64,000 nucleotides of DNA, from NCBI GenBank assembly GCA_041674805.1, contig JBAYVA010000001.1:390612-454611 (forward strand). Reading direction: 5' to 3'. The notes under the pieces are model-generated. The model was not told the origin of the DNA, made no database searches, and saw nothing but the letters and a program-made list of their open reading frames with translations. This document shows, piece after piece, positions 1 through 64,000 of this stretch. The position numbers were made by a program, and so were the translations under genes. The number at the start of each line of letters is the position of its first letter. Positions within the stretch are counted from its first letter, which is position 1. This DNA comes from Candidatus Magasanikiibacteriota bacterium. GTDB lineage: Bacteria; Patescibacteriota; Patescibacteriia; Magasanikbacterales; UBA922.

Positions 1-2791
1 ACTTTTTATATTTCTTACCTGAACCGCATGGACAAGGATCATTACGACCAACTTTGTGGCCTTCCTCATCAAGAACTTTGCCTTCCACAATCCCCGCTTC
101 AGCATTGGTAGTCTTTTCAGCACCTTTGAGCGTCATTTTGTCTGTCGCCATAATACTTGGTGCCAATTGTAAACCGATGTTAATTTTAAAGAATGTATAA
201 ACAACTTCTTTTTGAATATTGGCTAGTAATTGATTGAAAAGATGAAAACTTTCTTGTTTGTATTCAACCAGTGGATCACGTTGACCATAACCACGCAGCC
301 CAATACCAGTCCGCAAATAATCAATAGCTACCAAATAATCTACCCAAAGATTATCAATAGTTCTAAGCAAAACACTTCTTTGTAATTCTGACACCACTTT
401 TGTTTTGTTTTCATTTGTCTCAATTTGATCTTGAATATTATTCAACATTTGATTATATTCATGTCTTGCTTTGGCCAATAAAAATTCAGTCAATTTGTCA
501 CGTCTTTCTACTTCACTCAAAGTATTGTTGTCTTTGCCAAAATCCAAAATAGTTTTTTTGTCTTCTTCTGACAAAGAAAAAATAGTTTTGATAGTTTCTA
601 CTATTTCTGCCAAATTCCATTGAGTATCATCTTCTGTTCCTGTATGAAAAGATACTACAAATTCTATTTCATTTTCAATCATTTCCATTATCATGTCGTG
701 CAATGACAAATAACTTTCTTTGGTAGACAACAAAGTTGCTTCTGGTTTTATTTTTTGTTCTTCTTTGCTAACTTCAATATTTTTTGTTTCTTTATTTGCC
801 AAATCCAAAACTTGACGACGTTTTTTGTAAATAACACTACGTTGTTTATTCAAAACATCATCATATTCAAGTAAATGTTTACGAGTATCAAAATGATGAG
901 CTTCTACTTTTTTTTGTGCACTTTCAAGCATTCTAGTAATAAAAGATTGCTCAATAGGCATATCATCTGGAATATTGAAACGTGTCATGACATTTTTTAG
1001 TCTGTCTCCGGCAAAAATACGCATCAAATCATCTTCAGTTGAAACAAAAAATTGTGTTTGACCAGGATCTCCTTGACGAGCACTACGACCGCGGAGCTGA
1101 TTGTCAATTCTACGAGATTCATGACGTTCAGTACCCAAAACAAATAAACCACCCGCTTGTTTTACTTTTTCAAAAGCTTCATTATCAAAAGGAACACCAC
1201 CAAGTTTGATATCTACACCACGACCAGCCATATTGGTAGCCAAAGTCACTGCTCCAGGACGACCAGCTTGAGCAATGATTTCACCTTCACGTTCATGATT
1301 TTTAGCATTCAATACTTCGTGAGTAATACCATTGATAGCCAAATATTGACTCAAATATTCATTTTTTTCTACAGAAATAGTACCAATAAGTACTGGTTGA
1401 CCTTTGGCTTGACATTCTTTGATTTTTTCAACTATTGCTTTGTTTTTACCTTTTTCATTCTTATAAATTCTATCTGGAAAATCAGTACGAGCATCTTGTT
1501 TGTTTGTTGGTACTACTAAAACTTCTAATCCATAAATTTTGTAAAATTCTTCTTCTTCTGTTTTGGCAGTACCTGTCATACCACCAAGTTTGCGATACAT
1601 ACGGAAAAGATTTTGAAAAGTAATAGTTGCCAAAGTTCTACTTTCACGTTGAATATTAACATTTTCTTTGGCTTCAATAGCTTGATGCAAGCCTTCAGAA
1701 TAACGACGACCTGGCATTTTGCGTCCAGTAAATTCATCAATAATAATAACTTCAGAATTTTCTACGATATAATCTTTGTCACGTTTGAATAATACTTCTG
1801 CTTTCAACGCTTGTTCTATATGATGTACAATCGCAATACCACCTTCAACATAAATATTTTCAATACCTAATAATTTTTCAAATTTAGTAATACCTGTTTC
1901 TGTCAAAGTAGCACTACGCATTTTTTCATCCAAATTATAATCTTCATTTTCTTTTAATTGTTTGACCCAAGCAGCAAATTGGTAATATTTGTCAGTAGCT
2001 TCCTCAGCAGGAGAAGAAATAATAAGAGGAGTTCTAGCTTCATCTATCAAAATAGAATCTATTTCATCGATAATAGCATAATGCATTTCATTGCCTGGAC
2101 GCATCACCATGTCATCAATAGTCTGTACCATGTTATCACGCAAATAATCAAAACCAAATTCATTGTTGGTACCATAAGTGATATCACAAGCATAGGCTTC
2201 TTGACGAGAAGCGGTACGCAAAAACTCATTTTCTACTTTGAAACTTTCTTTTTCCATTTCTTCAGCTGTTAATTCTTCTGGTTTTATTACAGAAGAATCA
2301 TAAACAAAAGAAACACGTTGATTTTGAATAATACCAACAGACAAACCAAGAAAATCATAAATTTTTGCCATCCAAATAGCATCACGTTTTGCCAAATAAT
2401 CATTGACTGTCACCACATGAACGCCCTTACCTTCTAAAGCATTTAGATAAACAGCCAAAGTAGAAGTAAGAGTTTTACCTTCACCTGTACGCATCTCAGC
2501 AATTTTGCCTTTGTGCAAAGCAGCTGCACCAATAATTTGTACATCATAATGACGCATACCCAATGTACGCTTGGCAGTTTCTCGCACAGTTGCAAAAGCT
2601 TCAGGCAAAATTTCATCCAATTTTTTACCTGCTTGCAATTCTTTTTTGAATTCCAAAGTTTTGTTTTTCAACTCTTCATCTGAAAGTTTTTCATAAGATT
2701 GTTCCAAAACATTGACAGCATCTACCACAGTTTGCAATTTTTTTAATTCTTTTTTGTTTCCATCTGGAAAAATTTTGTGTAAAAATGACAT
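1..2791 (-). CDS. secA: Preprotein translocase ATPase SecA (N-terminal ~930 codons; C-terminus runs off the window start)
   Basis: Manual minus-strand translation from the ATG at plus 2789-2791: MSFLHKIFPDGNKKELKKL..., DEAD-motor Walker A GEGKTLTSTLAVYLNA, ...LFVLGTERHESRRIDNQLRGRSARQGDPG..., and at the window start the C-terminal zinc finger GRNDPCPCGSGKKYKK. Missing from the ORF track only because its stop lies outside the window. Confidence 0.9.
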   Translation of the reverse strand, partial: MSFLHKIFPDGNKKELKKLQTVVDAVNVLEQSYEKLSDEELKNKTLEFKKELQAGKKLDEILPEAFATVRETAKRTLGMRHYDVQIIGAAALHKGKIAEMRTGEGKTLTSTLAVYLNALEGKGVHVVTVNDYLAKRDAIWMAKIYDFLGLSVGIIQNQRVSFVYDSSVIKPEELTAEEMEKESFKVENEFLRTASRQEAYACDITYGTNNEFGFDYLRDNMVQTIDDMVMRPGNEMHYAIIDEIDSILIDEARTPLIISSPAEEATDKYYQFAAWVKQLKENEDYNLDEKMRSATLTETGITKFEKLLGIENIYVEGGIAIVHHIEQALKAEVLFKRDKDYIVENSEVIIIDEFTGRKMPGRRYSEGLHQAIEAKENVNIQRESRTLATITFQNLFRMYRKLGGMTGTAKTEEEEFYKIYGLEVLVVPTNKQDARTDFPDRIYKNEKGKNKAIVEKIKECQAKGQPVLIGTISVEKNEYLSQYLAINGITHEVLNAKNHEREGEIIAQAGRPGAVTLATNMAGRGVDIKLGGVPFDNEAFEKVKQAGGLFVLGTERHESRRIDNQLRGRSARQGDPGQTQFFVSTEDDLMRIFAGDRLKNVMTRFNIPDDMPIEQSFITRMLESAQKKVEAHHFDTRKHLLEYDDVLNKQRSVIYKKRRQVLDLANKETKNIEVSKEEQKIKPEATLLSTKESYLSLHDMIMEMIENEIEFVVSFHTGTEDDTQWNLAEIVETIKTIFSLSEEDKKTILDFGKDNNTLSEVERRDKLTEFLLAKARHEYNQMLNNIQDQIETNENKTKVVSELQRSVLLRTIDNLWVDYLVAIDYLRTGIGLRGYGQRDPLVEYKQESFHLFNQLLANIQKEVVYTFFKINIGLQLAPSIMATDKMTLKGAEKTTNAEAGIVEGKVLDEEGHKVGRNDPCPCGSGKKYKK

Positions 2792-2885
2792 ATTTTTGAT
2801 TATTTTTTCTGTTTAAAAAGCTGGGGTATTGTACCAGCTTTTATAGGTTTTGTCTAGATTACGTTCAAATAAATAAACAACTGAA

Positions 2886-3359
2886 TTAATTGAGGCTAAA
2901 TGTTTTAGATTTTGTAAATGTTGACTCTATATACTTAGACAACTCTGAAAACAAACCAGCCAAAGCTCCATAACTATAAACTATATCAAATAATCCATTT
3001 TTATAATCCTCAGAATCATCACTATCAATTTGTTTAAATTCATTTATTTTTTCAGAAAGAAAATTAGATTCATCTTTAAGAGAAGACAAAATAGACAAAA
3101 CTTCAGACCTCAAAACATTGTCATCTACAGTAAACATCAAAAAAGAAGTCTCAAAAAAACTCATTCTTTTTATGAATTCTTTACAAAAATCAGAAGCACT
3201 TTCCAACAACTCAGGTTTTACAGATAAACATTCTTCTTCACTTTTAGCTAAGCTTTCAAGTTCATCCATTATTTTTTTAGATGAAATAAAATTTTTTTCT
3301 AAAATACTTATTATCATTTTTAGATTTTCTAAATGATGATGCTTTTCTAATAATTCCAT
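2886..3359 (-). CDS. hypothetical acidic protein (157 aa)
   Basis: Intact ORF in the track with codon usage like its neighbours; no recognisable motif. Confidence 0.4.
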   Translation of the reverse strand: MELLEKHHHLENLKMIISILEKNFISSKKIMDELESLAKSEEECLSVKPELLESASDFCKEFIKRMSFFETSFLMFTVDDNVLRSEVLSILSSLKDESNFLSEKINEFKQIDSDDSEDYKNGLFDIVYSYGALAGLFSELSKYIESTFTKSKTFSLN

Positions 3360-3364
3360 ACAAT

Positions 3365-3703
3365 TTATTCCTGATAACCTTTGTTATTTCTCAAACTTTC
3401 TTTATCTTTGTCTCTCATTTTTCCTTTCATTTTTTCAAGTTCTACTTTCAAATGATCTTTTACTTTATCAATTGCTTTGTACAAATCTTCTGAATTCTTA
3501 CTTACTCTAAGCAGTCTCCCAGGAACTCCCAAATTTACTTCTGCAAAATAAGGTTTTTCTTTATTTTGTTTATCCATACCAACTTCAATATCAGCACTTT
3601 GAATATTATCAAAATAATGAGTCATACTTTCTATTTTTTCCAAAGCATATTCTTTTATTGCTTCTGTAAGTTCAATGTTTGTGGCTTTTATATTTGTTGT
3701 CAT
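3365..3703 (-). CDS. hpf: ribosome hibernation promoting factor (HPF/RaiA/YfiA family)
   Basis: 112 aa; MTTNIKATNIELTEAIKEYALEKIE...ADIEV...YFAEVNLGVPGRLLRV...EDLYKAID is the typical sigma-54 modulation / ribosomal S30AE pattern. Confidence 0.8.
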   Translation of the reverse strand: MTTNIKATNIELTEAIKEYALEKIESMTHYFDNIQSADIEVGMDKQNKEKPYFAEVNLGVPGRLLRVSKNSEDLYKAIDKVKDHLKVELEKMKGKMRDKDKESLRNNKGYQE

Positions 3704-3737
3704 ATTTTTTTAATTAAATGAATTAATTATTTTTTAT

Positions 3738-4148
3738 TTATTTTTCTATTGTATTGAAATCTACAAATTCATCCTCAGAAATACCATGACTTTCCAAATA
3801 CTTAGATACAAGATATCTAAGATTTCCTTGAACATTTTCTAATGGTGAATTTGAGTTACTCTTTAAATTATTTTTTATGTCATTTAAAGTACTCTGAGCT
3901 AAAGCCCTATCAGCGTTATTACCAAAATCAGATACAATTTTATCTATTTTAAAAACAACCTCAGCACATTTGATTTTTCTCTCTTCATTATTAAGTCCTG
4001 ACAAATACAACTCTTCAACTCCCTCCATACAAAATAGAAATGCATCACTTATAAATTCAAGTCTTTGATTTTTTACAGTTTCATTGTCATTACCAGCTTC
4101 CAAACCAGGCACAAAATAACCTGACAAATCATTTTTTCTCTCTGTCAT
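3738..4148 (-). CDS. hypothetical protein (136 aa)
   Basis: Intact ORF; no family recognised. Confidence 0.4.
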   Translation of the reverse strand: MTERKNDLSGYFVPGLEAGNDNETVKNQRLEFISDAFLFCMEGVEELYLSGLNNEERKIKCAEVVFKIDKIVSDFGNNADRALAQSTLNDIKNNLKSNSNSPLENVQGNLRYLVSKYLESHGISEDEFVDFNTIEK

Positions 4149-4165
4149 AATTAATTATTACGTAT

Positions 4166-5125
4166 TTAAAAGACAATTTCTTGCACTTCAGTCTCCAGAT
4201 TTATCTTAAATTTATTATACACTTTTTCTTTTACTTCATCAATAAGATTTTTGACATCTTCAGCAGTAGCCCCACCCAAATTCACAATAAAATTGGCATG
4301 TTTTTCACTAACTTGAGCCTTGCCTATCTGAAGTCCTTTGCACCCAGCGTTATCTACCAACCATCCAGCAGATATTACACCTTTATCCAAAAATTCTTGT
4401 GGAATATCCTGGCTTTTGGCTTTTGGCTTTTGGCTTTTGACTACTACATTTTTGAAAATACAACCTGAAGAAGCAAAACCTTGTGGCTGTGTAGAATTTC
4501 TATATTGAATATTTTCAAGAGCCTTCTTCATCAAGTCCTTACTTTCTTCTGTACTCTTTTCTAGTTTCAACCAAACTCGCAAAATTACGTCATTATTAAG
4601 TTTGAAACTACTTTCACGATAAGCAAATCCACATTCTTCATTTGTCAATTCCAAAATTTCACCTTGACGATAGACTTCTACCCTTTCGATATTACCTTTC
4701 ATGTCACCTCCCATAGCACCAGCATTACCACGCACAGCTCCACCGATTGTCCCAGGCACACCAATCCCCCATTCAAATCCAGTAAGCCCAAGTCTGACAC
4801 TTTCACGAGCTACAGCTACAGTGATACAGCCAGCATCTACTTGCAAAATATCATTTTCTAATTGTTTTATTTCTGAACTAGCTACTTTTATCACCACTGC
4901 GTCTAATTCCTTATCAGTACAAAGCACATTACTTCCACCACCAAGAATAACATATTCCACATTTTCTTCACGCAAAAAATTCAAAACTTCTACAAGTTTA
5001 GAGTTATTATCAATTGTGATGAAATATTTAGCAGGACCACCAAGCTTGAAAGTAGTATGCTTGGACATTGGCTCGTTTAATTTTACTTTGCCAAATTTTT
5101 TGAGAGTTGTGTAGATTGTATCCAT
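4166..5125 (-). CDS. murB: UDP-N-acetylenolpyruvoylglucosamine reductase MurB
   Basis: 319 aa; FAD-binding N-terminal domain (TFKLGGPAKYFI...ILGGGSNVL) and MurB C-terminal domain (GFASSGCIFKN...AGWLVDNAGCKGLQIGKAQVSEKHANFIVN). Carries an internal (GGCTTTT)x4 tract at 4411-4439. Confidence 0.85.
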   Translation of the reverse strand: MDTIYTTLKKFGKVKLNEPMSKHTTFKLGGPAKYFITIDNNSKLVEVLNFLREENVEYVILGGGSNVLCTDKELDAVVIKVASSEIKQLENDILQVDAGCITVAVARESVRLGLTGFEWGIGVPGTIGGAVRGNAGAMGGDMKGNIERVEVYRQGEILELTNEECGFAYRESSFKLNNDVILRVWLKLEKSTEESKDLMKKALENIQYRNSTQPQGFASSGCIFKNVVVKSQKPKAKSQDIPQEFLDKGVISAGWLVDNAGCKGLQIGKAQVSEKHANFIVNLGGATAEDVKNLIDEVKEKVYNKFKINLETEVQEIVF

Positions 5126-5185
5126 AAGATTATATCATCCTAAATCAACAGGAAGGGATCCCTGCCTGCCGGCAGGCAGGTTTTT
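5126..5185 (-). promoter_or_regulatory. murB 5' leader: 10-bp perfect GC palindrome CCTGCCTGCC/GGCAGGCAGG (5161-5180), then GATCCC and AGGATGA ahead of the ATG
   Basis: Read directly from the sequence. On the plus strand the hairpin is followed by TTTTTAAAA, so it could also terminate a plus-strand transcript. Motif shared with the mraY and GT2 leaders. Confidence 0.35.
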
Positions 5186-5251
5186 AAAATTTAAACTTTG
5201 CTAATTAAATAATTATAATTTTAATAATAAACAATTTTAACAAAATACTTA

Positions 5252-6544
5252 TTATGTTAAAGATGCTTGATCAAAATCAATCAAATAAACTCGTGGACAA
5301 CGCGTCAAATCAGGTTTACCATTTTCATCTTTATAAAATAATAAAACAAAATTTCCACCATGATAATCATGACCATGTTCTATACCCAATTTTTTTATAC
5401 ATTTTCTTATTTTTTTAATCTTTTCTTCAATTTCTACTCTGAAAATAGTAGCAACACCACCACCAATGAGATCTTCTTCTTCATAATCACCAAAAGAAGG
5501 CCCATCTATTACTCCAGAAAATACGTCAACTATTTTTGATTTACTATTCAAAGTTGAAATTTTTACAATAGGTTCGATAGGTACATAGTCAAAACCTTGT
5601 CTTTCCCAAAAAGTATAAGATTCATAAGCTTTTTTCCAAGCCATAAGTGATTGAACAGGAATTTTTCTAAGTATGACTTTATTTTTCAAAGATTCTTCTT
5701 CCTTACCAAGTACTTTGTCAAAAAGAAAAGTATCAGGACCTGTCTTTTTTTGTTTTGTTCTTACTCGAAAATCTTCTTTATATAAACCAACAGAAGTCCA
5801 TTCTGGATGTTCTCTTATAATTTCTAATTGTTGTTGTTCTGACAAAAATTGAATCATTTTTGAATATTTAAAACGTGCATAAATAATATCACTTAATAAA
5901 CCTTTTCTGATAATATCTGCTAACAATTCCTGTAATTCTAATTGTTGTTGTTCTGAAGTATATTGAATCATACTTGCAAATTCAAAACGTACATATGAAT
6001 CATTAATTAATAAACTTTTTCTGATAACACTTGCTAACAATTCCTGTAATTCTAATTGTTGTTGTTCTGAAGTATATTGAATCATACTTGCAGAATTAAA
6101 ACGTACATATGAATCATTAATTAATAAACCTTTTCTGATAATATCTGCTAACAATTCCTGTAATTCTAATTGTTGTTCATGAGGTAAATTTTTAATCATC
6201 TTTGCAAACTCAAGACATACATATATATTACGATCTGACAAACCTTTTTTAACAATTTCTATTGATAATTTTTGTGATTCTAATTGTTGTTTATGAGGTA
6301 AATTTTGGATCATCTTTGCAGATTCAATACATATAATGCTATTAGAATCTGGTAAACCTGCCTTCACAATACCAATCAATTTTCCTTTATTAAATTTATC
6401 AACACTCTCTCGATACCTATCCACATCTTCCTGAGTAAAATCACTACCAGGCAAACTGTACATAGCACGAATAACAGGATCAACATCCTGTTCTTTTGAT
6501 TCTAAAGTTTCTAATTTTTTATCTAAAATTATTGTTTCAGACAT
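5252..6544 (-). CDS. HEAT/armadillo-like 38-aa tandem-repeat protein with C-terminal RIO/Kdo-type atypical kinase-like domain
   Basis: N-terminal half holds five ~38-aa repeats (…SEQQQLELQELLADIIRKGLL(I/S)...YVRF..ASMIQYT…). C-terminus ...GIEHGHDYHGGNFVLLF...PRVYLIDFDQA resembles the HGD...N catalytic loop and IDF(P/D)QA metal-binding motif of RIO / Kdo (WaaP/KdkA) kinases. Confidence 0.55.
   Translation of the reverse strand: MSETIILDKKLETLESKEQDVDPVIRAMYSLPGSDFTQEDVDRYRESVDKFNKGKLIGIVKAGLPDSNSIICIESAKMIQNLPHKQQLESQKLSIEIVKKGLSDRNIYVCLEFAKMIKNLPHEQQLELQELLADIIRKGLLINDSYVRFNSASMIQYTSEQQQLELQELLASVIRKSLLINDSYVRFEFASMIQYTSEQQQLELQELLADIIRKGLLSDIIYARFKYSKMIQFLSEQQQLEIIREHPEWTSVGLYKEDFRVRTKQKKTGPDTFLFDKVLGKEEESLKNKVILRKIPVQSLMAWKKAYESYTFWERQGFDYVPIEPIVKISTLNSKSKIVDVFSGVIDGPSFGDYEEEDLIGGGVATIFRVEIEEKIKKIRKCIKKLGIEHGHDYHGGNFVLLFYKDENGKPDLTRCPRVYLIDFDQASLT
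5816..6300. repeat. ~114-bp tandem direct repeats (about 5 copies; the two central copies 5931-6044 and 6045-6158 are near-identical) inside the CDS
   Basis: Unit CTGTAATTCTAATTGTTGTTGTTCTGAAGTATATTGAATCATACTTGCA...CTGCTAACAATTC is visible directly in the sequence; it encodes the 38-aa protein repeats. Confidence 0.85.
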
Positions 6545-6609
6545 AAATGCAACTTGATTATTTTACACTTTTACACTATAATTTTGCTATATCATCAATA
6601 AATTAGATT

Positions 6610-8571
6610 ATGCAAAAATTACTAAACAAAAATATTATCTACGTCACCCGTGACATCGAACGTGCCACTGGTTTTGACTTGTCTAATCCTAACTATTATA
6701 TTATCTCAAATAGTAGCACATTTGCCAAGCAGATAGCCAAAGACAAAAACAACATTTTGCTAATTGAAGCTGAAAAACAAATAGATACTTGGGAACTTTT
6801 GGAAAAATCTGAAAGCAAAAATTTTATAAACAAAATTATTGATCCCCAAATATTGGTTTTCAAACCAACTACACAAATAGAAAAAATTTGTGCTGAAAAT
6901 AATTGGAAACTATTAAACCCTAGTGCTACTTTGGCAAACAAAGTAGAACAAAAAATTTCTAGTGTAAATTGGTTAGATGAAGACAGTAAATATTTTCCTG
7001 ATGCCAAAATAAATACTTGTGAAAATATTGAATTCAAAAATGAAAAGTTTATTTTACAATATAACCAATCTCACACTGGCAGTGGCACAATGCTGATTGA
7101 ATCAAAAAAACAATTAGATGAAATAAAAAATAAATTTCCTAAACGTGATTGCAAAACCAGCAGATTTGTTGAAGGTATTTTGCTTACCAACAACAATGTT
7201 GTCACAGACAAAGAAACAATGCTTGGTAATATAAATTATCAAATCACAGGACTTGAACCTTTTACCAAAAACAAATTTGCCACGATTGGCAATGATTGGG
7301 GTCTAGCACACAAATTATTAAATGAAAATTTGTTAAAACAATACCAAGAAATTGTAGAAGCCATTGGCAAAAGATTGAGAACAGAAAATTGGCGTGGACT
7401 TTTTGGAGTAGATATTATTTGGGAAACAAAAACCAACAAATTATATTTGATAGAAATCAATGCTCGCCAACCAGCTAGTACAACTTTTGAATCACAATTG
7501 CAAATGCAAAATAAAAAATCAGAAAATGACATCACGACATTTGAAGCTCATATACTAGCCTTAATCGGTGAAAGTTTGAAAAATAAAAAATTGATTGCAA
7601 TTACTGATGGTGCCCAAATAATTTTACGCAAATCACAAGAAAATATTGATACTGAAAATATAAAATCAAAATTGGAAAAAGAAAATTTCAATGTTATCAA
7701 ATACGACAATGACAAAGAAAATTCAGACTTACTTAGAATCCAAAGTAATTCTTCAATTATGAAAGAACACGAAAAATTTAACGAAAACGGCACAAAAATT
7801 GTAAGAGGAATGAAGAATGAGGAAAGAGGAATGGTTTCGAAAATGATTGAACATTATTTAAATCTAAAAGTTGGAAATACGACAGTAACCTGCCCTTACT
7901 TCAATAATCGAAGATCACAAATCCGTGGTGCTCTCGCTGTCCTCATCGGCAAAGGTAGTCCTGAAAGTATTGAAGAAGAACTACAAATAATTTCTCTCAA
8001 AGAAAAAATTGACTTGAACAACTTGCCAGCTGAAAAAATAAAAGAATTTTTGGTAAATAATAATCTTGGGGTTGACTGCTCTGGTTTCGTTTATCACATT
8101 CTAGATGCTTTAGTGCAAGATAAAAAAAATAAAAAACTAAAACAAATTATTCACTTTCCTCTCGCCAAAAGTGTGGTAAGAAAAATGATTGCCAAATTAC
8201 GTCCAGCTGAAAATTGTGGTGTCACGACTCTGGCTCACGAAATTAATAGTAAAAAAATAAATTTGAAAGAAGTGGAAGCCAATGATTTCATTATTTTTCT
8301 TGGCAGTGGACCAAAACAAGATTACAATCATATCATGTTTGTCGAAAGTGTCACTAACAAAACTATAAACTATATTCATGCGTACAAGTGGCCAAGCGAT
8401 GGACAATACAACCATGGTGTCAGACGTGGCCAAATTGAAATCATTGACGAAAACAAAAATATTCTCGAACAAAAGTGGCTTGAACAAGAAAAAACAGCTG
8501 AAAACAATTGGACTTGGTTGCAAGCCAAAAGTGCGAATGAAATATTTGTAGGAAGACTGAAAAACATTTAA
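6610..8571 (+). CDS. ATP-grasp ligase fused to a C-terminal NlpC/P60 (CHAP-like) cysteine peptidase/amidase domain
   Basis: 653 aa. N-terminal ~300 aa: ATP-grasp hallmarks (QSHTGSGTMLIES..., RGLFGVDIIWETKTNKLYLIEINARQPAS with the E-x-N catalytic loop). C-terminal ~170 aa: LGVDCSGFVYHIL ... NHIMFVESV ... YIHAY = Cys-His-His(polar) order of NlpC/P60 papain-like peptidases. Confidence 0.6.
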   Translation: MQKLLNKNIIYVTRDIERATGFDLSNPNYYIISNSSTFAKQIAKDKNNILLIEAEKQIDTWELLEKSESKNFINKIIDPQILVFKPTTQIEKICAENNWKLLNPSATLANKVEQKISSVNWLDEDSKYFPDAKINTCENIEFKNEKFILQYNQSHTGSGTMLIESKKQLDEIKNKFPKRDCKTSRFVEGILLTNNNVVTDKETMLGNINYQITGLEPFTKNKFATIGNDWGLAHKLLNENLLKQYQEIVEAIGKRLRTENWRGLFGVDIIWETKTNKLYLIEINARQPASTTFESQLQMQNKKSENDITTFEAHILALIGESLKNKKLIAITDGAQIILRKSQENIDTENIKSKLEKENFNVIKYDNDKENSDLLRIQSNSSIMKEHEKFNENGTKIVRGMKNEERGMVSKMIEHYLNLKVGNTTVTCPYFNNRRSQIRGALAVLIGKGSPESIEEELQIISLKEKIDLNNLPAEKIKEFLVNNNLGVDCSGFVYHILDALVQDKKNKKLKQIIHFPLAKSVVRKMIAKLRPAENCGVTTLAHEINSKKINLKEVEANDFIIFLGSGPKQDYNHIMFVESVTNKTINYIHAYKWPSDGQYNHGVRRGQIEIIDENKNILEQKWLEQEKTAENNWTWLQAKSANEIFVGRLKNI

Positions 8572-8599
8572 CAAATATCAAAAAACAGTCTTACCAAAT

Positions 8600-11500
8600 T
8601 TGGTATTATACACACAATATTTAATGCAATCTCTTATGCTAGAAATACCACGTTATTCTCCTTTTGACACTCCCAAAAGTAATGATGAGCTATATATAGA
8701 AATAGAAAATATTCTAAATAATCTAGAAGCAACTCTGGCTATTTTTGAATTGGAACAAGACAAAACCAAAGCCAGACAAGTAGGAATTTTAATTTACGAA
8801 CTAAAAAATCAACAAACTTTAATCAATGCCGAAAATCACAAAAAAGTTGGAAAATTGACTAAGCGAGAAAAAATAGAAAATTTACTTTCACAAGCCAGAG
8901 AGATTTTGCAAGGCAATGAATCATCCCTGTCAAGATTTGATCTAGAAAGAGAAAGTGAAATATCGCACATTCCCCTACCACCCGAAGAACTAGAAGCTAA
9001 ATATTTTAGCAAAGAAGATATTGCCGTTTCAAATGCTCTACTTGCTTTCAACATCACTGAACTTTTTTCAGAAGAAGAATTTGAAACACGAATTATTATT
9101 GATTCGAAACAAACTGGCAAAAATGACAATCACAAAATTCAAGAAGCGGTAGAACTAGTCACAGATTTTTTGATTGATAATCAGACCCTTAATTATTTTT
9201 GTGAAAATGCTGAATTTGCTACCACTCAAACAGCAATCAACATGCCACCAGATTTACTTTGGATAAAAGAAAAGAATCCCGCAGTTTGGCAAGCTATCAA
9301 TACTTTAGTCAAAAGTAAAAAAGGTCCAGAATTTTTGAGACTACTCGCTGGTCAACCGACCCACAATACAGCAGTAGAAGAAACTGATCAATATGATCTC
9401 ATGGCAAAAGAGTCTCTAGATGCTTCTCCCAATATTTTGAGTCTAGCCATAAATATATCAAGACAAAGATTGAAAAGTAGTGCAAGACAAGATTTGAGTG
9501 AAGCTGAAAAAAATGTTTTGGTGAATCTTTATGGTGCAGATTTTCTAAAAGACGCTGAAGAAGAAAGAGCCCGAGATATTATTTTTACACAATTACTTGC
9601 TCAGATTTTGAATGAAGATAAAAATGAAAAAAATAATGAGTCAATAATTCAACTTATTGATATGTTAGAATGGAGAGATATACAAAAAATGTTAAAAAAT
9701 AATGATTTGAAAAATTTTGAAAGTATTCTAAAACGTATAGCAGAATACCTACCAAATATGACAGACGAACAAGTGAAAATGGTGTTAGAAAAAATGAATA
9801 CTATCACAAAAGAAGCATTAGCTGAACCTGATAAAATACAAAAAAGAAAAGATGACGCACAAAAAAGAAAGGAAAAATTAGAACAAGACCTAGAAGAAGC
9901 ACAAAAAAATGGTGATAAAAAAATTCTAATGTTTTTAACATTAGGATTCTTTGGTTCAAGAGAGAGACGAATACCAGCAACTACAGAAAAAATTGAAGAT
10001 GTAGGAATAAAATTTTTAGAAGAAAGAAAAAATTATCAAACATCTCTAAAATTGTTATTCCTTCTATTAAAGCACAACGGGAATATTGCCAAAGAATTAA
10101 CAAAAAAAGAAGATTGGGAAAAAAGAAACAAAGAATTCGCAGATTTTTGTATCCAAATATTATATCTTTACTCTAAATTACAAAAATATCCTTCATATCG
10201 TGAAGATACCAAAGATGGTAATATAAACAATTTTGATGGTTTTGTAACAAGTTATATAAAAGTAACTACTGAATCTAAATTACCTACAGATAAAGAATTA
10301 AATTTAAATGGAGCTTCACTTGTTGGTGCAGATTTCAGAAAAGCAGACTTATCCAAAATAAATTTGGAAGGTGCTGATGTTACAAATGCTAATTTTGAAG
10401 GTGCAGATTTTAGCAAGATGACTAACAAACAAATAGAAGGAGCAAAGTTTAATAGAGAAGATGATAATATTCCTAAGTGGATCAAATATGGTTTAGATGA
10501 AGAAGGAAAGTTTTCAAAACAAAAACTACAAGAAACTATTAGAGAGAAATCTAAAACAGAAACTATAGACTTACAAGATGCTAAACTGATGGGACTAGAT
10601 TTATCAAATTTAAATTTATCAAATGCTAATTTTAGAAACTCAAATTTAAGTAGAGTAATATTTACAAATACAATTTTGATGGGTGCTGACTTTAGAGGTG
10701 CTCATATAGAAAGTTTACAATTAGCAAACACAAATCTAGAAGGTGCCAAATTTGATAAAGAAACCATTAACCCATTTAAAAAAACAAAACTAGCCAACGA
10801 ATCTAACTATAGACCAGAAAGTGTACCGAAATGGATCCAGCAGGCATTAGATACAGAAGGAAAATTTTCAAAAAAAATATTAGCTGATAATATCAAAAAA
10901 GATAAAAAGGGAGAAATAAAATTAAACAATGCAGATCTATCAGGATTATCATTGAATGGCGTAGATTTTTCTGGAAGAGAAATCACTGGTACAAAATTTA
11001 TCGGTACAAATCTAGAAGAATCCAAATGGAATAATTGTATATTAACTAATGTTGATTTTAGTGATGCAAACTTATACGAGGCTGATTTCAGAAGCACAAG
11101 CTTCAAAAATGTTAATCTTGAAGGTGCAAGATTTGAAACAATAAAAATAAAAGATTCAAATAATATTCCACCTTGGATACGATATGGTTTGGATAATCCA
11201 GGACGTTCAGGAAAATATTCCAAAAAAGACTTAATAGAATATATAAAAAGACATAGCACTCTAAATCTGAGAAATGCTGACCTGCCAGGGATTGATTTAA
11301 GTAAATTTGAATTAAATGGTGCATTATTCAGCGGTGCAAATTTAGAAGGAGCAATTTTTACTAATTGTTTATTGAAAAAAACAGAATTTGCATCTGCACA
11401 ATTAGAAAATGCTAGCTTCAGAGGTTCAATTCTAGAAGAATCCGACTTTGCCAATGCAAATTTACGTGGAGCAAATTTTAGTGGTGCTGACTTAAAAGAT

Positions 11501-11659
11501 GTAAAAAACTTAGATGGAGCCTATACCCCCGTACGCGTTGGTATTCAAAGAGAAACTGAATATTTTAATTCAAATTTAGTTGGTGCAAACTTCTCAAATG
11601 CAAAAAATATACCACCACACATCCAAGAACGATTAGACGAAAACGGTATATACCACTAA
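8600..11659 (+). CDS. large modular pentapeptide-repeat protein (1019 aa)
   Basis: C-terminal ~480 aa are dense pentapeptide repeats (ASLVGADFRKADLSKINLEGADVTNANFEGADFSKM...). They are organised in three super-modules that each begin with IP(K/P)WI(K/Q/R)YGLD..GKFSKK.L....I. N-terminal ~560 aa are helical with no recognised domain. Confidence 0.75.
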   Translation: MVLYTQYLMQSLMLEIPRYSPFDTPKSNDELYIEIENILNNLEATLAIFELEQDKTKARQVGILIYELKNQQTLINAENHKKVGKLTKREKIENLLSQAREILQGNESSLSRFDLERESEISHIPLPPEELEAKYFSKEDIAVSNALLAFNITELFSEEEFETRIIIDSKQTGKNDNHKIQEAVELVTDFLIDNQTLNYFCENAEFATTQTAINMPPDLLWIKEKNPAVWQAINTLVKSKKGPEFLRLLAGQPTHNTAVEETDQYDLMAKESLDASPNILSLAINISRQRLKSSARQDLSEAEKNVLVNLYGADFLKDAEEERARDIIFTQLLAQILNEDKNEKNNESIIQLIDMLEWRDIQKMLKNNDLKNFESILKRIAEYLPNMTDEQVKMVLEKMNTITKEALAEPDKIQKRKDDAQKRKEKLEQDLEEAQKNGDKKILMFLTLGFFGSRERRIPATTEKIEDVGIKFLEERKNYQTSLKLLFLLLKHNGNIAKELTKKEDWEKRNKEFADFCIQILYLYSKLQKYPSYREDTKDGNINNFDGFVTSYIKVTTESKLPTDKELNLNGASLVGADFRKADLSKINLEGADVTNANFEGADFSKMTNKQIEGAKFNREDDNIPKWIKYGLDEEGKFSKQKLQETIREKSKTETIDLQDAKLMGLDLSNLNLSNANFRNSNLSRVIFTNTILMGADFRGAHIESLQLANTNLEGAKFDKETINPFKKTKLANESNYRPESVPKWIQQALDTEGKFSKKILADNIKKDKKGEIKLNNADLSGLSLNGVDFSGREITGTKFIGTNLEESKWNNCILTNVDFSDANLYEADFRSTSFKNVNLEGARFETIKIKDSNNIPPWIRYGLDNPGRSGKYSKKDLIEYIKRHSTLNLRNADLPGIDLSKFELNGALFSGANLEGAIFTNCLLKKTEFASAQLENASFRGSILEESDFANANLRGANFSGADLKDVKNLDGAYTPVRVGIQRETEYFNSNLVGANFSNAKNIPPHIQERLDENGIYH

Positions 11660-11670
11660 AAACCTCCACA

Positions 11671-11698
11671 AAAAAGCCTTGTCTAAAGGCTTTTTTTG
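11671..11698 (+). terminator. rho-independent terminator after the pentapeptide-repeat gene
   Basis: AAAGCCTT-gtcta-AAGGCTTT followed by TTTTGTG, read directly. Confidence 0.7.
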
Positions 11699-11778
11699 TG
11701 CTAAACTAGATTTATTAGTTAAATATAGATATTCTTGTAAGTATTTATTATTTTTGTTAAAGAAGTTTTGACTTGAAA

Positions 11779-11825
11779 AAGATCCCTCGTCGTATTCTCG
11801 ACTCAGGATGACGAATACCCTTATG
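11779..11825 (+). promoter_or_regulatory. mraY 5' leader: GATCCC - short CG hairpin - CTCAGGATGA ahead of the start
   Basis: aaaGATCCCtcgtcgtattctcgactcAGGATGAcgaataccctt ATG. Same architecture as the murB and GT2 leaders (see findings). Confidence 0.35.
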
Positions 11826-12953
11826 CTAATACCTTTAGAATCACTAAATCTACTCAGACAGGCCATTTTCTTTGGTCTGGTTTCTTGTGTTTTAGCTTTT
11901 CTTTGGGCTCCACTTTTAACCAAATTAATGTACAAATACAAGCTGACTAGATGTCCGGAATATGATGCTACTCTAGCCATGGGAGCAAGAAAAAGCAAAA
12001 TAGGTGTGCCAGTCATGGGAGGTCTTCTCGTCATTGTGACTGTTGCTGTCATCACAATTGCTTTCAACTGGGAAAGAAAATTCACTTGGGTACCAATTGG
12101 CGTCATGCTTCTCGCTGCCCTACTTGGTGGTATTGATGACGTCATGAATATCTACGGACACAAAAGACGCAGTCGCAAACTCAAACAAATTTTGACACTT
12201 ATCAAAGTCCACAAAGATTGGAAAATGCGTGTCTGGTATGCTCTCACTTTACCTTGGTCAATCTTCAAACGTACTTCTACTTTTCTTTCACGTCATCCTG
12301 GCAAAGGTATTCACGTTCATGAAAAATTATTATTGCAATTCTTGGCTGGAACCATTACCGCTTGGTGGATTTATTTCAAACTTGGTGAAAGCTGGCGCGA
12401 AATCCACATTCCTTTTGATGGCTTCATCAATATTGGTTGGTGGATCATTCCTCTGATTATCTTCTTCGTCATGTTTACTGCCAATGCGGTCAATGTCGCC
12501 GATGGTATGGATGGACTTGCAGGAGGATCTCTGATTATCACTTTTGCTGTCCTCACTATTCTCAGTTGGTTGGCAGGTTTCAAAGAAATGGCTTTTCTAA
12601 ACGCCACCACTGTTGGTGCGCTACTTACTTATACTTATTTCAATATCAAACCAGCTCGTTTCCAGATGGGCGATGTTGGCTCACTCGGGCTAGGGTCTTT
12701 GCTGGCTATCAATACCATAGTTCTCAATCAAATGTTACTTTTGCCTTTATTTGGTTTTATTTTTTATGTAGAAATTTTAAGTGTTGTCATCCAAATTTTT
12801 GGTCGCCAACTCTTGGGCAGAAGAATTTTCAAGATGGCACCAATACATTATCACTTCGAAATGCGTGGCTGGAATGAAGAAAAGACTGTGATGCGTTTCT
12901 GGCTTATTCATGCGGCGTTTGTGTTGCTTGGACTTTGGATATCACTTTATTAA
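11808..12953 (+). CDS. mraY: phospho-N-acetylmuramoyl-pentapeptide transferase MraY
   Basis: NAVNVADGMDGLAGG, PARFQMGDVGSLGLGSLLA, APIHYHFE and about 10 TM helices. The start may be the ATG at 11823 (MLIPLES...) rather than 11808. Local GC is higher than in neighbouring genes. Confidence 0.9.
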   Translation: MTNTLMLIPLESLNLLRQAIFFGLVSCVLAFLWAPLLTKLMYKYKLTRCPEYDATLAMGARKSKIGVPVMGGLLVIVTVAVITIAFNWERKFTWVPIGVMLLAALLGGIDDVMNIYGHKRRSRKLKQILTLIKVHKDWKMRVWYALTLPWSIFKRTSTFLSRHPGKGIHVHEKLLLQFLAGTITAWWIYFKLGESWREIHIPFDGFINIGWWIIPLIIFFVMFTANAVNVADGMDGLAGGSLIITFAVLTILSWLAGFKEMAFLNATTVGALLTYTYFNIKPARFQMGDVGSLGLGSLLAINTIVLNQMLLLPLFGFIFYVEILSVVIQIFGRQLLGRRIFKMAPIHYHFEMRGWNEEKTVMRFWLIHAAFVLLGLWISLY

Positions 12954-12993
12954 GCAAAATAAGTTTATAAGCAGAATAGGCAGAATAACTATT

Positions 12994-13293
12994 ATGAAAA
13001 TAAAAAAATCTTTTTTCAATATTTTTATTATATTATCAATTGTTATTTTTGTTTTTATTGGATACGAAATGATTAGAGTTAAAAATAGTGATCATAATGT
13101 GTTTCAAAGATGCCGATATAGATTTTTTTATGAACATTGGCAATGTATATCAGAGAAATTTAAAGAAAAAAATCATTGCAATATAATACAAAATAAAAAT
13201 TTTTGTTCAATAAACCCTGGTTGCTCTTGGCTATCTTGTTCTGCTTATGGTTACAGTGTATGTGATAAAAAAGGCACTCCAATACCCTGTTAA
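12994..13293 (+). CDS. small secreted/membrane-anchored cysteine-rich protein (~99 aa, 8 Cys)
   Basis: MKIKKSFFNIFIILSIVIFVFIGYEMI (signal anchor), then RCRY..QCIS..HCNI..FCSI..GCSW..SCSA..VCDK..IPC. Start chosen at the internal Met because the track ORF (12910) overlaps the mraY 3' end. Confidence 0.45.
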   Translation: MKIKKSFFNIFIILSIVIFVFIGYEMIRVKNSDHNVFQRCRYRFFYEHWQCISEKFKEKNHCNIIQNKNFCSINPGCSWLSCSAYGYSVCDKKGTPIPC

Positions 13294-13305
13294 TAAATCT
13301 TAAAT

Positions 13306-13971
13306 ATGAACAAGTATTTAAAATGGAACGAACAAACAATCCAAGATTTTTCTCCCGAAAACATCAATAGTCTTTACAACCAAGGCTATGTTTTTACTAG
13401 AGTGGAAAAAGGTATGATGAACCAAACCAGAAGTCTAAGAATTGATTTGTCTAAATTTGAATTGTCATCTGAAAATAGAAGAGTCTTGCGCAAAGCAGAA
13501 AATTTAAAACTTGAAATAAAAGATTTACCGACGTCAGATTATCATTGGACTCTTGGCAAATTGGCCAAAGATTTTTATGATACCAAATTTGGCGATGGAG
13601 TATTTTCAGCCAACAAAGTAAAAGAGATCCTAACAACACAACAAAATTTCAACAAACTTTTTGTTTACAAAGTTGCAGAAAAAAAAATTGGTTACACTAT
13701 TTGTTTTGAATCTGCAGAAATGTTGCATTATAGCTATCCATTCTATAACCTAGAACCTAACACCCAAAACCCAATACCTAGTCTTGGCATGTCGATGATG
13801 CTGAGTGCAATTGTCTACGCACAAGAAAATAACAAAAAATATATTTATCTTGGTTCAGCTCAACGTCCGACAGATATTTATAAATTGCAATTCAAAGGAT
13901 TAGAGTGGTTTGATGGTGAGAAATGGAGTGAAGATTTGGAGGAGTTGAAAAGTATTTTGAAAGCAAAATAA
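13306..13971 (+). CDS. Ate1/Bpt-family (arginyl/leucyl-tRNA--protein transferase-like, GNAT fold) homologue lacking the CxxC zinc-binding cysteines
   Basis: NQGYVFTRVEKGMMNQTRSLRIDLSKFELSSENRRVLRK matches the ATE_N signature region (…GWRRSGKY.YKP.MNQTCCPQYTIR…F.PSKS.+KVLKK) with Cys replaced. 221 aa, about Bpt size. FemX-like is an alternative given its position between mraY and the Mur ligase. Confidence 0.45.
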   Translation: MNKYLKWNEQTIQDFSPENINSLYNQGYVFTRVEKGMMNQTRSLRIDLSKFELSSENRRVLRKAENLKLEIKDLPTSDYHWTLGKLAKDFYDTKFGDGVFSANKVKEILTTQQNFNKLFVYKVAEKKIGYTICFESAEMLHYSYPFYNLEPNTQNPIPSLGMSMMLSAIVYAQENNKKYIYLGSAQRPTDIYKLQFKGLEWFDGEKWSEDLEELKSILKAK

Positions 13972-13995
13972 AAAAAATAATCTAACAAAATAATT

Positions 13996-14742
13996 ATGAA
14001 TGAAGAAAACACAACTACTAATAAAACATTCAGAATATATAATAGCGTAATAATATTTGATATTCTTTGGTTGTCAACAACATTAATAATTACACTGTTT
14101 TTATTTTCCTCAACATTTAATATAACAAGTATTTTTTTAGGTATTTTTTCTTTAGCCTTTACTATATTCATGATTATAAAAATAATAAAAGATGCCTCAT
14201 ATAAAATAATTTTAGATAATAATATATTAAAAGAATACAATTATTCTGCACCTACTTTAAGAAGTATAGAAATAAAAGATATAACACATATTTCTCAAGT
14301 AGAGTACTCTGTATTAGAAGAAATAAAACAAGATAAAAACAATTCACCTTTTATACAAATAATCAATCAAATATTATCAAAAATTTTTACATTATTACTT
14401 AAAAAGTCTACAGAGCATACAGACATGCCTATGTTTGTACTTCAAGGTAATTTCAAAATCTCAAGATTTCCATCAGTTCCTGTTAATATAAAATTAATAC
14501 AAAGACTCATTGAATTGAATCCATCTATTATAGTAGACAAAAAATTAAGAAGGTGGTTACCAAAAAAACTTCAAAAGCAATTAAACATGCACCCTACAAA
14601 ACTAGAATATACATTTGAAATTATTGGAAAAATACTAATATCCATACTAATTGTCTTAATAATATTATGGGCAATTCCACTAACTTTTTTTTTACTAGAT
14701 AAAATTGGAATTTTAAATACTATACAAAATTTGATAAAATAG
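13996..14742 (+). CDS. hypothetical integral membrane protein (very AT-rich)
   Basis: 248 aa, N- and C-terminal TM helices; no recognised family. Confidence 0.4.
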   Translation: MNEENTTTNKTFRIYNSVIIFDILWLSTTLIITLFLFSSTFNITSIFLGIFSLAFTIFMIIKIIKDASYKIILDNNILKEYNYSAPTLRSIEIKDITHISQVEYSVLEEIKQDKNNSPFIQIINQILSKIFTLLLKKSTEHTDMPMFVLQGNFKISRFPSVPVNIKLIQRLIELNPSIIVDKKLRRWLPKKLQKQLNMHPTKLEYTFEIIGKILISILIVLIILWAIPLTFFLLDKIGILNTIQNLIK

Positions 14743-14776
14743 CTGAATCTGCTGATTTTTCTAAATAGTTTTAATT

Positions 14777-16180
14777 ATGCAAAAACAAAAACATATACAT
14801 TTCATCGGCATCTGCGGAGTAGCAATGAGTGCCCTCGCAATCGCTTTCCACAAACGCGGATATACAGTTACTGGAAGCGATAAAGGCTTCTATCCTCCAG
14901 TTTCAACTTATCTAAAAGATGCAGGTGTACCTTATTATCCAGGTTGGCACGTTGAAAAAATGACGAAAAACGGCGATCCAGATTTGATAATCGTCGGCAA
15001 TGTTGCAGGCTCAAACAATCCCGAATGGATGTACACCCAAGAAAAAAAACTAAACTACAAATCTTATCCAGAAGCTATTGCTGAATTTTTTGTCAAAGAA
15101 AATTCTATTGTCTGCGCGGGAACATTTGGTAAGACTACGACTACTTCCCTACTCGCTTGGATTTTGCAAGAAAATGATTTTGATCCAAGCTATATGTTTG
15201 GTGGTATTAGTCTAAACGATATGCCAGCAGCCAAATTGACTGACTCAAAATATTCTGTGCTTGAAGGTGATGAATACAAAAGTGCTCGTTGGGATGATGG
15301 TGCCAAATTTTTTCACTACTCACCTACTCACCTACTTTTGACTTCTGTAGTTTGGGATCATGCTGATGTCTATCCAACAGAACAATCTTATTTCACAGCT
15401 TTTGAAAAACTACTCAGCAACTTACCAGAATCTGGACTGCTCGTAACTAGCGAAAGAGTAAAAAAAGAAATGTTAGATTTTGCTAAATGCAAAATTATCA
15501 CTTACGGCAAAGATGCAAAAAATGATTATGTTTACCAAAATGTGACAGTAAACAAAACAGAAATAAAATTTGAAATAAAATATCAAGACCAAATTTTCCA
15601 AATCAATTCTCCTTTGCTTGGTGAATATTTGGTTGATAATATGACAGCTACTTTTGCCATGGCACACCAACTTGGTCTAGCACCTGACAAAATTATTCAA
15701 ACTACAAATACTTACAAAAATGTCAAAAGACGCTTGGAAAAAAGACTGGCTCTAGATATTACAGTCTTAGACGACATAGCTCATTCTCCACAAAAAGCTT
15801 CTTCTGTTTTGCAAACTCTAAAAAATATTTATTATGATGGCAAAGTAATAGCCATCTTTGAACCAAACTCAGGCAACAGACAAAAAGAAGCAATACCAGG
15901 CTATGATAACAAATTTTCTGATGCTGATTTAGTCATTATTCCCAAACTGACAGTAATCAAACAAACACCTGAAGAAGAAAAAGCTATTGAAGGAGAAGAA
16001 CTAACTGAAATAATTCGTAAGACACAAAAAAATGTAAAATATATTGATAATGATAATGAACTTGTTGATTATGTTGTCAAAATTGCTAAACCAAATGATG
16101 TGATTGCTTTCTTAGGTAGTCATGGCTTTCGTAATATGATTGAAGCAGTAGTAAAAGGCTTGAAAGGCTTAAAAAGCTAG
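14777..16180 (+). CDS. Mur ligase, MurC/Mpl family (sequence is closest to the Mpl type; by context the UDP-MurNAc--L-Ala ligase)
   Basis: IHFIGICGVAMSALAIAFHKRGYTVTGSDKGFYPPVST..., GTFGKTTTTSLLAWIL, VLEGDEYKSARWDDGAKFFHY.P..L.L..V.WDHADVY. The DEY..A.(F/W)D and YPP.ST motifs are Mpl-like rather than canonical MurC. Confidence 0.75.
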   Translation: MQKQKHIHFIGICGVAMSALAIAFHKRGYTVTGSDKGFYPPVSTYLKDAGVPYYPGWHVEKMTKNGDPDLIIVGNVAGSNNPEWMYTQEKKLNYKSYPEAIAEFFVKENSIVCAGTFGKTTTTSLLAWILQENDFDPSYMFGGISLNDMPAAKLTDSKYSVLEGDEYKSARWDDGAKFFHYSPTHLLLTSVVWDHADVYPTEQSYFTAFEKLLSNLPESGLLVTSERVKKEMLDFAKCKIITYGKDAKNDYVYQNVTVNKTEIKFEIKYQDQIFQINSPLLGEYLVDNMTATFAMAHQLGLAPDKIIQTTNTYKNVKRRLEKRLALDITVLDDIAHSPQKASSVLQTLKNIYYDGKVIAIFEPNSGNRQKEAIPGYDNKFSDADLVIIPKLTVIKQTPEEEKAIEGEELTEIIRKTQKNVKYIDNDNELVDYVVKIAKPNDVIAFLGSHGFRNMIEAVVKGLKGLKS

Positions 16181-16257
16181 AAAAGCCTGAAAGGCACAAT
16201 CAAAAATAATTCAAAAAAGCCTTTTAAGCCTTTCTGGCATTTCAGGCTTTTCCAGCA
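16154..16257. repeat. inverted pair of 9-nt-phased tandem arrays (AAAGGCTTN x5 ... GCCTTTNNN x5) overlapping the Mur-ligase stop codon
   Basis: aaaggcttg/aaaggctta/aaaagctag/aaaagcctg/aaaggc, then loop caatcaaaaataattcaaaa, then agcctttta/agcctttct/ggcatttca/ggcttttcc/agc. Can fold as a long imperfect hairpin. Same family as 20896-20942 and 54957-55027. Confidence 0.7.
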
Positions 16258-16266
16258 TTTGATTAT

Positions 16267-16821
16267 ATGAAAATTCCAAAAAACGCCAAAAAAGTTTTCA
16301 CCGGAGTTCTCTTCGATGTTTATCAATGGCCTCAAAAAATGTTTGATGGTACTTTTAAGACTTTTGAAAAACTATCAAGAAAACATAGTATACAAGTACT
16401 AGCAGTTACTACAGACAAAAAAATTATTGTTTTGAAAGAACAACATCCAGATATCAAACCTTTTTATGGTGTGATTGGTGGAGGACAAGAAGGCAAAGAA
16501 ACTCCACTACAAACTGCCAAAAGAGAACTACAAGAAGAAACAGGCTATACTGCAAAAAAATGGGAATTGATTGATAAGGAAACTCCTTCTAGCAAATTGG
16601 ACTGGACACTATACACATATCTAGCAAAAGATGCTGAAAAAACTCATGAACAAAAACTAGATTCAGGTGAAAAAGTAGAAGTCATGAAAGTAAGTTTTAC
16701 TGAGTTCATGAAATATGCTACTAATCACAATTTCATGTCTACTGGTCTTAGCTTTTATCTTCTCAAATTGAACTATCACAAAAAACTTGGGGAATTCAAG
16801 AAAAAACTTTTAAATAAATAA
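16267..16821 (+). CDS. NUDIX hydrolase
   Basis: Nudix box GGGQEGKETPLQTAKRELQEETGY. Confidence 0.75.
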   Translation: MKIPKNAKKVFTGVLFDVYQWPQKMFDGTFKTFEKLSRKHSIQVLAVTTDKKIIVLKEQHPDIKPFYGVIGGGQEGKETPLQTAKRELQEETGYTAKKWELIDKETPSSKLDWTLYTYLAKDAEKTHEQKLDSGEKVEVMKVSFTEFMKYATNHNFMSTGLSFYLLKLNYHKKLGEFKKKLLNK

Positions 16822-16850
16822 TTCAGTTTAAATCTGTTTGAATCAATGCA

Positions 16851-16877
16851 AAAAAAACAGACTCTCTTCAGAGTCTG
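16851..16877 (-). terminator. rho-independent terminator downstream of the LysW-like small gene
   Basis: CAGACTC-tcttca-GAGTCTG, followed on the minus strand by an 8-nt U tract (plus-strand CAAAAAAAA 16850-16858). Confidence 0.6.
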
Positions 16878-16914
16878 CGTAAATCCGCGTTATTTTCCGC
16901 GTAAGTCAGCTTCC

Positions 16915-17079
16915 TACTTACCTTCATCCACAATTTCAGCCAAAACATTTTCACCTTCCATATCAGTAATCATCAAAGTTATACCACACATATCACACTC
17001 TACAATGTTTTCTACTTCCAAATTTGGATAATTTACCAAATCAACTTCATTTTTACATTCTGGACAAACTAATTTCATA
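16915..17079 (-). CDS. LysW-like small zinc-ribbon protein (54 aa), not in the ORF track (below the 60-aa cutoff)
   Basis: Manual translation: MKLVCPECKNEVDLVNYPNLEVENIVECDMCGITLMITDMEGENVLAEIVDEGK. It has two CxxC pairs and an acidic C-terminal tail, and aligns with LysW/ArgW (MxxCPECGAEIELENPELGELVECxECGAELEV...L.LEPAPE.EEDWGE). It has its own terminator and replaces the implausible plus-strand track ORF 16846-17031. Confidence 0.5.
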
Positions 17080-17170
17080 TTTATTTAATTATTTGATTTA
17101 AAATTAGACATAAGATAGAATACTACATATAGTTCAAAAAATCAAGTTTTACACTTTTAAATTAAATCAC

Positions 17171-17210
17171 AGGTCACATCCGTAAATCTGGATTATCCGG
17201 ATATCCGAAT
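17171..17210. repeat. TCCGTANNN 9-nt-phased array element (copy A), includes the perfect palindrome CGGATATCCG
   Basis: aggtcacATCCGTAAATCTGGATTATCCGGATATCCGaat. Near-identical to 46909-46946; degenerate copies at 18135-18172 and 24249-24299. Confidence 0.6.
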
Positions 17211-17215
17211 TTTTT

Positions 17216-18115
17216 ATGAAAACCCCCCAACCAACATTCACCGAGCTAAACAAAACACTCGGTATCGACGTCTACCTCAAACGTGAAGACGAACACAAGT
17301 ATTCTTCACACAAAGGTCGTTCTATTCCACTCATGGTCAAAAAGTATAACAAAGAAGAAGACATCACAAACTTTGTAATTTCTTCTTCCGGCAATGCAGC
17401 CATCGCCGCTATACACACTATCCAAGCTCACAACAAAAATAATGATAAAAATTTAACATTAAAAATTTTTGTTGGCAAAAATATTGATAAACAAAAATTG
17501 AAAGTTTTGCAAGCAATTATCGAAGACAAAAATATTTCTCTTGAGCAAGTAGAAAGACCAAAACAAACAGCTTTTGCTCTCGACAAAGAAAATAAAGCCA
17601 AAAATTTACGACAATCCACCGATGATAATGCCCTTACAGGTTACTATGAACTAGCCGAGGAATTAAACAATATCCCAAACTTGCAAGCAATACTTGTACC
17701 AACATCTTCTGGCACTACAGCCCAAGGACTTGGTATGGCTTTTGACACAATACCCGCTTCCAAATTTGGTGGTCAACAACATCCCCAAATTCATATTGTA
17801 CAAACAACTAGTTGTCACCCGATTGCTGAAGAATTTGATAAAAAGTTTGAAAACACAGAGACATCCCTAGCAAGTGCTATCGTCGACAACATTGCTCACC
17901 GCAAAGAAAAAGTCATAGAACAAATAAAAAAATCCAGCGGATCTGGCTGGATAGTGACTGACGAAGATTTGAAAAATGTAGTGAATATGCTAGAAGAAAA
18001 CTGCAAAATAAAAATTTCTTATAATTCTGCTTTGTCAGTTGCCGGGCTTATCAAAGCAATGAATAACGGCTGGAAATTTGAGGGAGCGGTGGTGTGTTTG
18101 ATTACAGGAATGTAA
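17216..18115 (+). CDS. PLP-dependent enzyme, tryptophan-synthase-beta (fold type II) superfamily; ACC deaminase / D-cysteine desulfhydrase-like
   Basis: LKREDEHKYSSHKGRS (PLP-lysine region, cf. FGGNKTRKL), ISSSGNAAIAAI, glycine-rich PTSSGTTAQGLGMAF. Confidence 0.5.
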   Translation: MKTPQPTFTELNKTLGIDVYLKREDEHKYSSHKGRSIPLMVKKYNKEEDITNFVISSSGNAAIAAIHTIQAHNKNNDKNLTLKIFVGKNIDKQKLKVLQAIIEDKNISLEQVERPKQTAFALDKENKAKNLRQSTDDNALTGYYELAEELNNIPNLQAILVPTSSGTTAQGLGMAFDTIPASKFGGQQHPQIHIVQTTSCHPIAEEFDKKFENTETSLASAIVDNIAHRKEKVIEQIKKSSGSGWIVTDEDLKNVVNMLEENCKIKISYNSALSVAGLIKAMNNGWKFEGAVVCLITGM

Positions 18116-18174
18116 ACTAGAATAACACAAATATCTGTTCACATCTGAAAATCCTTATTATCTGTATATCAGTA

Positions 18175-18870
18175 TCATTTCCTCAAAATCGTCACCACAT
18201 TATTCCCCTTTTTTACATCACTCACTTTCCCTTTCTTAGAATAATAATTTTCTTCTACTTCAAAACCAGCTTCGCTGCAAATCTTATCTAAATACTCAGG
18301 AGTAAAACCATAATAATATCTCTCACCCAATACTTCACCTTGAGGATTCATCCAAGGTACAACGAATTCACCTTCACTCTCCTGCCACTTACCTTTTTCC
18401 ACAGTCTTTTGAGCTGAATCTGAATAAAGATTCCAATTAGTCAGAAGTACTCTACCAGCAGGCTTTAGAATTCTGAACATTTCAGACAAAGCCTGATGTC
18501 TAGTCTCTTCATCTGGCAAATGATGCAAAGTTGCAACACAAAAAACTAAATCAAAACTAGCATCATCAAATGGTAATTTGGTCATTTCTGCCTGAATATA
18601 TTTATTGTTCGGAAAGTCCTTCTTAGCCTCAGCTAATTGTCCCTCACTTTGGTCCAAACCTATGTAATCTATAGAGTCTTGAAATTTTGCGAAAATCTGA
18701 TATAATCTGCCAGTACCACAACCAAGATCTAAGATCTTCAAGTTTGGCTTGATATACTTTTCAAAAGGTCTCAAATCATCCCAAATATATTGTCTAGTAC
18801 TAGCAAAAAGAGGTGCAATAATATCATAAACTTCCCTATTTTGCTCAATTATTTTTTTTATTCGTGTCAT
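18175..18870 (-). CDS. Trm9/ALKBH8-type tRNA (mcm5U34) methyltransferase-like class I SAM methyltransferase
   Basis: EVYDIIAPLFASTRQYIW, ILDLGCGTGRL (motif I), ATLHHLPDEETRHQALSEMFRILKPAGRVLLTNWN, GEFVVPWM and RYYYGF align with Trm9 regions (VYNEIAPHFSQTRYKPW / DVGCGNGKY / AVVHHWSTRERR...GGQALIYCWA / QDVFVPWV / RYYHLY). Confidence 0.6.
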   Translation of the reverse strand: MTRIKKIIEQNREVYDIIAPLFASTRQYIWDDLRPFEKYIKPNLKILDLGCGTGRLYQIFAKFQDSIDYIGLDQSEGQLAEAKKDFPNNKYIQAEMTKLPFDDASFDLVFCVATLHHLPDEETRHQALSEMFRILKPAGRVLLTNWNLYSDSAQKTVEKGKWQESEGEFVVPWMNPQGEVLGERYYYGFTPEYLDKICSEAGFEVEENYYSKKGKVSDVKKGNNVVTILRK

Positions 18871-18880
18871 ATTTTTTAAA

Positions 18881-20566
18881 ATGGAAAAAACTTTAGAAGA
18901 AATTTTATTAGAAATAATATCTTACCATCCCAAAACTAAGGATGATTTTAATGATGCTCGCCGTCGAATTTGTGGTAAATTGAAAACAGTCCAACCTTCC
19001 AACATGAAGCTTTTTACAGCTTACCAGAATTTGTTAAAAAAGAAAAGTATTACCATTGACAAAAACTTAGAATTACTTCTACGCAAAGCCGATATTCGCT
19101 CAATGTCTGGTGTTGCTATTATCACTTCTCTCATCAAACCTTACACTTGCCCTGGACAATGTATCTACTGCCCGACTGAAGTAAAAATGCCAAAAAGTTA
19201 CATTGCTACTGAACCAGCGGCTGCCCGTGCGCTTGCTCTAGCTTTTAGTCCTTACAGACAAATGCAAATGCGCCTAGACATGCTCGAAAAAACTGGTCAT
19301 CCAACTGACAAAATAGAATATATTTTGAAAGGCGGAACTTGGAATGCTTATCCTCTTCGTTACCAATATTGGTTTATTTTAGAATCTTTCAAAGCTTGCA
19401 ATGATCTGACAAGGAAAACACCAACCAAAGCTACGTTGGAAAAAGACTGGAAAGAAAAAACTCTGGAAGATTTACAAAATGCTTTGAAAATTGAACAAGA
19501 GTACAATGACAAAAAAGCTAAACACAAAATCATTGGCCTGACTCTCGAAACTCGTCCCGACGCTATTTCCCCAAAAACAATTTGGCATATGCGAGAACAA
19601 GGTTGTACTCGTATTGAACTTGGTCTCCAAGCTCCAGATGACAAAATTCTTGAACTAGTAAAACGTGGCCACACTGTCGAACAATTTCGCCAAGCTATTT
19701 TACTTTTGCGCCAAGCTGGTTTCAAAGTAGATTTGCATTTCATGCCAGATTTGCCAGGTACGACCGCCAAACACGATGTGGAGATGTACGCCAGTTTGTT
19801 TACTGACGAAGGTCTAAAACCTGACATGGTGAAAATTTATCCGTGTACTGTTATCAAAAGTGCCGAGCTATATGGCTGGTTTGAATCTGGTAAATACAAA
19901 CCTTATGCTAGCCAAGATTTGTTCAACGCTATACTTGAAATGAAAAAGTTAACTCCTTATTACTGCCGTATTTCTCGTCTTATTCGTGACATTCCTAGCA
20001 ACGAAATCGAAGGTGGAAATGCTATTACCAATCTTCGTGAAGCTCTAGAAAAAGAATTACACAAGCAAGGTGACTATTGCAAATGTTTACGTTGTCGCGA
20101 AGTCGGACATTCCGAAAAAATTCACAAAATAAAAGCAGACAAATTAATACCCCAACTTTTTGTCGAAGAATTTCAAACTCGTGGTGGACGAGAATTTTTC
20201 TTGAGTTTGGAAGATGAAGAACGTCGTATAGTCTTTGCTTTCTTGCGTCTTCGTCTACCAGAATATAATGACCAAATAAAAAAATCTGAAATACTTGAAA
20301 AATACCTTGGCCTTGGTGATTTGAAAAAATTAGCTTACGTCCGCGAACTTCATACTTACGGACAACTCGTCAACGTCGGTGACAAAAACAAGTCAGCCTC
20401 ACAACACAAAGGAATGGGAACAAAACTAGTCAAAGAAGCTGACAAAATTGCTAGAGAAAATGGTTACACAAAAATTGCTGTAATTTCTGGTGTTGGTGTA
20501 CGATCTTATTATCGAAAATTTGGCTATAAAAAAATTGGCACATATATGGCCAAAAATCTAAAATAG
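18881..20566 (+). CDS. Elp3-type radical-SAM + GNAT tRNA uridine(34) carboxymethyl/acetyl-transferase homologue
   Basis: 561 aa; radical-SAM cluster CPGQCIYCP, and a C-terminal GNAT domain HKGMGTKLVKEADKIARENGYTKIAVISGVGVRSYYRKFGYKKIGTYMAK that closely matches the Elp3 C-terminus (QHQG.G..L.EEAERIA....KIAVISGVGTR.YYRK.GY...GPYM.K). Confidence 0.8.
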   Translation: MEKTLEEILLEIISYHPKTKDDFNDARRRICGKLKTVQPSNMKLFTAYQNLLKKKSITIDKNLELLLRKADIRSMSGVAIITSLIKPYTCPGQCIYCPTEVKMPKSYIATEPAAARALALAFSPYRQMQMRLDMLEKTGHPTDKIEYILKGGTWNAYPLRYQYWFILESFKACNDLTRKTPTKATLEKDWKEKTLEDLQNALKIEQEYNDKKAKHKIIGLTLETRPDAISPKTIWHMREQGCTRIELGLQAPDDKILELVKRGHTVEQFRQAILLLRQAGFKVDLHFMPDLPGTTAKHDVEMYASLFTDEGLKPDMVKIYPCTVIKSAELYGWFESGKYKPYASQDLFNAILEMKKLTPYYCRISRLIRDIPSNEIEGGNAITNLREALEKELHKQGDYCKCLRCREVGHSEKIHKIKADKLIPQLFVEEFQTRGGREFFLSLEDEERRIVFAFLRLRLPEYNDQIKKSEILEKYLGLGDLKKLAYVRELHTYGQLVNVGDKNKSASQHKGMGTKLVKEADKIARENGYTKIAVISGVGVRSYYRKFGYKKIGTYMAKNLK

Positions 20567-20610
20567 TCTATTACAAAGTTCACGGGGGCTGTCATATCGA
20601 GCATCCCCCG

Positions 20611-20790
20611 TTAGTTCTCCTCGTCCTTCTCGTACAGGCTACATTCCTGTATCCTGCGTCGAATGTACACCTCCATCAACTTGCGGTATTCCCGCCGTTG
20701 TTTTTTGAAGTGCTCAGACGATTTGAATGAACCATTTTGCGTACTGAAATTCAATAGCTTAATCAACAATTGCCTCGTTCTCCTGTTCAT
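20611..20790 (-). CDS. putative small basic protein (59 aa from the third Met; 77 aa from the first) inside a GC-rich island; it may instead be a non-coding or mobile remnant
   Basis: Track ORF MHFCGLMEASTADQGGKAMNRRTRQLLIK...RREYRKLMEVYIRRRIQECSLYEKDEEN. Only the third ATG has an SD-like AAGGGGGTAAGG upstream. GC is about 50% by my count over 20601-20700 versus about 30% in flanks. Confidence 0.25.
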   Translation of the reverse strand: MNRRTRQLLIKLLNFSTQNGSFKSSEHFKKQRREYRKLMEVYIRRRIQECSLYEKDEEN

Positions 20791-20895
20791 AGCCTTACCC
20801 CCTTGGTCGGCTGTGCTTGCTTCCATTAGACCACAAAAATGCAAATCTGTAAAATATTTGCTTCACATTTTAAAAAATGATAAAATTAAACTAAT

Positions 20896-20942
20896 AAAAA
20901 GCCTTTCTAGCATTTCAAGCTTTTTAGGCCTTTCTAGCTTTT
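20896..20942. repeat. GCCTTTNNN 9-nt-phased tandem array (single arm)
   Basis: aaaagcctt/tctagcatt/tcaagcttt/ttaggcctt/tctagcttt; same family as 16215-16257 and 54988-55027. Confidence 0.65.
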
Positions 20943-20948
20943 AACCAT

Positions 20949-21359
20949 ATGATTTTACCTCCAAACTCAATCATTGCCTCTGGCCCTGTCATCATCGAAG
21001 ATGGCAAAGTTTTACTCAACAAAGAAATCAAAGAATCTGGTATTACACCTTGGTTTTTCCCAGGTGGTGAAGTGGAAAGCTTTGATATCAATCTCGAAGA
21101 AGCCTGCAAACGTGAAGCCAAAGAAGAAGTTGGTATTGATGTAGAAATAATAAAACCACTAGACACTTTGCTACACAAAAAATCTGATGGCAGTTTAGTA
21201 ATACTTGTTCATTATTTAGCTAACAGAATTGGTGAAATTAAGAAAGGTGAAAATATTTCCGAAGTTGCCTGGCATGATATAAATAATTTGCCTGATGATT
21301 GTGCTCCTAATGTTAAAATGATAATCTCAAAATATATTGAACGAGGTGTTAGAGAATAA
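20949..21359 (+). CDS. NUDIX hydrolase
   Basis: Nudix box GGEVESFDINLEEACKREAKEEVG. Confidence 0.75.
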   Translation: MILPPNSIIASGPVIIEDGKVLLNKEIKESGITPWFFPGGEVESFDINLEEACKREAKEEVGIDVEIIKPLDTLLHKKSDGSLVILVHYLANRIGEIKKGENISEVAWHDINNLPDDCAPNVKMIISKYIERGVRE

Positions 21360-21388
21360 CACAAATAAACCACAAATAGACACAAATT
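21358..21388. repeat. CACAAAT direct-repeat array (3 units, 10-11-nt phasing), forward orientation
   Basis: aaCACAAATaaacCACAAATagaCACAAATt immediately 5' of the GxxExxY gene; inverted partner at 21785-21815. Confidence 0.65.
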
Positions 21389-21766
21389 ATGGAGGGAGAT
21401 AATAATGTTTATAAAGAACTATCTTATGTTGTAAATGGTATATTCTTTCAAGTTCAAAATGAACTTGGTACTAATTTTCAAGAAAAGCACTACGTAAGAG
21501 CTGTTGCAACTTTGCTTATAAAAAAAGGAATACCTTTTGAATTAGAATATCCTTTCAAAGTAACTTACAATGGTCAATTCTTAGGGAAATTTCAAGCCGA
21601 CATGCTAATAGATAAAAAAATAATTGTTGAATTTAAAACAGTACCATTTTTGAATAATAATCACAGACAACAATTGTTGAGATATGTAAAATCTCTAAAC
21701 GTAAAACTTGGTTTATTAGTAAATTTCAGAGAATACCCTCTTAAAATAATAAGAATCGCAAATTAA
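21389..21766 (+). CDS. GxxExxY-family protein (PD-(D/E)XK nuclease superfamily)
   Basis: 125 aa; YKELSYVVNGIFFQVQNELG..., D..IDKKIIVEFK (putative D...E.K core), ...LLRYVKSLNVKLGLLVNF. Flanked by inverted CACAAAT arrays. Confidence 0.6.
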   Translation: MEGDNNVYKELSYVVNGIFFQVQNELGTNFQEKHYVRAVATLLIKKGIPFELEYPFKVTYNGQFLGKFQADMLIDKKIIVEFKTVPFLNNNHRQQLLRYVKSLNVKLGLLVNFREYPLKIIRIAN

Positions 21767-21784
21767 AATATAAAATTAACTAGA

Positions 21785-21815
21785 AACATTTGTGTATATT
21801 TGTGCACATTTGTAC
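21785..21815. repeat. ATTTGTG array (reverse orientation of the CACAAAT family) between the GxxExxY gene and glyA
   Basis: aacATTTGTGtatATTTGTGcacATTTGTac. Confidence 0.65.
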
Positions 21816-21829
21816 TATCCTATAACTCT

Positions 21830-23083
21830 ATGAACAAACAATCCCTACAAAACTTTGACCCACAAATTCACCAAGCAATAAAAAATGAATTACGCCGTCA
21901 AGAAGAAGGCCTAGAAATGATCCCTTCAGAAAACTTCGTCTCCCCTGCAGTACTTGAAGCACTAGGCTCTGTCACAACCAACAAATACTCCGAAGGCTAC
22001 CCAGGCAAAAGATATTATGGTGGCTGTGAAAATATTGATATTATTGAACAACTAGCCATTGACCGAGCCAAACAATTGTTTGGGGCAGAGCATGTCAATG
22101 TCCAACCTTTGTCAGGTGCACCAGCTAATATCGCCGTCTATTTTGCATTACTCAATCCTGGCGATACTATTCTTGGCATGGACTTATCTCATGGTGGACA
22201 TCTTACTCACGGACACCCTGTCACTCACATGACCAAAGTTTTCAACTTTATCCGTTACAAAACAAATGCTGAAGGAAAAATTGATTTAGAAAATTTGCGT
22301 CAAATGGCAATAGAACACAAACCAAAATTAATTCTTGTTGGCTATAGTGCCTATTCACGTGAAATTGAATATGAAAAAATAAAAGCTATTGCGGACGAAG
22401 TCGGAGCGATGACCATGGCCGATATTGCACATATCGCTGGATTAATCGCTGGCGGACAGATGAACAATCCTGTACCAATTTTTGACGTCGTGACAACTAC
22501 AACACACAAAACTTTGCGTGGACCTCGTGGTGGTATGATTATGTGTAAAGAAAAATTTGGGAAACTTATTGATAAATCTGTTTTCCCAGGTTTTCAAGGT
22601 GGACCTCACGAAAATAATATTGCTGGCAAAGCTATCGCTTTCAAAGAAGCTCTTGAACCAGAATTCAAAGAATACGCTATCCAAATAAAAAAGAATGCTA
22701 AAGTCCTTGAACACCAATTTGACTCAATGGGATATAAACTAATGTTTGGTGGTACAGATAATCACCTACTTCTTATTGACGTCACTCCAAAAGGCGTGAC
22801 TGGCGCACAAGCTGAAAAAGCTTTGGACAAAGCCGGTATTACCGTCAACAAAAATATGATCCCCGATGATCCTCGTAGTCCGATGGATCCAAGTGGAATT
22901 AGACTTGGTACTCCTGCTCTGACTACTCGCGGTTTCAAAGAAGCTGAAATGGAAATTGTAGCTGGTATGATTGATAGAGCCATTACTAATTTTGAAAATG
23001 ATGCTGAATTAGAAAAAATTAGACAGGAAGTAAAAGAATTGACTTCACACTTTCCGTTGTATCCTGAGTTAAAACAAAACTAG
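21830..23083 (+). CDS. glyA: serine hydroxymethyltransferase GlyA
   Basis: [36 protein letters not shown]..., PLP site [14 protein letters not shown]. Start set at the internal ATG 21830, as the track's 21800 start adds a non-conserved hydrophobic extension. Confidence 0.9.
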
Positions 23084-23091
23084 TCAAAAAA

Positions 23092-23170
23092 ATATTTGTG
23101 TATATTTGTGAACATTTGTGATATAAAAACGTGAATAACACAAATAAATCACAAATATACACAAATTTTT
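23092..23170. repeat. palindromic pair of CACAAAT-family arrays (ATTTGTG x3 - spacer - CACAAAT x3) between glyA and tsaE
   Basis: atATTTGTGtatATTTGTGaacATTTGTGatat aaaaacgtgaat aaCACAAATaaatCACAAATataCACAAATtttt. Confidence 0.65.
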
Positions 23171-23182
23171 CGCAAACAAAAT

Positions 23183-23629
23183 ATGATTTATACAACAAAA
23201 ACAACCGAAGAAATGATCGCTCTTGGTGAAAAAATAGCTTCCAAACTAAATGGTGGTGATATTATTTTACTCCAAGGTGAACTGGGAGCTGGTAAAACTA
23301 CGATGTCAAAAGGTATTGCCAAAGGACTTAGCATCACTGACGAAATTGTCAGTCCAACTTTTACACTGATGAATGTTTATAATGTAGTCGAAAGTCAAAA
23401 GTCTAATGTCAAAAGTCTAGTACACATTGATACTTACAGACTAGAAAGTGAAGAAAATTTAATTGAGATAGGCGTTGAAGATTATTTAGGAGAACCTGAT
23501 GTAGTTACCATTATTGAATGGCCAGAAAAAATAAAAGACTTGATTAGTAATAAAAAAACAATAGAAATTTCTATTGTTAAGCAAGATGATAATAGTCGAG
23601 AGATTACGATTGTTCCTGAGATTTTTTAA
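23183..23629 (+). CDS. tsaE: tRNA t6A37 biosynthesis protein TsaE (YjeE)
   Basis: P-loop IILLQGELGAGKTTMSKGIAKGL; VSPTFTLMNVY; about 150 aa. Confidence 0.8.
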   Translation: MIYTTKTTEEMIALGEKIASKLNGGDIILLQGELGAGKTTMSKGIAKGLSITDEIVSPTFTLMNVYNVVESQKSNVKSLVHIDTYRLESEENLIEIGVEDYLGEPDVVTIIEWPEKIKDLISNKKTIEISIVKQDDNSREITIVPEIF

Positions 23630-24176
23630 CTTCCCAAAGTTTCTTATCTCTTAGAGAATAAGAACAACCACAATAATCTTGTCTATAAATATTCATATCA
23701 CAAACAAGCTGATTACTGCGTTCTTGTCTCCCCTTTTTCTTCCAATCTTCAACAAAATATTCTACTCCATATTTTTCTTGTAAAGACAAACCAATCGGAC
23801 TAATCACGTCCGATTTTTTGTTGCGACCAAAAGTGAGACTACTAGACCAGATATCAAAATTATTTTCCTTAGCATATTTTGCAGCTACATCCATTCGCAT
23901 ACGAAAGCAAAGAGGACAACGCTTTCCTGACTCTGGTTCATTTTCCAGTCCTTTGGTAATATCAAACCAACGCTCTGCATCATAATCAGCATCTATCATC
24001 TCGATTCCCCACTCGGTACAAACTTTTATTACTTGTTCTTTACGTTTCAAATATTCTGTTTGTGGGTGAATATTTGGATTATAAAAAAAGACAGTCACAG
24101 CAAACTGTGATTTCAATTCTTCAATAACAGCGATGCTACATGGAGCACAACAAGTATGTAACAAGAATTTTCGCAT
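23604..24176 (-). CDS. queH: epoxyqueuosine reductase QueH (DUF208)
   Basis: LLHTCCAPCS signature plus downstream CPLC and C..C cysteines. Confidence 0.8.
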   Translation of the reverse strand: MRKFLLHTCCAPCSIAVIEELKSQFAVTVFFYNPNIHPQTEYLKRKEQVIKVCTEWGIEMIDADYDAERWFDITKGLENEPESGKRCPLCFRMRMDVAAKYAKENNFDIWSSSLTFGRNKKSDVISPIGLSLQEKYGVEYFVEDWKKKGRQERSNQLVCDMNIYRQDYCGCSYSLRDKKLWEVKKSQEQS

Positions 24177-24248
24177 AAAAAATTTTATTTAAAAAAGATA
24201 CAAGAAACAAGTAACAAACAAATTTAAAATTACAAATTCCAAATCAAC

Positions 24249-24299
24249 TTATCCGTAAATCTGTATTCCACCCAAGGCGGACAAGTATCCGTAATATGT
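24249..24299. repeat. TCCGTANNN array element (copy D), interrupted by a 17-18-nt GC-rich insert CCACCCAAGGCGGACAAG
   Basis: cttATCCGTAAATCTGTATTccacccaaggcggacaagTATCCGTAATATg. Confidence 0.5.
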
Positions 24300-24305
24300 A
24301 TGTTT

Positions 24306-24926
24306 TTATTTCTTAAAATAATCTAAAACATTTTTATAAACATCTTCCCAAGTCAAACAAGAAACAACATTAGCATTTGATTTTATTTCTACATGATCAT
24401 ACAAAAATAGAACACCTTTATACTCTTCACCTAAAGCTTCTGCTAATTTTGGATTATCATCTATAATACCCAAAACTTGAGGGTACATATCTTTTAAGAT
24501 ATTAGCTTTCCATTCATTACCACCCAAAGTTTCGTCATTAGGTTTACAAATTAATTCAGCTTTTGGAAAATTATGTTTATCAAGCCAGTATTTAGTACCT
24601 TCAGCGACAATTTCTGGTCTAGCTGTAATATAAGCAACCACTGGGATTAATTCATTTATTTTTTGTAATAAATGATTGGAATTTTCTATTAAGAGTAATT
24701 CTTTTTGCAATTCATTATCTTTTAATTTTCCATCCAACCAGTTAGATATTTCTTCTGTTTGCCAATATGGAACTTGATGTGTATATCGATATTTTTTCTT
24801 TATTTCTTCTGAAGACAAATTTTCAGGATTAGCTAATTTAGTTATTTCTTCAAACCAATACTTTGTAGTATCAGATAATGTTTCATCAATATCAACAGCA
24901 ATACCTTGTTTTGTTAATTTAAGCAT
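24306..24926 (-). CDS. HAD-superfamily hydrolase (5'(3')-nucleotidase-like)
   Basis: Motif I IAVDIDETLSDT (DxDxT); ...IIDDNP. Confidence 0.55.
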   Translation of the reverse strand: MLKLTKQGIAVDIDETLSDTTKYWFEEITKLANPENLSSEEIKKKYRYTHQVPYWQTEEISNWLDGKLKDNELQKELLLIENSNHLLQKINELIPVVAYITARPEIVAEGTKYWLDKHNFPKAELICKPNDETLGGNEWKANILKDMYPQVLGIIDDNPKLAEALGEEYKGVLFLYDHVEIKSNANVVSCLTWEDVYKNVLDYFKK

Positions 24927-24975
24927 AAAATATTATTTTAAAAATAAATTTAGTATTATTCGTAAAATTGGTATA

Positions 24976-26199
24976 TTACTTACTAAAATAATCTTTACCC
25001 TTCAACTCTTTCGGCAAATAATCCTGTTCAACTTCTCCTTCAAAATCTGGATTATATTTATAATCTTTACCATAACCAATATTTTTCATAAATTTTGTAG
25101 GGGCATTTCGCAAATGAATTGGTACACCAAGATGAGAAGTATTGCGAGCGTCAGTTGCTGCTTTGCCATAAGCAGTATAGAGCAAATTGGATTTTTTTGA
25201 CTTGGCACAATATACCACAGCTTGAGCCAGGTGTACAGCACACTCGGGCATACCAAGCTTGTGACAAGCGTCATAAGCGGCATTGGACTGAATCATTGCC
25301 TCACTATTAGCCATACCAATATCTTCACTCGCAAAACGCAAAACACGTCTGGCAACATAAAGTGGATCTACACCGCCTTCCAGCATCCGAGCCAACCAAT
25401 ATAAAGCAGCGTTAGCATCACTACCACGCATAGATTTGTGCAAAGCTGAAATAATATTATAAAATTCTTCACCATTTTTGTCGAACACCAAATGTGTTCG
25501 CTGTAAGGCTTCTTTGATATCTTCCTTGATCAACTTTGTTTTTTTCAGATTTTTCTTGTACTTAGCACGAAAAGCAAGCTCCAAAGCATTCAAAGCTGAC
25601 CTCGCATCACCCTGACACAAATCAGCCAGCAAATCCGAAGTCTCGTCTTCAAGCTCAATTTCAAAATTTCCCAATCCCCTGTCTTTGTCAGACAAAGCAT
25701 GCTTCAACAATTTCTTCACATCTTCATTTTCCAACTTTTTCAAAATAAAAACCCGTGAACGTGAAAGTAAAGGTCCAATAATTTCAAAACTAGGATTCTC
25801 GGTCGTCGCACCAATCATGATAATACTTCCCCTCTCTACGTATGGTAAAAGTGTATCTTGTTGAGCCTTGCTCCAGCGATGAATCTCGTCTATAAATAAT
25901 ACTGTTTTTTCATTATTTTCCTGCAAATTCTTTTCAGCTTCTTTGACAGCTTTGAGCAAATCTTTCTTACCGCTCTCGACAGCCGACAAGCCCACAAATC
26001 TAGCTTTGGTGGACTGAGCTATGATATAAGCCAAACTGGTCTTACCAACACCAGGAGGACCCCAAAAAACAAGCGAAGACAGCTGATCTGTTTCAATCAA
26101 CTTACGAAGTAGTTTACCTTCTCCCACGATTTCTTCTTGTCCGAAGAATTCATCGAAGTTGGCAGGTCGCATTTTGTCGGCGAGGGGGCGTGATTCCAT
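24976..26199 (-). CDS. rarA: replication-associated recombination protein A (RarA/MgsA) AAA+ ATPase
   Basis: MRP..FDEFFGQE..., Walker A GPPGVGKTSLA, Walker B LFIDEIHRW, C-terminal MgsA domain (ISALHKSMRGSD.NAALYWLARML). Confidence 0.85.
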   Translation of the reverse strand: MESRPLADKMRPANFDEFFGQEEIVGEGKLLRKLIETDQLSSLVFWGPPGVGKTSLAYIIAQSTKARFVGLSAVESGKKDLLKAVKEAEKNLQENNEKTVLFIDEIHRWSKAQQDTLLPYVERGSIIMIGATTENPSFEIIGPLLSRSRVFILKKLENEDVKKLLKHALSDKDRGLGNFEIELEDETSDLLADLCQGDARSALNALELAFRAKYKKNLKKTKLIKEDIKEALQRTHLVFDKNGEEFYNIISALHKSMRGSDANAALYWLARMLEGGVDPLYVARRVLRFASEDIGMANSEAMIQSNAAYDACHKLGMPECAVHLAQAVVYCAKSKKSNLLYTAYGKAATDARNTSHLGVPIHLRNAPTKFMKNIGYGKDYKYNPDFEGEVEQDYLPKELKGKDYFSK

Positions 26200-26318
26200 A
26201 AAATTAGTTAATAATCATCTTCTAGATTAGCACTTTACAGAGTAATTTTCAAGTATTAAAAATTTTGCTTTTTATGGTATTTCTGGTATTATTAAAATAA
26301 TAAAATACTAAAAAAAAT

Positions 26319-27257
26319 ATGATATTTATATATATACTAATAATTTTTACTTTATTCATCATATTAGGTATTTCAGCAGATGTTACTGTAAATAATATAA
26401 AAAAAATAGCTTCAACCTTAAAATTAAAACTTTTTACTTTTGGTATAATATTAGGAATAATAACAACTTTACCAGAAATTTTTTTAGGAATAAACGCGAC
26501 TTTTGATAATATCGCATCTGTATCAATAGGAAATTTATTGGGAGGTATTATTATTTTATTTGGTCTAGTATTAGGTTTAATATTGATACTAAATAATAAA
26601 ATAAAAACTGACGACAGATTTGATTTGATTTTACCACAACTATTAGTTATTTTTTCTCCTATCTTATTAGGTCTTGATGGTGTTTACAACTTATTAGACG
26701 GTTTAATAATGGTTGGATTATACGTTGGACTAATATTATATTTATATAAATCAAATAAATCTTTAGAAAAAATTCCTAATGAAAAAATACTTTTTCATAA
26801 AACACACCTAACAAAAGCTATTATATTTTCAATATTAGGTATATCAACCATATTAATATCTTCTCATTGGATAATAGAATATACACTAAAAATATTAAAT
26901 TCTGTAAAAGTAGAACAAATATTACTTGGCACAATAATTTTTGCAATTGGTACCAATTTACCTGAGATTACCATAGCTTTTACATCATGGCTTAAAAAAA
27001 GTTCTGAGTTATCACTAAGTCACATTTTGAGTTCAGCTTTTACAAATATTTTTGTTTTAGGTATTTTATCTATTATAAAACCAATTTTTTTTACAATTAA
27101 TACACATTTCTTATTATTAATTTTATTTTTGACAATATTTTTAATTTTATTTCTTATTTTTTACCATAGTGAAAAAAAATTAGATCGTAAAGAAGGTGTG
27201 ATATTTGTTGTTACTTACATAATTTTTTTAATAGTAACTCTTTATAGTGGTAAATAA
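26319..27257 (+). CDS. CaCA-family (YrbG-like) Na+/Ca2+ exchanger-type membrane protein
   Basis: Two alpha-repeat-like motifs (LPEIFLGINATFDNIASVSIGNLLGG and GTNLPEITIAFTSW) in a ~10-TM protein. Confidence 0.55.
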   Translation: MIFIYILIIFTLFIILGISADVTVNNIKKIASTLKLKLFTFGIILGIITTLPEIFLGINATFDNIASVSIGNLLGGIIILFGLVLGLILILNNKIKTDDRFDLILPQLLVIFSPILLGLDGVYNLLDGLIMVGLYVGLILYLYKSNKSLEKIPNEKILFHKTHLTKAIIFSILGISTILISSHWIIEYTLKILNSVKVEQILLGTIIFAIGTNLPEITIAFTSWLKKSSELSLSHILSSAFTNIFVLGILSIIKPIFFTINTHFLLLILFLTIFLILFLIFYHSEKKLDRKEGVIFVVTYIIFLIVTLYSGK

Positions 27258-27265
27258 TTTGTTTA

Positions 27266-27295
27266 CAAAAACAGTCACTTTCCGTGACTGTTTTT
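27266..27295. terminator. bidirectional rho-independent terminator between convergent genes
   Basis: AAAAACAGTCAC-tttcc-GTGACTGTTTTT. Confidence 0.75.
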
Positions 27296-27304
27296 AATTT
27301 CTAT

Positions 27305-27330
27305 TAACTAAGAACTCCGAACCAAGAACT
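27305..27330. repeat. heptamer (NNNGAAC) tandem array, solo copy of the GTTC/GAAC family
   Basis: taagaac/tccgaac/caagaac abutting the pyrG stop; related copies at 30779-30806, 55393-55423, 55798-55831. Confidence 0.55.
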
Positions 27331-28960
27331 ATTTGATAGAAGCCTTCACAAACTCTCTAAACAAAGGATGTGGTTTCATCGGACGGCTCTTGAATTCTGG
27401 ATGAAATTGCGTACCCACGAAAAATGGATGACCTTTTAGCTCTACAATCTCGACTAAGCCAGATTCAGGATTGACCCCAACTACTTGCAAACCAGCATTG
27501 TCCATCTCATCTCTATAATCATTGTTGAACTCATAACGGTGTCTGTGACGCTCGCTAATCACATCTTGCTTGTAAGCCTCATAAGTCTTGGTATCGTAGC
27601 GTAGAGCGCAATCATAGGCCCCTAAACGCATGGTACCACCATACCTGTGATTCTTGACGTTGCTTTCTTGATTTGGATTGATATGGATGACTGGTTCAGT
27701 CGTCTTTGGATCCATCTCTACTGTATTGGCTTTTGTCTTGCCGAGGACATGACGAACAAATTCAATAGAAGCCAATTGCATACCATAGCATAATCCCAAA
27801 TATGGAATCTTGTTTTCACGAACGAACTCTATCGCATTGATAATACCTTCTACTCCCCTAGTTCCAAAACCACCCGGCACAATCACGCCATCAAAATTTT
27901 TCAAATCTTTTACTTTGTTTTTGTCTTTTTCGTATTCTTCTGAATCTACCCAAGTCAAGACTGGCTTGACATTACTAAACCAACTAGCATGTTTGATAGC
28001 TTCAATGACTGAAATATATGAATCTGACAAAGTAAATTTGCCAGTACCAAAGTATTTGCCAATGACCGCAATTTTGACTTCTTTTTTAGAGTTTTCAATT
28101 TTGTGGACAAAAGCTTTCCACTTAGTCAAATCTGTTTTGACACTTTTCATTTTTAACACTTTTAGTAGTTTGTTGCCAATATCTTGGGCTTCCATTTTGA
28201 GAGGTAATTCATAAATTGAGGCTACATCAGGTGCGGAAATACAATTTTCTCTACGCACTCCACAAAAGACTGCCAACTTTTCACTACGAGGCTTGTCTAG
28301 TTCCATCGAACCACGAGCCACGATAATATCTGCTTGGAGCCCTGCAGTATTCAAAGTTCTAGAAGCATATTGTGTTGGCTTAGTCTTCATTTCACCCAAA
28401 TGTGAAGGTACTGGCAAATAACTAACCATGACGACAGCAATATTTTCTGGATTTTTCATTTTCATCATACGAGCAGCTTCAAGGAAAATAAGATTTTGGT
28501 ATTCCCCAAGAGTTCCACCAACTTCAATCAGTGTAATATCTGCATCTTTTTCTTTGGCAGCAGCTTCAATTCTTCTAATCACTTCTTCCGGCACATGAGG
28601 CACGACTTCCACACATTTGCCTTTGTACTTCATGGCACGTTCATTTTCAATTACTGACAAATAGATACGACCAGTAGTCATATAATTGTTGGAATAAAGA
28701 TCGGTATCCAAAAAACGTTCATAGTTACCCATGTCTTGATCGGTCTCATCGCCATCATCAGTCACAAAGACTTCACCATGCTCAATCGGATTCATCGTAC
28801 CAGCGTCAACATTGACATAAGGATCAATCTTGAGAGCTGTAACCGAAAATCCCTTAGCTTTGAAAATCGCACCAAGAGAAGCAGTCGTCACACCTTTACC
28901 AACTCCACTTAGCACTCCACCAACCACAAAAATGAATTTACGTTTTTTGATTTTTGACAT
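27329..28960 (-). CDS. pyrG: CTP synthase PyrG
   Basis: FVVGGVLSGVGKGVTTASLG..., the glutamine amidotransferase triad region GLCYGMQLA, ...HPEF. Confidence 0.9.
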   Translation of the reverse strand: MSKIKKRKFIFVVGGVLSGVGKGVTTASLGAIFKAKGFSVTALKIDPYVNVDAGTMNPIEHGEVFVTDDGDETDQDMGNYERFLDTDLYSNNYMTTGRIYLSVIENERAMKYKGKCVEVVPHVPEEVIRRIEAAAKEKDADITLIEVGGTLGEYQNLIFLEAARMMKMKNPENIAVVMVSYLPVPSHLGEMKTKPTQYASRTLNTAGLQADIIVARGSMELDKPRSEKLAVFCGVRRENCISAPDVASIYELPLKMEAQDIGNKLLKVLKMKSVKTDLTKWKAFVHKIENSKKEVKIAVIGKYFGTGKFTLSDSYISVIEAIKHASWFSNVKPVLTWVDSEEYEKDKNKVKDLKNFDGVIVPGGFGTRGVEGIINAIEFVRENKIPYLGLCYGMQLASIEFVRHVLGKTKANTVEMDPKTTEPVIHINPNQESNVKNHRYGGTMRLGAYDCALRYDTKTYEAYKQDVISERHRHRYEFNNDYRDEMDNAGLQVVGVNPESGLVEIVELKGHPFFVGTQFHPEFKSRPMKPHPLFREFVKASIK

Positions 28961-29104
28961 ATTTTTTATAAATTAAAAATCCTAAATCTAAAATCCTAAA
29001 TCTAATAATATACTAAAAAATATTTTTGATTTATGATTTCGGATTTTTGATTTTTCAATATGCCAAACATTATACCAAATTTTTTCAAATCTGTGTAATC
29101 AGTG

Positions 29105-29132
29105 TAATTAAAAAACCACCGGCAGTCGGTGG
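29105..29132 (-). terminator. rho-independent terminator after rplI
   Basis: On the minus strand: CCACCG-actgc-CGGTGG followed by TTTTTTAATTAC. Confidence 0.7.
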
Positions 29133-29139
29133 TACGATA

Positions 29140-29586
29140 TTATTCTTCGCAGATGTTGACTCTAATGTCGGCTTCAAGACCGTGATTAAAAACTATATGA
29201 ACATCATGATCACCTATTTCTTTCAAAGGTTCTTTTAATTTAATTTGTTCTGGTTTGACAGTTACGCCTATTTGTTTCTTGATAGCTTGTGCCAATTTAG
29301 CTGAGTTGATAGCAGCATACAAGGTACCAGAATTACTTACTTTGGCAAGTATCTCTATTTCTCCACCATCTAATCTGCCAGCAATTTTTTGTTGAGACTC
29401 TAATTCTGACTCCATTTGTTTGGCTTTTTTCTTAGCTTGCCCATCTATTTTTTTCAATTCAGCGTCAGTTGCCATAATAGCCAGACCCTGCTTCATCAAA
29501 AAATTACGAGCGTATCCATCGGATACCTCTTTTGTCTCCCCCTTTTTAGCTGTACCTTTGACATCTTTTAGAAATATGACTTTCAT
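29140..29586 (-). CDS. rplI: 50S ribosomal protein L9
   Basis: [30 protein letters not shown]... is the canonical L9 N-terminus. Start moved to the third Met of the track ORF. Confidence 0.85.
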
Positions 29587-29729
29587 AAGCAAAAACAGAT
29601 AAAAATGAATTTATGTATTTATTATAGGTCAATATTGATTTTTATGCAAGAATGTGGTAGCATTGAAGTGTTAGTTTTAAAAGTTAAAGAAAATTCTCAA
29701 TAAAAACCAAACTTAAACTTTCAAAAAAG

Positions 29730-29840
29730 AGCTTACGAGGCTTACAAGGCTTACGAGGCTCATACAATCTCATTAAAAATGTTCACCTAAGTATAACAGG
29801 CCTTGTAAGCCCTGTAAGCCTTGTGAGCATTGTAAGCCTC
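29730..29840. repeat. long imperfect palindrome built from 9-nt tandem repeats (GCTTACRAG x3 ... CTTGTRAGC x5) upstream of era
   Basis: gcttacgag/gcttacaag/gcttacgag/gctcat ... loop ... ggccttgta/agccctgta/agccttgtg/agcattgta/agcctcg; it ends 5 nt before the era ATG. Confidence 0.7.
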
Positions 29841-29844
29841 GTTT

Positions 29845-30693
29845 ATGAAATCAGGATTCGCAGTTCTCATCGGACGTTCCAACGTTGGAAAATCTACACT
29901 TATGAACACTATGGTCGGTACCAAAATTGCTGCCACTTCTTTTCGTGCTCAAATGACTAGACAAGTTATTCATGGAGTTGTAAATAATGCAGAGGGACAA
30001 ATCGTTTTTATTGATACTCCTGGTATTTTCAAAGATAAAAAAAATAGATTGACTGGTAAACTAATAGAAAAAGCTAAAGAAGCTTTGGGTAATGTAGATG
30101 CTATTATCTACGTAGTAGACCCAACTAGAGAAATTGGCGACGAAGAAAAATATACTTTTGGTTTGATAAGACACTTATCCATTCCAAAAATATTGGTTAT
30201 AAACAAAAGTGATTTGCATAAAGATGAAAAGAAACATTTAGAAAGTTACCAAAATTGGGGTGAAAATTTTGATGCTATTTTTGAACTTTCAGCACTTCGT
30301 GCTAGTCATATTCAACCTTTGATAAAAAAAGTATTAGAAATTTTGCCAGAAGGTGAAGCTTTGTATGACAACGAACAACTTACCAACATAAGTGATAAAT
30401 ACTGGGTAGCTGAAATTATCAGAGAAAAAGTATTTTCTGTTTTTGATAAAGAAGTACCATACTCTATCACAGTAGAAGTAGATGAAATGGAAGACAAACC
30501 AGAAAAATTTGTTATTTCAGCAAGAATCCTAACCGATGCTGACAGATACAAAAAAATGATTATTGGTAAAGGTGGTATCAAAATAAAAGAAATTGGACAA
30601 ATGGCTAGACGTGAACTAGAACAAGCTTTGAACAAAAAAATATTTTTGGAACTAGAAGTAGAAGTAGATACACATTGGGTGGATAGAGTATAA
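29845..30693 (+). CDS. era: GTPase Era
   Basis: G1 GRSNVGKSTL, G3 DTPG, G4 NKSD; C-terminal KH domain (…IIGKGGIKIKEIG…). Confidence 0.9.
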   Translation: MKSGFAVLIGRSNVGKSTLMNTMVGTKIAATSFRAQMTRQVIHGVVNNAEGQIVFIDTPGIFKDKKNRLTGKLIEKAKEALGNVDAIIYVVDPTREIGDEEKYTFGLIRHLSIPKILVINKSDLHKDEKKHLESYQNWGENFDAIFELSALRASHIQPLIKKVLEILPEGEALYDNEQLTNISDKYWVAEIIREKVFSVFDKEVPYSITVEVDEMEDKPEKFVISARILTDADRYKKMIIGKGGIKIKEIGQMARRELEQALNKKIFLELEVEVDTHWVDRV

Positions 30694-30737
30694 AAGTTTG
30701 TAAAGTTATAAAGTTGAAAGTTTATAAAGTAACTTAA

Positions 30738-30772
30738 TAAAAAAGTCCGTGATAATATCACGGACTTTTTTA
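30738..30772. terminator. bidirectional rho-independent terminator (15-bp perfect palindrome)
   Basis: AAAAAGTCCGTGATA-a-TATCACGGACTTTTT. Confidence 0.8.
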
Positions 30773-30778
30773 TTTAAT

Positions 30779-30806
30779 TACTAAGAACTCTGAACACTAA
30801 ACTATT
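30779..30806. repeat. heptamer (NNNGAAC) tandem array, solo copy
   Basis: ctaagaac/tctgaac/actaaac, immediately after the terminator. Confidence 0.5.
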
Positions 30807-31518
30807 ATTTTACAAATCCATCAAACTCACTTTGTGAAATCACTTGCGCTTTGTAAGTAGCACCTTCAGCCACAAGTAAACTATTCAAAACTTTTAAATT
30901 TTTGCCAGAAGCTTCTTTGATTGCCTCAAAAACTTTTTTAGAAATACCATCAATTCCTCTTTCCAAATAAGTATTAACATTTTTTATCATACTTTCTTCC
31001 AAAAGTAATCCAGAGGTAAAAGCTTTGACACGCATTTCATTACCAATTGGCAACAATTTATCATAAAGTGTTTGAACTTTAGCATCTTTGAAAGTTCCTT
31101 CTTCCAAAGCAGCCACAGACAAATCCACTTGCAAACCTCCCATGACAGCAGCCAAAATTTCTCTTTGGGTAGCATGCGATTCTACCAAACTATCCAAAAT
31201 AGGCAATTCATGTTTTTCATTCCAAGTTGCAAACAAATTTTCAGCCATTTTTTCTGATTCATACATATATGGCAAAGCCATTGTATCACCTTGTGTAGCT
31301 TTGGCACCAACATTTTTGCCCAATTCTTCAAAAAAAACAGTATTATCTATACTAGCTACACCGTCACTATCTACTACTACCAAACTTTTTTCTGATATTT
31401 TGTCACCAGAATTTACATTGTCAGAAGACATTGTGTTATCATCTGAAACACTACTACAACCTGCTCCTAGCAAAAGCACAACAGAAAGAGCAGACACAGC
31501 CAAAATACTTTTTTTCAT
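30805..31518 (-). CDS. putative lipoprotein
   Basis: Signal peptide plus lipobox MKKSILAVSALSVVLLLGAGCSS. Confidence 0.55.
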   Translation of the reverse strand: MKKSILAVSALSVVLLLGAGCSSVSDDNTMSSDNVNSGDKISEKSLVVVDSDGVASIDNTVFFEELGKNVGAKATQGDTMALPYMYESEKMAENLFATWNEKHELPILDSLVESHATQREILAAVMGGLQVDLSVAALEEGTFKDAKVQTLYDKLLPIGNEMRVKAFTSGLLLEESMIKNVNTYLERGIDGISKKVFEAIKEASGKNLKVLNSLLVAEGATYKAQVISQSEFDGFVK

Positions 31519-31566
31519 AATTTTATTATTATGACAAAATAAATTTTGTCATTTGTTAAATTAAAA

Positions 31567-31926
31567 TTAATATCTACCAGCAAAAACTTCTTTGACCATT
31601 TCTATATCTTCTTTTATTTTTTCTACTAATTCTTTTATAGAATCATGGCGTTCTACCTCACTCACTTTTTGGACAAGATCTACCTCAACAAATTTTCCAT
31701 AAATATTTTTATCAAAATCCAAAATATGAAATTCAAATTTATAAGAATTACCTTTTGACAAGACAATCAAAGCTCCATTGTATTTGACTTTATCAATAAT
31801 TATTGTCGCAGCAAAAACACCTGTAGCTACTTTCGTACCTTTTTTTATTTTACATTCAATATTGGCTGTAGGAAAACCAAAATTCCGACCAATACCATCA
31901 CCATGTATAACTATTCCACTAAACAT
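31567..31926 (-). CDS. monofunctional riboflavin kinase (RibF C-terminal-domain type)
   Basis: GDGIGRNFGFPTANI is the riboflavin kinase signature. Only 119 aa, so there is no FAD synthetase domain. Confidence 0.65.
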   Translation of the reverse strand: MFSGIVIHGDGIGRNFGFPTANIECKIKKGTKVATGVFAATIIIDKVKYNGALIVLSKGNSYKFEFHILDFDKNIYGKFVEVDLVQKVSEVERHDSIKELVEKIKEDIEMVKEVFAGRY

Positions 31927-31942
31927 ATAAAAATAATAATTT

Positions 31943-33199
31943 TTATTTCAAAGTTTCCAAAGCTTTTTCCAAACCTTTATCAATATAATCTTTAGCATCT
32001 TCACCTGTAGTTTTTTCTTTTTGAACAAACATATCCCCTTCTATTAAGATATCAGCTTCCAAACCTTTACCATTTATTTGTCTAGATTTTGGAGTGTACC
32101 ACTCTGCAATAGTAATTTTCAAAGCAGAACCATCTTCCAAAATTTCAAATTCTTGAACAGATCCTTTACCATAAGTAGTCTTACCAATAGCTTGTGCTAC
32201 ACCATAATCTTGCAAAGCGCCTGTCACAATTTCAGAACCTGAAGCCGTACCTTCATCAATAAGAATTACAGTAGGTATTCCAACAAATCTATGTTTACCT
32301 TCTTTGGCAAAATATTCTTTGGTACTACCATCATTGAACTTTTCTGAAACAACAATACCTTGATCAGCTTTCAACCATTCGGCTGCCACTTTTACAGAAG
32401 TATCTAAATAACCACCAGGATTACCACGCAAATCAAGAACAATACTTTTTGGAGATTTTAGCAAAATATCTTTGACATCTTTATCAAATTCACCCCAAGT
32501 TGTATCATTGAAAGTACTAATACGTAAATAAATCACACCCTTACCTTTTTCTTCCCATTTTACTGAAGGTAACTCAATATTATCACGAATTATTTTTATT
32601 TCTTCAATTTTGTCATTATTTTTTCTTTGTACAGTCAAAGTTACTTCTGTTCCTTTTTCTCCTCTTATTTTAATAACAGCTTCTTCTACACTTAACTCAG
32701 AAACATCTTCAGCATTTACCTGCAAGATAATATCACCAGCTTTCAAGCCAGCTTTTTCCGCAGGTGAACCTTCTAATGGAGAAATTACTGTGATTTTTTC
32801 ATTTCTAATACCAATTTCAGCCCCAATTCCACTAAAAGAACCAGACAAATCTGTTAAAAATGTTTTAGCTTTTTCTGGTGGAAAATAAACAGAATAAGGA
32901 TCATCCAAACCAGCTACCAAACCTTCCATGGCTGAATAAAATAATTTGACTTCATCTACTGGCTGTTTAACATAATTTTCTTTTACTTTTTTCCAAACTG
33001 TCCAAAATTGTAAAAAATCAACACTATCTGATCTAGTATTAGAATACAAATTTACCACTTTTTTTATGTCTACCTGACCTTCTTCATTTACTAAGTTACT
33101 AGCAATATCTCGGCTTATTCCTAATAAAAAGCCTACAAAAAATATAGCAACCGTAAAAATTAAAAATAAAACAAAATTTAAAATTTTTCTTTTTGACAT
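31943..33199 (-). CDS. ctpA: carboxy-terminal processing peptidase (S41, tail-specific protease) with PDZ domain
   Basis: PDZ GSPAEKAGLKAGDIILQVN; S41 catalytic region GNPGGYL...GTASGSE; N-terminal TM anchor. Confidence 0.8.
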   Translation of the reverse strand: MSKRKILNFVLFLIFTVAIFFVGFLLGISRDIASNLVNEEGQVDIKKVVNLYSNTRSDSVDFLQFWTVWKKVKENYVKQPVDEVKLFYSAMEGLVAGLDDPYSVYFPPEKAKTFLTDLSGSFSGIGAEIGIRNEKITVISPLEGSPAEKAGLKAGDIILQVNAEDVSELSVEEAVIKIRGEKGTEVTLTVQRKNNDKIEEIKIIRDNIELPSVKWEEKGKGVIYLRISTFNDTTWGEFDKDVKDILLKSPKSIVLDLRGNPGGYLDTSVKVAAEWLKADQGIVVSEKFNDGSTKEYFAKEGKHRFVGIPTVILIDEGTASGSEIVTGALQDYGVAQAIGKTTYGKGSVQEFEILEDGSALKITIAEWYTPKSRQINGKGLEADILIEGDMFVQKEKTTGEDAKDYIDKGLEKALETLK

Positions 33200-33206
33200 A
33201 ATTATA

Positions 33207-34508
33207 TTATTCTTCGTGAGTTATTTTAGCACCAACAGTAGCCAAACGCTCTGCTAAATTTTCATAACCACGTTCTATGGTATAAGAATTACGCATTACA
33301 GATTTTCCAGAAGCAGCAATCATCGCTACCAACAAAGCTACAGCAGGACGAATAGCTGGTGGACACATAAATTCATTACCTTTAAGTTCAGTAGGACCTT
33401 CTACAAAAACACGATGTGGATCAAGCAAAGTAATATTAGCACCTAACTTTTGGAAATCTAGAAAATAAATTGCTCTATTTTCGTAAACCCAATCATGGAC
33501 AAGAGTCCTACCTTTGGCTTGAGTCAAAATAGGAACAAACAAAGGTAAATTATCAATATTCAAACCAGGGAAAGGACGTCCATAAATTTTATCAGGCAAG
33601 GCTTTTAATTCTGATTTCAAAAATTTAATATCTACCACGTCAAAATTGCCACTCAAAGATTTTCTTTTATTTTTTATTTGAAATTTTTGTCCCATGACAG
33701 ATAATTTTTCTAATTCTAATTCTAGAAAATCAAGAGGACAATTTTTTATTGTTAATTCTGATTTAGTAGTAATTGCCAAAGCTATAAAAGTCATAGCTTC
33801 TATAGGATCTGGAATAATATGATATTTTTTTATAGGATTCAATTTTTTAACACCTGTAATTTTCAGAGTTGTATTTCCAATTCCTTCAATTTTAGCACCA
33901 GCTGATTGCAAGAAATAACACAAATCTTGAACCATATAATTTGAAGAAGCAAATTTGATAGTTGTCACACCTGGAGCTAACACTGCTGCCATAATAGCAT
34001 TTTCAGTAGGTGTATCACCAGATTCGTACATTACGATATCAGCTGATTTGAGTGGTTTATTTTTTACATCATAATACTTAGCTTTGGAAACCACACTAAC
34101 CCCAAATTTTTCAAGAGCAAACAAATGAGGTTTGACAGTACGTTCACCCAAACGGCAACCACCTGATTTGTAAATTTTGAATTCTTTTTCACGAGCAGCC
34201 AAAGCACCCAAAAGCATCAAGGAAGATCTCGTGACTTCTGTAGCTTTCTTATCAATTTTGTCCATTGTCAATTTTTTGCCAGTATTTAGATACAAAGTAT
34301 GTTCATCTTTCCAAACTACTTCTACATTGATACTCTCCAAAATTTCCAAAATACGATAAACTTCTTCTATACGTGGCATATCGTACAAAACTACTTCACC
34401 TTTTACCATAAGAGAAGCACAAAGAATAGATACCGCTGAATTCTTGGCAGTATTTACAGCCAAAGATCCTGATAATTCATGGCCACCTTCTACAACGAAT
34501 TTAGACAT
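33207..34508 (-). CDS. murA: UDP-N-acetylglucosamine 1-carboxyvinyltransferase MurA
   Basis: 433 aa EPSP-synthase-fold protein: MSKFVVEGGHELSGSLAVNTAKNSAVSILCA..., catalytic Cys region KSGGCRLGERTVKPH. Confidence 0.85.
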   Translation of the reverse strand: MSKFVVEGGHELSGSLAVNTAKNSAVSILCASLMVKGEVVLYDMPRIEEVYRILEILESINVEVVWKDEHTLYLNTGKKLTMDKIDKKATEVTRSSLMLLGALAAREKEFKIYKSGGCRLGERTVKPHLFALEKFGVSVVSKAKYYDVKNKPLKSADIVMYESGDTPTENAIMAAVLAPGVTTIKFASSNYMVQDLCYFLQSAGAKIEGIGNTTLKITGVKKLNPIKKYHIIPDPIEAMTFIALAITTKSELTIKNCPLDFLELELEKLSVMGQKFQIKNKRKSLSGNFDVVDIKFLKSELKALPDKIYGRPFPGLNIDNLPLFVPILTQAKGRTLVHDWVYENRAIYFLDFQKLGANITLLDPHRVFVEGPTELKGNEFMCPPAIRPAVALLVAMIAASGKSVMRNSYTIERGYENLAERLATVGAKITHEE

Positions 34509-34571
34509 AAAATTTGATTAAAATGTTAAAATACGATATTATTATATCGCAAAAAGACACTAAAAGCAAAC

Positions 34572-35876
34572 ATGGATACAAAACACCAAAAACTTATCAA
34601 AACTCGATTAAATAGACATATAAGAATTTTTATCATGTGTTCTTTGATTACTTCTTTTTTTATAATTTCACCATTACTAATAGCTTACGCTTCAGGCTAC
34701 AGATATGATTTTGAAAAACACAAAATAAAGCAAACCGGAATTTTAAATATTGATATTTTGCCAAGAGATGCCCAAATTTTTTTAAATAACAAATTAGTTG
34801 ATCAAAAAATACCTTTCAATACTTCCTTACATCCTGATACTTATTTACTAACTATCAAAAAAAATGGTTATAAAACTTGGGAAAAAAATATTAGTATCAA
34901 TAGTACCAAAACAACTTATGTAAATTATATACAGTTAGTCAAAGATGAAAAACCTCAAGATCTAAACATTAACAATGTAAGAAGTTTTTTAAGTAATATA
35001 GATAGCAAAAATGCTTTAATAATACAAGATGAAAATAATTTACAAAAAATTTCTACATTTAACTTTTTAGAAAAAAAAGTAGATCTAATAGAAAATGATG
35101 TAAATATCACAAATTACAGTATTTCACCATACCAAAATTTTGTTTACATTACCAAAGAAAAATCCGGGGAAAAACAATTAGAATTTTTTGATTTAGATAA
35201 ATTAAATAAAAATTTTATTATTGATTTGAATACTAGTACAGAAAATCATCATATACAATGGTTAGACAATGAAAACTATTTAGCAATTGTCAAAGATAAT
35301 AATCAACTCAAATTTATAAAAACTAATGGCGAAATAAAAATTTTAGAAAAAAACATTATAGCTACAGAAAATTGGTATTCTGACCATAAAAATAATATTT
35401 GGTTATATAATGAAAATATTTTATTTTTTGAAAAAGAAAATTATATAGTAAATTCTCAAATTACAGAAATAATTTATATAGATGAACATCTTGTTATCGG
35501 CAAAACTACTAATGAATTTTTTTTGATAGATAGAAAAACTCAAAAAATAGAAAATATCAAAGCTGAAAAATATTTTTTTGACCAAAAAAATCAACAATGG
35601 GTAGTTTATTCTGATTGGGAAATATTTACTATAAAAAAAGATGCTAATGTAAATTTGGAATATCGTAATGGTGAAAAAATAAAAAATCTTTTGCTAGCGG
35701 AAAATCACAATTATATTTTGAGTACTGAAAATAAAGTAACTATTTTAGACACAAATCGTTTGACCGAATTTGATATTTTAGATAATCCTCAAAATAATAT
35801 TTATTTAAATCAAAAACAAAGAGAACTGTTTTTTATCAGTTCTCCAAATAATAATTTATATTTACTAAATTTTTAA
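34572..35876 (+). CDS. membrane-anchored PEGA-domain protein
   Basis: N-terminal TM; PEGA-like ILNIDILPRDAQIFLNNKLVDQKIPFNTSLHPDTYLLTIKKNGYKTWEKNISI; the rest is beta-rich and unrecognised. Confidence 0.45.
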   Translation: MDTKHQKLIKTRLNRHIRIFIMCSLITSFFIISPLLIAYASGYRYDFEKHKIKQTGILNIDILPRDAQIFLNNKLVDQKIPFNTSLHPDTYLLTIKKNGYKTWEKNISINSTKTTYVNYIQLVKDEKPQDLNINNVRSFLSNIDSKNALIIQDENNLQKISTFNFLEKKVDLIENDVNITNYSISPYQNFVYITKEKSGEKQLEFFDLDKLNKNFIIDLNTSTENHHIQWLDNENYLAIVKDNNQLKFIKTNGEIKILEKNIIATENWYSDHKNNIWLYNENILFFEKENYIVNSQITEIIYIDEHLVIGKTTNEFFLIDRKTQKIENIKAEKYFFDQKNQQWVVYSDWEIFTIKKDANVNLEYRNGEKIKNLLLAENHNYILSTENKVTILDTNRLTEFDILDNPQNNIYLNQKQRELFFISSPNNNLYLLNF

Positions 35877-36958
35877 ATTTCTATAATTGTTTTATCACCT
35901 ATTATCATATTTCTACCCTCATGGGTAGATTTTTTTATCAACTTTACATTCTTGCCAATCAAACTATCACTTATAACCAAATCTACATCAATCAAAGTAT
36001 TTTCCAAAATAATAGAATCTTTTATGGTAGAATTTTTGATTTCACAACCTGAACCAATCGTAGTATTTGGTCCAATAGTACAATTAGATAAAACACAATT
36101 TTCACCAATAATTACAGGACCATTCAAGACTACTTTACTATCAACACGAGAACCTAACCCGATATGAACTTTGTCACTAATCTTCACACCACTTTCCAAA
36201 GTTCCATGATTAGGAAAATCTTTTTCTGGCATTTCTTCTAAAAGAAGACGATTGGCAATAAGCAAATCCTCTATTTTACCAGTATCTTTCCACCAACCAG
36301 TAATTTCTTTGTAACCAACATTTTTATTATTTTTTAGAAAATGAGAATGAATACTTGAAATTTCGTATTCTCCCCTATCACTCTTTTCAATTTTTTCAAA
36401 AGTTTCAAAAAATAGTTTTGGACCATACAAATAAATTCCCGTTACAGCAAAATTATTTTGTGGATTGGCTGGTTTTTCCAAGACATCAATGAGCTTATTG
36501 TTTTCATCAAAAATTGGCACACCAAATCTCTGTGGATCAGGCACTTCTGACAAAGCCAACATACAATCAAAATTACTGTTTTCAAACTCTTCAAACATTG
36601 GTTTTATACTACCCAAAATAATATTATCTGATAAATAAAACATGAAAGGATCATCCCCAATAAATTGTTTAGCTTCGTTTACCACATGCGCGATACCTTG
36701 AGGTCCACCTGTTTGTTCAAAAAATTTAATCTTAATACCCCAATGACCACCATCGCCAATATAATTTTCCAAATCTTTTTCACCAGGATTAGTATTGATA
36801 AAAATTTCTTCAATGCCTGCTTCTACTGCTTTTTCAATAGCATGAAAAATCATCGGCTTATTTGCCAAAGGTAATAAATGTTTGTTGATTGTCGTAGTGA
36901 TAGGATGCAGACGAGTTGCACGTCCCCCACCAGTTAGAATTGCTTTTTTAATCTTCAT
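35873..36958 (-). CDS. sugar-1-phosphate nucleotidyltransferase, long form with C-terminal left-handed beta-helix (RmlA-like glucose-1-phosphate thymidylyltransferase)
   Basis: AILTGGGRATRLHPITTTINKHLLPLANKPMIFHAIEK (nucleotide-binding G-x-G-T-R-L signature), then hexapeptide repeats in the last ~100 aa. Confidence 0.65.
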   Translation of the reverse strand: MKIKKAILTGGGRATRLHPITTTINKHLLPLANKPMIFHAIEKAVEAGIEEIFINTNPGEKDLENYIGDGGHWGIKIKFFEQTGGPQGIAHVVNEAKQFIGDDPFMFYLSDNIILGSIKPMFEEFENSNFDCMLALSEVPDPQRFGVPIFDENNKLIDVLEKPANPQNNFAVTGIYLYGPKLFFETFEKIEKSDRGEYEISSIHSHFLKNNKNVGYKEITGWWKDTGKIEDLLIANRLLLEEMPEKDFPNHGTLESGVKISDKVHIGLGSRVDSKVVLNGPVIIGENCVLSNCTIGPNTTIGSGCEIKNSTIKDSIILENTLIDVDLVISDSLIGKNVKLIKKSTHEGRNMIIGDKTIIEI

Positions 36959-37165
36959 ATAACACTGATTACATTGATTTTAAAAAATTACACTGAAATT
37001 AAATTGATAAACTTTTCTTTAAAATATTTACTTTTAATTAATAACTTTTTTATACTCTTATATATTATCATTGATATTTTTTTATCTACACCAATTATTT
37101 TTGTAATCAAATTATTCTTTTTAAACATAATCTGCGAAATCATCAAAAATCAGTGTAATCAGTGC

Positions 37166-38269
37166 CTACCACCATATAATCCCTTTCACAATCACATAAT
37201 AATATACTTTCATTACAGGATTAGCTAAATATTTTACTAATACATTATCTGTTGAGGAATCTTGAAATAAAATTTCTGAGGCACTATGACGCAATATTTC
37301 TCTATCACTCACTTTTCTATTTTTTTGAATTTGTTTTCTTTTGTTGAGCCAAATAGACCAATTTTTAAAATTCAACCAATATTTATATACTTTCCATCTT
37401 TCTTGTAAATAACCATTTCTAAAACTAAAATACCAAAGACCAAACTCAAGACCAATTGCAATAGGTGCCAACAAAATCAAAGTAGGTATTTTGAAATACA
37501 TGAGCATTACTGCATGACGATTTCTCTCCATCCAATAAAATTTCATAATACTACGAGAAAATTGATATTGATGATAAAAAATAGAATCTTTGACCATAAC
37601 TACTTTGAAACCTAAACTACGCATACGAAGTCCCCAATCCAAATCTTCATGATAAATATAAAAGTCACTATCCCATGCTCCATATTTTTTTATAAGTTCC
37701 GTACTTATCATGAAAGCAGCACCACTAGCATAATCCACTTCTTGTACTTTTTGCAAATTCACATCTTTGATATTTTTTCGATAGTCATTACAAAAACCAA
37801 AACCAAGATAATGAAAAGAATTACCAGTACTATTTATAAGTTCAGTTTCTGGATAAAGCAAAATTAAAGATTGAGCTATCGCAATATTTTTGTCACTCTC
37901 CAAAGTTTCTACCAAAGATTCAAGTGCATTAGTAGCAAAAAAACCATCATTGTTGTGGAAGAAAACATAATCAAAACCATTTTCTACTGCCCAATTAGCA
38001 CCTTGATTATTGCCAACAGCAAAACCTAAATTTTCTTTATTAACAATAATAGTAGTATGAGGAATTTCTGTACCAGACAAAGGCATTACGACATCATCTA
38101 AATAATGAACAAAATTTCCATCTTTTTCATGATTGTTAGCTACAATAACAAGCTCTATTTTATCTTTTGGATAAGTTATTTTTTTAAGTGAAGAAACCAA
38201 ATTATCAATGTAAGATTGATTGTGATAATACAAAAGATAAACGATGACAATTTTTGGATAATTTTGCAT
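37166..38269 (-). CDS. glycosyltransferase family 2
   Basis: GT-A fold: IVIVYLLYYHNQSY..., LVIVANNHEKDG, DYVFFHNNDG (DxD). Confidence 0.65.
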   Translation of the reverse strand: MQNYPKIVIVYLLYYHNQSYIDNLVSSLKKITYPKDKIELVIVANNHEKDGNFVHYLDDVVMPLSGTEIPHTTIIVNKENLGFAVGNNQGANWAVENGFDYVFFHNNDGFFATNALESLVETLESDKNIAIAQSLILLYPETELINSTGNSFHYLGFGFCNDYRKNIKDVNLQKVQEVDYASGAAFMISTELIKKYGAWDSDFYIYHEDLDWGLRMRSLGFKVVMVKDSIFYHQYQFSRSIMKFYWMERNRHAVMLMYFKIPTLILLAPIAIGLEFGLWYFSFRNGYLQERWKVYKYWLNFKNWSIWLNKRKQIQKNRKVSDREILRHSASEILFQDSSTDNVLVKYLANPVMKVYYYVIVKGIIWW

Positions 38270-38274
38270 ATTGA

Positions 38275-39123
38275 TTATTTATATTGAGAAGCATAATATT
38301 TATGATTGTGTCGCCACTTCCATAAATAAGTAAGCCAGCTTTTGGCATGAATACGAGCTAATTTATTTTTGAAAATTGCTTTGAACAATCCTGGTATTTT
38401 GGCAGACTCCCTAGTATGAACATGATTAATTATAATATCATGCACATAGTAAACTGGATAATTTTTTTCCCACATACGATGACACCAATCAGCGTCCTCC
38501 AAATACATAAAATATTTTTCATCAAAAAATCCAATATCATCAACGACTTCTTTGCGTACAATCATAGCAGCACCCAAAACCCAATCTACAGGACGAGTAT
38601 AATTGTGATCAAAGTCTTTCATTTCCAATTTGTCAGCATGCTTCTTCACCCACTTATATTTTTTATCAAAATTTATTTGTTTCAAAGGTTTGATAAGAAT
38701 AGATGCCAAATCAAAACGGTAGCAAGTATATTGCAAAGTATCATCCATATGCAAAAGCTTTGGACCAATACAAGCAATCTTAGAGTGGCTATCCATGAAT
38801 TCCACAATTCTTTCCACTGTCCGAGAATTTTCAGGAATCAAAGTATCCGGATTAAGTGCAAAATAATAACGTGCTTGCATATTTCTAAAACCCAAATTAT
38901 TTCCTTTACCAAAACCAACATTAAACAAAGCATCAACATAATTTACTTGTGGGAATTTGTTTACTAATTCTTCTTTTATATTATCTTCATTCTTAGAATT
39001 ATCAACTACTGTAACTTGCACATCATATTTACAATTTTGTATATCCAAAAACAAAGACTCAATTGCTCTTAAAATATCTTCCTTTCTAAAATAATTTAAA
39101 AATACAATATTTATATCTTTCAT
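38275..39123 (-). CDS. glycosyltransferase family 2
   Basis: VTVVDNSKNED, FALNPDT (DxD-like), LEDADWCHRM. Confidence 0.65.
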   Translation of the reverse strand: MKDINIVFLNYFRKEDILRAIESLFLDIQNCKYDVQVTVVDNSKNEDNIKEELVNKFPQVNYVDALFNVGFGKGNNLGFRNMQARYYFALNPDTLIPENSRTVERIVEFMDSHSKIACIGPKLLHMDDTLQYTCYRFDLASILIKPLKQINFDKKYKWVKKHADKLEMKDFDHNYTRPVDWVLGAAMIVRKEVVDDIGFFDEKYFMYLEDADWCHRMWEKNYPVYYVHDIIINHVHTRESAKIPGLFKAIFKNKLARIHAKSWLTYLWKWRHNHKYYASQYK

Positions 39124-39127
39124 AAAT

Positions 39128-40123
39128 TTATGTTAGTTCCCCTGCAATATTACTAGACATAATATTATTTATTTCTTCTATAGTGTGTGCTTGTGACAAA
39201 GCCCACATAAGCTTGGTAACAGCTGCTTCTGTAGTCATATCATGAGCTGAAATTGCCCCAGCTTCTTTGGCCTTCAGACCAGCTTCATAAGCTTCCAGAT
39301 GTGTCTTTCCTCTTTCCATCTGATTAGCTATTAAAACTATAATATTTTTTTCACGGGCTTTGATAATCCCAGGAATAATTGAAGTTTCCAAAAAAGGCAC
39401 ATTGCCAGGACCAAATCCTTCAATCACAATAGCGCGAATATCTAGAGAAAGTAAATTCTCCAAAATATCAGGATTAAAACCAGGAAATAATTTTATTACT
39501 ACAATACGTCTATCAAAATCTATTTTAGCGTTCAATTCACCACCATGTCTCTTACGACACCATTCATTAAGCACAATTGGTCTGCCAAGTTCTCCCAATT
39601 CAGGAAAATTTGGTGAATGAAAAGCAGCCACAAAAGATTCATGATGTTTTTTGGCTCTATTACCTCGCAATATCTGATTTGACAACACGATACAAACTTC
39701 AGCAATATCTAGTCCTGCTGTCATACAAGCATAAAGCAAATTATTACGCGCGTCAGATCCAATTTCGAGCAATGGAATAAGTGACCCAGTGAAAACAACA
39801 GGTTTCCCCAAATTTCCCAAAGCATAAGACAAAGCACTAGCAGAATAAGCCATAGTATCAGTTCCTTGAGCTACCACAAAACCATCATAATCATGATACT
39901 TTTCTAAGATACGCTTTGCAAGCTTGATCCAATGATCTGGTACCATATTTGAACTGTCGACATTTACCACCAATTCAAAATCAATATTAGCAATTTCACT
40001 CAGCTCTGGTACATTATTCAATACTTCAAGTGCTGACTTAGCTGGTTGCAAAGCCCCTGTTTCTGGATTACTCACCATACCAATAGTACCACCAGCAAAT
40101 AACAATAAAATCTTTGGTTTCAT
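39128..40123 (-). CDS. L-asparaginase (type I / GatD-like amidohydrolase)
   Basis: ILLLFAGGTIGM (asparaginase threonine signature), GFVVAQGTDTMAYSASALS, second domain present. Confidence 0.65.
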   Translation of the reverse strand: MKPKILLLFAGGTIGMVSNPETGALQPAKSALEVLNNVPELSEIANIDFELVVNVDSSNMVPDHWIKLAKRILEKYHDYDGFVVAQGTDTMAYSASALSYALGNLGKPVVFTGSLIPLLEIGSDARNNLLYACMTAGLDIAEVCIVLSNQILRGNRAKKHHESFVAAFHSPNFPELGELGRPIVLNEWCRKRHGGELNAKIDFDRRIVVIKLFPGFNPDILENLLSLDIRAIVIEGFGPGNVPFLETSIIPGIIKAREKNIIVLIANQMERGKTHLEAYEAGLKAKEAGAISAHDMTTEAAVTKLMWALSQAHTIEEINNIMSSNIAGELT

Positions 40124-40124
40124 A

Positions 40125-41204
40125 TTATTTCCACCACACTCTTAATTCTTTATAACTTACATTCCTCATTTGTGTTACTTCTTCTCTACGTTGTTTCAAC
40201 AGTTTTTTATTTTCCCAGATGACAGATAAGCCTTTTAATACCTTTCTGTCAAACACTAAAAAGTAAACAAACTTCTTTAATTCATACCATATTATAAACA
40301 AAAAATCAAGACTAAAATTCTTCCCATATTCATTTTTGTAAAGTGTCATTAGATGATTTTTGTAACTATGATACTTGACCCAAGCTGATTGTTTTTTCTT
40401 ATTTTCAGCAGAAGTCTTGTCCCCTAGTTTTTCTTGACCTCCAGCTGACCTGTCATGATAAGTAACAGCATCTAACAAAACAAAAGATTTGAAACCAAAC
40501 AAACGCAAACGCCAAGACAAATCTACATCTTCTTTGTAAGATTCATATAAGTTATCAAAGAAGTTACCATCTGAAAATTTTACCATATCAATAGCACTTT
40601 TTCGGTACATTGGCAAAGCACCAGACACACCAAAAACTTCGAGCGATTCATCGTGTGCACGAAATGACAATTCCATTTTGGCTTTCTTTTCATCCCAATC
40701 TTTGCCAACATATTTTTCGACAACACGTCTATTTTTCATTATTTTCAAACCTAATGAATCTACATAATTTGTTAAACTATCAGAAAAATCAATATCTATT
40801 TGATTAAAATTCCATTTCATCAGTCTTGGCGTAACAGATGCTACATCTTTATTTTCATTAAGAAATTTTACAAGTTTCTCCAAAACATCCGGCATCAAAT
40901 ACATATCCTGATTCAACAAAAGAAAATATTCACTCGTTCCTCGTTCCTCGTTCCCCATTCCCCTATAAAGTTCATTATGTCCGCCTGCAAAACCTATATT
41001 TTTTTTACTATCTAAATATTCATAAGGAAGATCAAAATTTTCTAATTCTTTTTTTATGAGTTCAGCAGTATCATCACTAGAAGCATTTTCCCAAACAAAA
41101 AGTTTCCAATCTTTGTAAGTTTGTTTTTTTAGAGAATCAAAAAGATAAGGAATGTATTTACTTCCGTTCCAAGAAACTAAATGAATTGATAATTTTTGTG
41201 ACAT
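40125..41204 (-). CDS. glycosyltransferase family 2
   Basis: LSIHLVSWNGSKYIPYLFDSLKKQTY..., LLLNQDMYL. Start moved to the internal Met (MSQKL...). Confidence 0.6.
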   Translation of the reverse strand: MSQKLSIHLVSWNGSKYIPYLFDSLKKQTYKDWKLFVWENASSDDTAELIKKELENFDLPYEYLDSKKNIGFAGGHNELYRGMGNEERGTSEYFLLLNQDMYLMPDVLEKLVKFLNENKDVASVTPRLMKWNFNQIDIDFSDSLTNYVDSLGLKIMKNRRVVEKYVGKDWDEKKAKMELSFRAHDESLEVFGVSGALPMYRKSAIDMVKFSDGNFFDNLYESYKEDVDLSWRLRLFGFKSFVLLDAVTYHDRSAGGQEKLGDKTSAENKKKQSAWVKYHSYKNHLMTLYKNEYGKNFSLDFLFIIWYELKKFVYFLVFDRKVLKGLSVIWENKKLLKQRREEVTQMRNVSYKELRVWWK

Positions 41205-41328
41205 AATATATATAAATAGACAATTTTTAAATATACAAATTCCAAACAAATTACAATATACAATACAAAATTTTGTAATTTATAATTTGTGTATTATTTG
41301 GAATTTGTATATTTAATATTGTTTATTT

Positions 41329-42177
41329 TTAACTTTTAAATTTATTAATAACATACACTAAAAAAATTCCTACTGGTCTTGCAATTGCAATCCACATCCA
41401 CTTATACCACGCTTCCCATTTCTGAAAATAAATTAGCATACTTCTCGTAAAATTCTTTTGCTTCCAAAGACTTTCTTGCTTTTTGAAACTTTGACCAACA
41501 TAGTCTACAGCCGTAATCACCGGACTATACATGACTTTTAATCCCATTTTTTTCACCTCACGACAAATATCTACATCTTCATACCAAATATAATATCTAG
41601 GGTCAAAGGCAAAGCCTAGTTTCTCTACCACTTCACGACGCATCAGCATAAAAGAACCCCGCACAGAGTCAACCTCTTGTTCTTTACTTCCATCAAAATC
41701 TTTCATCAAATATTTGTCCATCATTTTTGGAAAAACATGTGGTAATTTCAAAATAAGAGCTACTTGTTCCCATACTATTGGCAATCTGCGAGGCTTGGCG
41801 TCTTCATTTAATTTTTCATTTTCATCTACCAATCTTGGACTAACAATTCCCACGTCTTTTCTTTTTTCCAGCCAATCAACAATCACATCCAGACTTCCAT
41901 CTTCTACTTTCATATCAGGGTTCAAGAACAATAAATATTCACCAGTACTAATTTCAACACCTTGATTGTTGGCATGTGAAAAACCAGTATTTTCAGTATT
42001 AGCAATGACTTTTACATTTGGCAATAATTTGACAATTTCAACAGTTTTATCAGCTGAGGCATTGTCCACTATGATTTGTTCAAATTCTAGATTTTTACAA
42101 CCCGAAATCACTGACTTCATTTGTCTTTCTATTTGTTTTTCATTGTTCCAGGTAACTGTGATGATAGATAGTTTCAT
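41329..42177 (-). CDS. glycosyltransferase family 2
   Basis: LSIITVTWNNEKQI..., IIVDNASADKT, LFLNPDMKV. Start at the second ATG, which lies 9 nt after AGGATGA. Confidence 0.65.
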   Translation of the reverse strand: MKLSIITVTWNNEKQIERQMKSVISGCKNLEFEQIIVDNASADKTVEIVKLLPNVKVIANTENTGFSHANNQGVEISTGEYLLFLNPDMKVEDGSLDVIVDWLEKRKDVGIVSPRLVDENEKLNEDAKPRRLPIVWEQVALILKLPHVFPKMMDKYLMKDFDGSKEQEVDSVRGSFMLMRREVVEKLGFAFDPRYYIWYEDVDICREVKKMGLKVMYSPVITAVDYVGQSFKKQESLWKQKNFTRSMLIYFQKWEAWYKWMWIAIARPVGIFLVYVINKFKS

Positions 42178-42222
42178 AGGACAATTCATCCTGAGCCGAC
42201 GAAGTACGGCGTGAGGATCTTT
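42178..42222 (-). promoter_or_regulatory. GT2 5' leader: GATCC - GCCG/CGGC hairpin - CTCAGGATGA
   Basis: Minus strand: aaaGATCCtcacGCCGtacttcgtCGGCtcAGGATGAattgtcct ATG. Confidence 0.35.
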
Positions 42223-42318
42223 CTTAAGATAAAATCTCGTAATTAAAATACACAGACAATTATATAAAGTCTTTCTTATATTATCAATTCTAGCCTATTT
42301 TAAACTAAAAATCAAGCA

Positions 42319-42346
42319 CAAAAAAACAACTCTTTTTTGAGTTGTT
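42319..42346 (-). terminator. rho-independent terminator after the 42366-42770 gene
   Basis: Minus strand: AACAACTC-aaaaaa-GAGTTGTT followed by TTTTTGTG. Confidence 0.65.
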
Positions 42347-42365
42347 CTTTTCGAGAAGATGTTTA

Positions 42366-42770
42366 CTAATTTAATGATTCCAGTGCTATAATAGCACCTT
42401 CAAACCTACTTATTATAACATTTACACGCTCCTCATACCAAGCACGCAAGTTCATGTGTTTAAATTCAATATCTTTTTTCAATCTTTCCTGACGAAGAGT
42501 GCTTAATTTCTCTTCTAAAAAACCAATCTTAGCTTTAATATCCAAAACAGTATAATTTTCTACTTTCAAAAACTTTTTCAAATCATATCTAGTTTCTAAA
42601 TCCATTATATACTCACGTATTTCTTTTTCTTTTGCGTCGTAATCATGTCTTTCACGAGTATCCATTTTATTTTTCCTTCTTACAACAACATCATATTCAT
42701 CCAAAACTTTTTTATCAGGGCCTTCTTTTTCTCTTTGACTAACATCAATTAACGGTTTTTCTACTGACAT
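42366..42770 (-). CDS. hypothetical coiled-coil protein
   Basis: 134 aa, charged and helical; has its own terminator. Confidence 0.4.
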   Translation of the reverse strand: MSVEKPLIDVSQREKEGPDKKVLDEYDVVVRRKNKMDTRERHDYDAKEKEIREYIMDLETRYDLKKFLKVENYTVLDIKAKIGFLEEKLSTLRQERLKKDIEFKHMNLRAWYEERVNVIISRFEGAIIALESLN

Positions 42771-42787
42771 ATAGAATTATTTAAAAT

Positions 42788-43936
42788 TTATAAACTTAAA
42801 TTATTAACCACTTCCACAATTTGTTTCTTAATTTCCTCAAATTCTTTTTTATCACTCAATCCTAATCTTACTTTAGTATAACCAAAAAACAATTTGTGAA
42901 GTAGTTTAGTTTTTTCTTTTGCAAGTCTTGCTAATTCACCCAAAACATCAATATCACCATATTCAGATAAAATATTTTCTATTGTCTTACTATGATCAAC
43001 GCCATTTTTGTTTGCCATAGCTGAGGCTGATGACATAATGAAATCAAACAAATCACGTGCCTTCTGTTCCAAAAGTGGAACATCTTTTTTATATTGTGTT
43101 TCGGGATCACAAATGTGTACTTGCTTTTCTTTATCAACAATAATATTTGGTAAAATCAATTCACCCCAAGTAACAGGTGGATCAGCTTCGTGCATTCTCT
43201 TTACTTCTCTTGTTATTTTTTTCAAAATATCAAGTAAACCATTTTCATCAATATCTTTAGCATATTCACATTCACCAAAATCTGCAATTTCTTCCCTATT
43301 AGCAAAAAGATCATAAGCATTAACATTTGGTATAAATGGTAAAACCACAACATTTGGTTCAACAATATCCAATACAGGTATTCTACTACGTTCTTCAAAA
43401 ATATCTTTCCAATCTCTTGATTTACATTTTGCCATTCTCGTACCTGTCATTCTTTTCATGAAACTATCTAAACCACGATGAATAAAAGAAGTACTATAAT
43501 TATTTATAACAAAATATTTACTACCATCAGCTAATTCTACTATCTTAGTACGTGTACTAAAATTGGCAACTTTTGAATCGTACTCTGTAGCTGTTTTATT
43601 ACCTCTTATAAGGGCAGGAGCAACAAAACCAACTTCCAACTTGAAAGCAGAAACAACTTCTTCTAATTCCAGTCTCTGTTCTGGAGGTAAAATTATTTTA
43701 CCATTTTTTATAGTATAACCTTGTCTGTTATTTTGATCAGCATTAGCTTTTTCTATTTCATCTTTTGTATTTTTTATTTGTTGTTGTCTTCTTTCAGAAG
43801 CTTCTGGTGTTTCAATTCTATGTTCAACTTCTGGTGCAACAATTTCATCACCAGTAGTTTCTAGTTTTGATCTTTCTGTATCAGGCATTTTAAATTCTTG
43901 ACCTTCTGGTCCTTTCCCTTTTTTTATTTCAGCCAT
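42788..43936 (-). CDS. hypothetical protein with possible protein-kinase-like (PKL) fold
   Basis: Acidic low-complexity N-terminus; ...VTWGELILPNIIVDKEKQVHICDPE loosely resembles the HGD...N / DFx loops of small atypical kinases. Confidence 0.3.
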   Translation of the reverse strand: MAEIKKGKGPEGQEFKMPDTERSKLETTGDEIVAPEVEHRIETPEASERRQQQIKNTKDEIEKANADQNNRQGYTIKNGKIILPPEQRLELEEVVSAFKLEVGFVAPALIRGNKTATEYDSKVANFSTRTKIVELADGSKYFVINNYSTSFIHRGLDSFMKRMTGTRMAKCKSRDWKDIFEERSRIPVLDIVEPNVVVLPFIPNVNAYDLFANREEIADFGECEYAKDIDENGLLDILKKITREVKRMHEADPPVTWGELILPNIIVDKEKQVHICDPETQYKKDVPLLEQKARDLFDFIMSSASAMANKNGVDHSKTIENILSEYGDIDVLGELARLAKEKTKLLHKLFFGYTKVRLGLSDKKEFEEIKKQIVEVVNNLSL

Positions 43937-43945
43937 ATTTTAAAA

Positions 43946-44806
43946 TTATTTACTATTTTTCAAATAATCCCCTAAAGCTTCCTGCCAACTATGCAATTTT
44001 TTAAATTTGTTATTATTCAAGACTGAAAAAGCAGGGCGTTTCGCAGGACGAGGGAAAGCATTAGACATTACTTTATTCAAAATTATTTTTTTATTACTCA
44101 ACTTAAATATTTCACTTGCAAATTCATACCAAGTACAAGCACCATCGTTAATAATATGATAAGTACCAAAGTTCTGTTTACTTTCCAATATTTCTTTTGT
44201 TGAAACAGCTAAATCAAAAGCATAAGTTGGAGCACTTACTTCTTCATCTACAACATCTAGTTTTTTCTTACCCACTTCGTTTACTAGCCAGAGCATAGTA
44301 TCAACAAAACTTTTTTTACTTCCTTCTCCACTACCAGGCAAACCAAAAATTCGTGAAGTACGAATGATAAAATATTTATCACAATTTTTTCGGACATTTT
44401 CTTCTCCAGCTAATTTTGTCTCGCCATATTTACTTATAGGTTCTGCCACAGAATCTTCATCATATCCATTTTTATTTTCACCAGAAAAAATATAATCAGT
44501 TGAGTATTGAACTAAAATAATATTTAATTCTTTCGCAATCTCAGCTAATATTTTTGGAGCTTCAGTATTTATTTTTTGTGCTATTTTATAATCACTCTCT
44601 GATTCTTCTATTTTGTCTACAGCATTATAAGCGGCAGCGTTAATTATTATATCTGGTTGTAAATTTTTTATCACTTCAAAACTTTTGATTCTGTCCGTAA
44701 TGTCCAAATCTTCTTTATCAAAAGCCAAGACTTCATGTTCAGAAGCTAAAACTTTTTGTAAATAATTTCCCAACATTCCTTTGCTACCAGTTATCAGAAT
44801 CTTCAT
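43946..44806 (-). CDS. rmlD: dTDP-4-dehydrorhamnose reductase RmlD
   Basis: MKILITGSKGMLG (Rossmann); YSTDYIF; 286 aa. Confidence 0.8.
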   Translation of the reverse strand: MKILITGSKGMLGNYLQKVLASEHEVLAFDKEDLDITDRIKSFEVIKNLQPDIIINAAAYNAVDKIEESESDYKIAQKINTEAPKILAEIAKELNIILVQYSTDYIFSGENKNGYDEDSVAEPISKYGETKLAGEENVRKNCDKYFIIRTSRIFGLPGSGEGSKKSFVDTMLWLVNEVGKKKLDVVDEEVSAPTYAFDLAVSTKEILESKQNFGTYHIINDGACTWYEFASEIFKLSNKKIILNKVMSNAFPRPAKRPAFSVLNNNKFKKLHSWQEALGDYLKNSK

Positions 44807-44809
44807 AAT

Positions 44810-45226
44810 TTAAGAAGCTAATTTTTCATCTCTAATTTTTAAATATTCATCGTAATCTTCGATATAGTCTTTTCTTTCAGGATTATAATTTGTAGATGAT
44901 AAAGCAAGGAGTACTGCGTCATTAGAAAAATCTTTGAAATGATGCCAAACATAATTGGCAATATACAAAGCAGAAGTAGGTGCTTCCATTTTTATTTCTT
45001 CAATACCTTGACCTCTATCTACCACAGCCGTACAAGTACCAACCACAAGAATAAAAAATTCTTTTTCTTCCATATGACAGTGCGCACCTGTTGGACCTTC
45101 TGGTTTTGTAATATAATAAACTCTTTTTACTTCAAAGTCTACATAATCTTTTAGCTCAATAGGACTCATAGTGAATTTACCAGGTACTACTATTTTTTTG
45201 ATTGCTAATTCACGAAAATGTTCCAT
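44810..45226 (-). CDS. cupin-fold dTDP-sugar 3,4-ketoisomerase-like (FdtA/WxcM C-terminal-domain family)
   Basis: 138 aa; VKRVYYITKPEGPTGAHCHMEEKEFFILVVGTCT; sits between rmlD and rmlB where rmlC would be expected. Confidence 0.5.
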   Translation of the reverse strand: MEHFRELAIKKIVVPGKFTMSPIELKDYVDFEVKRVYYITKPEGPTGAHCHMEEKEFFILVVGTCTAVVDRGQGIEEIKMEAPTSALYIANYVWHHFKDFSNDAVLLALSSTNYNPERKDYIEDYDEYLKIRDEKLAS

Positions 45227-45246
45227 ATTCTTCTATAATTTAAAAT

Positions 45247-46302
45247 TTAAGTATTTGATTTCATTTTGTCTTTTGAATGTTCTAGAGTTTCTTGAAATTT
45301 ATTCATTTCATCTTTTTTCTTATTTCTAAGACCTTCTACCCAAGATGTATTTTCCTTATACCAATTGATAGTTTCTTCTAGACCTTGTCTAAATTTATCA
45401 GCGGTGTAAACAGGTTTCCAACCAAGTGCAGTAATTTTACTAGCATCAATAGAATATTTTCTATCATGACCAGGCCTATCTGTCACATATTCTATTTTGT
45501 CTTCACCAAATCCTAATATTTCAAGCATCATTTTGGTCAATTCCATATTGTTTCTTTCGTTGTCTGAACCAATATTATAGACTTCACCAGCCACACCTTC
45601 ATGCAAAAGCAAATCAAGTGCACTAGCGTGATCACGTACATGAATCCAATCACGGACATTTAGACCATCACCATAAACTGGTACATTTTCTCCAGCAAGA
45701 AGTTTGAAAACAAAAAATGGAATAAGTTTTTCTGGAAATTGATAAGGACCGTAATTATTGGAACAATGAGTAACAACAACAGGTACACCGTGAGTAACAA
45801 AATAAGCATGACACATCATATCTCCACCAGCCTTGGCTGCAGCATACGGCATATTTGGTGAAATTGGAGTATCCTCTGTGAATTGAGAAGGATCTTCCAA
45901 CTCTAGTGAACCATAGACTTCATCAGTAGAAACATTTACAAATTTTTTGATATTATTTTTCTTGACGGCATCAAGAATCATTTGTACACCAAGCGTATTG
46001 GTCAAAACAAAATCTTTACAACCACCATGAATAGATCTATCAACATGTGTTTCGGCCGCAAAATTTATAACATGATCAATATTATATTTTTCAATTACTT
46101 CATTTAATTTTTCCAAATCAGTGATATCCCCTTGTACAAAAGTATAATGAGGATTATTTTCTATATGTTTATGATTTTCCAAATTTCCAGCATAAGTCAA
46201 TTTGTCAAAATTAACAATTTCATAATCTGGATATTTTTCCAACATATGATGAATAAAATTGGATCCAATAAATCCAGCCCCTCCACATACAAGTAGTTTC
46301 AT
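45247..46302 (-). CDS. rmlB: dTDP-glucose 4,6-dehydratase RmlB
   Basis: MKLLVCGGAGFIGSNF, ...FAAETHVDRS, ...YAAAKAGGD (YxxxK). Confidence 0.85.
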   Translation of the reverse strand: MKLLVCGGAGFIGSNFIHHMLEKYPDYEIVNFDKLTYAGNLENHKHIENNPHYTFVQGDITDLEKLNEVIEKYNIDHVINFAAETHVDRSIHGGCKDFVLTNTLGVQMILDAVKKNNIKKFVNVSTDEVYGSLELEDPSQFTEDTPISPNMPYAAAKAGGDMMCHAYFVTHGVPVVVTHCSNNYGPYQFPEKLIPFFVFKLLAGENVPVYGDGLNVRDWIHVRDHASALDLLLHEGVAGEVYNIGSDNERNNMELTKMMLEILGFGEDKIEYVTDRPGHDRKYSIDASKITALGWKPVYTADKFRQGLEETINWYKENTSWVEGLRNKKKDEMNKFQETLEHSKDKMKSNT

Positions 46303-46327
46303 AATTTAATCTAATTAAAAATATTTT

Positions 46328-46864
46328 TTATTTAATAAAATGATTTCTGACCAATGCCCAAACAGCCATAGTAGGTCCATTAAAAATTTCATTATTCTTT
46401 ATCATTTCTTCTATCTCATCTGGGCGACGATACAAAACATCTATTTCTTCTGAATCATCTAGATTTTGCTCACCTTGCTTAGAAACGTGAGCAATATAAA
46501 CATTACAATAATTTTTTATTTGAGCTGGAGCATAAGCAAAAATTCCAACATTTACCATTTCATCAGCAGTATAACCAGTTTCTTCTTGCAATTCAGCTTT
46601 GGCTGCTTCCAATATTGTCTGGTTACCTTTGGCTTTACCTGCAGGAAATTCAATACTTTGTTTTTCAAATAAATACCTTTGCTGTAAAACAAGTGCAATT
46701 CTACCATCTGATAAAACAGGTACAATCATAACAGAACCTTCTGATTCTAAATAAAAATAATCACCAACTTGTCCATTTGGTTTTTCATAAGTATCATGTT
46801 TATATTTACACCAAGGATTTTCGTGAAGTGTCTCTTCTGATATTTTTTTTAAATGTTTGGGCAT
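46328..46864 (-). CDS. NUDIX hydrolase
   Basis: Nudix box GKAKGNQTILEAAKAELQEETGY. Confidence 0.7.
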   Translation of the reverse strand: MPKHLKKISEETLHENPWCKYKHDTYEKPNGQVGDYFYLESEGSVMIVPVLSDGRIALVLQQRYLFEKQSIEFPAGKAKGNQTILEAAKAELQEETGYTADEMVNVGIFAYAPAQIKNYCNVYIAHVSKQGEQNLDDSEEIDVLYRRPDEIEEMIKNNEIFNGPTMAVWALVRNHFIK

Positions 46865-46908
46865 AAAACAAAATTTTCAATTTAGGAATTTTAAATTTTA
46901 AAAAATGT

Positions 46909-46946
46909 AGGTCACATCCGTAAATCCGTATTATCCGTATATCAGG
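46909..46946. repeat. TCCGTANNN 9-nt-phased array element (copy B)
   Basis: aggtcacATCCGTAAATCCGTATTATCCGTATATCagg; near-identical to 17171-17210. Confidence 0.6.
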
Positions 46947-46949
46947 ATT

Positions 46950-47354
46950 TTACTTAAACAACTGATAAACTTTCTCCACACTCTCATTTCCTGGATTATT
47001 GATTATTGAGTGCATATTACCACCACCGTCATTATTATAGCGTGGCATCACATGAATATGCAAGTGTGGAACAAGTTGTCCACCAGCCTCACCATGATTC
47101 CAACCCACATTATAACCAGCAGGTTGCAAGACTTTGTCCAATTTTTCTTGTGTTTTTTTCACAGCAATTAGCAATTTTTCTGTATATACTTCTGACAATT
47201 GCAATAAATTTTCGGCATGCATCTTTGGTATTACCAAAGTATGACCTTTGGCACGAGGCGTGATATCTAGAAACGCCAAAGCATATTCATCTTCATAAAT
47301 AGTATAATTAGGTATTTCTCCTGCTATGATTTTACAAAAAATACAATTTTCCAT
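46950..47354 (-). CDS. HIT-family (histidine triad) nucleotide hydrolase
   Basis: CIFCKIIAGEIP...; HLHIHVMPR. Confidence 0.8.
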   Translation of the reverse strand: MENCIFCKIIAGEIPNYTIYEDEYALAFLDITPRAKGHTLVIPKMHAENLLQLSEVYTEKLLIAVKKTQEKLDKVLQPAGYNVGWNHGEAGGQLVPHLHIHVMPRYNNDGGGNMHSIINNPGNESVEKVYQLFK

Positions 47355-47359
47355 ATGTT

Positions 47360-48922
47360 TTATTTTAAATTTATTTTATACAAACTATGAAATTCAAAAT
47401 CCTTAAAATAAGAAATATTGAAATTAGATTTTGATAGATGATCCAAAAGTTTTTGATTATTATCTTTAGATATATTTACAAAATAGTAGATTTCTTCATT
47501 TTTTTCAAGTAATTCATACACAGTCTTGCTAATATCTTCATTAAAAAAATCTACCATTACAGACCTTTTTGGCCAAAAATATTTATCTTCATAATCCGTA
47601 ATAATAATGGCATTGGGAGATGTGTTATCTACTGTCCAATCTTGTACTTTTTCTATATAAGTAAAATTATTTTTTATTGCAAAGATACCATCTGGTCCAT
47701 AATAAACCAAATAAAAACTAAAAAACAAATGAACTGCTAAATAAAAAAATATAAATCCGTATTTCAAATGAATATTCTTTATCTTGTCAAAAATGAAAAT
47801 CAAAGCAAAAGCAATGATTGGTACAAAACCCACAAAAACAGGCAACCAATAACGCACATAAGCCACGGTAATAGTATTCAAAGAAAACAAAGCGTCTCTA
47901 TTACTGCCATAATAGAAAAATAAGAATGAGCTCACAAACAATAAAACTAAAAAATAAACAAATTGCATTTTATTTATTTTTGTTTTAGTAAACAAATAAA
48001 CAAACAAAAATGAAGAAAACAAAGCAGACAAAGAATACAATAAATTAATTTTAAAAAAGTAAAACCAGACAGACTTGGCAGTGATCCAAAAATCAAAACC
48101 TAAAGGTAAAACAAAAAAATACCAATGTCTTATAGGCAAAGAACCAGAAGAAATATAGTTACTAAAAAAACCATTGTACAAATATTTACTAAAACCAAAA
48201 TAAAATAATAGGAAAAACAAACCAACCAAACACCAAGAAAAAAATCTAGACCATGCTATATTTTTTTTGAAAACTAACAAAAAAATCAAATAAGCAATTG
48301 CCAACCAAACAACTTCATTGGTTCTAAACAAAACACCCAACAAAAAAATAAACATACCCAAAAAATCATTGAGCCACAATCTACTTTTCACAGGACGCAC
48401 AAACAAAAACCAAACACCAATAATAACCAAAGAAACAAACGGCATATTGTGAAACATCGAACGAGAACTGTAGTACCAAACAGAATAATTTGTTACAAAC
48501 AAAAAGGCACTAAGCAGAGCTATCCTCTTTTCAAAAAGTTTTTCCACAATAAAATAAAAAGCCCACATAGCCATTATCACAAACACCGAAGTGAAAAATT
48601 TTACAGCATACACTGAAAAAATTTTACCTAACAATCCATAAACAAGCATAATTCCCCAAAAGCTAATAGGCAAAACTTGTTTATTTTCATTTACAAAAGT
48701 ACTTCTAGGATGTACAAAAAAGCTCTGTTTTCCAAAATCTTTTATAGGTTGCAAAAATAAATTGTTATTTTCCAAAAAATTGTTTACAAAAACAAAGTTA
48801 GCATTTTCATCAGGAGAATTAAAAATGAAGTTATTATTAAAATTCAAAAAATTATAAATGAAAAAAAATACTATCGACAAGAAAGCTAACAACAAATAAT
48901 TTTTATTTTTTATCCAATTCAT
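47360..48922 (-). CDS. polytopic membrane glycosyltransferase, GT-C fold (ArnT/PMT-like, GT39/GT83-type)
   Basis: 520 aa, at least 10 TM helices; a D-E motif in the first extracytoplasmic loop (NSPDENANF). Confidence 0.45.
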   Translation of the reverse strand: MNWIKNKNYLLLAFLSIVFFFIYNFLNFNNNFIFNSPDENANFVFVNNFLENNNLFLQPIKDFGKQSFFVHPRSTFVNENKQVLPISFWGIMLVYGLLGKIFSVYAVKFFTSVFVIMAMWAFYFIVEKLFEKRIALLSAFLFVTNYSVWYYSSRSMFHNMPFVSLVIIGVWFLFVRPVKSRLWLNDFLGMFIFLLGVLFRTNEVVWLAIAYLIFLLVFKKNIAWSRFFSWCLVGLFFLLFYFGFSKYLYNGFFSNYISSGSLPIRHWYFFVLPLGFDFWITAKSVWFYFFKINLLYSLSALFSSFLFVYLFTKTKINKMQFVYFLVLLFVSSFLFFYYGSNRDALFSLNTITVAYVRYWLPVFVGFVPIIAFALIFIFDKIKNIHLKYGFIFFYLAVHLFFSFYLVYYGPDGIFAIKNNFTYIEKVQDWTVDNTSPNAIIITDYEDKYFWPKRSVMVDFFNEDISKTVYELLEKNEEIYYFVNISKDNNQKLLDHLSKSNFNISYFKDFEFHSLYKINLK

Positions 48923-48928
48923 AAAAAA

Positions 48929-49555
48929 TTATATTCCGTGTCTAAAAAGACTGACCAAAGCAAAACCAACAGACAAACCAAGGATCATATTAGCCAAATT
49001 AAATAAGTAAGGATTTTCGAAAACAAGAGCGATCAAAATCAAACATATTGACAATACCTGCAAAAACATTTTTATTTTACCCCACAAATTTGCCATTCTC
49101 ACAGTTTTGAACTTTACTCTATACAAATAAGCCATACTAATAAAAATAATTTCAATACCCAACACAGCAATACCAAGCCAAAAATTATTCAAATATTTGA
49201 AAACCAAAAGTAAAACCATAGAACCAATGAGCAACTTGTCAGCCAAAGGATCTATCAAAATTCCAAATTTTGTAATTTTGTTTTGTGTGCGAGCCAAAGA
49301 ACCATCTAGAGCATCCGTAAATGCTACTAGTACAAAAGCTACCACACCAATATTATAAAATCCAAACAAAATAAGCAAAAAAACAAAAGGTGTCGCTAAA
49401 ATACGAAAAATACTTATTCTATTTGGAGTCACAGACTTAGGCAAAAAACGCAAAATATAATTCTCCAAAAAATGATCATGAGGATGAATTTCTTCTGCTG
49501 GCAAATAATCAAACAAGTCAACGTTCCTCTCTTTGAAATCCTTGATAAAAGACAT
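48929..49555 (-). CDS. CDP-alcohol phosphatidyltransferase family protein
   Basis: DALDGSLARTQNKITKFGILIDPLADKLL matches D-G-x2-A-R-x8-G-x3-D-x3-D. Confidence 0.8.
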   Translation of the reverse strand: MSFIKDFKERNVDLFDYLPAEEIHPHDHFLENYILRFLPKSVTPNRISIFRILATPFVFLLILFGFYNIGVVAFVLVAFTDALDGSLARTQNKITKFGILIDPLADKLLIGSMVLLLVFKYLNNFWLGIAVLGIEIIFISMAYLYRVKFKTVRMANLWGKIKMFLQVLSICLILIALVFENPYLFNLANMILGLSVGFALVSLFRHGI

Positions 49556-49585
49556 AAATTTGATATAATAGTGAAATTAAAGTCT

Positions 49586-51715
49586 ATGACAAAACTATTT
49601 AAAAAGTATATCACGCTTGGGACCCTTATTACAACTCTGTTGTTCCTCTCTATCTGGTATTACCAAAATCCTATTTTTGGCACTTTAACCTATATTTTAT
49701 ATTTAGTTTTTTTTGGTTACTCTCTTGGCAACTTCTTTATCAAACAGGAAAAACCATTTTGGAAGCTATTTTTTGGTATTATTGGCCTTATGGCTTTTAC
49801 TACCTCCCTATTATCTATCATCTATTGGTTTTATCAGATAGATCAATTCACCATTACTTTAGTCTTTTTATTTACCTCACTAAAAATTGTATGCTTATCT
49901 AGAAAAATGAACTTTACAGATTTGGCTATTTTACAAAAAAATCAACTAACTTTCAAAAAAACAAAAGATTATTTAAAACAAAATATTCTAGGAGTTATAA
50001 TTTTCCTAGGACAAATCTTCATACTAACAATTATATTCCAACATCGTTATGATGAAACAATTATTTCTCCTTGGACACTTTTTAGTAAAAAAATATTTAT
50101 CCTCTTCTTTTTAGTTTCAGCGCTTTTACTATTCTTTTTACAAAAATCAAAATATAAAAAAACCAATCTGCTACTTATCACCTTGCACACTGCCATTATT
50201 TTGAATGTTGCTTTTTTGGTTTTCAAATATGGTTATGGTTTTGATCCACATATTCACGAAGCTACCGAAAAATGGATTAGAGAACATCTCTTCATTACAC
50301 CCAAACAACCTTACTACATTGGACAATATATATGGGTGGTTACTACAAATTTTATTACCAAACTTTCTATTACCAATTTAGATAGAATCCTAGTACCAAT
50401 ATTTGCTTCTTTGGCTATACCACTCAGTCTTTATTTTGCTCTGGTAAAAAATAATTTCAAAAATAAAATATTTCCAGCCTTAGTTTTGATCTCACTTATA
50501 CCACTCAACTTTTTTATTTTTACTACACCAAACAATCTAGCTTTACTTATGTCAATGATTATTGTTTCTTGGATTTGGTACGAAAATCAATATAACAATC
50601 TACATACCAATGTTTTTGGAATTCTAATCAATACACTCAACATTGCTATTCACCCTATTATTGGACTACCTATGTTTGTTATTTATTTATCTTCTATTGT
50701 TTACAAAAAAATAAATAATAATCTCAAAAAAATATTTTATCCATTATATATTTTTATTTTAACATTTACCGTTCCATTAGCTCTTTACCTCAACTCTATT
50801 CTCAACAAAGGATCTTTGATACTAAAAAATACTTTTCTCAATGCCCCAGATTTTTTTGACATTTTTGCCAGACCAGATTATATCTTCATTGAACGTGGTT
50901 CAAGATTATTAAAACTTTTATATTATTATCGAGATATTTTGAAACCACTAATGATAATAATTATTATAATAGGCGTTTTTTTAGCTCTAAAAAAATACAA
51001 AAAAAATATTACCTATTTTTTCATTAGCACTTTTTTTGCTCTCTCTATTTCTTCTTTCCTAATTATTACTTCTGTCCAATTCAAAGATGTCATTTCTTAT
51101 GACCAAAAATTATATGGCACTAGACTACTTGATTTAAGTTTAATTTTATTTTTACCTTTTTTTGTTATTGCGCTTAGAGAAATATTTATCAAAATAAAAC
51201 ACCAAAAAAACTTGCAAATAATTGTCACTATTTTTTTTGCTCTATTGTTTACACTTTCTTGGTTTTTTACTTACCCAACTCACGATAATATTTCAATCTA
51301 CACTGGACAAAATTTGAGGAAAGCTGATGTAATTGCTGTCAAATTTATTGCTGACAGAAATAATAATCAAAAAGATTATATTGTACTCACCAACCAAGCT
51401 GTGGCTACAGCTGCTTTATTGGAATTTGGTTTTGACGGTTATTTAAATACAAAGGAAGGTTTGCAATATTTTTATTCTATTCCAACTGGCGGACCACTTT
51501 ATCAATACTTTAGCAAAATGATTTATGTCAAAACCGAAAGATTGTGGATGGAAGAAGCCATGAAATTTGCCAACGTCAAAAAAGCTTACTTCATCCATAC
51601 TGACTATTGGAGTCCAGCTGTCAAAATTCGTGATGACGCCAAAGTAGATGCAGACAACTGGTGGGAACTAGACAACGGTCGAATTTGGGTCTATGAATAC
51701 CTTTTGAAAAAATAA
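49586..51715 (+). CDS. large polytopic membrane protein with C-terminal soluble domain (putative glycan polymerase/transferase; family unresolved)
   Basis: Start set at the ATG at 49586 (MTKLFKKY...), because the track start 49472 overlaps the convergent upstream gene. More than 12 TM helices; no STT3 WWDYG motif. Confidence 0.45.
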   Translation: MTKLFKKYITLGTLITTLLFLSIWYYQNPIFGTLTYILYLVFFGYSLGNFFIKQEKPFWKLFFGIIGLMAFTTSLLSIIYWFYQIDQFTITLVFLFTSLKIVCLSRKMNFTDLAILQKNQLTFKKTKDYLKQNILGVIIFLGQIFILTIIFQHRYDETIISPWTLFSKKIFILFFLVSALLLFFLQKSKYKKTNLLLITLHTAIILNVAFLVFKYGYGFDPHIHEATEKWIREHLFITPKQPYYIGQYIWVVTTNFITKLSITNLDRILVPIFASLAIPLSLYFALVKNNFKNKIFPALVLISLIPLNFFIFTTPNNLALLMSMIIVSWIWYENQYNNLHTNVFGILINTLNIAIHPIIGLPMFVIYLSSIVYKKINNNLKKIFYPLYIFILTFTVPLALYLNSILNKGSLILKNTFLNAPDFFDIFARPDYIFIERGSRLLKLLYYYRDILKPLMIIIIIIGVFLALKKYKKNITYFFISTFFALSISSFLIITSVQFKDVISYDQKLYGTRLLDLSLILFLPFFVIALREIFIKIKHQKNLQIIVTIFFALLFTLSWFFTYPTHDNISIYTGQNLRKADVIAVKFIADRNNNQKDYIVLTNQAVATAALLEFGFDGYLNTKEGLQYFYSIPTGGPLYQYFSKMIYVKTERLWMEEAMKFANVKKAYFIHTDYWSPAVKIRDDAKVDADNWWELDNGRIWVYEYLLKK

Positions 51716-52894
51716 TTACTTGTACAAGTTTAATAACTCAACAAAATAATTATCACTATTTTTTTTTAAAATATTAATATCAAAATTGAGAGACATCTTT
51801 TTGATGTTTATTTTATTTTCCAAGCACCACTGCATTTTTTCTACTAAATCATTTTTCTTTTCTATATAAAAAAGCCAACCATTCTCCCCTACTTTTATAA
51901 ACTCAGGAAGAGACGAATGATTGCTAGCCAATACTGGCACAGCAAAATAAAAACTTTCAAAAATTACTGATGGATAATTCTCATAACAAATTGAAGGAAA
52001 AACCGTCACATCCATTTTAGAAAATATTTCTGGCAATTCTTCCCTACTCTTACGTCCATAAAAAATTACATTGTCCAAATTTTGAAATTTGTTTTTTAAT
52101 TCTTTGAGACAAGAACCATCACCCACTACATGCAATTTAGTATTTTTAATTTTTTTGAAAGCATCTATTAATTCAAAAATTCCCTTATGTTTTTCTATTT
52201 GTCCCAAATACAAAAAATTAAAATCTTGATTAGATTTTTTTACAATATTATTAACGTTGTCAAAAGTCAAAGGATTAGCTAAAACAATTTTTTTAGAACT
52301 AGAAAAAAAACCCTTCTTATCATAAAAGTTTAGTAAGAAATTTGAAGGTGCAATTACAATATCTGGAGACAAAAACATTCTTTTTGTCAAAAAAACATAT
52401 AAATAAACAAAAATGTTGTTGTATCTAAATGATTTTTCTTGAAGCTTCAAAATAATACCACTAGGTTCTACCAATTGCACATCATGCAAAGTATGTATGT
52501 ATTTAATTTTTAATTTTCTAATTACACTAGGTACCAAAAAACCAAGCCCCATCAAATTGTGAGTATGCACTAAATCTGGTTTTTCTTGTTGTAAAATATT
52601 TTTGATTTTTCTAGCAATACCAAAATTGAAAATATCAAAAAAATGCCAAACAAATTTTGATAAAAAAGAATGTTTATGTAAATCAAAAAAAGAAAAAATA
52701 TTTTTTGCTTTTATACGATAAATAGTCAAATTACTATTACTTATAATTTCTTCATCATTATCTTTCGGAGTAAGTGTAATTAATACTACTTGATGATTAT
52801 TTTTTAACAAAAAATCAACAATAGCTTTTACAACTTGTTCAGCACCACCTTTAGCATAAGGTTCATACAAATTATTGATAAGACAAATTTTCAT
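51716..52894 (-). CDS. glycosyltransferase family 4 (GT-B)
   Basis: INNLYEPYAKGGAEQVV (GT4 N-terminal motif); C-terminal E..xxxxE region. Start at the internal Met MKICL. Confidence 0.7.
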   Translation of the reverse strand: MKICLINNLYEPYAKGGAEQVVKAIVDFLLKNNHQVVLITLTPKDNDEEIISNSNLTIYRIKAKNIFSFFDLHKHSFLSKFVWHFFDIFNFGIARKIKNILQQEKPDLVHTHNLMGLGFLVPSVIRKLKIKYIHTLHDVQLVEPSGIILKLQEKSFRYNNIFVYLYVFLTKRMFLSPDIVIAPSNFLLNFYDKKGFFSSSKKIVLANPLTFDNVNNIVKKSNQDFNFLYLGQIEKHKGIFELIDAFKKIKNTKLHVVGDGSCLKELKNKFQNLDNVIFYGRKSREELPEIFSKMDVTVFPSICYENYPSVIFESFYFAVPVLASNHSSLPEFIKVGENGWLFYIEKKNDLVEKMQWCLENKINIKKMSLNFDINILKKNSDNYFVELLNLYK

Positions 52895-53137
52895 AAAAAA
52901 TATAATAAATACAATGTATCTGTTTATACGAAGTCCCACCATTCATCGCGGATTTTTTATTGTATTAGAACTATACCTAGTTTAGCACTTAAGTCTTCTA
53001 TTTTCAAGATGCTAGATTTGGATTAAATAAAAAATAGCACAACCATTAAAATATTAGTCGTGCTATTTTTTGAACTGTATAAATAGTATTATAGAATGTA
53101 ATGAATCCATTTTTTAGTTCAAAATTATTCTAGTAAT

Positions 53138-53326
53138 TTATTTTTTTAATTGTACAACATTATGTAATAATATTATACCAGTAACTATTGGTATGATTCC
53201 TACAAAAATTATTAACATAATACTTAAAGCTAATCCTTGATTTGGTATTTCTAGTATTAAACCTAAAATCATAAAACAGCCAACAATTATTGATATGATT
53301 CCTAGTATTAATTTAAGAATTTTCAT
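53138..53326 (-). CDS. possible small two-TM membrane protein (62 aa)
   Basis: Two clean hydrophobic helices but no SD sequence; it sits in a 620-bp intergenic region. Confidence 0.25.
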   Translation of the reverse strand: MKILKLILGIISIIVGCFMILGLILEIPNQGLALSIMLIIFVGIIPIVTGIILLHNVVQLKK

Positions 53327-53562
53327 AGATGTAAAATTATTATTTAATTGTATTTTATAATATTATCAGAATGATTTTTAATCGTCAAATCACTAAAAGT
53401 GTATTCCTTATTTCAGATAACTACTTGTATACGATAATACCATAAATTAGCAAAAAAACAAACTTTTGAACAGTCTAAACACATAATACACACAACAGGC
53501 TAAATCAAAAGCCTTGTTTTCCTGACAAATCTAATGTAATATACTATCACTAGAGATAATTT

Positions 53563-54957
53563 ATGCCAGAAATTACAGACATTGAAAAAATTCCACCACA
53601 AAATATTGAAGCCGAAAAATCACTTTTGGGCTCTATTTTAATTGATAAAGATGCCATGCTAAAAATCTCAGACATAGTAGAAAGTGCTGACTTTTACAAA
53701 AGATCACATGCCTATATCTATGAAATAATGTCCGAATTATATCAAAAAAATGAACCTATCGATGTTTTAACTGTAGCTAATCGCTTAGAAGAAAGACAAA
53801 TTCTAGAAAAATGTGGTGGTAGAAGCTACTTAGTAGAACTATCTAACTCTGTACCAACAGCTTCTCATATCAAACAATATGCTGAAATAATCAAACGTAA
53901 ATCTACTTTACGCCAATTATTGAATTCTGCACATGAAATTTCCAAATTAGGTTATCAAGAAGACGTCGACGATGTAGACCAACTTTTAGACCAAGCCCAA
54001 CAACATCTTTACGGTATAACTCAAAAGCATATGAAACAAACTTTTGTTTCTATTCGTGGTATTTTGAGTACTGCTTTTGAACGTATTGATGAACTACACA
54101 AGGAAAAAGGTAAACTCCGTGGCGTACCAAGTGGTATCACTAAATTAGATGATTTACTTGGTGGTTTCCAAAAATCTGATCTAATAATTTTAGCTGCCCG
54201 TCCATCTGTTGGTAAAACTTCTTTTGCTTTAGACATAGCTCGTCATGCTGCCACAAAACACAAAGTCCCTGTTGGTTTTTTTTCACTTGAAATGAGTAAA
54301 GAACAACTAGTAGATAGAATGCTTTGTGCTGAGGCTGGTATTGACTTGTGGAAGATGAGAACTGGCAATTTGTCAGATAAACCTGATAGCGATGACTTTC
54401 CTCGTATTGGACACGCTATGGGTGTACTTTCCGAAGCACCAATTTATATTGATGATACTCCAGGAAACAATGTTATGCAGATTAGAACAAAAGCTCGTCG
54501 CCTTCAAGCAGAACACGGACTTGGTATGATTGTTATTGACTATATGCAACTTATGGAATCTCACAATGACAAAAATAGCAGTAACCGCGTGCAAGAAGTC
54601 GCTGTTATTAGTAGAAATCTAAAAGGTATTGCCCGTGAATTGAATATTCCTGTAATTGCCCTATCTCAGTTAGCTCGTGCAGTAGAACAAAGCAAACCAG
54701 CTATTCCAAAATTATCTCACTTACGTGAATCTGGTAGTATTGAACAGGATGCTGATATCGTTATGTTTTTGTATCGTAAATCTGTTGATAGAAATTATCG
54801 CCCAGAAGATATTCCACCTGATGAAAAAAATATTGCTGAAATACACATTGCTAAACATAGAAATGGTCCAACTGGTGTAGTTCGTACTTACTTTGATGAA
54901 GCTCGTACTTCTTTCAAAAATCTTGATACCAATACGACTTATGATAGTGGGGAATAA
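53563..54957 (+). CDS. dnaB: replicative DNA helicase DnaB
   Basis: PPQNIEAEKSLLGSIL..., Walker A ARPSVGKTSFAL, Walker B IVIDYMQLM, ...SQLARAVEQ, ...LRESGSIEQDADIVMFLYR. Confidence 0.92.
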   Translation: MPEITDIEKIPPQNIEAEKSLLGSILIDKDAMLKISDIVESADFYKRSHAYIYEIMSELYQKNEPIDVLTVANRLEERQILEKCGGRSYLVELSNSVPTASHIKQYAEIIKRKSTLRQLLNSAHEISKLGYQEDVDDVDQLLDQAQQHLYGITQKHMKQTFVSIRGILSTAFERIDELHKEKGKLRGVPSGITKLDDLLGGFQKSDLIILAARPSVGKTSFALDIARHAATKHKVPVGFFSLEMSKEQLVDRMLCAEAGIDLWKMRTGNLSDKPDSDDFPRIGHAMGVLSEAPIYIDDTPGNNVMQIRTKARRLQAEHGLGMIVIDYMQLMESHNDKNSSNRVQEVAVISRNLKGIARELNIPVIALSQLARAVEQSKPAIPKLSHLRESGSIEQDADIVMFLYRKSVDRNYRPEDIPPDEKNIAEIHIAKHRNGPTGVVRTYFDEARTSFKNLDTNTTYDSGE

Positions 54958-54977
54958 AAAAGCCTGAAAGGCTTTTT
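54957..54977 (+). terminator. rho-independent terminator after dnaB
   Basis: AAAAGCCT-gaa-AGGCTTTT + TG; also the first unit of the GCCTTT array family. Confidence 0.65.
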
Positions 54978-54987
54978 GATAATAATA

Positions 54988-55027
54988 GCTTTTTAAGCCT
55001 TTCTGGCATTTTAGGCCTTTCAAGCTT
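54988..55027. repeat. GCCTTTNNN 9-nt-phased tandem array (single arm)
   Basis: agcttttta/agcctttct/ggcatttta/ggcctttca/agctt. Confidence 0.65.
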
Positions 55028-55098
55028 ACTTTAAAAATGTTAAAATATAAAAACAATATAAACTTTATTAATTAAAAAAATATTAAATATAAAACCGT

Positions 55099-55395
55099 AT
55101 GTTCAACAAACTAAAACAATTCAAAGATCTTCGTGATCAAGCCAAAGAAATGCAAAGTAAATTAGCAGAAGAAAAAGTAACAAGTTCTTCCAACGGTGTA
55201 GAACTTACTATGAATGGTAATTTGGAAATCATAAATGTTAATATTTCTCCAGAACTTTTATCTACAGACAAAAAAGCCAAATTAGAAACAGCTTTCAAGG
55301 ATGCTCACGCTGACGCTTTGAAAAAGATGCAAAGAATAATGGCTATGAAAATGAAAGAAATGGGAGGACTTCCAAATATTCCAGGACTCTCATAG
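55099..55395 (+). CDS. ybaB: nucleoid-associated protein YbaB/EbfC
   Basis: 98 aa; MFNKLKQFKDLRDQAKEMQSKL...GNLEIINVNISPELL...AFKDAHADALKKM. Confidence 0.8.
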   Translation: MFNKLKQFKDLRDQAKEMQSKLAEEKVTSSSNGVELTMNGNLEIINVNISPELLSTDKKAKLETAFKDAHADALKKMQRIMAMKMKEMGGLPNIPGLS

Positions 55396-55423
55396 TTCTT
55401 AGTTCGCAGTTCATAGTTCATAG
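55393..55423. repeat. AGTTCNN heptamer tandem array (x4), left inverted flank of the four-helix-bundle gene
   Basis: tagttctt/agttcgc/agttcat/agttcat/ag. Confidence 0.6.
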
Positions 55424-55429
55424 ATTTGT

Positions 55430-55783
55430 ATGCAAACATGCAAGGATTTGAAAGTCTGTCAAAAATCGATAAAATTAGTTACTTCAATTTATAAATTGAC
55501 AGAATCTTTCCCTGACATAGAAAAATTTGGATTGATAAGTCAGATGAGGAGAGCTTCAGTATCAATACCATCAAACATAGCTGAAGGTTTTGCCAGAAGA
55601 AACAAAAAAGAAAATGCTCATTTTATCAGCATTTCTTATGCCTCCGGCACAGAGTTAGATACTCAACTTGTTATAGCAAAAGAGTTAAATTTCATTTCTG
55701 AACAAAATTTAAAAGAAGTTGCATCACAACTCGAAGAAATTTTAAAGATGCTTTATTCTTACCGCGAATACCTATACAAATAA
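55430..55783 (+). CDS. four-helix-bundle protein (23S rRNA intervening-sequence protein family, TIGR02436-like)
   Basis: DLKVCQKSIKLVTSIYKLTESFPDIEKFGLISQMRRASVSIPSNIAEGFARR...FISISYASGTELDTQLVIAKEL. Confidence 0.7.
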   Translation: MQTCKDLKVCQKSIKLVTSIYKLTESFPDIEKFGLISQMRRASVSIPSNIAEGFARRNKKENAHFISISYASGTELDTQLVIAKELNFISEQNLKEVASQLEEILKMLYSYREYLYK

Positions 55784-55797
55784 AATATTTCAAAAAT

Positions 55798-55831
55798 TCT
55801 AAGAACTAAGAACACTGAACTCAGAACTCTG
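55798..55831. repeat. NNGAACT heptamer tandem array, right inverted flank of the four-helix-bundle gene
   Basis: ctaagaact/aagaacact/gaactcagaactctga; its reverse complement is agttctg/agttcag/tgttctt/agttctt/ag. Confidence 0.6.
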
Positions 55832-55833
55832 AT

Positions 55834-56436
55834 ATGTATAGCAAATCAATTCAAAACTTAATAAAAGCTTTTTCTCGCTTACCTAGCGTTGGTCACCGCA
55901 CTGCTGAGCGCTTTGTTTTTTATTTGCTCAAATCTGGCAAAAAAGATGTAGCTGAACTAACTATTGCCCTAAAAGAATTGATTGAAAATATCAAAAGTTG
56001 CGAAATATGTTGGGATTTTACAGATACTAGTCCTTGTCAATCTTGCACAGATCAAAAAAGAAATCACAAAATTATCTGTGTAGTTTCACAACCACAAGAC
56101 AGAGAAACTATTGAAAAAACCAAAGAATTCACAGGTGTTTATCACATTTTACGTGGAACTCTCAAACCTGATGATGAAAATATTTCTAAATTTTTAAAAA
56201 TAAATGAATTGATGAATAGACTTCACAAAAATGAAATAGACGAAATAATCTTAGCTCTAAATCCAGATATCAATGGTGAAACAACGATGATGTATCTAGA
56301 AAGACAAATCAAAAAAATAAAACCAGATATCAAAGTTACTCGTCTCGCTCGCGGTTTACCAATGGGTAGTGATTTGCAATATGCTGATGAAATTACTTTG
56401 GGTAGCGCTTTGAAAAACAGAATCTCTAGCAAATAA
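55834..56436 (+). CDS. recR: recombination protein RecR
   Basis: LIKAFSRLPSVGHRTAERFVFYLL (HhH), C4 zinc finger CEICWDFTDTSPCQSC, Toprim ICVVSQPQDRETIEKT. Confidence 0.9.
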   Translation: MYSKSIQNLIKAFSRLPSVGHRTAERFVFYLLKSGKKDVAELTIALKELIENIKSCEICWDFTDTSPCQSCTDQKRNHKIICVVSQPQDRETIEKTKEFTGVYHILRGTLKPDDENISKFLKINELMNRLHKNEIDEIILALNPDINGETTMMYLERQIKKIKPDIKVTRLARGLPMGSDLQYADEITLGSALKNRISSK

Positions 56437-56483
56437 AATTTAAATTTCAAAGTTTAAATCTAAAAATTAATTTTTAATTACTA

Positions 56484-56510
56484 AAAAATCCCGCTTAAAA
56501 CGGGATTTTT
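56484..56510. terminator. bidirectional rho-independent terminator between recR and rplU
   Basis: AAAAATCCCG-cttaaaa-CGGGATTTTT. Confidence 0.8.
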
Positions 56511-56545
56511 ATTTTAATCAGTTTAAATCTGTCTAAATCAATGTT

Positions 56546-56860
56546 TTATTTCACTTCAGCAACTTTTACTTTTGTAAAACGTTGTCTATGACCATTTGTT
56601 CTTTTGTAACGTACTTTACGTTTATATTTTATAACACGAATTGTTCTGTGTTTTCCTTGTTCTTCACACATAGCAACAATACTTGCACCTTCTAGATATG
56701 GTTTACCGATTTTTACATCTTTACCATCTTCTTTAGCAAGCATAAGAACTTTGTCAAAAACAACTTCTTTACCTACTTCAACTTCAAGTTTTTCAATTTT
56801 TAAAACATCTCCGGTTTTGATAAGATATTGCTTTCCACCGGTTTCAATTACTGCAAACAT
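56546..56860 (-). CDS. rplU: 50S ribosomal protein L21
   Basis: MFAVIETGGKQYLIKTGDVLKIEKL...HRQRFTKVKV. Confidence 0.9.
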   Translation of the reverse strand: MFAVIETGGKQYLIKTGDVLKIEKLEVEVGKEVVFDKVLMLAKEDGKDVKIGKPYLEGASIVAMCEEQGKHRTIRVIKYKRKVRYKRTNGHRQRFTKVKVAEVK

Positions 56861-56942
56861 AATTAATGTATATTTAAAATTAATTTATAAGTGTTTTTGG
56901 GAAACGTGAGTATTATACTAAACAAGACCAAAAAAGTCAAGC

Positions 56943-57470
56943 CTAGTCCTCCACAAGTAGCATTTTGTCTCCTATCTTCAGATTATGCTCTTTTACCCAG
57001 CCAGATGGTAACTCCAAAACCAAATCAGAATCTACTCTAGGTGTGTATTTTTTATACTCATATTCCTCTTTATTTGGCTCTATAGGCACATTTGGGGCAA
57101 TATCTACTACTTCTCCCTTATAAAACCAAACTATATCTATAGGGAAGCTCATGTCCCTCATTACAAATGAATGTTTGGAAGGAAACGAAAAAGGGAAAAT
57201 CATACCATCATAAGGATTAATACTATCCCTACCACCCAAACCTTTTTGTTGTCTATAAATACTGTCAGCAATCAATACTTCCAATTTTTGATCTTTCAAA
57301 GAAACTATGGTTTCTGTCCAATAATATCTTTGCCAAAAAAATAAAAAAATGGCTAAACCTAAAAAAATAAGGATAAAATAAAATTTGAAGTTATTATTTG
57401 TTTTCATAATTGCAATGTATGAATTAAAAATCCCAGACTTGTCCTGATACAAAAATTTTTGGGATTCCAC
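56943..57470 (-). CDS. DUF192 (COG1430) domain protein, membrane-anchored
   Basis: ...MRDMSFPIDIVWFYKGEVVDIA...LVLELPSGW. The start may be the internal Met (MKTNNNF...). Confidence 0.55.
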   Translation of the reverse strand: MESQKFLYQDKSGIFNSYIAIMKTNNNFKFYFILIFLGLAIFLFFWQRYYWTETIVSLKDQKLEVLIADSIYRQQKGLGGRDSINPYDGMIFPFSFPSKHSFVMRDMSFPIDIVWFYKGEVVDIAPNVPIEPNKEEYEYKKYTPRVDSDLVLELPSGWVKEHNLKIGDKMLLVED

Positions 57471-57489
57471 ATTACTAATTTTTCATTTA

Positions 57490-58593
57490 TTACTTGACCT
57501 CTTTAGGTAGATTTCTCATTCCACTTTTCTTTTTACCAAACCAAATAACTAATAATATCATTATAACAAAAAGCAAGATTAAAGCCAAAAATTTTTGACT
57601 ACTTTGCAAAAATAAAGCTGACAAACCAAACAACAAAGAAATTGCATAAAACAATAATACTGCTTGTTTTTGACTAAGTCCTGTATCCAACAAACGAAAA
57701 TGTAAATGTTCTCTATCTCCCAAATAAATAGGATGACCTTTTTTGAAACGAGCCCAAATAACTCTAGCTACATCCAAAATAGGTATAGCCATAACCAATA
57801 AAGTAATAGCAATTTTACTACCTGAAATAATAGCCAATGTACCAAGTAAAAAACCAGTCAATAAACTTCCTCCTTCACCCAAAAATATTTTGGCAGGAAA
57901 CCAATTCCAAACTAAAAAACCCAAAACCGCAGCTGCCAAAATAATAGACAAAAGAGCTACATCTGGCTGAAACCAATTCGTTTGTAAAGAAAAAAAGAAC
58001 AAAACACAAGCACCTATAAAAACTATTCCAGAAACCAAACCATCCAGCCCATCCAAGAATTTGGTAGTAAACATCATTCCCATAAGCCAAAAGAAAACTA
58101 AAACATCTGCCAAAACTACAAGTTTACCAAAATTACCAAAATTTATTTGCCAAAAATCTAAATGAATAACTCCACCAAACGGATTGGAAATAATATGTGG
58201 ACCAATACCCGAAAAAATAATAGTCATAGCAGCTAAAACTGGAAATAAAATTTGTATCTTTGGTTTTAAAACATATTTGTCATCCAAAATACCACCAACA
58301 ACCAGAAACAAAGATCCCAAAAATAATCCTAGCAAATTTCTAAATACAATATCATAATAAAAATTATCACCAAAAATCCAAGCCAAAAATACTGACAAGA
58401 AAAAACTAAAAAAAATAGCCAAACCACCACCTAAAGCAATCGGCCTTTTGTGAATTTTTCTTTTTTCTTTACTTACTTTATCAATAATACCAAATTTTCT
58501 CATAAACATAGCAACCAAAAAAGTCACTATTACAGAAACTACGAAGGTAAAACTAAAATAAAACAAATATATCATCATAATTTTAATAATCAA
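57490..58593 (-). CDS. polyprenyl-phosphate N-acetylhexosamine-1-phosphate transferase (WecA/TagO, MraY-like GT4 family)
   Basis: KFLDGLDGLVSG (DGxDGL), multiple TM helices, ...IYLGDREHLHFRLL. Confidence 0.7.
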   Translation of the reverse strand: MIIKIMMIYLFYFSFTFVVSVIVTFLVAMFMRKFGIIDKVSKEKRKIHKRPIALGGGLAIFFSFFLSVFLAWIFGDNFYYDIVFRNLLGLFLGSLFLVVGGILDDKYVLKPKIQILFPVLAAMTIIFSGIGPHIISNPFGGVIHLDFWQINFGNFGKLVVLADVLVFFWLMGMMFTTKFLDGLDGLVSGIVFIGACVLFFFSLQTNWFQPDVALLSIILAAAVLGFLVWNWFPAKIFLGEGGSLLTGFLLGTLAIISGSKIAITLLVMAIPILDVARVIWARFKKGHPIYLGDREHLHFRLLDTGLSQKQAVLLFYAISLLFGLSALFLQSSQKFLALILLFVIMILLVIWFGKKKSGMRNLPKEVK

Positions 58594-58618
58594 TTTAATT
58601 TAGTATAACAAAATACAG

Positions 58619-59512
58619 CTAAACATCAATATTACACACAGCAAAATTGTTTTCTTTAAGATAATCATCACTAATCTCATACAATACAGGTGCAAAATTA
58701 GTAGTAACTTCTTCTGTTTTTTGCAATTTACCTTCCACAAAAACTTCTCTATAAATTTCATTATAACGAAAATAATTCAAACCTTTTTTTACAAACAGAT
58801 GATTCTTTTCTACAATATGAAAATTTTCCAAAACTTTGCCATTAGACAAAATCTGTCCTTTCAAATGGTCATCTGTCAACCAAATTTTTATTTGCAAAGA
58901 AAAATTAGAAACATTTTTTACTTTTAAATCTAAATAATTATAAAAAATAGTAGCACCACTACCAAATGGCAATGTTCGACCAGAATCAGGAAAAACATCT
59001 TTGGAATGATGATGACGCTCCATAATTTCTGTAGGAGCATGCAAAAAAATCCAATACAAAAAATTTGATAATTGACACATACCACCACCCAAACCTTCTA
59101 TAACATTACCATTGGAAATAAGCATACCATCAACATAACCATCCTTATATTTTGGTTGACCTACCACTTGCCAAAATGAAAAAATTTTCCCTGGTTTTAT
59201 CACAATGCCATCCAATTTTTTGATAGCTTGTTTAAGATTTTGAATTTTTTGTTCTTGTAATTTTGGATCACTTACACCTAATTTACGACGTAACAAAGAT
59301 TGATGTCTAGCTACAACATGAGAAAAGTAAGTATCATTTTTTTGATATGTAATATTCAAATTAAAAAAATTTTGCAAATTTCTAAAAAAATGACGTACCA
59401 AAATAATAAAACTCTTCAAAAAAGGATACTTTCGAGAAAGAGCTACTCTAGTAGGACTTTCATATGTTTTTATATATAACAAAATTTTTTCTTTTAATCT
59501 TATGTCTATCAT
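58619..59512 (-). CDS. VanW-family protein
   Basis: GGGMCQLSNFLYWIFLHAP matches the VanW core GGG.CQ.S..LY. Confidence 0.6.
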   Translation of the reverse strand: MIDIRLKEKILLYIKTYESPTRVALSRKYPFLKSFIILVRHFFRNLQNFFNLNITYQKNDTYFSHVVARHQSLLRRKLGVSDPKLQEQKIQNLKQAIKKLDGIVIKPGKIFSFWQVVGQPKYKDGYVDGMLISNGNVIEGLGGGMCQLSNFLYWIFLHAPTEIMERHHHSKDVFPDSGRTLPFGSGATIFYNYLDLKVKNVSNFSLQIKIWLTDDHLKGQILSNGKVLENFHIVEKNHLFVKKGLNYFRYNEIYREVFVEGKLQKTEEVTTNFAPVLYEISDDYLKENNFAVCNIDV

Positions 59513-59622
59513 AATCTATATTATTTAAATTTGACCTATTATAGCAAAATTTACAAAAAAATCAATACCCCAAATATAAAAAAACAATCCTCAAAAAAAT
59601 TGGATTGTCTTTTGTTTTTTTA

Positions 59623-62379
59623 CTAATTTCTTTCTATATGAATTTGCAGAGCTTCTCCCAATATAATTTTATCACGTCTTTGTAATTTTCCTTGCAAAAT
59701 AAACTCTGCCAATCTATTTTCTATCCTATCCTGAATTGCACGACGCATAGGACGTGCTCCAAAATCTGGATCAAAACCAACATCAACCAAAGCTTCCAAA
59801 GATTCATCAGTGACTACCAATTCTACTCCCCTATTTTCCAAATCTTTGGCCACACGTTTCAACATATAAGCTGCAATCACTTTTATTTCTTCTCTATTCA
59901 AAGCTTTGAATAAAACTATACCATCAAAACGATTCAAAAATTCTGGACGATAATATTGCATCAGCTCACCATGCAACAAATTTTCTTTTATTCTATCTAA
60001 ATCTACACCCATTTTCATCTGAGCTTGTACATAACTTGTACCAGCATTTGAAGTAGCAATAATAATAGTATTGGTAAAATCTATCACACGACCAACACTA
60101 TCTGTCAAACGTCCATCATCAAAAACTTGCAAAAACAAATTCAAAACATTTCTGTCAGCCTTTTCAAGTTCATCTAAAAGCAAAAGTGAAAAAGGATTTT
60201 GTCTGACAGCTTCTGTCAAAAGACCAGTACCTTGTTGACCAGGTTGACCAATAAGACGATAAATACTACTTGTATCTTGAAATTCACTCATATCCAATCT
60301 AATCATTCTTTCTTCACCACCAAAATATACTTCTGCAATAGTTTTGGCCAATTCAGTCTTACCAACACCTGTTGGACCCAAAAACAAAAAGTTAGCAATT
60401 GGACGTTTTTGTGAACGCATCTCGGCTCTAGCTCTACGCAAAGCATTGGCTACTAACTCTACTGCAATATCTTGACCAACCACACGTTTATGCATTTCTT
60501 GCTCTAAACGCATCAATTTTGATGATTCATTTTCTGTAATACTAGAAACAGGCACACCAGTTTTATTGGCCACCACTTCACCAACTTCTTCAGCTGAAAC
60601 CAAAATATTATCTCCTCTTTTTGATCTTGCAAAACTACCCACTTCAGACAAAAGAGATATAGCTCCAGCAGGCATATTTTGATCAAAGAAAAATTTATCA
60701 GCCAAAACTACACATTTTTCAATAGCATCATAAGAAAAAAATATTTTATTATGATATTCTACTTCTCCAGCTTTTGATTGTAATACACGAATACTTTGTT
60801 CTTGATTCATTTCTTTGACACTAACTTTGGTAAAAACCGTACCAATTTCACTATTTACAATATGACGGTTATAACCTTCTGGCAAAGCTGTTGCAAACAT
60901 TGTAATATTACCTCCTGACAAATATTCAGCCAAAGTTTCAGATACATCTAGACTCTCACCTTGAGTTGCAGCACTGCCTGTCAAATCAGATAAATTATTT
61001 ATAAACAAAATAATATTTTTGGCACGAGAAACTTCATTCATAATTCTTATCAATCTTTCTTGAGCTCCAGACACCGTAGTACCTGCCAACAAAGATGATG
61101 TAGAAATTTGGACAAATCTTTTATCCAATAATTTTTTAGGAGCTTTGCCAGATATCATTTTTTGGACAATACCTTCTATAATGGACATTTTACCAACACC
61201 ATGTTCACCTACTAAAATTACATTATCACGACCAGCTTCTACAATATTAAAAATCTCTTCTATCTCTTTGTCACGAGCAACACATTGTGACAAATGTCCA
61301 TACTTAGCATAAATCGTCAAATCTTTACTATAATTATTCAAATATGGCGTAGCCACAGCAGTCATCGCTTTGTCCATACCATATTTACTTACACCACTAG
61401 CCGCTTTTCTAAATTTTTTGTATTCATCATATAAATATTCTTTCATACGTACCCACTCTACAACATTGTTTAATTTTTGATTTTCTACTTCCAAATCATA
61501 CAACATTTCTTGTAAAATTTCTGATTCACGAACAGTAGCTAACAAAATTTCAGTAGTACGAATTTGACTATCTTTTATTTCATAAGTAATTTCAAAAGAA
61601 TTAAAGATAATTTGCCAAAATTCTTCACCCAGTTTAGTTTCACTTTCTTTATTATTTTTTGGTAATGATTGCAACAAAGAATTAATATGTGCTTTTACCG
61701 AACGTATAGAAATATTCAAACGTACAAAAATACCAATAATTTCACTAGTATCTAGCAAAGTATAAAAAACATGTAAAGATGTAATTTCACTATGTTTATA
61801 ATTTCTAGCCAACAAATAACTTTTTTCCAAAACAGTTTTAGCATTGGCTGTCAAAAATTGACTAATATCAAATTTGTGTTTATGTGAAATTTTTTTTATT
61901 TCTTCCCAATTGTTAGCAAACAAACTATCTTGCAATGTTTTCTTATCCAAAAAATTATAATCTATTTCTTCTTTTGGCACATTGTTTGCTATCAAACGAT
62001 AAAACAAATAAGCAAAAGATACCGTAGAAAACCAGAAAAAAAGTCTAGCACCAGTAATATCATTACTCCAAAATTGTAAAGTAAAGATATTATCAAAACT
62101 TTTATTTACTTTGTAGACTTCAAACAAAAATAAGGCAAAAAAACTAAAACTAAACACAAGAGAACCAATAATTCTTACAATATCCAAAATTTGTCTAGCT
62201 TGCTTTTGTTTTATATTATAAAATGTAATAGATTGTCCAAAATAAACAAAAAGATTATTAAAAAAATAACCAACATGCAATCTTTTGCAATTTTGACAAG
62301 GATGAAAATGAATATAACCATCGCCATGACACGTATCACAAATATCCAAAGACAATTTTTTATTTTTTACAAAAAGCAT
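59623..62379 (-). CDS. membrane-anchored ClpA/ClpC-like AAA+ unfoldase with N-terminal zinc ribbon and degenerate first ATPase domain
   Basis: N-terminus CDTCHGDGY...CQNC plus 2-3 TM helices; then two Clp_N repeats; D1 has GEHGVGKMS (instead of GEPGVGKT) and IILFINNLS (instead of IILFIDELH); D2 is canonical (FLFLGPTGVGKTELAK, LLLLDELEKA, sensor/Arg-finger GARPMRR). Confidence 0.75.
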   Translation of the reverse strand: MLFVKNKKLSLDICDTCHGDGYIHFHPCQNCKRLHVGYFFNNLFVYFGQSITFYNIKQKQARQILDIVRIIGSLVFSFSFFALFLFEVYKVNKSFDNIFTLQFWSNDITGARLFFWFSTVSFAYLFYRLIANNVPKEEIDYNFLDKKTLQDSLFANNWEEIKKISHKHKFDISQFLTANAKTVLEKSYLLARNYKHSEITSLHVFYTLLDTSEIIGIFVRLNISIRSVKAHINSLLQSLPKNNKESETKLGEEFWQIIFNSFEITYEIKDSQIRTTEILLATVRESEILQEMLYDLEVENQKLNNVVEWVRMKEYLYDEYKKFRKAASGVSKYGMDKAMTAVATPYLNNYSKDLTIYAKYGHLSQCVARDKEIEEIFNIVEAGRDNVILVGEHGVGKMSIIEGIVQKMISGKAPKKLLDKRFVQISTSSLLAGTTVSGAQERLIRIMNEVSRAKNIILFINNLSDLTGSAATQGESLDVSETLAEYLSGGNITMFATALPEGYNRHIVNSEIGTVFTKVSVKEMNQEQSIRVLQSKAGEVEYHNKIFFSYDAIEKCVVLADKFFFDQNMPAGAISLLSEVGSFARSKRGDNILVSAEEVGEVVANKTGVPVSSITENESSKLMRLEQEMHKRVVGQDIAVELVANALRRARAEMRSQKRPIANFLFLGPTGVGKTELAKTIAEVYFGGEERMIRLDMSEFQDTSSIYRLIGQPGQQGTGLLTEAVRQNPFSLLLLDELEKADRNVLNLFLQVFDDGRLTDSVGRVIDFTNTIIIATSNAGTSYVQAQMKMGVDLDRIKENLLHGELMQYYRPEFLNRFDGIVLFKALNREEIKVIAAYMLKRVAKDLENRGVELVVTDESLEALVDVGFDPDFGARPMRRAIQDRIENRLAEFILQGKLQRRDKIILGEALQIHIERN

Positions 62380-62387
62380 AAGATTAT

Positions 62388-62765
62388 CTAAAAAGAAGAA
62401 TTACTAACAAATAATCCCAAAGAATCCAAAATCATATATATAACAAAAATTGGTAATATTATCCAAACAAAAAATAATCCTATTACAATGATTAACCAAA
62501 TAAAAAGTGCAATAGTTCTAAAAATTACATTAAAAAAACGCATGATGAAACTCACAAAACGACCTTGAAAATCATACTGACCAAACATTGGTACAAAAAT
62601 ATTTTTGAGCCAAAGACCAGGAGCCATCATAGCATTGACATCTTTTACGAGAGAAACACAAAACATCAAAGCTTTCCTACTACCTTCGCTATACCACCAG
62701 ATAGGAAAATAAAAAATGTCGACAATCAATTCCAAAAACATTTTTTGTAGCAAAATAATAAACAT
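62388..62765 (-). CDS. small integral membrane protein (125 aa)
   Basis: Three hydrophobic helices; unrecognised. Confidence 0.4.
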   Translation of the reverse strand: MFIILLQKMFLELIVDIFYFPIWWYSEGSRKALMFCVSLVKDVNAMMAPGLWLKNIFVPMFGQYDFQGRFVSFIMRFFNVIFRTIALFIWLIIVIGLFFVWIILPIFVIYMILDSLGLFVSNSSF

Positions 62766-62876
62766 AATAATAAAAAATCCTAAAGTTAAAATTAACTGTT
62801 TTTATTATACCATAAAAACAAAAAACACGTAACAACTTATCATCATTACGTGTCAATAATTATAAAAATAAGAAAA

Positions 62877-63221
62877 TTATCTTTTGGCGACAGAACTATC
62901 AAAAATATCTAAATATGCCACATTTGAAACAATTACTAAATCAGTTTCAGAAATTCTAGCTTGTAAATTTTGCATTGATTTATATTTGGCTACTTGTACA
63001 TCCATTTTTCTATTTTCATATTCCAAATTTGCTACTTGTTTTTCTAAGTCACTAATTACATAACCTTTTGTAGAAACTGAAGTAGTTTTCAAAATATACA
63101 AAACACCAAATACCAAAATAAAAGCAAACAAAGAAATACGAAAAGACGTACTAAAAAATAGTTTGTTAAGTACCTCTTTTTTTTGTCTGAGTGTTTGTTT
63201 TTTTTCTAAATAAGAATTCAT
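62877..63221 (-). CDS. FtsL/DivIC-like septum-formation initiator
   Basis: Single TM plus coiled coil (ISDLEKQVANLEYENRKMDVQVAKYKSMQNLQARI), immediately downstream of rsmH as in dcw clusters. Confidence 0.5.
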   Translation of the reverse strand: MNSYLEKKQTLRQKKEVLNKLFFSTSFRISLFAFILVFGVLYILKTTSVSTKGYVISDLEKQVANLEYENRKMDVQVAKYKSMQNLQARISETDLVIVSNVAYLDIFDSSVAKR

Positions 63222-63263
63222 AATGACAGGCGTGAATTTTTATAAAAATGTAAGTAATATTCT

Positions 63264-64000
63264 TTAAATTTTTTCAACTACTCTCAACTTAGCACTTCTC
63301 GATCTAGGATTACTTTTTGCTTCATCGTCACTAGCAATAATTGGTTTTTTAGTTATTATTCTAATTGTTTTATTATTTTGTGATTTGAAATAATGCTTGA
63401 CCAAACCATCTTCTATAGAATGAAAAGTAATCACAACCAACCTTCCTCCGCTTGCCAACACATCTATAGCTTGTGGCAAAACTCTTTCAATTACCCCAAG
63501 TTCATCATTTACAAAAATACGTAAAGCTTGAAATACTTTGGTTGCTGGATGCAAACCACCTACCCAAGGTATTCTTTGTTCAGCTTGATCAGCTTCAATT
63601 GGAATTTTCAATTTTTTTCTATAAACATCCAAAATTATTCCTACCAAATCACCTACTGTTTCAATTGTATAATCATTTCTTTTTTCTACGATGGCTCTGG
63701 CTATTTCTTTACTCAATTTTTCTTCACCATATTTACGAAATATTTCTTCTAATTCTTCTTCAGACTTAGTATCAAGTATTTCAGCAGCACTACAATGTAC
63801 ATACAAGTTTTTGCCATCCGGAGCTTCTGGAAGTTTTTCTTTGCCAGGAACACATTTCAAATACGTATCATAACGCATATCCAAAGGTTCTTCTGTTTTC
63901 AAAAAACTAAATCCTCTACCTCTTTCTTCAAACTGTGGACTAGACCAACCATAATCCATCAATATTCCATTTACATTTTCAAATTTATTTTCTTCTACAA
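63264..64000 (-). CDS. rsmH: 16S rRNA (cytosine1402-N4)-methyltransferase RsmH/MraW (C-terminal ~245 codons; N-terminus outside the window)
   Basis: ...LDMRYD..., ...IPWVGGLHPATKVFQALRIFVNDEL..., ...ITFHSIEDGLVKHYF..., ...NPRSRSAKLRVVEK. The Met at 63962 is internal; the reading frame stays open to the window end. Confidence 0.8.
   Translation of the reverse strand, partial: VEENKFENVNGILMDYGWSSPQFEERGRGFSFLKTEEPLDMRYDTYLKCVPGKEKLPEAPDGKNLYVHCSAAEILDTKSEEELEEIFRKYGEEKLSKEIARAIVEKRNDYTIETVGDLVGIILDVYRKKLKIPIEADQAEQRIPWVGGLHPATKVFQALRIFVNDELGVIERVLPQAIDVLASGGRLVVITFHSIEDGLVKHYFKSQNNKTIRIITKKPIIASDDEAKSNPRSRSAKLRVVEKI

What the first reader, a model, noticed from the sequence alone, without database searches (positions are those of the whole stretch)
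18175..20566. Divergent Elp3 + Trm9-like pair: a eukaryote/archaea-type mcm5U34 wobble-modification pathway in a bacterium
The Elp3 homologue (radical SAM CPGQCIYCP plus a GNAT tail nearly identical to eukaryotic Elp3) is transcribed divergently from a methyltransferase. The methyltransferase matches Trm9/ALKBH8 block by block (VYDIIAPLFASTRQYIW; LDLGCGTGR; LHHLPDEETR...LLTNWN; FVVPWM; RYYYGF). Elp3 makes cm5U and Trm9 methylates it. Bacteria normally use the MnmE/MnmG route. The pairing suggests a complete transplanted pathway.
Basis: partly seen in the sequence, partly recalled or inferred. Interest (0 to 1): 0.6.

Follow-up and report, generated by a model that had tools for sequence, protein, structure and literature searches.

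The report
Bacterial Elp3–Trm9 tRNA wobble-modification gene pair
A tiny uncultured bacterium (Candidatus Magasanikbacteria) carries, back to back, the two enzymes that eukaryotes and some archaea use to decorate the wobble uridine of tRNA, and the same gene pair turns out to be widespread in this bacterial radiation and in Dehalococcoides, although reviews say bacteria have no Trm9.

Summary
Window 18881-20566(+) encodes a full-length Elp3 (TIGR01211, 521 bits against a cutoff of 350). Window 18175-18870(-) encodes a 231-aa class I methyltransferase. Their start codons are 10 bp apart. Pfam, NCBIfam and Foldseek cannot tell the methyltransferase from generic UbiE-type enzymes, but four other tests place it in the Trm9 family. 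First, all eight residues whose mutation impairs yeast Trm9 are present. Second, a family profile ranks Yarrowia Trm9 first in the PDB. Third, a profile of the C-terminal substrate-binding half alone finds only Trm9 (E 7e-6; next hit 0.63). Fourth, authentic Trm9 ranks signature-bearing proteins above all generic ones. Among 38 species genomes with a full-length relative, 33 have Elp3 within 4 kb, mostly divergent and abutting, across many CPR lineages, DPANN and Crenarchaeota archaea, Anaerolineales and Fermentibacteria. Dehalococcoides mccartyi, source of the only studied bacterial Elp3, has the same pair. The most likely function is Elp3 making cm5U34 and the Trm9-like enzyme methylating it to mcm5U34. 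Not shown: the product itself, absence of MnmE/MnmG, need for Trm112, or "transplantation". I found no paper reporting this. New member of a known kind; moderate interest.

The parts
18881..20566 (+). Elp3: radical SAM plus GNAT (KAT) tRNA uridine-34 carboxymethyl synthase, 561 aa, full-length form with an N-terminal extension
   Evidence: TIGR01211 521.6 bits against cutoff 350. Pfam Radical_SAM, Radical_SAM_C and Acetyltransf_1. PDB MinElp3 1e-108, DmcElp3 5e-100, mouse and yeast Elp3 aligned from residue 4.
19148..19171 (+). Elp3 [4Fe-4S] cluster motif C90-x3-C94-x2-C97 (CPGQCIYC)
   Evidence: These three cysteines are at least 97% conserved in 43 pair-bearing loci. The 38 bacterial copies whose motif was captured read CPGxC[IVL][YF]C, and DmcElp3 has CPGKCIYC. 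MinElp3 has CX4CX2C.
20402..20419 (+). Elp3 acetyl-CoA binding motif Q508-H-K-G-M-G513 of the GNAT domain
   Evidence: Q508, H509, G511 and G513 are at least 97% conserved. The motif aligns with the same motif in MinElp3 and DmcElp3.
18871..18880 (.). 10-bp spacer between the divergent start codons; each promoter must lie inside the other gene
   Evidence: Sequence read. Spacers of 2-11 bp or overlaps recur in homologous loci.
18175..18870 (-). Trm9-family SAM-dependent methyltransferase, 231 aa, predicted tRNA cm5U34 carboxyl O-methyltransferase
   Evidence: Best PDB match is 5cm2_Z, Yarrowia Trm9, over the full length. It carries 8 of 8 Trm9 functional residues: R26, D73, H117, W146, W173, R184, Y186, N224. 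AF2 model pLDDT 93.3.
18706..18732 (-). SAM-binding motif I, L47-DLGCGTG-R55
   Evidence: D48, G50, G52, G54 and R55 are invariant in the 33-sequence family alignment A1.
18178..18441 (-). Trm9-specific C-terminal substrate-binding half (residues 144-231: WN, VPW, RYY, N224)
   Evidence: A profile of this segment alone (A2) has a single significant PDB hit, Trm9 5cm2_Z at E 7.3e-6; the next hit is at 0.63.
18679..18706 (+). Promoter-like site (TTGAAA-16-TATAAT with TG) inside the methyltransferase gene, about 175 bp upstream of the Elp3 ATG; a lead only
   Evidence: 11 of 12 matches, but the region's total (8 sites) equals the shuffled expectation (7.1 +/- 2.9).

Best explanation
This is a two-gene tRNA wobble-uridine modification module in a Candidatus Magasanikbacteria (CPR/Patescibacteria) genome. 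Step 1 is inferred from strong homology; the activity has been shown only for archaeal and eukaryotic Elp3. Stand-alone Elp3 uses its [4Fe-4S]/SAM radical domain and its acetyl-CoA-binding GNAT domain to attach a carboxymethyl group to C5 of U34, giving cm5U34. Step 2 is inferred from family membership, conserved catalytic residues and conserved gene linkage. The adjacent Trm9-family enzyme transfers a methyl group from SAM to that carboxylate, giving mcm5U34, or mcm5s2U34 if a thiolase acts too. The head-to-head arrangement, with start codons 10 bp apart, forces overlapping promoter regions, and the pair is inherited as a unit. The same module occurs across many CPR lineages, some archaea, Anaerolineales, Fermentibacteria and Dehalococcoides.
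For: Elp3 identity: TIGR01211 scores 521 bits against a cutoff of 350; solved Elp3 structures match at 1e-108 to 3e-84; the radical-SAM cysteines and the acetyl-CoA motif are at least 97% conserved in 43 loci. Methyltransferase identity: the A1 family profile ranks Yarrowia Trm9 (5cm2_Z) first in the PDB at 1.4e-25 and 93 bits over positions 22-220, while other hits cover only the Rossmann core. The C-terminal-half profile hits Trm9 alone (7.3e-6 against 0.63). Authentic YlTrm9, searched against 84 methyltransferases, puts signature-bearing proteins at ranks 1-48; the best generic protein ties the weakest of them at 28 bits and the other generic ones score 21 bits or less. The window protein scores 52.6 bits, E 2.4e-16. 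The eight residues whose mutation abolishes or strongly lowers ScTrm9 activity (R29, D72, H116, W145, W168, R241, Y243, N271; PMC4678810) map to R26, D73, H117, W146, W173, R184, Y186 and N224, all present here and invariant in the family. I validated the chain numbering explicitly. Linkage: 4 of 4 Magasanikbacteria homologues at 37-53% identity have Elp3 divergent and abutting while the other flank changes. 33 of 38 GTDB species loci with a full-length relative have Elp3 within 4 kb, 30 of them divergent. Signature against Elp3 adjacency gives [[42,1],[9,31]], Fisher p = 1.8e-13. Methyltransferase and Elp3 are the only families that recur across lineages. Their distance matrices correlate (Mantel r = 0.83, 0 of 2,000 permutations). 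Precedent: HvoTrm9-Trm112 makes mcm5U in an archaeon (PMC6144793), and Elp3 and Trm9 genes cluster in S. solfataricus (PMC2584109).
Against: There is no biochemical or nucleoside evidence for cm5U or mcm5U in any bacterium (PMC7663514). Foldseek does not single out Trm9: it ranks 5th among many generic class I methyltransferases, though with the highest target-normalised TM-score, 0.80. Pfam and NCBIfam have no Trm9-specific model, so library scans return only generic methyltransferase families. My neighbour-joining tree was saturated and gave no clean split. Eukaryotic and archaeal Trm9 need Trm112, and no Trm112-like ORF lies in the window or next to the pair in 40 loci. Only one authentic Trm9 sequence (Yarrowia) was available as a comparator. 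The Mantel correlation would also arise for any two vertically inherited genes.
Confidence: 0.75

Rival explanations
1. The methyltransferase works with Elp3 but gives a different outcome. It might methylate another Elp3-derived side chain or another tRNA position, or the bacterial end product might not be mcm5U (for example an ncm5-type or still unknown derivative).
For: In H. volcanii trm9 and trm112 mutants cm5U did not accumulate and an unidentified isobaric nucleoside was seen, so the pathway has branches outside eukaryotes (PMC6144793). Y186 (ScTrm9 Y243) changes to V, I, L, C, H, F or T in 19 of the 43 Elp3-linked loci, and W173 to F or Y in six, which hints at altered substrate contacts in part of the family.
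Against: In the window protein and throughout Magasanikbacteria and Dehalococcoides all eight Trm9 functional residues are intact, including the two arginines and the histidine proposed to position the cm5U carboxylate.
Confidence: 0.15
2. The methyltransferase is an ordinary small-molecule or UbiE/MenG-type enzyme that merely sits beside Elp3 through conserved synteny, as JGI annotates several homologues.
For: Pfam gives only generic families plus Ubie_methyltran at 2e-13. JGI names several homologues 'ubiquinone/menaquinone biosynthesis C-methylase UbiE'. Foldseek E-values for generic methyltransferases equal that of Trm9.
Against: All UbiE/MenG NCBIfam models score 40-65 bits against cutoffs of 158-420. 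The non-core half matches only Trm9. Linkage to Elp3 survives across phyla while every other neighbour changes. Of the 31 scanned loci lacking the signature, only one (L054) has an Elp3 within 4 kb.
Confidence: 0.04
3. The pair is a recent horizontal 'transplant' from archaea into this bacterium, rather than a long-standing bacterial module.
For: The window Elp3 scores slightly higher against archaeal MinElp3 (360 bits) than against DmcElp3 (339 bits) over the same region. Pacearchaeota carries the same divergent, abutting arrangement (L055) and Nanoarchaeota the same divergent orientation with a 1.45-kb gap (L067). CPR and DPANN share habitats (general knowledge).
Against: The pair is present in Magasanik-, Komeili-, Portnoy-, Kuenen- and Lloydbacteria, Paceibacterota, Gracilibacteria, WWE3 and Chloroflexota. 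All 38 bacterial Elp3 copies whose motif was captured share CX3CX2C with DmcElp3, unlike MinElp3. GC content across the pair (about 0.35-0.37) is only slightly above the window's 0.26-0.36. An ancient interdomain transfer cannot be excluded.
Confidence: 0.06

Closest known systems
Eukaryotic Elongator (Elp3) plus Trm9-Trm112 (ALKBH8-TRMT112) mcm5U34 pathway
   Same: The same two catalytic enzyme families in the same predicted order, cm5U then mcm5U. Elp3 has the full-length architecture, aligning with mouse and yeast Elp3 from residue 4. The methyltransferase keeps all eight residues shown by mutagenesis to matter in ScTrm9.
   Different: No Elp1, 2, 4, 5 or 6 is expected, since archaeal and bacterial genomes carry only Elp3 (PMC6367351). 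No Trm112 gene lies nearby. The Fe-S motif is CX3CX2C. The methyltransferase is 231 aa and, like Yarrowia Trm9, has only about 10 residues between W173 and R184, where ScTrm9 has about 70. The two genes are physically paired.
Archaeal Elp3 plus Trm9-Trm112 (Haloferax volcanii HVO_1032; S. solfataricus Elp3/Trm9 cluster)
   Same: A stand-alone Elp3 with a Trm9 orthologue. mcm5U has been demonstrated in H. volcanii (PMC6144793). Gene clustering of Elp3 and Trm9 is reported in S. solfataricus (PMC2584109), and I see it in Crenarchaeota, Pacearchaeota and Nanoarchaeota loci (L045, L055, L067).
   Different: The host is a bacterium. Archaeal Trm9 was thought to be restricted to Sulfolobales and Halobacteriales and to need Trm112 (PMC5372719). 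Here the family spans many CPR lineages, and dependence on Trm112 is unknown.
Dehalococcoides mccartyi Elp3 (DmcElp3; PDB 5l7j), the only studied bacterial Elp3
   Same: A bacterial stand-alone Elp3 with the same CPGxCIYCPT Fe-S motif. It also has a divergent, abutting methyltransferase with 8 of 8 Trm9 residues, 43 bp away (L090).
   Different: DmcElp3 is a short form (459 aa) lacking the N-terminal extension, and shows weak tRNA binding and activity (PMC7663514). The window Elp3 (561 aa) has the extension. The Dmc methyltransferase has N instead of D in motif I. None of the Elp3 papers I could read mentions a Trm9 partner for DmcElp3.
Bacterial MnmE/MnmG (cmnm5U/nm5U) route
   Same: The same target: C5 of the wobble U34 in tRNAs that read purine-ending codons.
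   Different: Unrelated enzymes and chemistry (GTPase/FAD/folate against radical SAM/acetyl-CoA). tblastn with E. coli MnmE and MnmG finds nothing in the window or in about 660 kb of related loci, which leaves most of the genome untested.

Membership tests
Elp3 (TIGR01211, tRNA U34 carboxymethyl synthase) | Whole-protein score above the curated family cutoff | tested here: met
   521.6 bits against a cutoff of 350, covering model positions 3-522 of 522.
Elp3 (TIGR01211, tRNA U34 carboxymethyl synthase) | Radical SAM domain with three cluster-binding cysteines | tested here: met
   C90, C94 and C97 (CPGQCIYC) are at least 97% conserved in 43 loci. Pfam Radical_SAM and Radical_SAM_C both match.
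Elp3 (TIGR01211, tRNA U34 carboxymethyl synthase) | C-terminal GNAT/KAT domain with an acetyl-CoA motif (Q/RxxGxG) | tested here: met
   QHKGMG at residues 508-513 is conserved. Acetyltransf_1 scores 22.4 bits against a cutoff of 20.7. The domain aligns with the MinElp3 and DmcElp3 KAT domains.
Elp3 (TIGR01211, tRNA U34 carboxymethyl synthase) | Basic N-terminal tRNA-binding extension (present in archaeal and eukaryotic Elp3, absent in DmcElp3) | tested here: inconclusive
   About 70 extra N-terminal residues align with mouse Elp3 from residue 4 to residue 18, but Pfam ELP3_N scores 20.3 bits, below its cutoff of 27.
Elp3 (TIGR01211, tRNA U34 carboxymethyl synthase) | Catalyses cm5U34 formation on tRNA | not testable with these tools
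   This needs anaerobic reconstitution or nucleoside mass spectrometry.
Trm9 / ALKBH8-type tRNA (cm5U34) carboxyl methyltransferase | Class I SAM methyltransferase fold with SAM motifs I and II | tested here: met
   Methyltransf_11 at 2.7e-25. AF2 model with pLDDT 93.3 and a Rossmann topology. D48, G50, G52, G54 and D73 are invariant. This feature is not specific to Trm9.
Trm9 / ALKBH8-type tRNA (cm5U34) carboxyl methyltransferase | The eight residues required for ScTrm9 function (R29, D72, H116, W145, W168, R241, Y243, N271; PMC4678810) | tested here: met
   R26, D73, H117, W146, W173, R184, Y186 and N224 are all present. The Yarrowia Trm9 control gives 8 of 8 at the same columns, and the chain numbering was verified.
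Trm9 / ALKBH8-type tRNA (cm5U34) carboxyl methyltransferase | Trm9-specific substrate-binding C-terminal half, distinct from other class I methyltransferases | tested here: met
   The profile of residues 144-231 alone has one significant PDB hit, 5cm2_Z Trm9 at E 7.3e-6. The next hits are at 0.63 and 0.83.
Trm9 / ALKBH8-type tRNA (cm5U34) carboxyl methyltransferase | Reciprocal best similarity to authentic Trm9 | tested here: met
   Forward: Trm9 is top of the PDB for both the single sequence and the profile. Reverse: YlTrm9 ranks signature-bearing proteins at positions 1-48; the best generic protein (L085) ties the weakest of them at 28 bits. Only one authentic Trm9 was available.
Trm9 / ALKBH8-type tRNA (cm5U34) carboxyl methyltransferase | Groups with Trm9 in a phylogenetic tree | tested here: inconclusive
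   The neighbour-joining tree rests on saturated distances. There is no clean bipartition, and YlTrm9 sits in a signature-only clade in 83 of 200 bootstraps. No maximum-likelihood software was available.
Trm9 / ALKBH8-type tRNA (cm5U34) carboxyl methyltransferase | Fold closest to Trm9 | tested here: inconclusive
Trm9 / ALKBH8-type tRNA (cm5U34) carboxyl methyltransferase | Obligate Trm112 activator partner | tested here: inconclusive
   No Trm112-like zinc-knuckle ORF lies in the 64-kb window or beside the pair in 40 loci. The only small zinc-ribbon ORF is LysW-type.
Trm9 / ALKBH8-type tRNA (cm5U34) carboxyl methyltransferase | Functional association with Elp3 | tested here: met
   33 of 38 full-length relatives have Elp3 within 4 kb. 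Signature against adjacency gives Fisher p = 1.8e-13. Mantel r = 0.83.
UbiE/MenG quinone C-methyltransferase | Score above the curated equivalog or subfamily cutoffs | tested here: not met
   Best scores are 64.3 bits (cutoff 216) for NF001244 and 61.6 bits (cutoff 158) for TIGR01934, and the matches cover only the N-terminal 145 residues.
MnmE/MnmG bacterial xm5U34 route (as the pathway being replaced) | Absence of mnmE and mnmG from the genome | not testable with these tools
   tblastn with E. coli MnmE and MnmG gives no hit in the window plus 88 loci (725 kb in all). The window is only about 6% of a roughly 1-Mb genome, and whole genomes cannot be fetched.

The most novel reading that the evidence does not exclude
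mcm5(s2)U34 is a native bacterial tRNA modification. Across the Candidate Phyla Radiation, Dehalococcoidia and some other Chloroflexota it is made by a stand-alone Elp3 and a Trm9 that works without Trm112. In these small genomes the two-gene module takes the place of the canonical MnmE/MnmG route.
Probability: 0.3. Interest if true: 0.7.

Novelty: new member of a known kind. Interest (0 to 1): 0.55.

Why it matters
Reviews by the Elongator and Trm112 groups state three things. Bacterial Elp3 is confined to Dehalococcoides, with no evidence for xcm5U in bacteria (PMC7663514). No bacterial homologue of the Trm112-dependent methyltransferases exists. Archaeal Trm9 is limited to Sulfolobales and Halobacteriales (both PMC5372719). 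The data here point instead to a large family, 1,156 clusters at 50% identity with E <= 1e-30, tightly linked to Elp3 across CPR bacteria, several other bacterial groups and DPANN archaea. If mcm5U is confirmed, the Elongator-type wobble pathway would stop being a eukaryote/archaea hallmark. It would give a compact two-gene system, perhaps without Trm112, for mechanistic and structural work. It would bear on how reduced genomes decode split codon boxes. It would also correct the routine 'UbiE' annotation of these genes. Dehalococcoides mccartyi can be cultivated and has the pair, so the prediction can be tested directly.

Tried and rejected

2. Tree. The first attempt timed out. The neighbour-joining rerun rests on saturated distances, some of them undefined, and on core-only overlap with the generic methyltransferases. 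It gave no clean split, so I do not use it.

3. Trm112 candidate. The 54-aa zinc-ribbon ORF conserved two genes away (16914-17078) is LysW-type (PF21344), not Trm112. I rejected it.

4. Domain fusions in the family join the methyltransferase to NUDIX or WecG domains, which are its usual neighbours. They say nothing about Trm112 or Elp3.

5. Promoter scan. The number of sites equals the shuffled expectation, so I keep only one site as a lead.

6. My own error, corrected. I first mapped ScTrm9 D72 to motif I D48. Counting along the 5cm2_Z chain shows it is motif II D73. The recomputed tables and statistics are unchanged.

7. MnmE/MnmG. Only the window and the fetched fragments could be searched. 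There was no way to fetch whole genomes.

8. The exact window methyltransferase is not on record in the contig index, so the source assembly could not be named.

9. Glatt 2016 and Selvadurai 2014 are not held in the library.

10. No tRNA genes or Rfam matches occur in the window, so substrate tRNAs could not be examined.
Full report
OBSERVATION. 18175-18870 on the minus strand encodes 231 aa. 18881-20566 on the plus strand encodes 561 aa. They diverge from a 10-bp spacer, 18871-18880. The window has about 31% G+C with no compositional break at the pair, and it contains no tRNA gene or Rfam match. Named relatives of both proteins come from Candidatus Magasanikbacteria, a CPR/Patescibacteria lineage. 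The exact methyltransferase sequence is not on record in the contig index.

ELP3. The 561-aa protein passes the curated Elp3 model TIGR01211 (521.6 bits, cutoff 350). It has the Radical_SAM, Radical_SAM_C and GNAT domains. It matches solved Elp3 structures from Methanocaldococcus infernus (1e-108), Dehalococcoides mccartyi (5e-100) and mouse and yeast (7e-88 to 3e-84). The eukaryotic alignments start at residue 4, so this is the long form with an N-terminal extension. The three cluster cysteines (C90, C94, C97) and the acetyl-CoA motif (Q508, H509, G511, G513) are at least 97% conserved across 43 pair-bearing loci. The 38 bacterial copies whose motif was captured read CX3CX2C (CPGxC[IVL][YF]C). 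DmcElp3 has the same type, CPGKCIYC. Archaeal MinElp3 has CX4CX2C.

THE METHYLTRANSFERASE: WHAT DID DISCRIMINATE. Four tests did.

(a) By sequence, the best solved relative is Trm9. Unlike every other hit, its alignment runs the full length (residues 23-214). With a 33-sequence family profile (A1), Trm9 is again first, at 1.4e-25 and 92.8 bits over positions 22-220.

(b) A profile built only from residues 144-231 leaves out the shared Rossmann core. It finds one significant protein among 177,635 distinct PDB sequences: Trm9 at E 7.3e-6. The next hits are noise at 0.63 and 0.83.

(c) Létoquart et al. (PMC4678810) showed by mutagenesis that ScTrm9 R29, D72, H116, W145, W168, R241, Y243 and N271 are needed for zymocin sensitivity and for activity. 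I counted along the 5cm2_Z chain to verify the numbering, and in doing so corrected my first assignment of D72 from motif I to motif II. The eight residues map to window R26, D73, H117, W146, W173, R184, Y186 and N224. All eight are present, and all are invariant in the Magasanikbacteria family.

(d) In reverse, the Yarrowia Trm9 sequence searched against 84 methyltransferases from the scanned loci puts signature-bearing proteins at ranks 1-48 (28-74 bits). The window protein scores 52.6 bits (E 2.4e-16). The best generic protein, L085, ties the weakest signature-bearing one at 28 bits, and the other generic ones score 21 bits or less.

CONSERVATION OF THE PAIR. Four Magasanikbacteria homologues at 53, 42, 41 and 37% identity all have an Elp3-type gene divergent and abutting (2-9 bp apart). 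The gene on the methyltransferase's other side changes from a PALP enzyme to a glycosyltransferase.

It returned 80 loci. Of the 38 with a full-length match, 33 have Elp3 within 4 kb, and 30 of those are divergent and usually abutting. One of the five exceptions lies at a contig edge. The record titles name Magasanik-, Komeili-, Portnoy-, Kuenen- and Lloydbacteria, Paceibacterota, Gracilibacteria (there co-directional) and WWE3. They also name Crenarchaeota, Pacearchaeota and Nanoarchaeota, and the non-CPR bacteria Fermentibacteria and Anaerolineales. Some 'Saccharibacteria' and 'Gammaproteobacteria' labels on co-assembled MAGs may not be reliable.

The loci that match only the Rossmann core serve as a built-in negative control. 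Signature (at least 6 of 8 residues) against Elp3 adjacency gives [[42,1],[9,31]], Fisher p = 1.8e-13. At a threshold of 7 of 8, p = 1.7e-8. Clustering all ORFs around the pair shows that only the methyltransferase (41 loci) and Elp3 (39 loci) recur across lineages. Their pairwise distance matrices correlate (Mantel r = 0.83, 0 of 2,000 permutations). This fits inheritance as a unit, although any two vertically inherited genes would correlate too. An exhaustive profile search finds 1,156 clusters at 50% identity with E <= 1e-30, so the family is large.

DEHALOCOCCOIDES. I rebuilt the DmcElp3 sequence from the PDB alignment and located the gene in a complete D. mccartyi genome, CP019867.1. A 224-aa methyltransferase lies divergently 43 bp from it, and a related Dehalococcoidia genome shows the same arrangement. 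Both methyltransferases have 8 of 8 Trm9 residues and score 42-44 bits against Yarrowia Trm9. A third short-form Elp3 locus, L092, has no adjacent methyltransferase. The only biochemically studied bacterial Elp3 therefore has the same partner. The Elp3 papers I could read do not mention this.

MECHANISM. What is shown here: family membership of both proteins, intact catalytic residues, and conserved physical linkage. What is inferred from established biochemistry: archaeal Elp3 makes cm5U34 in vitro (cited in PMC7663514 and PMC13315578), and Trm9-Trm112 methylates cm5U to mcm5U in yeast and in H. volcanii (PMC4678810, PMC6144793). On that basis Elp3 carboxymethylates C5 of U34 and the Trm9-like enzyme esterifies the carboxylate, giving mcm5U34. 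Thiolation may follow.

The 10-bp spacer means that each gene's promoter lies inside the other gene. The best consensus site for Elp3 (18679-18706, 11 of 12 matches) lies within the methyltransferase gene, but the number of sites in the region equals the shuffled expectation, so this is only a lead.

WHAT REMAINS OPEN. (1) No nucleoside evidence exists for any bacterium (PMC7663514). (2) Trm112: no Trm112-like ORF lies in the window or next to the pair. The nearby 54-aa zinc ribbon is LysW-type. The enzyme may work alone, or its partner may be encoded elsewhere. (3) MnmE and MnmG are absent from the window and from about 660 kb of related fragments, but the rest of the genome could not be examined. 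'Replacement' of the canonical route is therefore untested. (4) 'Transplanted': the wide bacterial distribution and the shared bacterial Fe-S motif argue against recent transfer. An ancient exchange with archaea, where Pacearchaeota (L055) shows the same head-to-head, abutting arrangement, cannot be excluded. (5) Y186 and W173 vary in part of the wider family, so the substrate or product may differ in some lineages.

COMPARISON WITH THE LITERATURE AND NOVELTY. The pathway itself is well known in eukaryotes. It has been demonstrated in one archaeon, and Elp3/Trm9 gene clustering was noted in S. solfataricus (PMC2584109). For bacteria, the 2020 Elongator review limits Elp3 to Dehalococcoides and says evidence for xcm5U is lacking. 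The 2017 Trm112 review says no bacterial homologue of the Trm112-dependent methyltransferases can be detected, and restricts archaeal Trm9 to two orders. A 2026 paper says only that 'numerous bacteria' have Elp3. Full-text searches found no paper that links Elp3 with the Candidate Phyla Radiation (0 papers). None usefully links it with Patescibacteria. None among the top-ranked results links Trm9 with Dehalococcoides, Chloroflexi or CPR groups. NCBI annotation already names the Elp3 genes, and two distant family members carry a Trm9-style product name, so the individual calls are not entirely new. I rate the finding as a new member of a known kind.

VERDICT. I put confidence in the Elp3 to Trm9 to mcm5U model at 0.75 and interest at 0.55.

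Noticed in passing
window 16914-17078 (-); also L001 7756-7920 and L003 7657-7821: A 54-aa LysW-type zinc-ribbon protein (PF21344, 29 bits against a cutoff of 27; CPEC...CDMCG, acidic tail ending EIVDEGK). It is conserved beside a PALP-fold enzyme (17216-18115) and a NUDIX gene in Magasanikbacteria. LysW is an amino-group carrier of lysine/arginine biosynthesis, which is unexpected in a CPR genome, and its role here is unexplained. An ATP-grasp protein lies at 6610-8571.
   Followed up: partly
L090 5283-5957 (-) and 6001-7380 (+) (Dehalococcoides mccartyi CP019867.1); L091 likewise: The reference bacterial Elp3 (DmcElp3) has a divergent, abutting methyltransferase with 8 of 8 Trm9 residues, 224 aa long and 43 bp away. 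Its motif I reads LLNAGCG (N instead of D). The Elp3 papers I could read do not mention it.
   Followed up: yes
window 23604-24176 (-); L001 108-647; L090 3140-3688; L091 2767-3327: QueH (epoxyqueuosine reductase, another enzyme acting on tRNA position 34) lies 2-5 kb from the Elp3/Trm9 pair in Magasanikbacteria and also in Dehalococcoidia, next to a RuvB/RarA-type AAA+ gene in both. This may be coincidence or a loose grouping of wobble-base genes.
   Followed up: no
window 19148-19171 and Elp3 genes of L001-L079: The 38 bacterial Elp3 proteins in pair-bearing loci whose motif was captured use a canonical CX3CX2C radical-SAM motif (CPGxC[IVL][YF]C), as does DmcElp3. Archaeal MinElp3 has CX4CX2C. 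This could serve as a marker for bacterial-type Elp3.
   Followed up: partly
P0243, P0264 (about 380 aa); P0337, P0361 (492-542 aa): Some family members are fused to a C-terminal NUDIX domain or a WecG/TagA glycosyltransferase domain. These are the same families that usually sit next to the gene. The fusions are probably neighbour fusions or gene-call read-throughs.
   Followed up: partly
window 8600-11659 (+): A 1,019-aa protein whose C-terminal part is a long pentapeptide-repeat array (PF00805, 1.4e-51, seven stretches). Its N-terminal 790 residues match no family.
   Followed up: no
window 59623-62379 (-): A ClpB/ClpC-like AAA+ chaperone (AAA_2, ClpB_D2-small) with an unusual N-terminal cysteine-rich segment (CDTCHGDGYIHFHPCQNCKR) that resembles a DnaJ-type zinc finger.
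   Followed up: no
window 49472-51715 (+), 42788-43936 (-), 13306-14742 (+): Several sizeable ORFs (747, 382, 221 and 248 aa) have no Pfam match at E <= 1e-3.
   Followed up: no
L011, L036, L042, L043, L049, L051: Methyltransferases with the Trm9 signature (7-8 of 8 residues) and no Elp3 within the available flank. The record labels include Omnitrophota, Euryarchaeota and Peribacteria. In these genomes Elp3 may lie elsewhere, or the enzyme may act without it.
   Followed up: no

Follow-up and report, generated by a model that had tools for sequence, protein, structure and literature searches.

Inverted arms of three phased heptamers bracket GxxExxY nuclease genes in many phyla and suggest a self-recognising cassette

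Introduction

Several described systems place a small gene between short inverted repeats. The 23S rRNA intervening sequences (IVS) with a PF05635 ORF, known from Leptospira and Coxiella, carry an ORF of ~120 aa between terminal inverted repeats, occur sporadically and leave the host transcription unit intact. In REP/RAYT (REPIN) systems a nuclease-type gene, encoding an HUH/Y1 transposase of ~150-300 aa, lies between inverted short repeats that also recur as many gene-less intergenic palindromic doublets. Each REP is one imperfect palindrome bearing a GTAG motif; the gene is mostly vertically inherited and the repeat variant is genome-specific. Transposons with multipartite terminal inverted repeats (Tn7, Mu, IS21, IR/DR elements) and foldback elements, in which short tandem repeats make up the inverted arms, have inverted ends with several evenly spaced motif copies and a distinct terminal unit, and they have gene-less derivatives. 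Homing enzymes of the PD-(D/E)XK type exist, for example I-Ssp6803I, as do free-standing homing endonuclease genes. Plasmid and phage iterons are 17-22 bp direct repeats, located by a rep gene and an AT-rich origin, whose helical phasing presumably sets several protomers on one DNA face.

Here we describe a GxxExxY nuclease gene lying between inverted arms of phased heptamers in a 64,000-nucleotide stretch of DNA from a Candidatus Magasanikiibacteriota bacterium; this whole stretch is called the window. The cassette shares with the 23S rRNA IVS the ORF size, the terminal inverted repeats, the sporadic occurrence and the intact host transcription unit, and the window's own PF05635 gene (between ybaB and recR) likewise has inverted heptamer arms. 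Unlike an IVS, the cassette lies outside rRNA (0/80 loci, with no rRNA in the window), its cargo is a PD-(D/E)XK nuclease, and its arms are phased heptamers with a family consensus rather than an arbitrary stem, without the strand bias expected of an RNA stem. The likeness to REP/RAYT extends to the gene-less palindromes, the mostly vertical gene and the genome-specific repeat variant, but the cassette protein is a 125-aa PD-(D/E)XK enzyme matching only Pfam PDDEXK_3, its repeats are phased heptamer triplets, and GxxExxY genes are often multi-copy per genome. As in the multipartite transposons and foldback elements, the inverted ends hold evenly spaced motif copies with a distinct terminal unit (outermost C in 96% of arms), and gene-less derivatives occur; unlike those elements, the cassette has no DDE, HUH, serine or tyrosine transposase, shows no clear target-site duplication and measures only ~450 bp in all. 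By the usual marks of an insertion sequence or MITE, it has terminal inverted repeats but lacks a transposase, the sole ORF being PDDEXK_3. Homing endonuclease genes may offer a further parallel, in that a small nuclease gene sits centrally in a symmetric site and putative uninterrupted sites occur both at other places in the genome and in the relatives L208-L210; here, however, the site is a repeated, multi-copy spacer palindrome rather than a unique conserved gene, and there is no intron or intein. Iterons share the helical phasing of short motifs, but the cassette has 7-bp cores in inverted triplets around a chromosomal nuclease gene. The cores, CACAAAT/ATTTGTG, also differ from the RYYYAAC / GTTRRRY of integron attC, and none of the genes immediately beside the cassette (NUDIX, glyA, tsaE, queH and a radical-SAM gene) is an integrase.

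Results

The window contains one GxxExxY (PDDEXK_3) gene, at 21389..21766 on the (+) strand, encoding 125 aa and identified by Pfam and NCBIfam profiles. PF13366 scored 104.6 bits against a cut-off of 22 (E-value 5.5e-30) and TIGR04256 scored 102.8 bits against a cut-off of 35 (E-value 1.4e-29). The residues D71, E81 and K83 (D...E.K), invariant across 116 homologues, belong to a compact PD-(D/E)XK nuclease core. In the AF2 model (pLDDT 93) the closest solved folds were Cas4 SSO0001 (E 1e-4), lambda exonuclease, AddAB and RecE, and the protein is accordingly predicted to have a PD-(D/E)XK restriction-endonuclease-like fold. The neighbouring NUDIX, glyA, tsaE and queH genes were as the original prediction had named them, and a radical-SAM gene completes the neighbourhood.

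The GxxExxY family is very large: clustering at 50% identity gives it about 30,000 clusters among the 1.84 billion representatives of one library. Its function is given as 'unknown' in the one survey that lists it. Only 8 of 72,556 plasmid records carried a GxxExxY gene, all of them large non-mobilizable replicons. No GxxExxY gene was present in the phage collection, and two scans of viral contigs found zero. The family is essentially chromosomal. Libraries of defence systems and phage proteins gave no meaningful match to it.

Four CACAAAT triplet arrays with 10/11-nt spacing, F1, R1, R2 and F2, are found in the window. Arm F1 (21360..21387, + strand) has three CACAAAT units separated by AAAC and AGA, a spacing of 11 + 10; its start adjoins the TAA stop codon of NUDIX (21357-21359), and its last base is 1 nt 5' of the GxxExxY ATG. 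Its inverted partner R1 (21788..21814, - strand) reads ATTTGTG, ATTTGTG, ATTTGTA with TAT and CAC between (spacing 10 + 10), the third unit being TACAAAT with one mismatch, and its end is 15 nt 5' of the glyA ATG (21830). The other two arms form a gene-less palindrome between glyA and tsaE. R2 (23094..23120, - strand) has three ATTTGTG units at 10 + 10 spacing, the spacer or loop of 18 nt (23121..23138) is ATATAAAAACGTGAATAA, and F2 (23139..23166, + strand) has three CACAAAT units separated by AAAT and ATA (spacing 11 + 10). TTTTT follows F2 directly, and the arm itself ends 16 nt 5' of the tsaE ATG. The cores are exact in 11/12 units of the window arrays, though the spacers are not complementary. 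F2 and R1 are 95% complementary over 22 nt, and the 60-nt contexts of F2 and F1 are 77% identical. The four arrays were where the original prediction had put them, to within 2-3 nt. Over-representation of the CACAAAT heptamer alone is not clear, with 32 copies in the window against 23.3 +/- 4.4 expected. In a blind scan of the 64 kb for any 7-mer occurring three times exactly at 9-11 nt, CACAAAT was the repeated unit of all three arrays that emerged, and the same scan gave 0 arrays in each of 20 shuffles of the 64 kb. When one mismatch was allowed, zero additional CACAAAT-type arrays appeared in the window.

Since the window has a single GxxExxY gene, paralogues were sought in other genomes. 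The large sample consisted of 67 unrelated metagenomic GxxExxY loci chosen by protein similarity alone. A ten-sequence cross-phylum alignment was too diverse for the collection scan, and a Bacteroidota-type sub-alignment was used instead, so that the large sample is biased towards that clade; clades beyond it were covered only by neighbours of CACAAAT triplets, Patescibacteria homologues and isolate genomes. Arrays were searched with the pattern C[AG]C[AGT][AG]A[TGA], units being at 9-12 nt spacing, and a cassette was defined as a gene with inverted arms of about three units within about 170 nt. The window locus, with three units at 10/11 nt in both F1 and R1, is a cassette in this sense. In the 67 loci, arrays of at least three units had a density of 4.24/kb in the 170 nt on either side of the gene and of 0.27/kb elsewhere, a 16-fold enrichment, and 0 lay inside the GxxExxY gene. 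Orientation was that of inverted arms, F45:R8 upstream and R43:F15 downstream. The best flank-to-flank inverted repeat scored >=12 at 61% of the 67 loci, compared with 0/22 neighbouring ORFs and 3% of shuffles. The layouts do vary, as R-gene-F, R-gene-R and hairpin-gene-hairpin are also present.

The covered loci from beyond the Bacteroidota-type sample behaved alike. All four foreign GxxExxY genes adjoining an exact CACAAAT triplet (4/4) were bracketed on both sides by inverted arrays; these are from Acetobacteroides (L030), Verrucomicrobiales (L043), Bacteroidales (L048) and Prevotellaceae (L089). The Patescibacteria homologues L123, L124 and L127 (68%, 56% and 37% identity) were flanked in the same way with variant units, as were genes in isolate genomes of Bacteroides finegoldii (radA|gxx locus, CACAGAG-type arms), P. 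nigrescens (Prevotella) and T. saccharophilum. The inverted F1/R1 arrays had been proposed as a flank structure specific to the GxxExxY gene, a proposal that unflanked copies elsewhere would have undone; copies in many phyla proved decisively to be flanked by arrays of the same kind. Across many phyla, GxxExxY genes normally have this architecture of inverted arms with three heptamers each, and we are highly confident that the arrays are family-specific inverted arms of a cassette.

The arms have a defined anatomy. Exactly three units were present in 66/76 arms, and the base before the outermost unit was C in 96% of arms, while that before inner units was mostly A; in the window arms this terminal C is absent. 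The search pattern itself imposes C1, C3 and A6, whose constancy in the scanned arms is therefore not a measurement, but flanks read before any pattern was imposed had a C-C-A frame common to several phyla. The variable unit positions differ by locus, the natural variants including CACAAAT, CACGAAT (the type found beside the gene for P0002), CGCGAAT and CACGAAG. When the two arms of one cassette were compared, cores were 96.7% identical (about 0.7 being expected from the search pattern alone) and spacers 77% identical (baseline ~0.25-0.3), both baselines being our own estimates. Spacers differed in length between arms in 23%. Arm mismatches read on the sense strand were G.U-type in 17 cases and A.C-type in 16; with no excess of G.U over A.C, the arms are not RNA-biased. 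K/R at three protein alignment columns goes with G-containing unit variants. A correlation of unit with protein similarity is also expected from co-inheritance alone, and we keep this phylogeny-confounded covariation as a lead only.

These properties bear on whether the arms act as RNA. In an RNA-level, IVS-like element the arms would pair in the read-through operon transcript as a ~28-bp stem and be cut by an RNase III-like enzyme, so that the cassette mRNA is excised and the flanking host messages stay functional; R2-F2 would then be a hairpin terminator or stabiliser. Such an element would suit the location of cassettes in tight, mostly co-directional spacers of conserved operons (nudix|glyA, pilB|pilC, fabD|fabG, radA and, for IVP, ybaB|recR) and the many cassettes whose arms are perfect inverted repeats, spacers included. 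The R2-F2 fold is also strong (-27.9 kcal/mol, z = -7.0), an AT-rich hairpin followed by UUUUU, and the IVP family takes its name from elements of just this kind. From a generic stem, however, one would expect neither a single heptamer frame with a 9-11 nt phase, kept at exactly three units from phylum to phylum, nor cores that are better conserved than the spacers, 23% of which would bulge. The mismatch counts argue weakly against selection for an RNA stem, the direct-arm layouts (R-gene-R, F-gene-F) are unable to form one, and none of the 80 loci lies in rRNA. Gene co-orientation, at 73-78%, is probably near the bacterial background. We consider the RNA-level element improbable, and think it likely that the arms are read by a sequence-specific protein and not as a generic stem. 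The phasing makes the iteron-like protein binding that had been predicted plausible.

Arrays also occur away from GxxExxY genes. Among exact CACAAAT triplets in species-representative genomes, 4/120 adjoined a GxxExxY gene and 116/120 were solo; as most are solo, the exact arrays could depend on something else. One candidate is a MITE-like non-autonomous element, moved in trans by a transposase or recombinase whose gene lies elsewhere in the genome. Its arms would be terminal inverted repeats that each offer several binding sites to this enzyme, with GxxExxY as a frequent passenger. In addition to the solo arrays, this would account for the at least 10 copies of a composite repeat containing the triplet in genomes such as Bacteroidales SV3-B6.1, for a 70-nt R-13nt-F element conserved and recurrent in Desulfobacterota-type MAGs, and for the unrelated IVP cargo in the same layout. 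But when 103 small ORFs flanking arrays were scanned against Pfam, PDDEXK_3 alone recurred, with five matches (the window protein and the four foreign ones); the remaining 14 families were each found in a single ORF, and no transposase family was among them. Transposase and recombinase families were not enriched near arrays, and there is none in the window cassette neighbourhood. The unit consensus appears to follow the cargo family, which is not what one would expect of a common enzyme acting in trans, and the same heptamer frame in about ten phyla would need an equally widespread enzyme that had gone unnoticed. Nor was a target-site duplication seen at the window cassette ends. The chances of a MITE-like origin appear low. 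Solo arrays on a contig have the same unit variant as the cassette arms, and in the window the solo matches its cassette. R2-F2 is a gene-less palindrome built from cassette-type arms. The original prediction that it belongs to the same repeat family was correct, but the proposed empty or target site is only one candidate role for it, a remnant or a non-autonomous copy being equally possible. Similarly, arrays do lie on both sides of glyA, as had been stated, but this is a by-product of having the cassette on one side and the solo palindrome on the other; nothing suggests that glyA is cargo.

The whole cassette, arm-gene-arm, is 455 bp (21360..21814, unstranded) and sits in the NUDIX|glyA spacer. 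In syntenic relatives (L213-L218) nudix and glyA are 23-47 nt apart, without a cassette and without arrays, and by the comparison with relatives lacking the insert, as had been proposed, the segment behaves as an insertion. In L208-L210 (GlyA 95%) a gene-less palindrome with ACGAAT/ATTCGT units occupies the identical nudix|glyA junction, and in the outgroup L123 the junction is filled. In the glyA|tsaE spacer, some palindrome of about equal length was present in every relative. The outer sequences of the window cassette, ...GAGAATAA|F1 and R1|CTATCC..., contain no direct repeat, and comparison with the empty junctions of L213 and L216 showed no duplicated bases, although the spacers are too diverged for certainty. 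The divergence of orthologous cassettes equals that of their flanks, which indicates long vertical residence; a few cassettes are 85-90% identical in unrelated contexts. The suggestion that the family is mobile therefore has to be qualified, movement being indicated solely by presence and absence among relatives and by these few similar cassettes. Most orthologous cassettes are long-standing residents passed on vertically, and a domesticated or regulatory role suits this no less than a selfish one.

A regulatory role can be put in its pure form, that is, the arrays are operators at which GxxExxY or a host factor would repress or insulate the gene, and the gene is an old, domesticated chromosomal one with no mobility. 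Between F arms and the start codon there are 0-30 nt, R arms start a few nt past the stop, inheritance is vertical at the flank rate, and the nuclease triad is under purifying selection, all as pure autoregulation would have it. It leaves unexplained why gene-less palindromes with the same units lie elsewhere, or in relatives at the identical site, why there is repeated gain and loss among close relatives and similar cassettes in unrelated flanks, and why a mirror-image downstream operator with a defined terminal C should be needed. We regard it as an unlikely account of the arrays as a whole.

A last possibility is a host signal unrelated to GxxExxY, such as a general promoter, UP-like bent DNA or a bidirectional terminator. 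Every window array ends 1-16 nt 5' of a start codon, Shine-Dalgarno sequences are nearly absent (3/59 genes), phased A-tracts would bend DNA, and the palindrome of similar length in the glyA|tsaE spacer of all relatives also fits. But there are just four arrays per 64 kb and about 59 genes, and they do not face the downstream gene in a consistent way: gxx and tsaE are preceded by F, glyA by R. Relatives express the same genes array-free, and the 16-fold enrichment at GxxExxY genes was seen in phyla of different promoter types. The host-signal explanation is largely refuted by the array-free relatives and the enrichment, and we give it very little credence. The possibility raised with the original prediction, that the arrays are a general promoter element, is also at odds with their absence elsewhere in the window and with negative sigma-70-type scans. 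For a sigma-70 or Bacteroides-type promoter the spacing is a misfit, and consensus matches overlapping the arrays put the -10 inside ORFs. A scan for terminator-like sites found none within the window arrays; R2-F2, with its AT-rich hairpin and TTTTT, could still serve as a non-canonical terminator. A DnaA box or origin was rejected, as one unit only resembles TTATCCACA (7/9) and there is no replication gene context. A known RNA family was likewise rejected: Rfam had nothing at gathering score in the window, and around the arrays and nine hairpin-rich loci it gave only sub-threshold miRNA-precursor look-alikes.

The window contains a second gene with arms of its own. On either side of a 23S_rRNA_IVP gene (PF05635) at 55430-55783, between ybaB and recR, lie inverted tandem heptamers of the form TCNNAGT that repeat every 7 nt. 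In L183 and L192, too, the IVP genes stand between inverted arrays of this period, whose units include GTCAGAG. The GxxExxY unit is C[AG]CNRAT at 9-11 nt, whereas that of IVP is a different unit with a 7-nt period, and on these sequences the unit consensus appears to track the cargo family. With two unrelated proteins in one layout, the arms could be there for some host process that both share, and not for the cargo.

Discussion

From the architecture described above we infer binding and mobility. The reading that we favour, by a modest degree, is that GxxExxY genes form a self-recognising selfish cassette whose arms are putative sites for its own nuclease. The heptamers, one helical turn apart, would provide three putative protein sites per arm on one DNA face. 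Their reader would most likely be the cassette's own nuclease, making the cassette a self-recognising selfish module; taken by itself, the identification of the arm-reading protein with GxxExxY has about an even chance of being right. Gene-less palindromes may be non-autonomous copies, remnants or targets of the cassette. Cleavage at or near a gene-less palindrome could be followed by recombinational repair from a filled copy, with the ~28-bp arms as homology, and the gene would thereby be retained or spread in a homing-like way. Such homing-like spread or retention is the doubtful part of the scheme.

The 23S-IVP/Avd-like proteins, which are four-helix bundles, may belong in the same picture. 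Tentatively, and with the odds somewhat against it, GxxExxY and 23S-IVP/Avd-like proteins might define a class of minimal self-recognising cassettes that has so far escaped notice. Each protein family would read its own phased-heptamer code in three-unit inverted arms, the cassettes would colonise the spacers of conserved operons in at least 10 phyla, and the gene-less palindromes would be REPIN-like dependants or homing targets. The searchable literature contained no description of GxxExxY flank arrays, nor of IVP with such inverted repeats, and the heptamer-arm rule is apparently undescribed.

Annotation pipelines could use the arms to delimit cassettes and to prevent arrays being mistaken for host regulatory sites. 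The puzzling 23S-IVP proteins are linked to the same kind of layout, and the cassette joins REP/RAYT as a second case in which a dispersed repeat is coupled to a nuclease gene. The arms explain a class of intergenic palindromes from Bacteroidota to Patescibacteria. In sum, a family-wide cognate motif with fixed geometry provides a specific DNA partner on which this functionally uncharacterised family can be tested, and the natural unit variants allow specificity swaps, and binding and cleavage assays on arm oligonucleotides.

Inverted heptamer arrays around the GxxExxY gene

CACAAAT triplets spaced by 10/11 nt had been noted to flank the GxxExxY gene as inverted pairs. In the window the two arms were located: F1, read forward, at 21360-21387 (spacing 11 and 10), and R1, on the reverse strand, at 21788-21814 (spacing 10 and 10, with TACAAAT as its third unit). 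F1 starts immediately 3' of the NUDIX stop codon and ends 1 nt 5' of the ATG of a 125-aa ORF (21389-21766, +), and R1 lies 21 nt past the stop codon of that ORF and 15 nt ahead of glyA. The reverse-spacer-forward palindrome noted between glyA and tsaE was confirmed as well. That spacer is occupied by R2 (23094-23120, -, spacing 10 and 10), 18 nt, and F2 (23139-23166, +, spacing 11 and 10), and the unit of this gene-less pair is that of F1 and R1. The window's cores are exact in 11 of 12 cases, and the arm spacers are not complementary. A blind scan for any exact 7-mer repeated three times at 9-11 nt spacing returned 3 arrays in 64 kb, all CACAAAT, and 0 on 20 shuffles; no fifth CACAAAT-type array was found across the window with one mismatch tolerated. 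Single copies numbered 32, versus 23 +/- 4 expected, so that over-representation is not clear. Because R2-F2 folds strongly (RNA -27.9 kcal/mol, z = -7.0; DNA -21.4 kcal/mol) and has a T-run directly 3', an incidental role as terminator or cruciform is possible under any model. No Rfam family matching the hairpins was found.

Flanks of other GxxExxY genes

The original prediction turned on whether other GxxExxY copies carry such flanks, and they clearly do, among close and distant homologues, 67 metagenomic loci, isolates and the loci of an array-first scan. Among the closest homologues, L121 (99% identity to the window protein) represents the same locus and has the same arrays. L123 (68%) occupies the same NUDIX-glyA junction, its units being CACGAAT/ATTCGTG; L124-L126 (56%) follow gatB/Yqey and have CACGAAT...ATTCGTG flanks; and in L127 (37%), between pilB and pilC, the units are phased (C)TACGGA/TCCGTAG.

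Searching metagenomes with an alignment of Bacteroidota-type GxxExxY proteins gave 80 loci, picked by protein similarity alone; the sample is Bacteroidota-biased and its contigs carry no taxonomy, other clades being represented by about a dozen loci. Both flanks were available at 67 loci; in 61% of these the best ungapped inverted repeat between 130-nt flanks scored at least 12, against 0/22 for further ORFs on those contigs and 3% for shuffled flanks. Arrays of three or more generic units, C[AG]C[AGT][AG]A[TGA] at 9-12 nt spacing, had a density of 4.24/kb up to 170 nt from the gene and 0.27/kb farther away, and the gene itself contained none; this unit was derived from the data on which it was counted, and the inverted-repeat test is independent of it. 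As an account of the arrays, a host promoter or terminator is very improbable. Orientation was strongly biased (upstream F45:R8; downstream R43:F15). Exactly three units were present in 66 of 76 arms, mostly 9-10 nt apart, and the base before the outermost unit was C in 96% (...GTC-CAC...), that before inner units mostly A. The unit differed from locus to locus, with variants including CACGAAT, CGCAGAT, CACGAAG, CACAAAT, CACAGAT, CGCGAAT and CACTAAT.

The flank arrays are not an assembly artefact, since isolate genomes carry them too. Bacteroides finegoldii, with the gene next to radA, has perfect F-gene-R arms (CACAGAG, CGCAGAG, CACGGAG); in Prevotella nigrescens, ACAAAT x3 precedes the gene and an F-loop-R hairpin follows it; Treponema saccharophilum has an inverted repeat of one unit; a Fusobacteria isolate has direct arms on both sides; and a Sphingomonas isolate, with the gene between fabD and fabG, has an upstream arm only.

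Arrays as the starting point

Scanning one genome per GTDB species for CACAAAT-N3-4-CACAAAT-N3-4-CACAAAT gave at least 120 loci, versus the few matches expected by chance (estimated by us from the length of the pattern and the size of the database). The matches listed came from Bacteroidota, Planctomycetota, Verrucomicrobiota/Kiritimatiellia, Chloroflexota, Desulfobacterota, Omnitrophota, Acidobacteriota, Saccharibacteria and others; some were plain 10- or 11-mer tandem repeats, and many shared the form C-CACAAAT-GNA-CACAAAT-NNN-CACAAAT. An inverted partner array lay within 160 nt in 43 of the 120 matches listed, versus 2.6% of random windows. A GxxExxY gene adjoined 4 of the 120, and all four had inverted-orientation arrays on both sides, as in the window. 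No recurrent family besides PDDEXK_3 was found among 103 small ORFs flanking the matches listed.

Two repeat families emerged from the scan. A 70-nt element, ATTTGTGTTAATTTGTGTCCATTTGTGG, a spacer of about 13 nt and CCACAAATGGACACAAATTAACACAAAT, is near-identical at five loci (L037, L040, L049, L105, L111) in different Desulfobacterota-type or 'Pseudomonadota' MAGs; its topology is R-spacer-F, like R2-F2, and the L037 copy has a DNA fold of -28.5 kcal/mol (z = -9.4). The Bacteroidales MAG SV3-B6.1 holds a composite repeat of about 250 nt, with ten copies from nine aligned loci out of L006, L053, L057, L072, L074, L083, L098, L106, L107, L114, L117 and L118; the remaining three are scan matches in this MAG. 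A CACAAAT triplet is followed by a variable GTTGATTA octamer run and a second, degenerate triplet accompanied by an inverted arm of CACAGAT type, and throughout, one arm has G wherever the other has A.

Constraint on the arms and specificity for the cargo

Often the two arms of a cassette match as perfect inverted repeats even across the spacers (L133, L136). Between arms of one cassette, identity was 96.7% for cores and 77% for spacers, and, given a search pattern that fixes 3 of 7 core positions and limits the rest (estimated baseline about 0.7 for cores, 0.25-0.3 for spacers), both are well above baseline, with cores better conserved. Of 48 spacers, 11 were of unequal length between arms. 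Such arms could pair as an IVS-like RNA stem that is processed out of operon transcripts. Transition mismatches between arms were, on the sense strand, G.U-compatible in 17 cases and of A.C type in 16; the sense transcript thus gives no sign that an RNA stem is under selection, and this explanation is unlikely.

Solo arrays elsewhere on a contig have the same unit variant as that contig's cassette arms. Unit type correlated with protein similarity (permutation p < 0.0005), and K/R at three alignment columns accompany G-containing variants; these are a lead only, because co-inheritance would give much of the correlation.

A second cassette type was seen at 55430-55783, where a 23S_rRNA_IVP / Avd-like four-helix-bundle gene (Pfam 1.3e-38; PHROG Avd) is inserted in the conserved ybaB-recR pair. 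Its upstream arm (about 55390-55424, TCATAGT TCTTAGT TCGCAGT...) overlaps the ybaB stop codon, its downstream arm (about 55797-55833, ...ACTAAGA ACACTGA ACTCAGA) is inverted, and both consist of tandem heptamers with a 7-nt period. Two IVP genes that lay by chance in the loci analysed (L183, L192) have the same inverted-arm layout, with units like GTCAGAG. The layout is common to IVP and GxxExxY, while each cargo family has its own unit, which argues for arms that the encoded protein reads, or with which it co-evolves, and against a common host process. Pure autoregulation of a domesticated gene, in which the protein or a host factor would read the arms, is slightly less likely than the RNA stem. 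In L183 and L192 the two cassette types are adjacent in one intergenic region, each with its own arm type, which suggests shared landing sites.

Other periodic repeats occur in the window. AAAGGCT / AGC[CAT]TTT units with a 9-nt period form an inverted pair at 16152-16261, in the murC-like-NUDIX spacer, and a five-unit array at 20900-20942, which stops 6 nt short of the NUDIX gene at 20949; both are without an identified associated small gene. An intergenic palindrome of 9-nt tandem units at 29730-29842 (GGCTTACAA x4, 32-nt spacer, TTGTAAGCC x4-5), likewise with no obvious gene, reaches to within 2 nt of the start codon of an Era-like GTPase gene and is divergent from rplI. Periodic repeats abut several start codons, e.g., 17176-17210 (ATCCGTA / ATCTGGA / ATCCGGA / ATCCGAA) before the PALP gene at 17216, and Shine-Dalgarno sequences are nearly absent (GGAG, GAGG or AGGA upstream of 3/59 genes).

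Insertion and turnover

Syntenic relatives were recovered through GlyA, the homologues of which place the organism in Candidatus Magasanikbacteria (Patescibacteria). Relatives lacking the insertion, the comparison originally proposed, are L213-L215 (GlyA 86%) and L216-L218 (85%), in which NUDIX and glyA are 23-47 nt apart and neither a GxxExxY gene nor a CACAAAT-type array was found at the junction. L208-L210 (GlyA 95%) have a 156-nt spacer with a gene-less (C)ACGAAT/ATTCGT palindrome, and the outgroup by GlyA N-terminus, L123 (73%), has the gene at the same junction. Filled, empty and palindrome-only junctions thus imply either ancestral presence with repeated loss, the arms being left once, or repeated gain at one site. 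The glyA-tsaE spacer is 89-99 nt in those relatives whose two genes are adjacent, and always holds some palindrome: R2-F2 in the window, F-loop-R of CACGGAT/CACAGAT units in L216 and L217, and a GC-rich hairpin in L211. Exceptions are L208-L210, with a PMT_2 gene inserted, and L212, with tsaE called 22 nt after glyA.

Divergence of orthologous cassettes matched that of their flanking genes in the metagenomic set (e.g., 91% vs 86-88% and 95.5% vs 95-96%), so that most are old vertical residents. A few are 80-90% nucleotide-identical in unrelated flanks (L171/L182, L134/L145, L141/L142). An alternative reading, a MITE-like element moved in trans by another enzyme, is about as improbable as autoregulation.

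The locus varies in other ways. A GIY-YIG nuclease gene (96-97 aa) lies between tsaE and queH in L208-L212 (e.g., L208 7175-7465), a second small nuclease gene of variable presence at glyA-tsaE-queH; the window is without it, and there the convergent tsaE and queH overlap at their 3' ends. The spacer from the ELP3-like radical-SAM gene to NUDIX includes a GC-rich segment (20566-20900) in this 31% GC genome. The segment carries a GC hairpin at 20583-20610 and, on the minus strand at 20611-20844, a basic ORF of 77 aa for which Pfam gave no match; the spacer varies greatly in length among relatives, being 139 nt in L213 and 680 nt in L208, where it includes a 65-aa ORF.

The GxxExxY protein and a model for the cassette

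The 125-aa ORF is the window's one GxxExxY/PDDEXK_3 gene (Pfam 5.5e-30; TIGR04256 1.4e-29). D71, E81 and K83 are invariant across 116 homologues, and the confident AF2 model (pLDDT 93, pTM 0.85) presents a bare PD-(D/E)XK core, the nearest solved folds being Cas4 SSO0001, lambda exonuclease, AddAB and RecE. A sequence-profile search gave T7 endonuclease I alone, weakly (E 0.2). The family comprises about 30,000 clusters at 50% identity; it is almost absent from plasmids (8/72,556), and none was found in phages and viral contigs. About 25 of the best 150 family representatives are tandem double domains (fused dimers, 250-295 aa). The sole survey found that lists the family gives its function as "unknown", and no description of the flank arrays was found in the literature searched.

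To the cassette architecture documented here, with its generality, three-unit arms, cargo-specific units, site turnover and conserved predicted catalytic triad, we add a model. The heptamers would be bound, three to an arm and on the same face of the helix, most probably by the nuclease that the cassette itself encodes, making the cassette a self-recognising selfish module. Gene-less palindromes may be its non-autonomous copies, remnants or targets; such a palindrome would be cleaved, then repaired from a filled copy with the arms as homology, perhaps the simplest route by which an element with nothing but a nuclease could be retained or spread. The closest analogues are 23S rRNA IVS elements, REP/RAYT, multipartite-end transposons and free-standing homing endonuclease genes, and the cassette lacks a defining feature of each: unlike IVS elements it is not in rRNA, unlike REP/RAYT and transposons it encodes no HUH or DDE enzyme (nor was a target-site duplication, as for transposons, seen at its ends, where the spacers have diverged far from those of the empty junctions), and unlike homing endonuclease genes it does not occupy a unique target in a gene. 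We rate it as probably a small selfish cassette with inverted ends. In sum, a very large orphan family, GxxExxY, gains a testable DNA partner.

Follow-up and report, generated by a model that had tools for sequence, protein, structure and literature searches.

What is a small gene for a four-helix-bundle (4HB) protein doing between ybaB and recR, and why is it bounded on both sides by tandem heptamers that are inverted relative to each other? This question is raised by a locus in a 64-kb stretch of DNA (hereafter the window, meaning the whole stretch analysed) from Candidatus Magasanikbacteria, a lineage of the Candidate Phyla Radiation. The locus comprises the following features.

53563-54957, plus strand: dnaB, the gene 5′ of ybaB
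55099-55395, plus strand: ybaB, the upstream host gene (PF02575, E 4e-16)
55393-55423, plus strand: 5′ terminal array of four tandem heptamers with an AGTTC core (complementary arm spans 55390-55427)
55430-55783, plus strand: 4HB cargo gene, 354 bp, 117 aa (PF05635/TIGR02436; 23S rRNA IVS protein / S23p family)
~55798-55832, plus strand: 3′ terminal array of the inverse heptamers (complementary arm 55795-55832)
55834-56436, plus strand: recR, the downstream host gene, with RecR_HhH, Toprim_4 and RecR_C domains
56484-56510, plus strand: terminator-like hairpin, the sole one of the ybaB-4HB-recR unit

The three genes ybaB, 4HB and recR are on the same strand, and a hairpin scan of the unit found no terminator between ybaB and recR. 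The 5′ array reads TAGTTCT, TAGTTCG, CAGTTCA, TAGTTCA and TAG (55393-55423), and its first triplet is the ybaB stop codon TAG (55393-55395). The 3′ array reads TAAGAAC, TAAGAAC, ACTGAAC, TCAGAAC and TCTG (~55798-55832), and the ATG of recR (55834) begins 2 nt past its end. The whole insertion is ~440 bp (55393-55832) and fits exactly from the ybaB stop to the recR start. Tandem Repeats Finder reported a period of 7 with 4.9 and 4.0 copies in the two arms. Three consecutive AGTTCNN units (with at most 2 mismatches) matched 9 times in the 64-kb window compared to 0.13 expected, and 0 of 100 shuffles reached 9. When the two arms were aligned as reverse complements, the score was 22 compared to 6.5 ± 1.3 for shuffled sequences (0 of 500 reached 22), and the arms are terminal inverted repeats such as transposons and MITEs have. 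An earlier note on this DNA had proposed a 354-bp 4HB gene that separates ybaB from recR and borders of AGTTCNN ×4 and its inverse ×4; the gene is borne out by its coordinates and its PF05635 score (below), and the borders by the sequence, the repeat finding and the arm alignment.

The 4HB protein scored 131.9 bits against PF05635 (curated cut-off 33.8) and 122.2 bits against TIGR02436, ‘four helix bundle protein’ (cut-off 24), and so belongs to this family. The AlphaFold model of the monomer has four helices with a pLDDT of 95.4, and it matched Xcc0516 (PDB 2GSC) with a TM score of 0.95, an rmsd of 1.0 Å and 42% identity, which shows the up-down fold; BT_0352 (2RLD) and the DGR protein Avd were poorer structural matches to the model than 2GSC. 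The motif RxxxSxxxNxxE, which is cited for the family (PMC3936711), is present as R41-S45-N49-E52, RASVSIPSNIAEG, and its R, S, N and E positions are invariant in the alignment of 4HB proteins (A1). Xcc0516 and BT_0352, of the ‘S23 ribosomal protein family’, are four-helix bundles that have this motif in common with the window protein; unlike the window cassette, 2GSC and 2RLD are structures alone, with no function or genomic-context analysis attached. The dN/dS ratio of the 4HB gene is 0.08-0.12, similar to that of ybaB.

We compared the recR loci of 80 related species of Magasanikbacteria, 79 of which have a recognisable ybaB. The gap between ybaB and recR is at most 12 nt in 31 of these 79 species, where it usually consists of TAA, 1-4 nt and ATG, and the remaining species have insertions between the two genes; the earlier claim that ybaB and recR are almost always adjacent therefore holds for the first group and fails for the others. 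The cassette-less species with the RecR most similar to that of the window (L011, L012 and L014; 90-92% identical) have quite different hairpin elements at this site. A 4HB gene 78-84% identical to that of the window is present with AGTTC arrays in L013, L015 and L002-L010, and the AGTTC core is kept in all of these orthologous loci. A divergent 4HB gene (58-64%) lies between mixed AGCCAAT/AGTTCAT heptamers in L016, L017, L019 and L177, and an inverted AGTTC/AGCCAAT pair with a loop of 20-45 nt and no gene occupies the junction in L020, L078 and L083. The comparison for presence or absence in relatives that the earlier note had called for thus found absence in the closest relatives, and empty sites and array-only sites in others. 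In addition, the array cores have changed less than neutral sites: the 30-nt core of the 3′ array is identical in the window and L013 despite a dS of at least 0.7 in the neighbouring genes, and the short spacers beside the 3′ array have diverged between the two. Taken together, these results show that the cassette is an optional, heritable unit: related species have it, lack it, have something else in its place or retain just its arrays. Purifying selection acts on the 4HB protein as well as on the array cores.

One pair of species shows how the unit can change. L015 and L016 have YbaB proteins that are 100% identical and RecR proteins that are 98% identical, but their cassettes differ along the whole length, the 4HB proteins being just 63% identical, and dS is 1.29 in the cassette compared to 0.15-0.18 in the flanks. 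The identity breaks ~20 nt inside the ends of ybaB and recR. Transposition was rejected for this pair since such breakpoints fit homologous replacement, and the difference looks like allelic replacement of the whole unit via homologous recombination. It is the only recent change that could be resolved, and no transposition event was caught among the loci compared.

Genes of the same 4HB lineage were also found at other operon junctions. Between folA and tmk in L171, L186 and L189, a 4HB gene whose product is 57-63% identical to that of the window lies between AGTTC(/AGCCAAT) heptamers, and between yebC and ruvC in L191, a 60% identical 4HB is accompanied by the near-variant unit AGTRCGC. These copies, with the same or nearly the same heptamer core at other junctions, indicate that the gene and the arrays travel together. 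The earlier note had suggested that other 4HB genes and their flanks be inspected, and had read the locus as a small mobile cassette; this reading is now supported by the polymorphism, by the other junctions and by the inverted arrays around most 4HB genes examined (see below). As a caveat, arrays also occur with no gene, either alone or in pairs. The filled ybaB-recR sites read TAGTTC...GAACTA, compared to TAA, 1-4 nt and ATG in the empty ones; the outer TA...TA of the filled sites could belong to the repeat or result from a TA duplication, and these are indistinguishable because TA is palindromic. The target-site duplications that had also been suggested as a check did not appear in unambiguous form at the filled and empty sites compared. 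No transposase was found among the window ORFs examined, the 4HB gene being the sole ORF within the unit, and carriage by phages was rejected, as none of 50,697 phage records matched. MITEs and REP/BIME-type hairpins are likewise short intergenic elements with terminal inverted repeats, and the gene-less derivatives of the window-type element at the same site add to this likeness. In contrast to these elements, the arms in the window consist of a tandem 7-nt unit instead of unique sequence, and no cognate transposase or clear duplication was found.

To see how far the design extends, metagenome contigs were scanned with an alignment of diverse 4HB proteins, which yielded 80 loci, 43-55% identical to the query. 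The loci recovered are those with the highest similarity to the query, so the sample is skewed to the query’s relatives, and generalisation is limited to that part of PF05635 together with a few distant plasmid and rRNA examples. In ~50 of 74 metagenomic loci, the upstream 120 nt were complementary to the downstream 120 nt with z > 5 compared to shuffles; arm detection depends on the threshold, and a fixed score cut-off found arms in 56 of 76 loci, with a median length of 29.5 nt and 82% identity. A stretch was called periodic if one lag gave at least 16 matches in 21; such stretches were present in 43 of the 74 flanks upstream of 4HB genes and in 30 of the 72 downstream, compared to 2 of 200 control regions. 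The period was 7 in 36 of the 43 upstream flanks and 23 of the 30 downstream flanks, and 8 in most of the others. The unit itself differs at nearly every metagenomic locus (GGCGTGA, GTGATAA, CAAGTGG, GTTACGA, AGGCACAA and so on) and follows the protein lineage: pairs of 4HB proteins that are at least 70% identical share a mean of 16 hexamers, compared to ~0.5 for pairs below 50%. About three quarters of the ORFs neighbouring the metagenomic 4HB genes are co-directional with them, and the median gaps are 47 and 36 nt. At these loci, the 5′ arm begins a median of 2.5 nt past the upstream ORF, and the median distance from the 3′ arm to the next start codon is 4 nt, so the base of a stem formed by the two arms would bring the upstream stop and the downstream start together throughout the family.

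The same array design was found in distant copies. The copy of Nostoc punctiforme is flanked by CAGGAGT ×7 and CTCCTGA, that of Anabaena sp. 90 lies between cas6 and cas4, that of Picosynechococcus lies between cas10 and cmr3, that of Nostoc edaphicum is antisense within an nrd operon, and the Riemerella copy has it likewise. The 4HB copies on cyanobacterial plasmids carry inverted arrays too. In the first 50 kb of the Nostoc punctiforme plasmid, heptamer arrays flank 4HB genes, form inverted pairs that enclose no gene, or stand alone, which are the same three forms as in the window. Some other members of the family lie upstream of sdhB-like genes, which were identified by reading the N-terminal sequence.

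The name of the family points to 23S rRNA. ORF-bearing 23S IVSs are known from Leptospira, Coxiella burnetii, Xanthomonas and Brucella, where they are inserted in helix 45, 25 or 9. To our knowledge, IVSs that carry an S23p ORF were recognised in the 1990s, and solely as 23S rRNA oddities. Among the copies found here, that of Azospirillum lipoferum (L184) is inside the 23S rRNA (Rfam LSU, 482 bits), in the helix-45 region by comparison with the E. coli sequence, and its arms show lag-7 periodicity (0.73 and 0.67). The IVS of Coxiella burnetii has an S23p ORF in its loop and a 28-bp terminal stem that is cut by RNase III, leading to excision; its tandem heptamers, GACAGAT, vary in copy number among strains, and its ORF was reported to be decaying and probably untranslated (PMC4990558). 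The window cassette is like the 23S IVSs in having the S23p/4HB ORF in the loop of a ~28-30 bp stem of terminal inverted repeats (arms 55390-55427 and 55795-55832, which are paired in the predicted fold), and tandem heptamers in an arm are common to the Coxiella IVS, to L184 and to the window cassette (period 7). Both the 23S IVSs and the cassette are regarded as selfish or possibly mobile. In contrast to the 23S IVSs, the cassette is not inserted in a 23S helix; it sits between the protein-coding genes ybaB and recR, where its arms border on a stop and a start codon, and its ORF is under purifying selection compared to the decaying ORF reported for Coxiella. Since the Azospirillum and Coxiella IVSs match its features, the window cassette is an element of the classical ORF-bearing IVS kind, located in an mRNA. 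Taken together, these results show that the inverted-array design is common to most 4HB genes examined and to real 23S IVSs.

We therefore consider it probable that the segment is an IVS-type selfish cassette resident in an operon, the arms of which pair in the transcript to loop the insert out. In the RNAfold predictions, the two window arrays pair with each other and enclose the ORF, in the centroid structure as well as in that of minimum energy, and mismatches interrupt the predicted stem every ~5-6 bp. Pairing of the arrays in the ybaB-4HB-recR transcript would form an imperfect stem of ~30 bp, which would loop the cassette out and bring the ybaB stop beside the recR start. The stop-start coupling would in this way stay as tight as it is in the empty sites, and the insertion would be tolerated because looping out preserves this coupling. 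By analogy with the rRNA IVSs, the stem is probably a target of RNase III. A search for an RNase III signature motif in the window found none, which is uninformative since 64 kb cover just a minor part of the genome.

The composition of the arms suggests that complementarity is not their only property. Arm mismatches were G·U-compatible in 70 cases on the sense strand compared to 66 on the antisense strand, and transitions were not in excess; selection on an RNA stem only was rejected on these counts, and the pairing seems not to be shaped by RNA-level selection alone. When the arms are read from the outside in, G is found 622 times compared to 244 for C, and AG 282 times compared to 59 for CT, the bias being present in 58 loci compared to 6. 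TAG is found 216 times outside-in compared to 35 times inside-out, while TAA is depleted (81 compared to 139), and all three frames are closed in 50 of 136 arms outside-in compared to 30 of 136 inside-out. The provision of stops in all three frames was rejected as the purpose of the heptamers because the excess is specific to TAG and TAA is depleted, which points to a sequence motif instead of a generic stop function. Conserved 5-nt cores, free 2-nt spacers and the outside-in AG/TAG bias together indicate sequence recognition beyond mere complementarity. Judged from its sequence, (T)AG followed by 4-5 lineage-specific bases and repeated ~4-5 times looks like a recognition array, and the putatively pentameric, Avd-like 4HB protein may be the reader of such (T/U)AG-N4 repeats.

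This raises an alternative in which the arrays are mainly putative binding sites of a pentameric 4HB protein, with one (T/U)AG-N4 per subunit as in TRAP, and the stem is secondary. Binding would take place either on RNA, for autoregulation or protection, or on the DNA ends, as a synaptic complex for movement. The number of units per arm (~4-5), the alternation of a conserved core with variable spacers, the strong outside-in bias and the covariation of the unit with the protein lineage are all as this alternative would have it; the solved homologues 2GSC and 2RLD have five chains listed per entry, and Avd is a component of a solved reverse-transcriptase-RNA particle of a DGR (8UBE). However, the RxxxSxxxNxxE motif is nearly invariant although the units vary widely, and solo and gene-less arrays persist without a linked gene. 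We regard binding as the main role of the arrays as possible but rather unlikely. The idea of binding sites is compatible with a looped-out IVS-type cassette and does not exclude it.

A second alternative starts from the arrays that have no gene. The window contains two solo AGTTC-type arrays:

27305-27330, minus strand: solo AGTTC-type array that begins at the pyrG TAG stop and is followed by a terminator hairpin
30779-30806, minus strand: solo AGTTC-type array that begins at the TAG stop of a DUF2202 gene and is followed by a terminator hairpin

Such solo copies beside terminators had been pointed out before, and both are confirmed here, on the minus strand and at TAG stops. Neither has a significant complementary partner when arm alignments are compared to shuffles, and an AAAGTT-type array at 30693-30735 was rejected as the partner of 30779-30806 since its complementarity was not significant. 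Five gene-less hairpins with tandem-unit arms are also present in the window (16154-16260, 23090-23170, 28970-29053, 29719-29850 and 41211-41331), and a PDDEXK_3 gene at 21389-21766 is flanked by inverted 10-mer arrays, so the analogy that had been drawn to a GxxExxY cassette holds. Tandem heptamers are found in other bacteria as well. Those of cyanobacteria are called STRR. Xanthomonas has GGGAATC heptamers, of which 70-75 convergent pairs are able to form stem-loops (PMC4692102), and the Beggiatoaceae have TAACTGA tandem heptamers (PMC4679880). Like the window arrays, the cyanobacterial, Xanthomonas and Beggiatoaceae repeats are intergenic tandem heptamers, often by gene ends, and the papers on the heptamer repeats of Xanthomonas, Nostoc and Beggiatoaceae draw no link to 4HB genes (PMC4692102; PMC4679880). 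The arrays could be a general intergenic repeat or terminator accessory, with the 4HB gene merely inside one of them and no cassette at all, and both the gene-less copies in the window and the gene-less AGTTC/AGCCAAT pairs that fill the ybaB-recR junction in L020, L078 and L083 speak for this. Against it, the gene and arrays of one and the same core are found together at three junctions, most 4HB genes of unrelated taxa have complementary flanks of period 7 compared to 2 of 200 controls, and the unit sequence correlates with protein similarity (16 shared hexamers compared to ~0.5), which makes a general repeat very unlikely as the explanation of this locus.

It is highly improbable that the 4HB protein is a true functional partner of YbaB or RecR in nucleoid function or recombination, with the arrays serving as regulatory sites within the operon for attenuation or translational control. 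The gene is kept at the ybaB-recR junction in several species under purifying selection, and the other junctions of its lineage, folA-tmk and yebC-ruvC, involve DNA metabolism as well, but the closest relatives live without the gene, ybaB and recR abut in 31 of 79 species, and members of the family are found in cas operons, antisense in an nrd operon, near sdhB-like genes and inside 23S rRNA. Finally, there is next to no chance that the cassette is a remnant or accessory of a DGR with 4HB acting as Avd, since the similar fold (4DWL and 8UBE, TM ~0.8) and the weak matches to bAvd (PF22296, 30.7 bits) and the Avd model (NF033474, 33 bits) are set against scores that miss the curated cut-offs (40 and 80), an identity to Avd of 8-9%, and neighbours (dnaB, ybaB, recR, rplU and DUF192) that include no reverse transcriptase and no template or variable repeats, so that the sub-cut-off scores and the lack of an adjacent reverse transcriptase rule out DGR membership.

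With the IVS-type cassette as the preferred reading, the window locus and its relatives represent an IVS element with an S23p ORF that is resident in protein-coding operons. The literature searched contained no description of family-wide inverted tandem-heptamer ends or of residence at operon junctions for 4HB genes, the Coxiella IVS heptamers excepted; the protein family, its fold and the rRNA IVS were already known, and within that literature the family-wide inverted-heptamer ends and the operon-junction residence are new. Inverted tandem heptamers that extend from the upstream stop to the downstream start are a diagnostic signature that is independent of the unit sequence, and they provide a simple recognition rule for S23p-type insertions. 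Looping out of the transcript by the stem offers a rationale for why such insertions are tolerated, and the (T/U)AG-N4 repeats are a concrete candidate ligand for the uncharacterised 4HB/Avd-like family. Genes annotated 23S_rRNA_IVP in cas loci have been treated as possibly cas-associated (PMC3936711; PMC10910872), and our results suggest that they are hitch-hiking cassettes and not Cas components. The results also offer a lead on where the tandem heptamers of cyanobacteria and other bacteria come from. More broadly and only tentatively, PF05635 genes might mark widespread, tiny mobile cassettes with inverted (T)AG-N4/5 heptamer ends, of which the 23S IVSs would be the subset that landed in rRNA, while decayed copies would explain part of the heptamer repeats and a pentameric protein would recognise the repeats. 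If so, most copies would sit at the stop/start junctions of operons, including cas operons, where they would have been misread as cas-associated; their decay would leave gene-less inverted arrays and solo arrays, and this would account, at least in part, for the intergenic heptamers known from cyanobacteria (STRR), Xanthomonas and other bacteria.

The window contains a second single-gene cassette (21357-21813) with the same design as the cassette of the four-helix-bundle (4HB) gene. Its gene (21389-21766) encodes a PDDEXK_3 (GxxExxY) protein, as shown by a match to PF13366 with an E-value of 5e-30, and is flanked on one side by three copies of ACACAAATAN, an array that starts from the upstream NUDIX gene's stop codon, and on the other side by inverse 10-mers (21786-21813). 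Arms also occur without a gene, as the following hairpins of the window show.

Gene-less hairpins in the window
16154-16260, intergenic, arms of tandem short units with a period of 9
23090-23170, unit shared with the PDDEXK_3 cassette
28970-29053, intergenic, arms of tandem short units with a period of 7
29719-29850, intergenic, arms of tandem short units with a period of 9
41211-41331, intergenic, arms of tandem short units with a period of 7

The four hairpins for which a period is listed each have a unit of their own. The element at 41211-41331 (ACAAATTCCAAA...) belongs to a family that is also found between ybaB and recR in two comparison loci (L011 and L012), and therefore these hairpins, too, shift position between species. 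In addition, the half-array AGCTTTTTAAGCCTTTCTGGCATTTTAGGCCTTTCAAGC (54990-55030), which lies 3′ of the dnaB terminator hairpin, is similar to the right arm (16219-16260) of the first hairpin listed; it is a solo arm of another family. Elsewhere in the window, a 114-bp tandem repeat (5822-6370; 3-4.5 copies with 83-88% matches) falls within a minus-strand ORF of 430 aa (5252-6544).

Small elements of various types recur at the junction between ybaB and recR, making it a hot spot. In another Magasanikbacterium (L075, 1979-2501), the junction holds a 97-aa ORF enclosed by the inverted repeats TAATYCTGAG...CGAAGRATCCCG, and by eye its product looks like a GIY-YIG nuclease. Gene-less forms of this repeat occupy the same spacer in three species (L029, L034 and L051), while L014 and L033 carry G-rich hairpins (CTCCCCCTATTAGGGGGAG...) and L047 has a related G-rich repeat (TCCTCCCCTATCAGGGGAGG...) after the ybaB stop codon.

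Cassettes of the AGTTC lineage were found between ybaB and recR (the window), folA and tmk (L171, L186 and L189), and yebC and ruvC (L191). Every junction found so far is bordered by DNA-metabolism genes, which, with only three sites, may reflect chance or a target preference. Three metagenomic 4HB cassettes (L101, L109 and L132), each with a different unit, lie immediately upstream of a gene whose product begins with MAKNISFTIKFW or MKLTLKIWRQK and resembles, on inspection, a succinate dehydrogenase/fumarate reductase iron-sulfur subunit; this junction may be another recurrent site.

Over the 66 to 68 loci with arms, read from the outer edge of the cassette toward its gene, nearly all array units contain AG and many contain TAG, and the units are rich in G and poor in C (622 vs 244). 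TAG is about 6-fold more common in this direction than on the complementary reading, and TAA is depleted. None of the explanations tested in this analysis accounted for this bias of the array units.

In the first 50,000 positions of the Nostoc punctiforme plasmid pNPUN01 (L192), heptamer arrays take several forms.

Heptamer arrays in pNPUN01
964-997, solo array with a unit identical to that of the 4HB flanks
1559-1611 and 1965-1996, arrays flanking the 4HB gene
43828-43859, another solo array
44801-44883, gene-less inverted pair
46627-46818, gene-less inverted pair

Through these forms, the classical heptamer repeats of cyanobacteria may be connected with 4HB cassettes. 4HB genes between inverted tandem arrays of the same type were also found within CRISPR-cas operons, between cas6 and cas4 in Anabaena sp. 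90 (L181) and between cas10 and cmr3 in Picosynechococcus (L182). These flanks suggest that the association of 23S_rRNA_IVP with cas genes described in the literature stems from cassette insertion and not from a Cas function.
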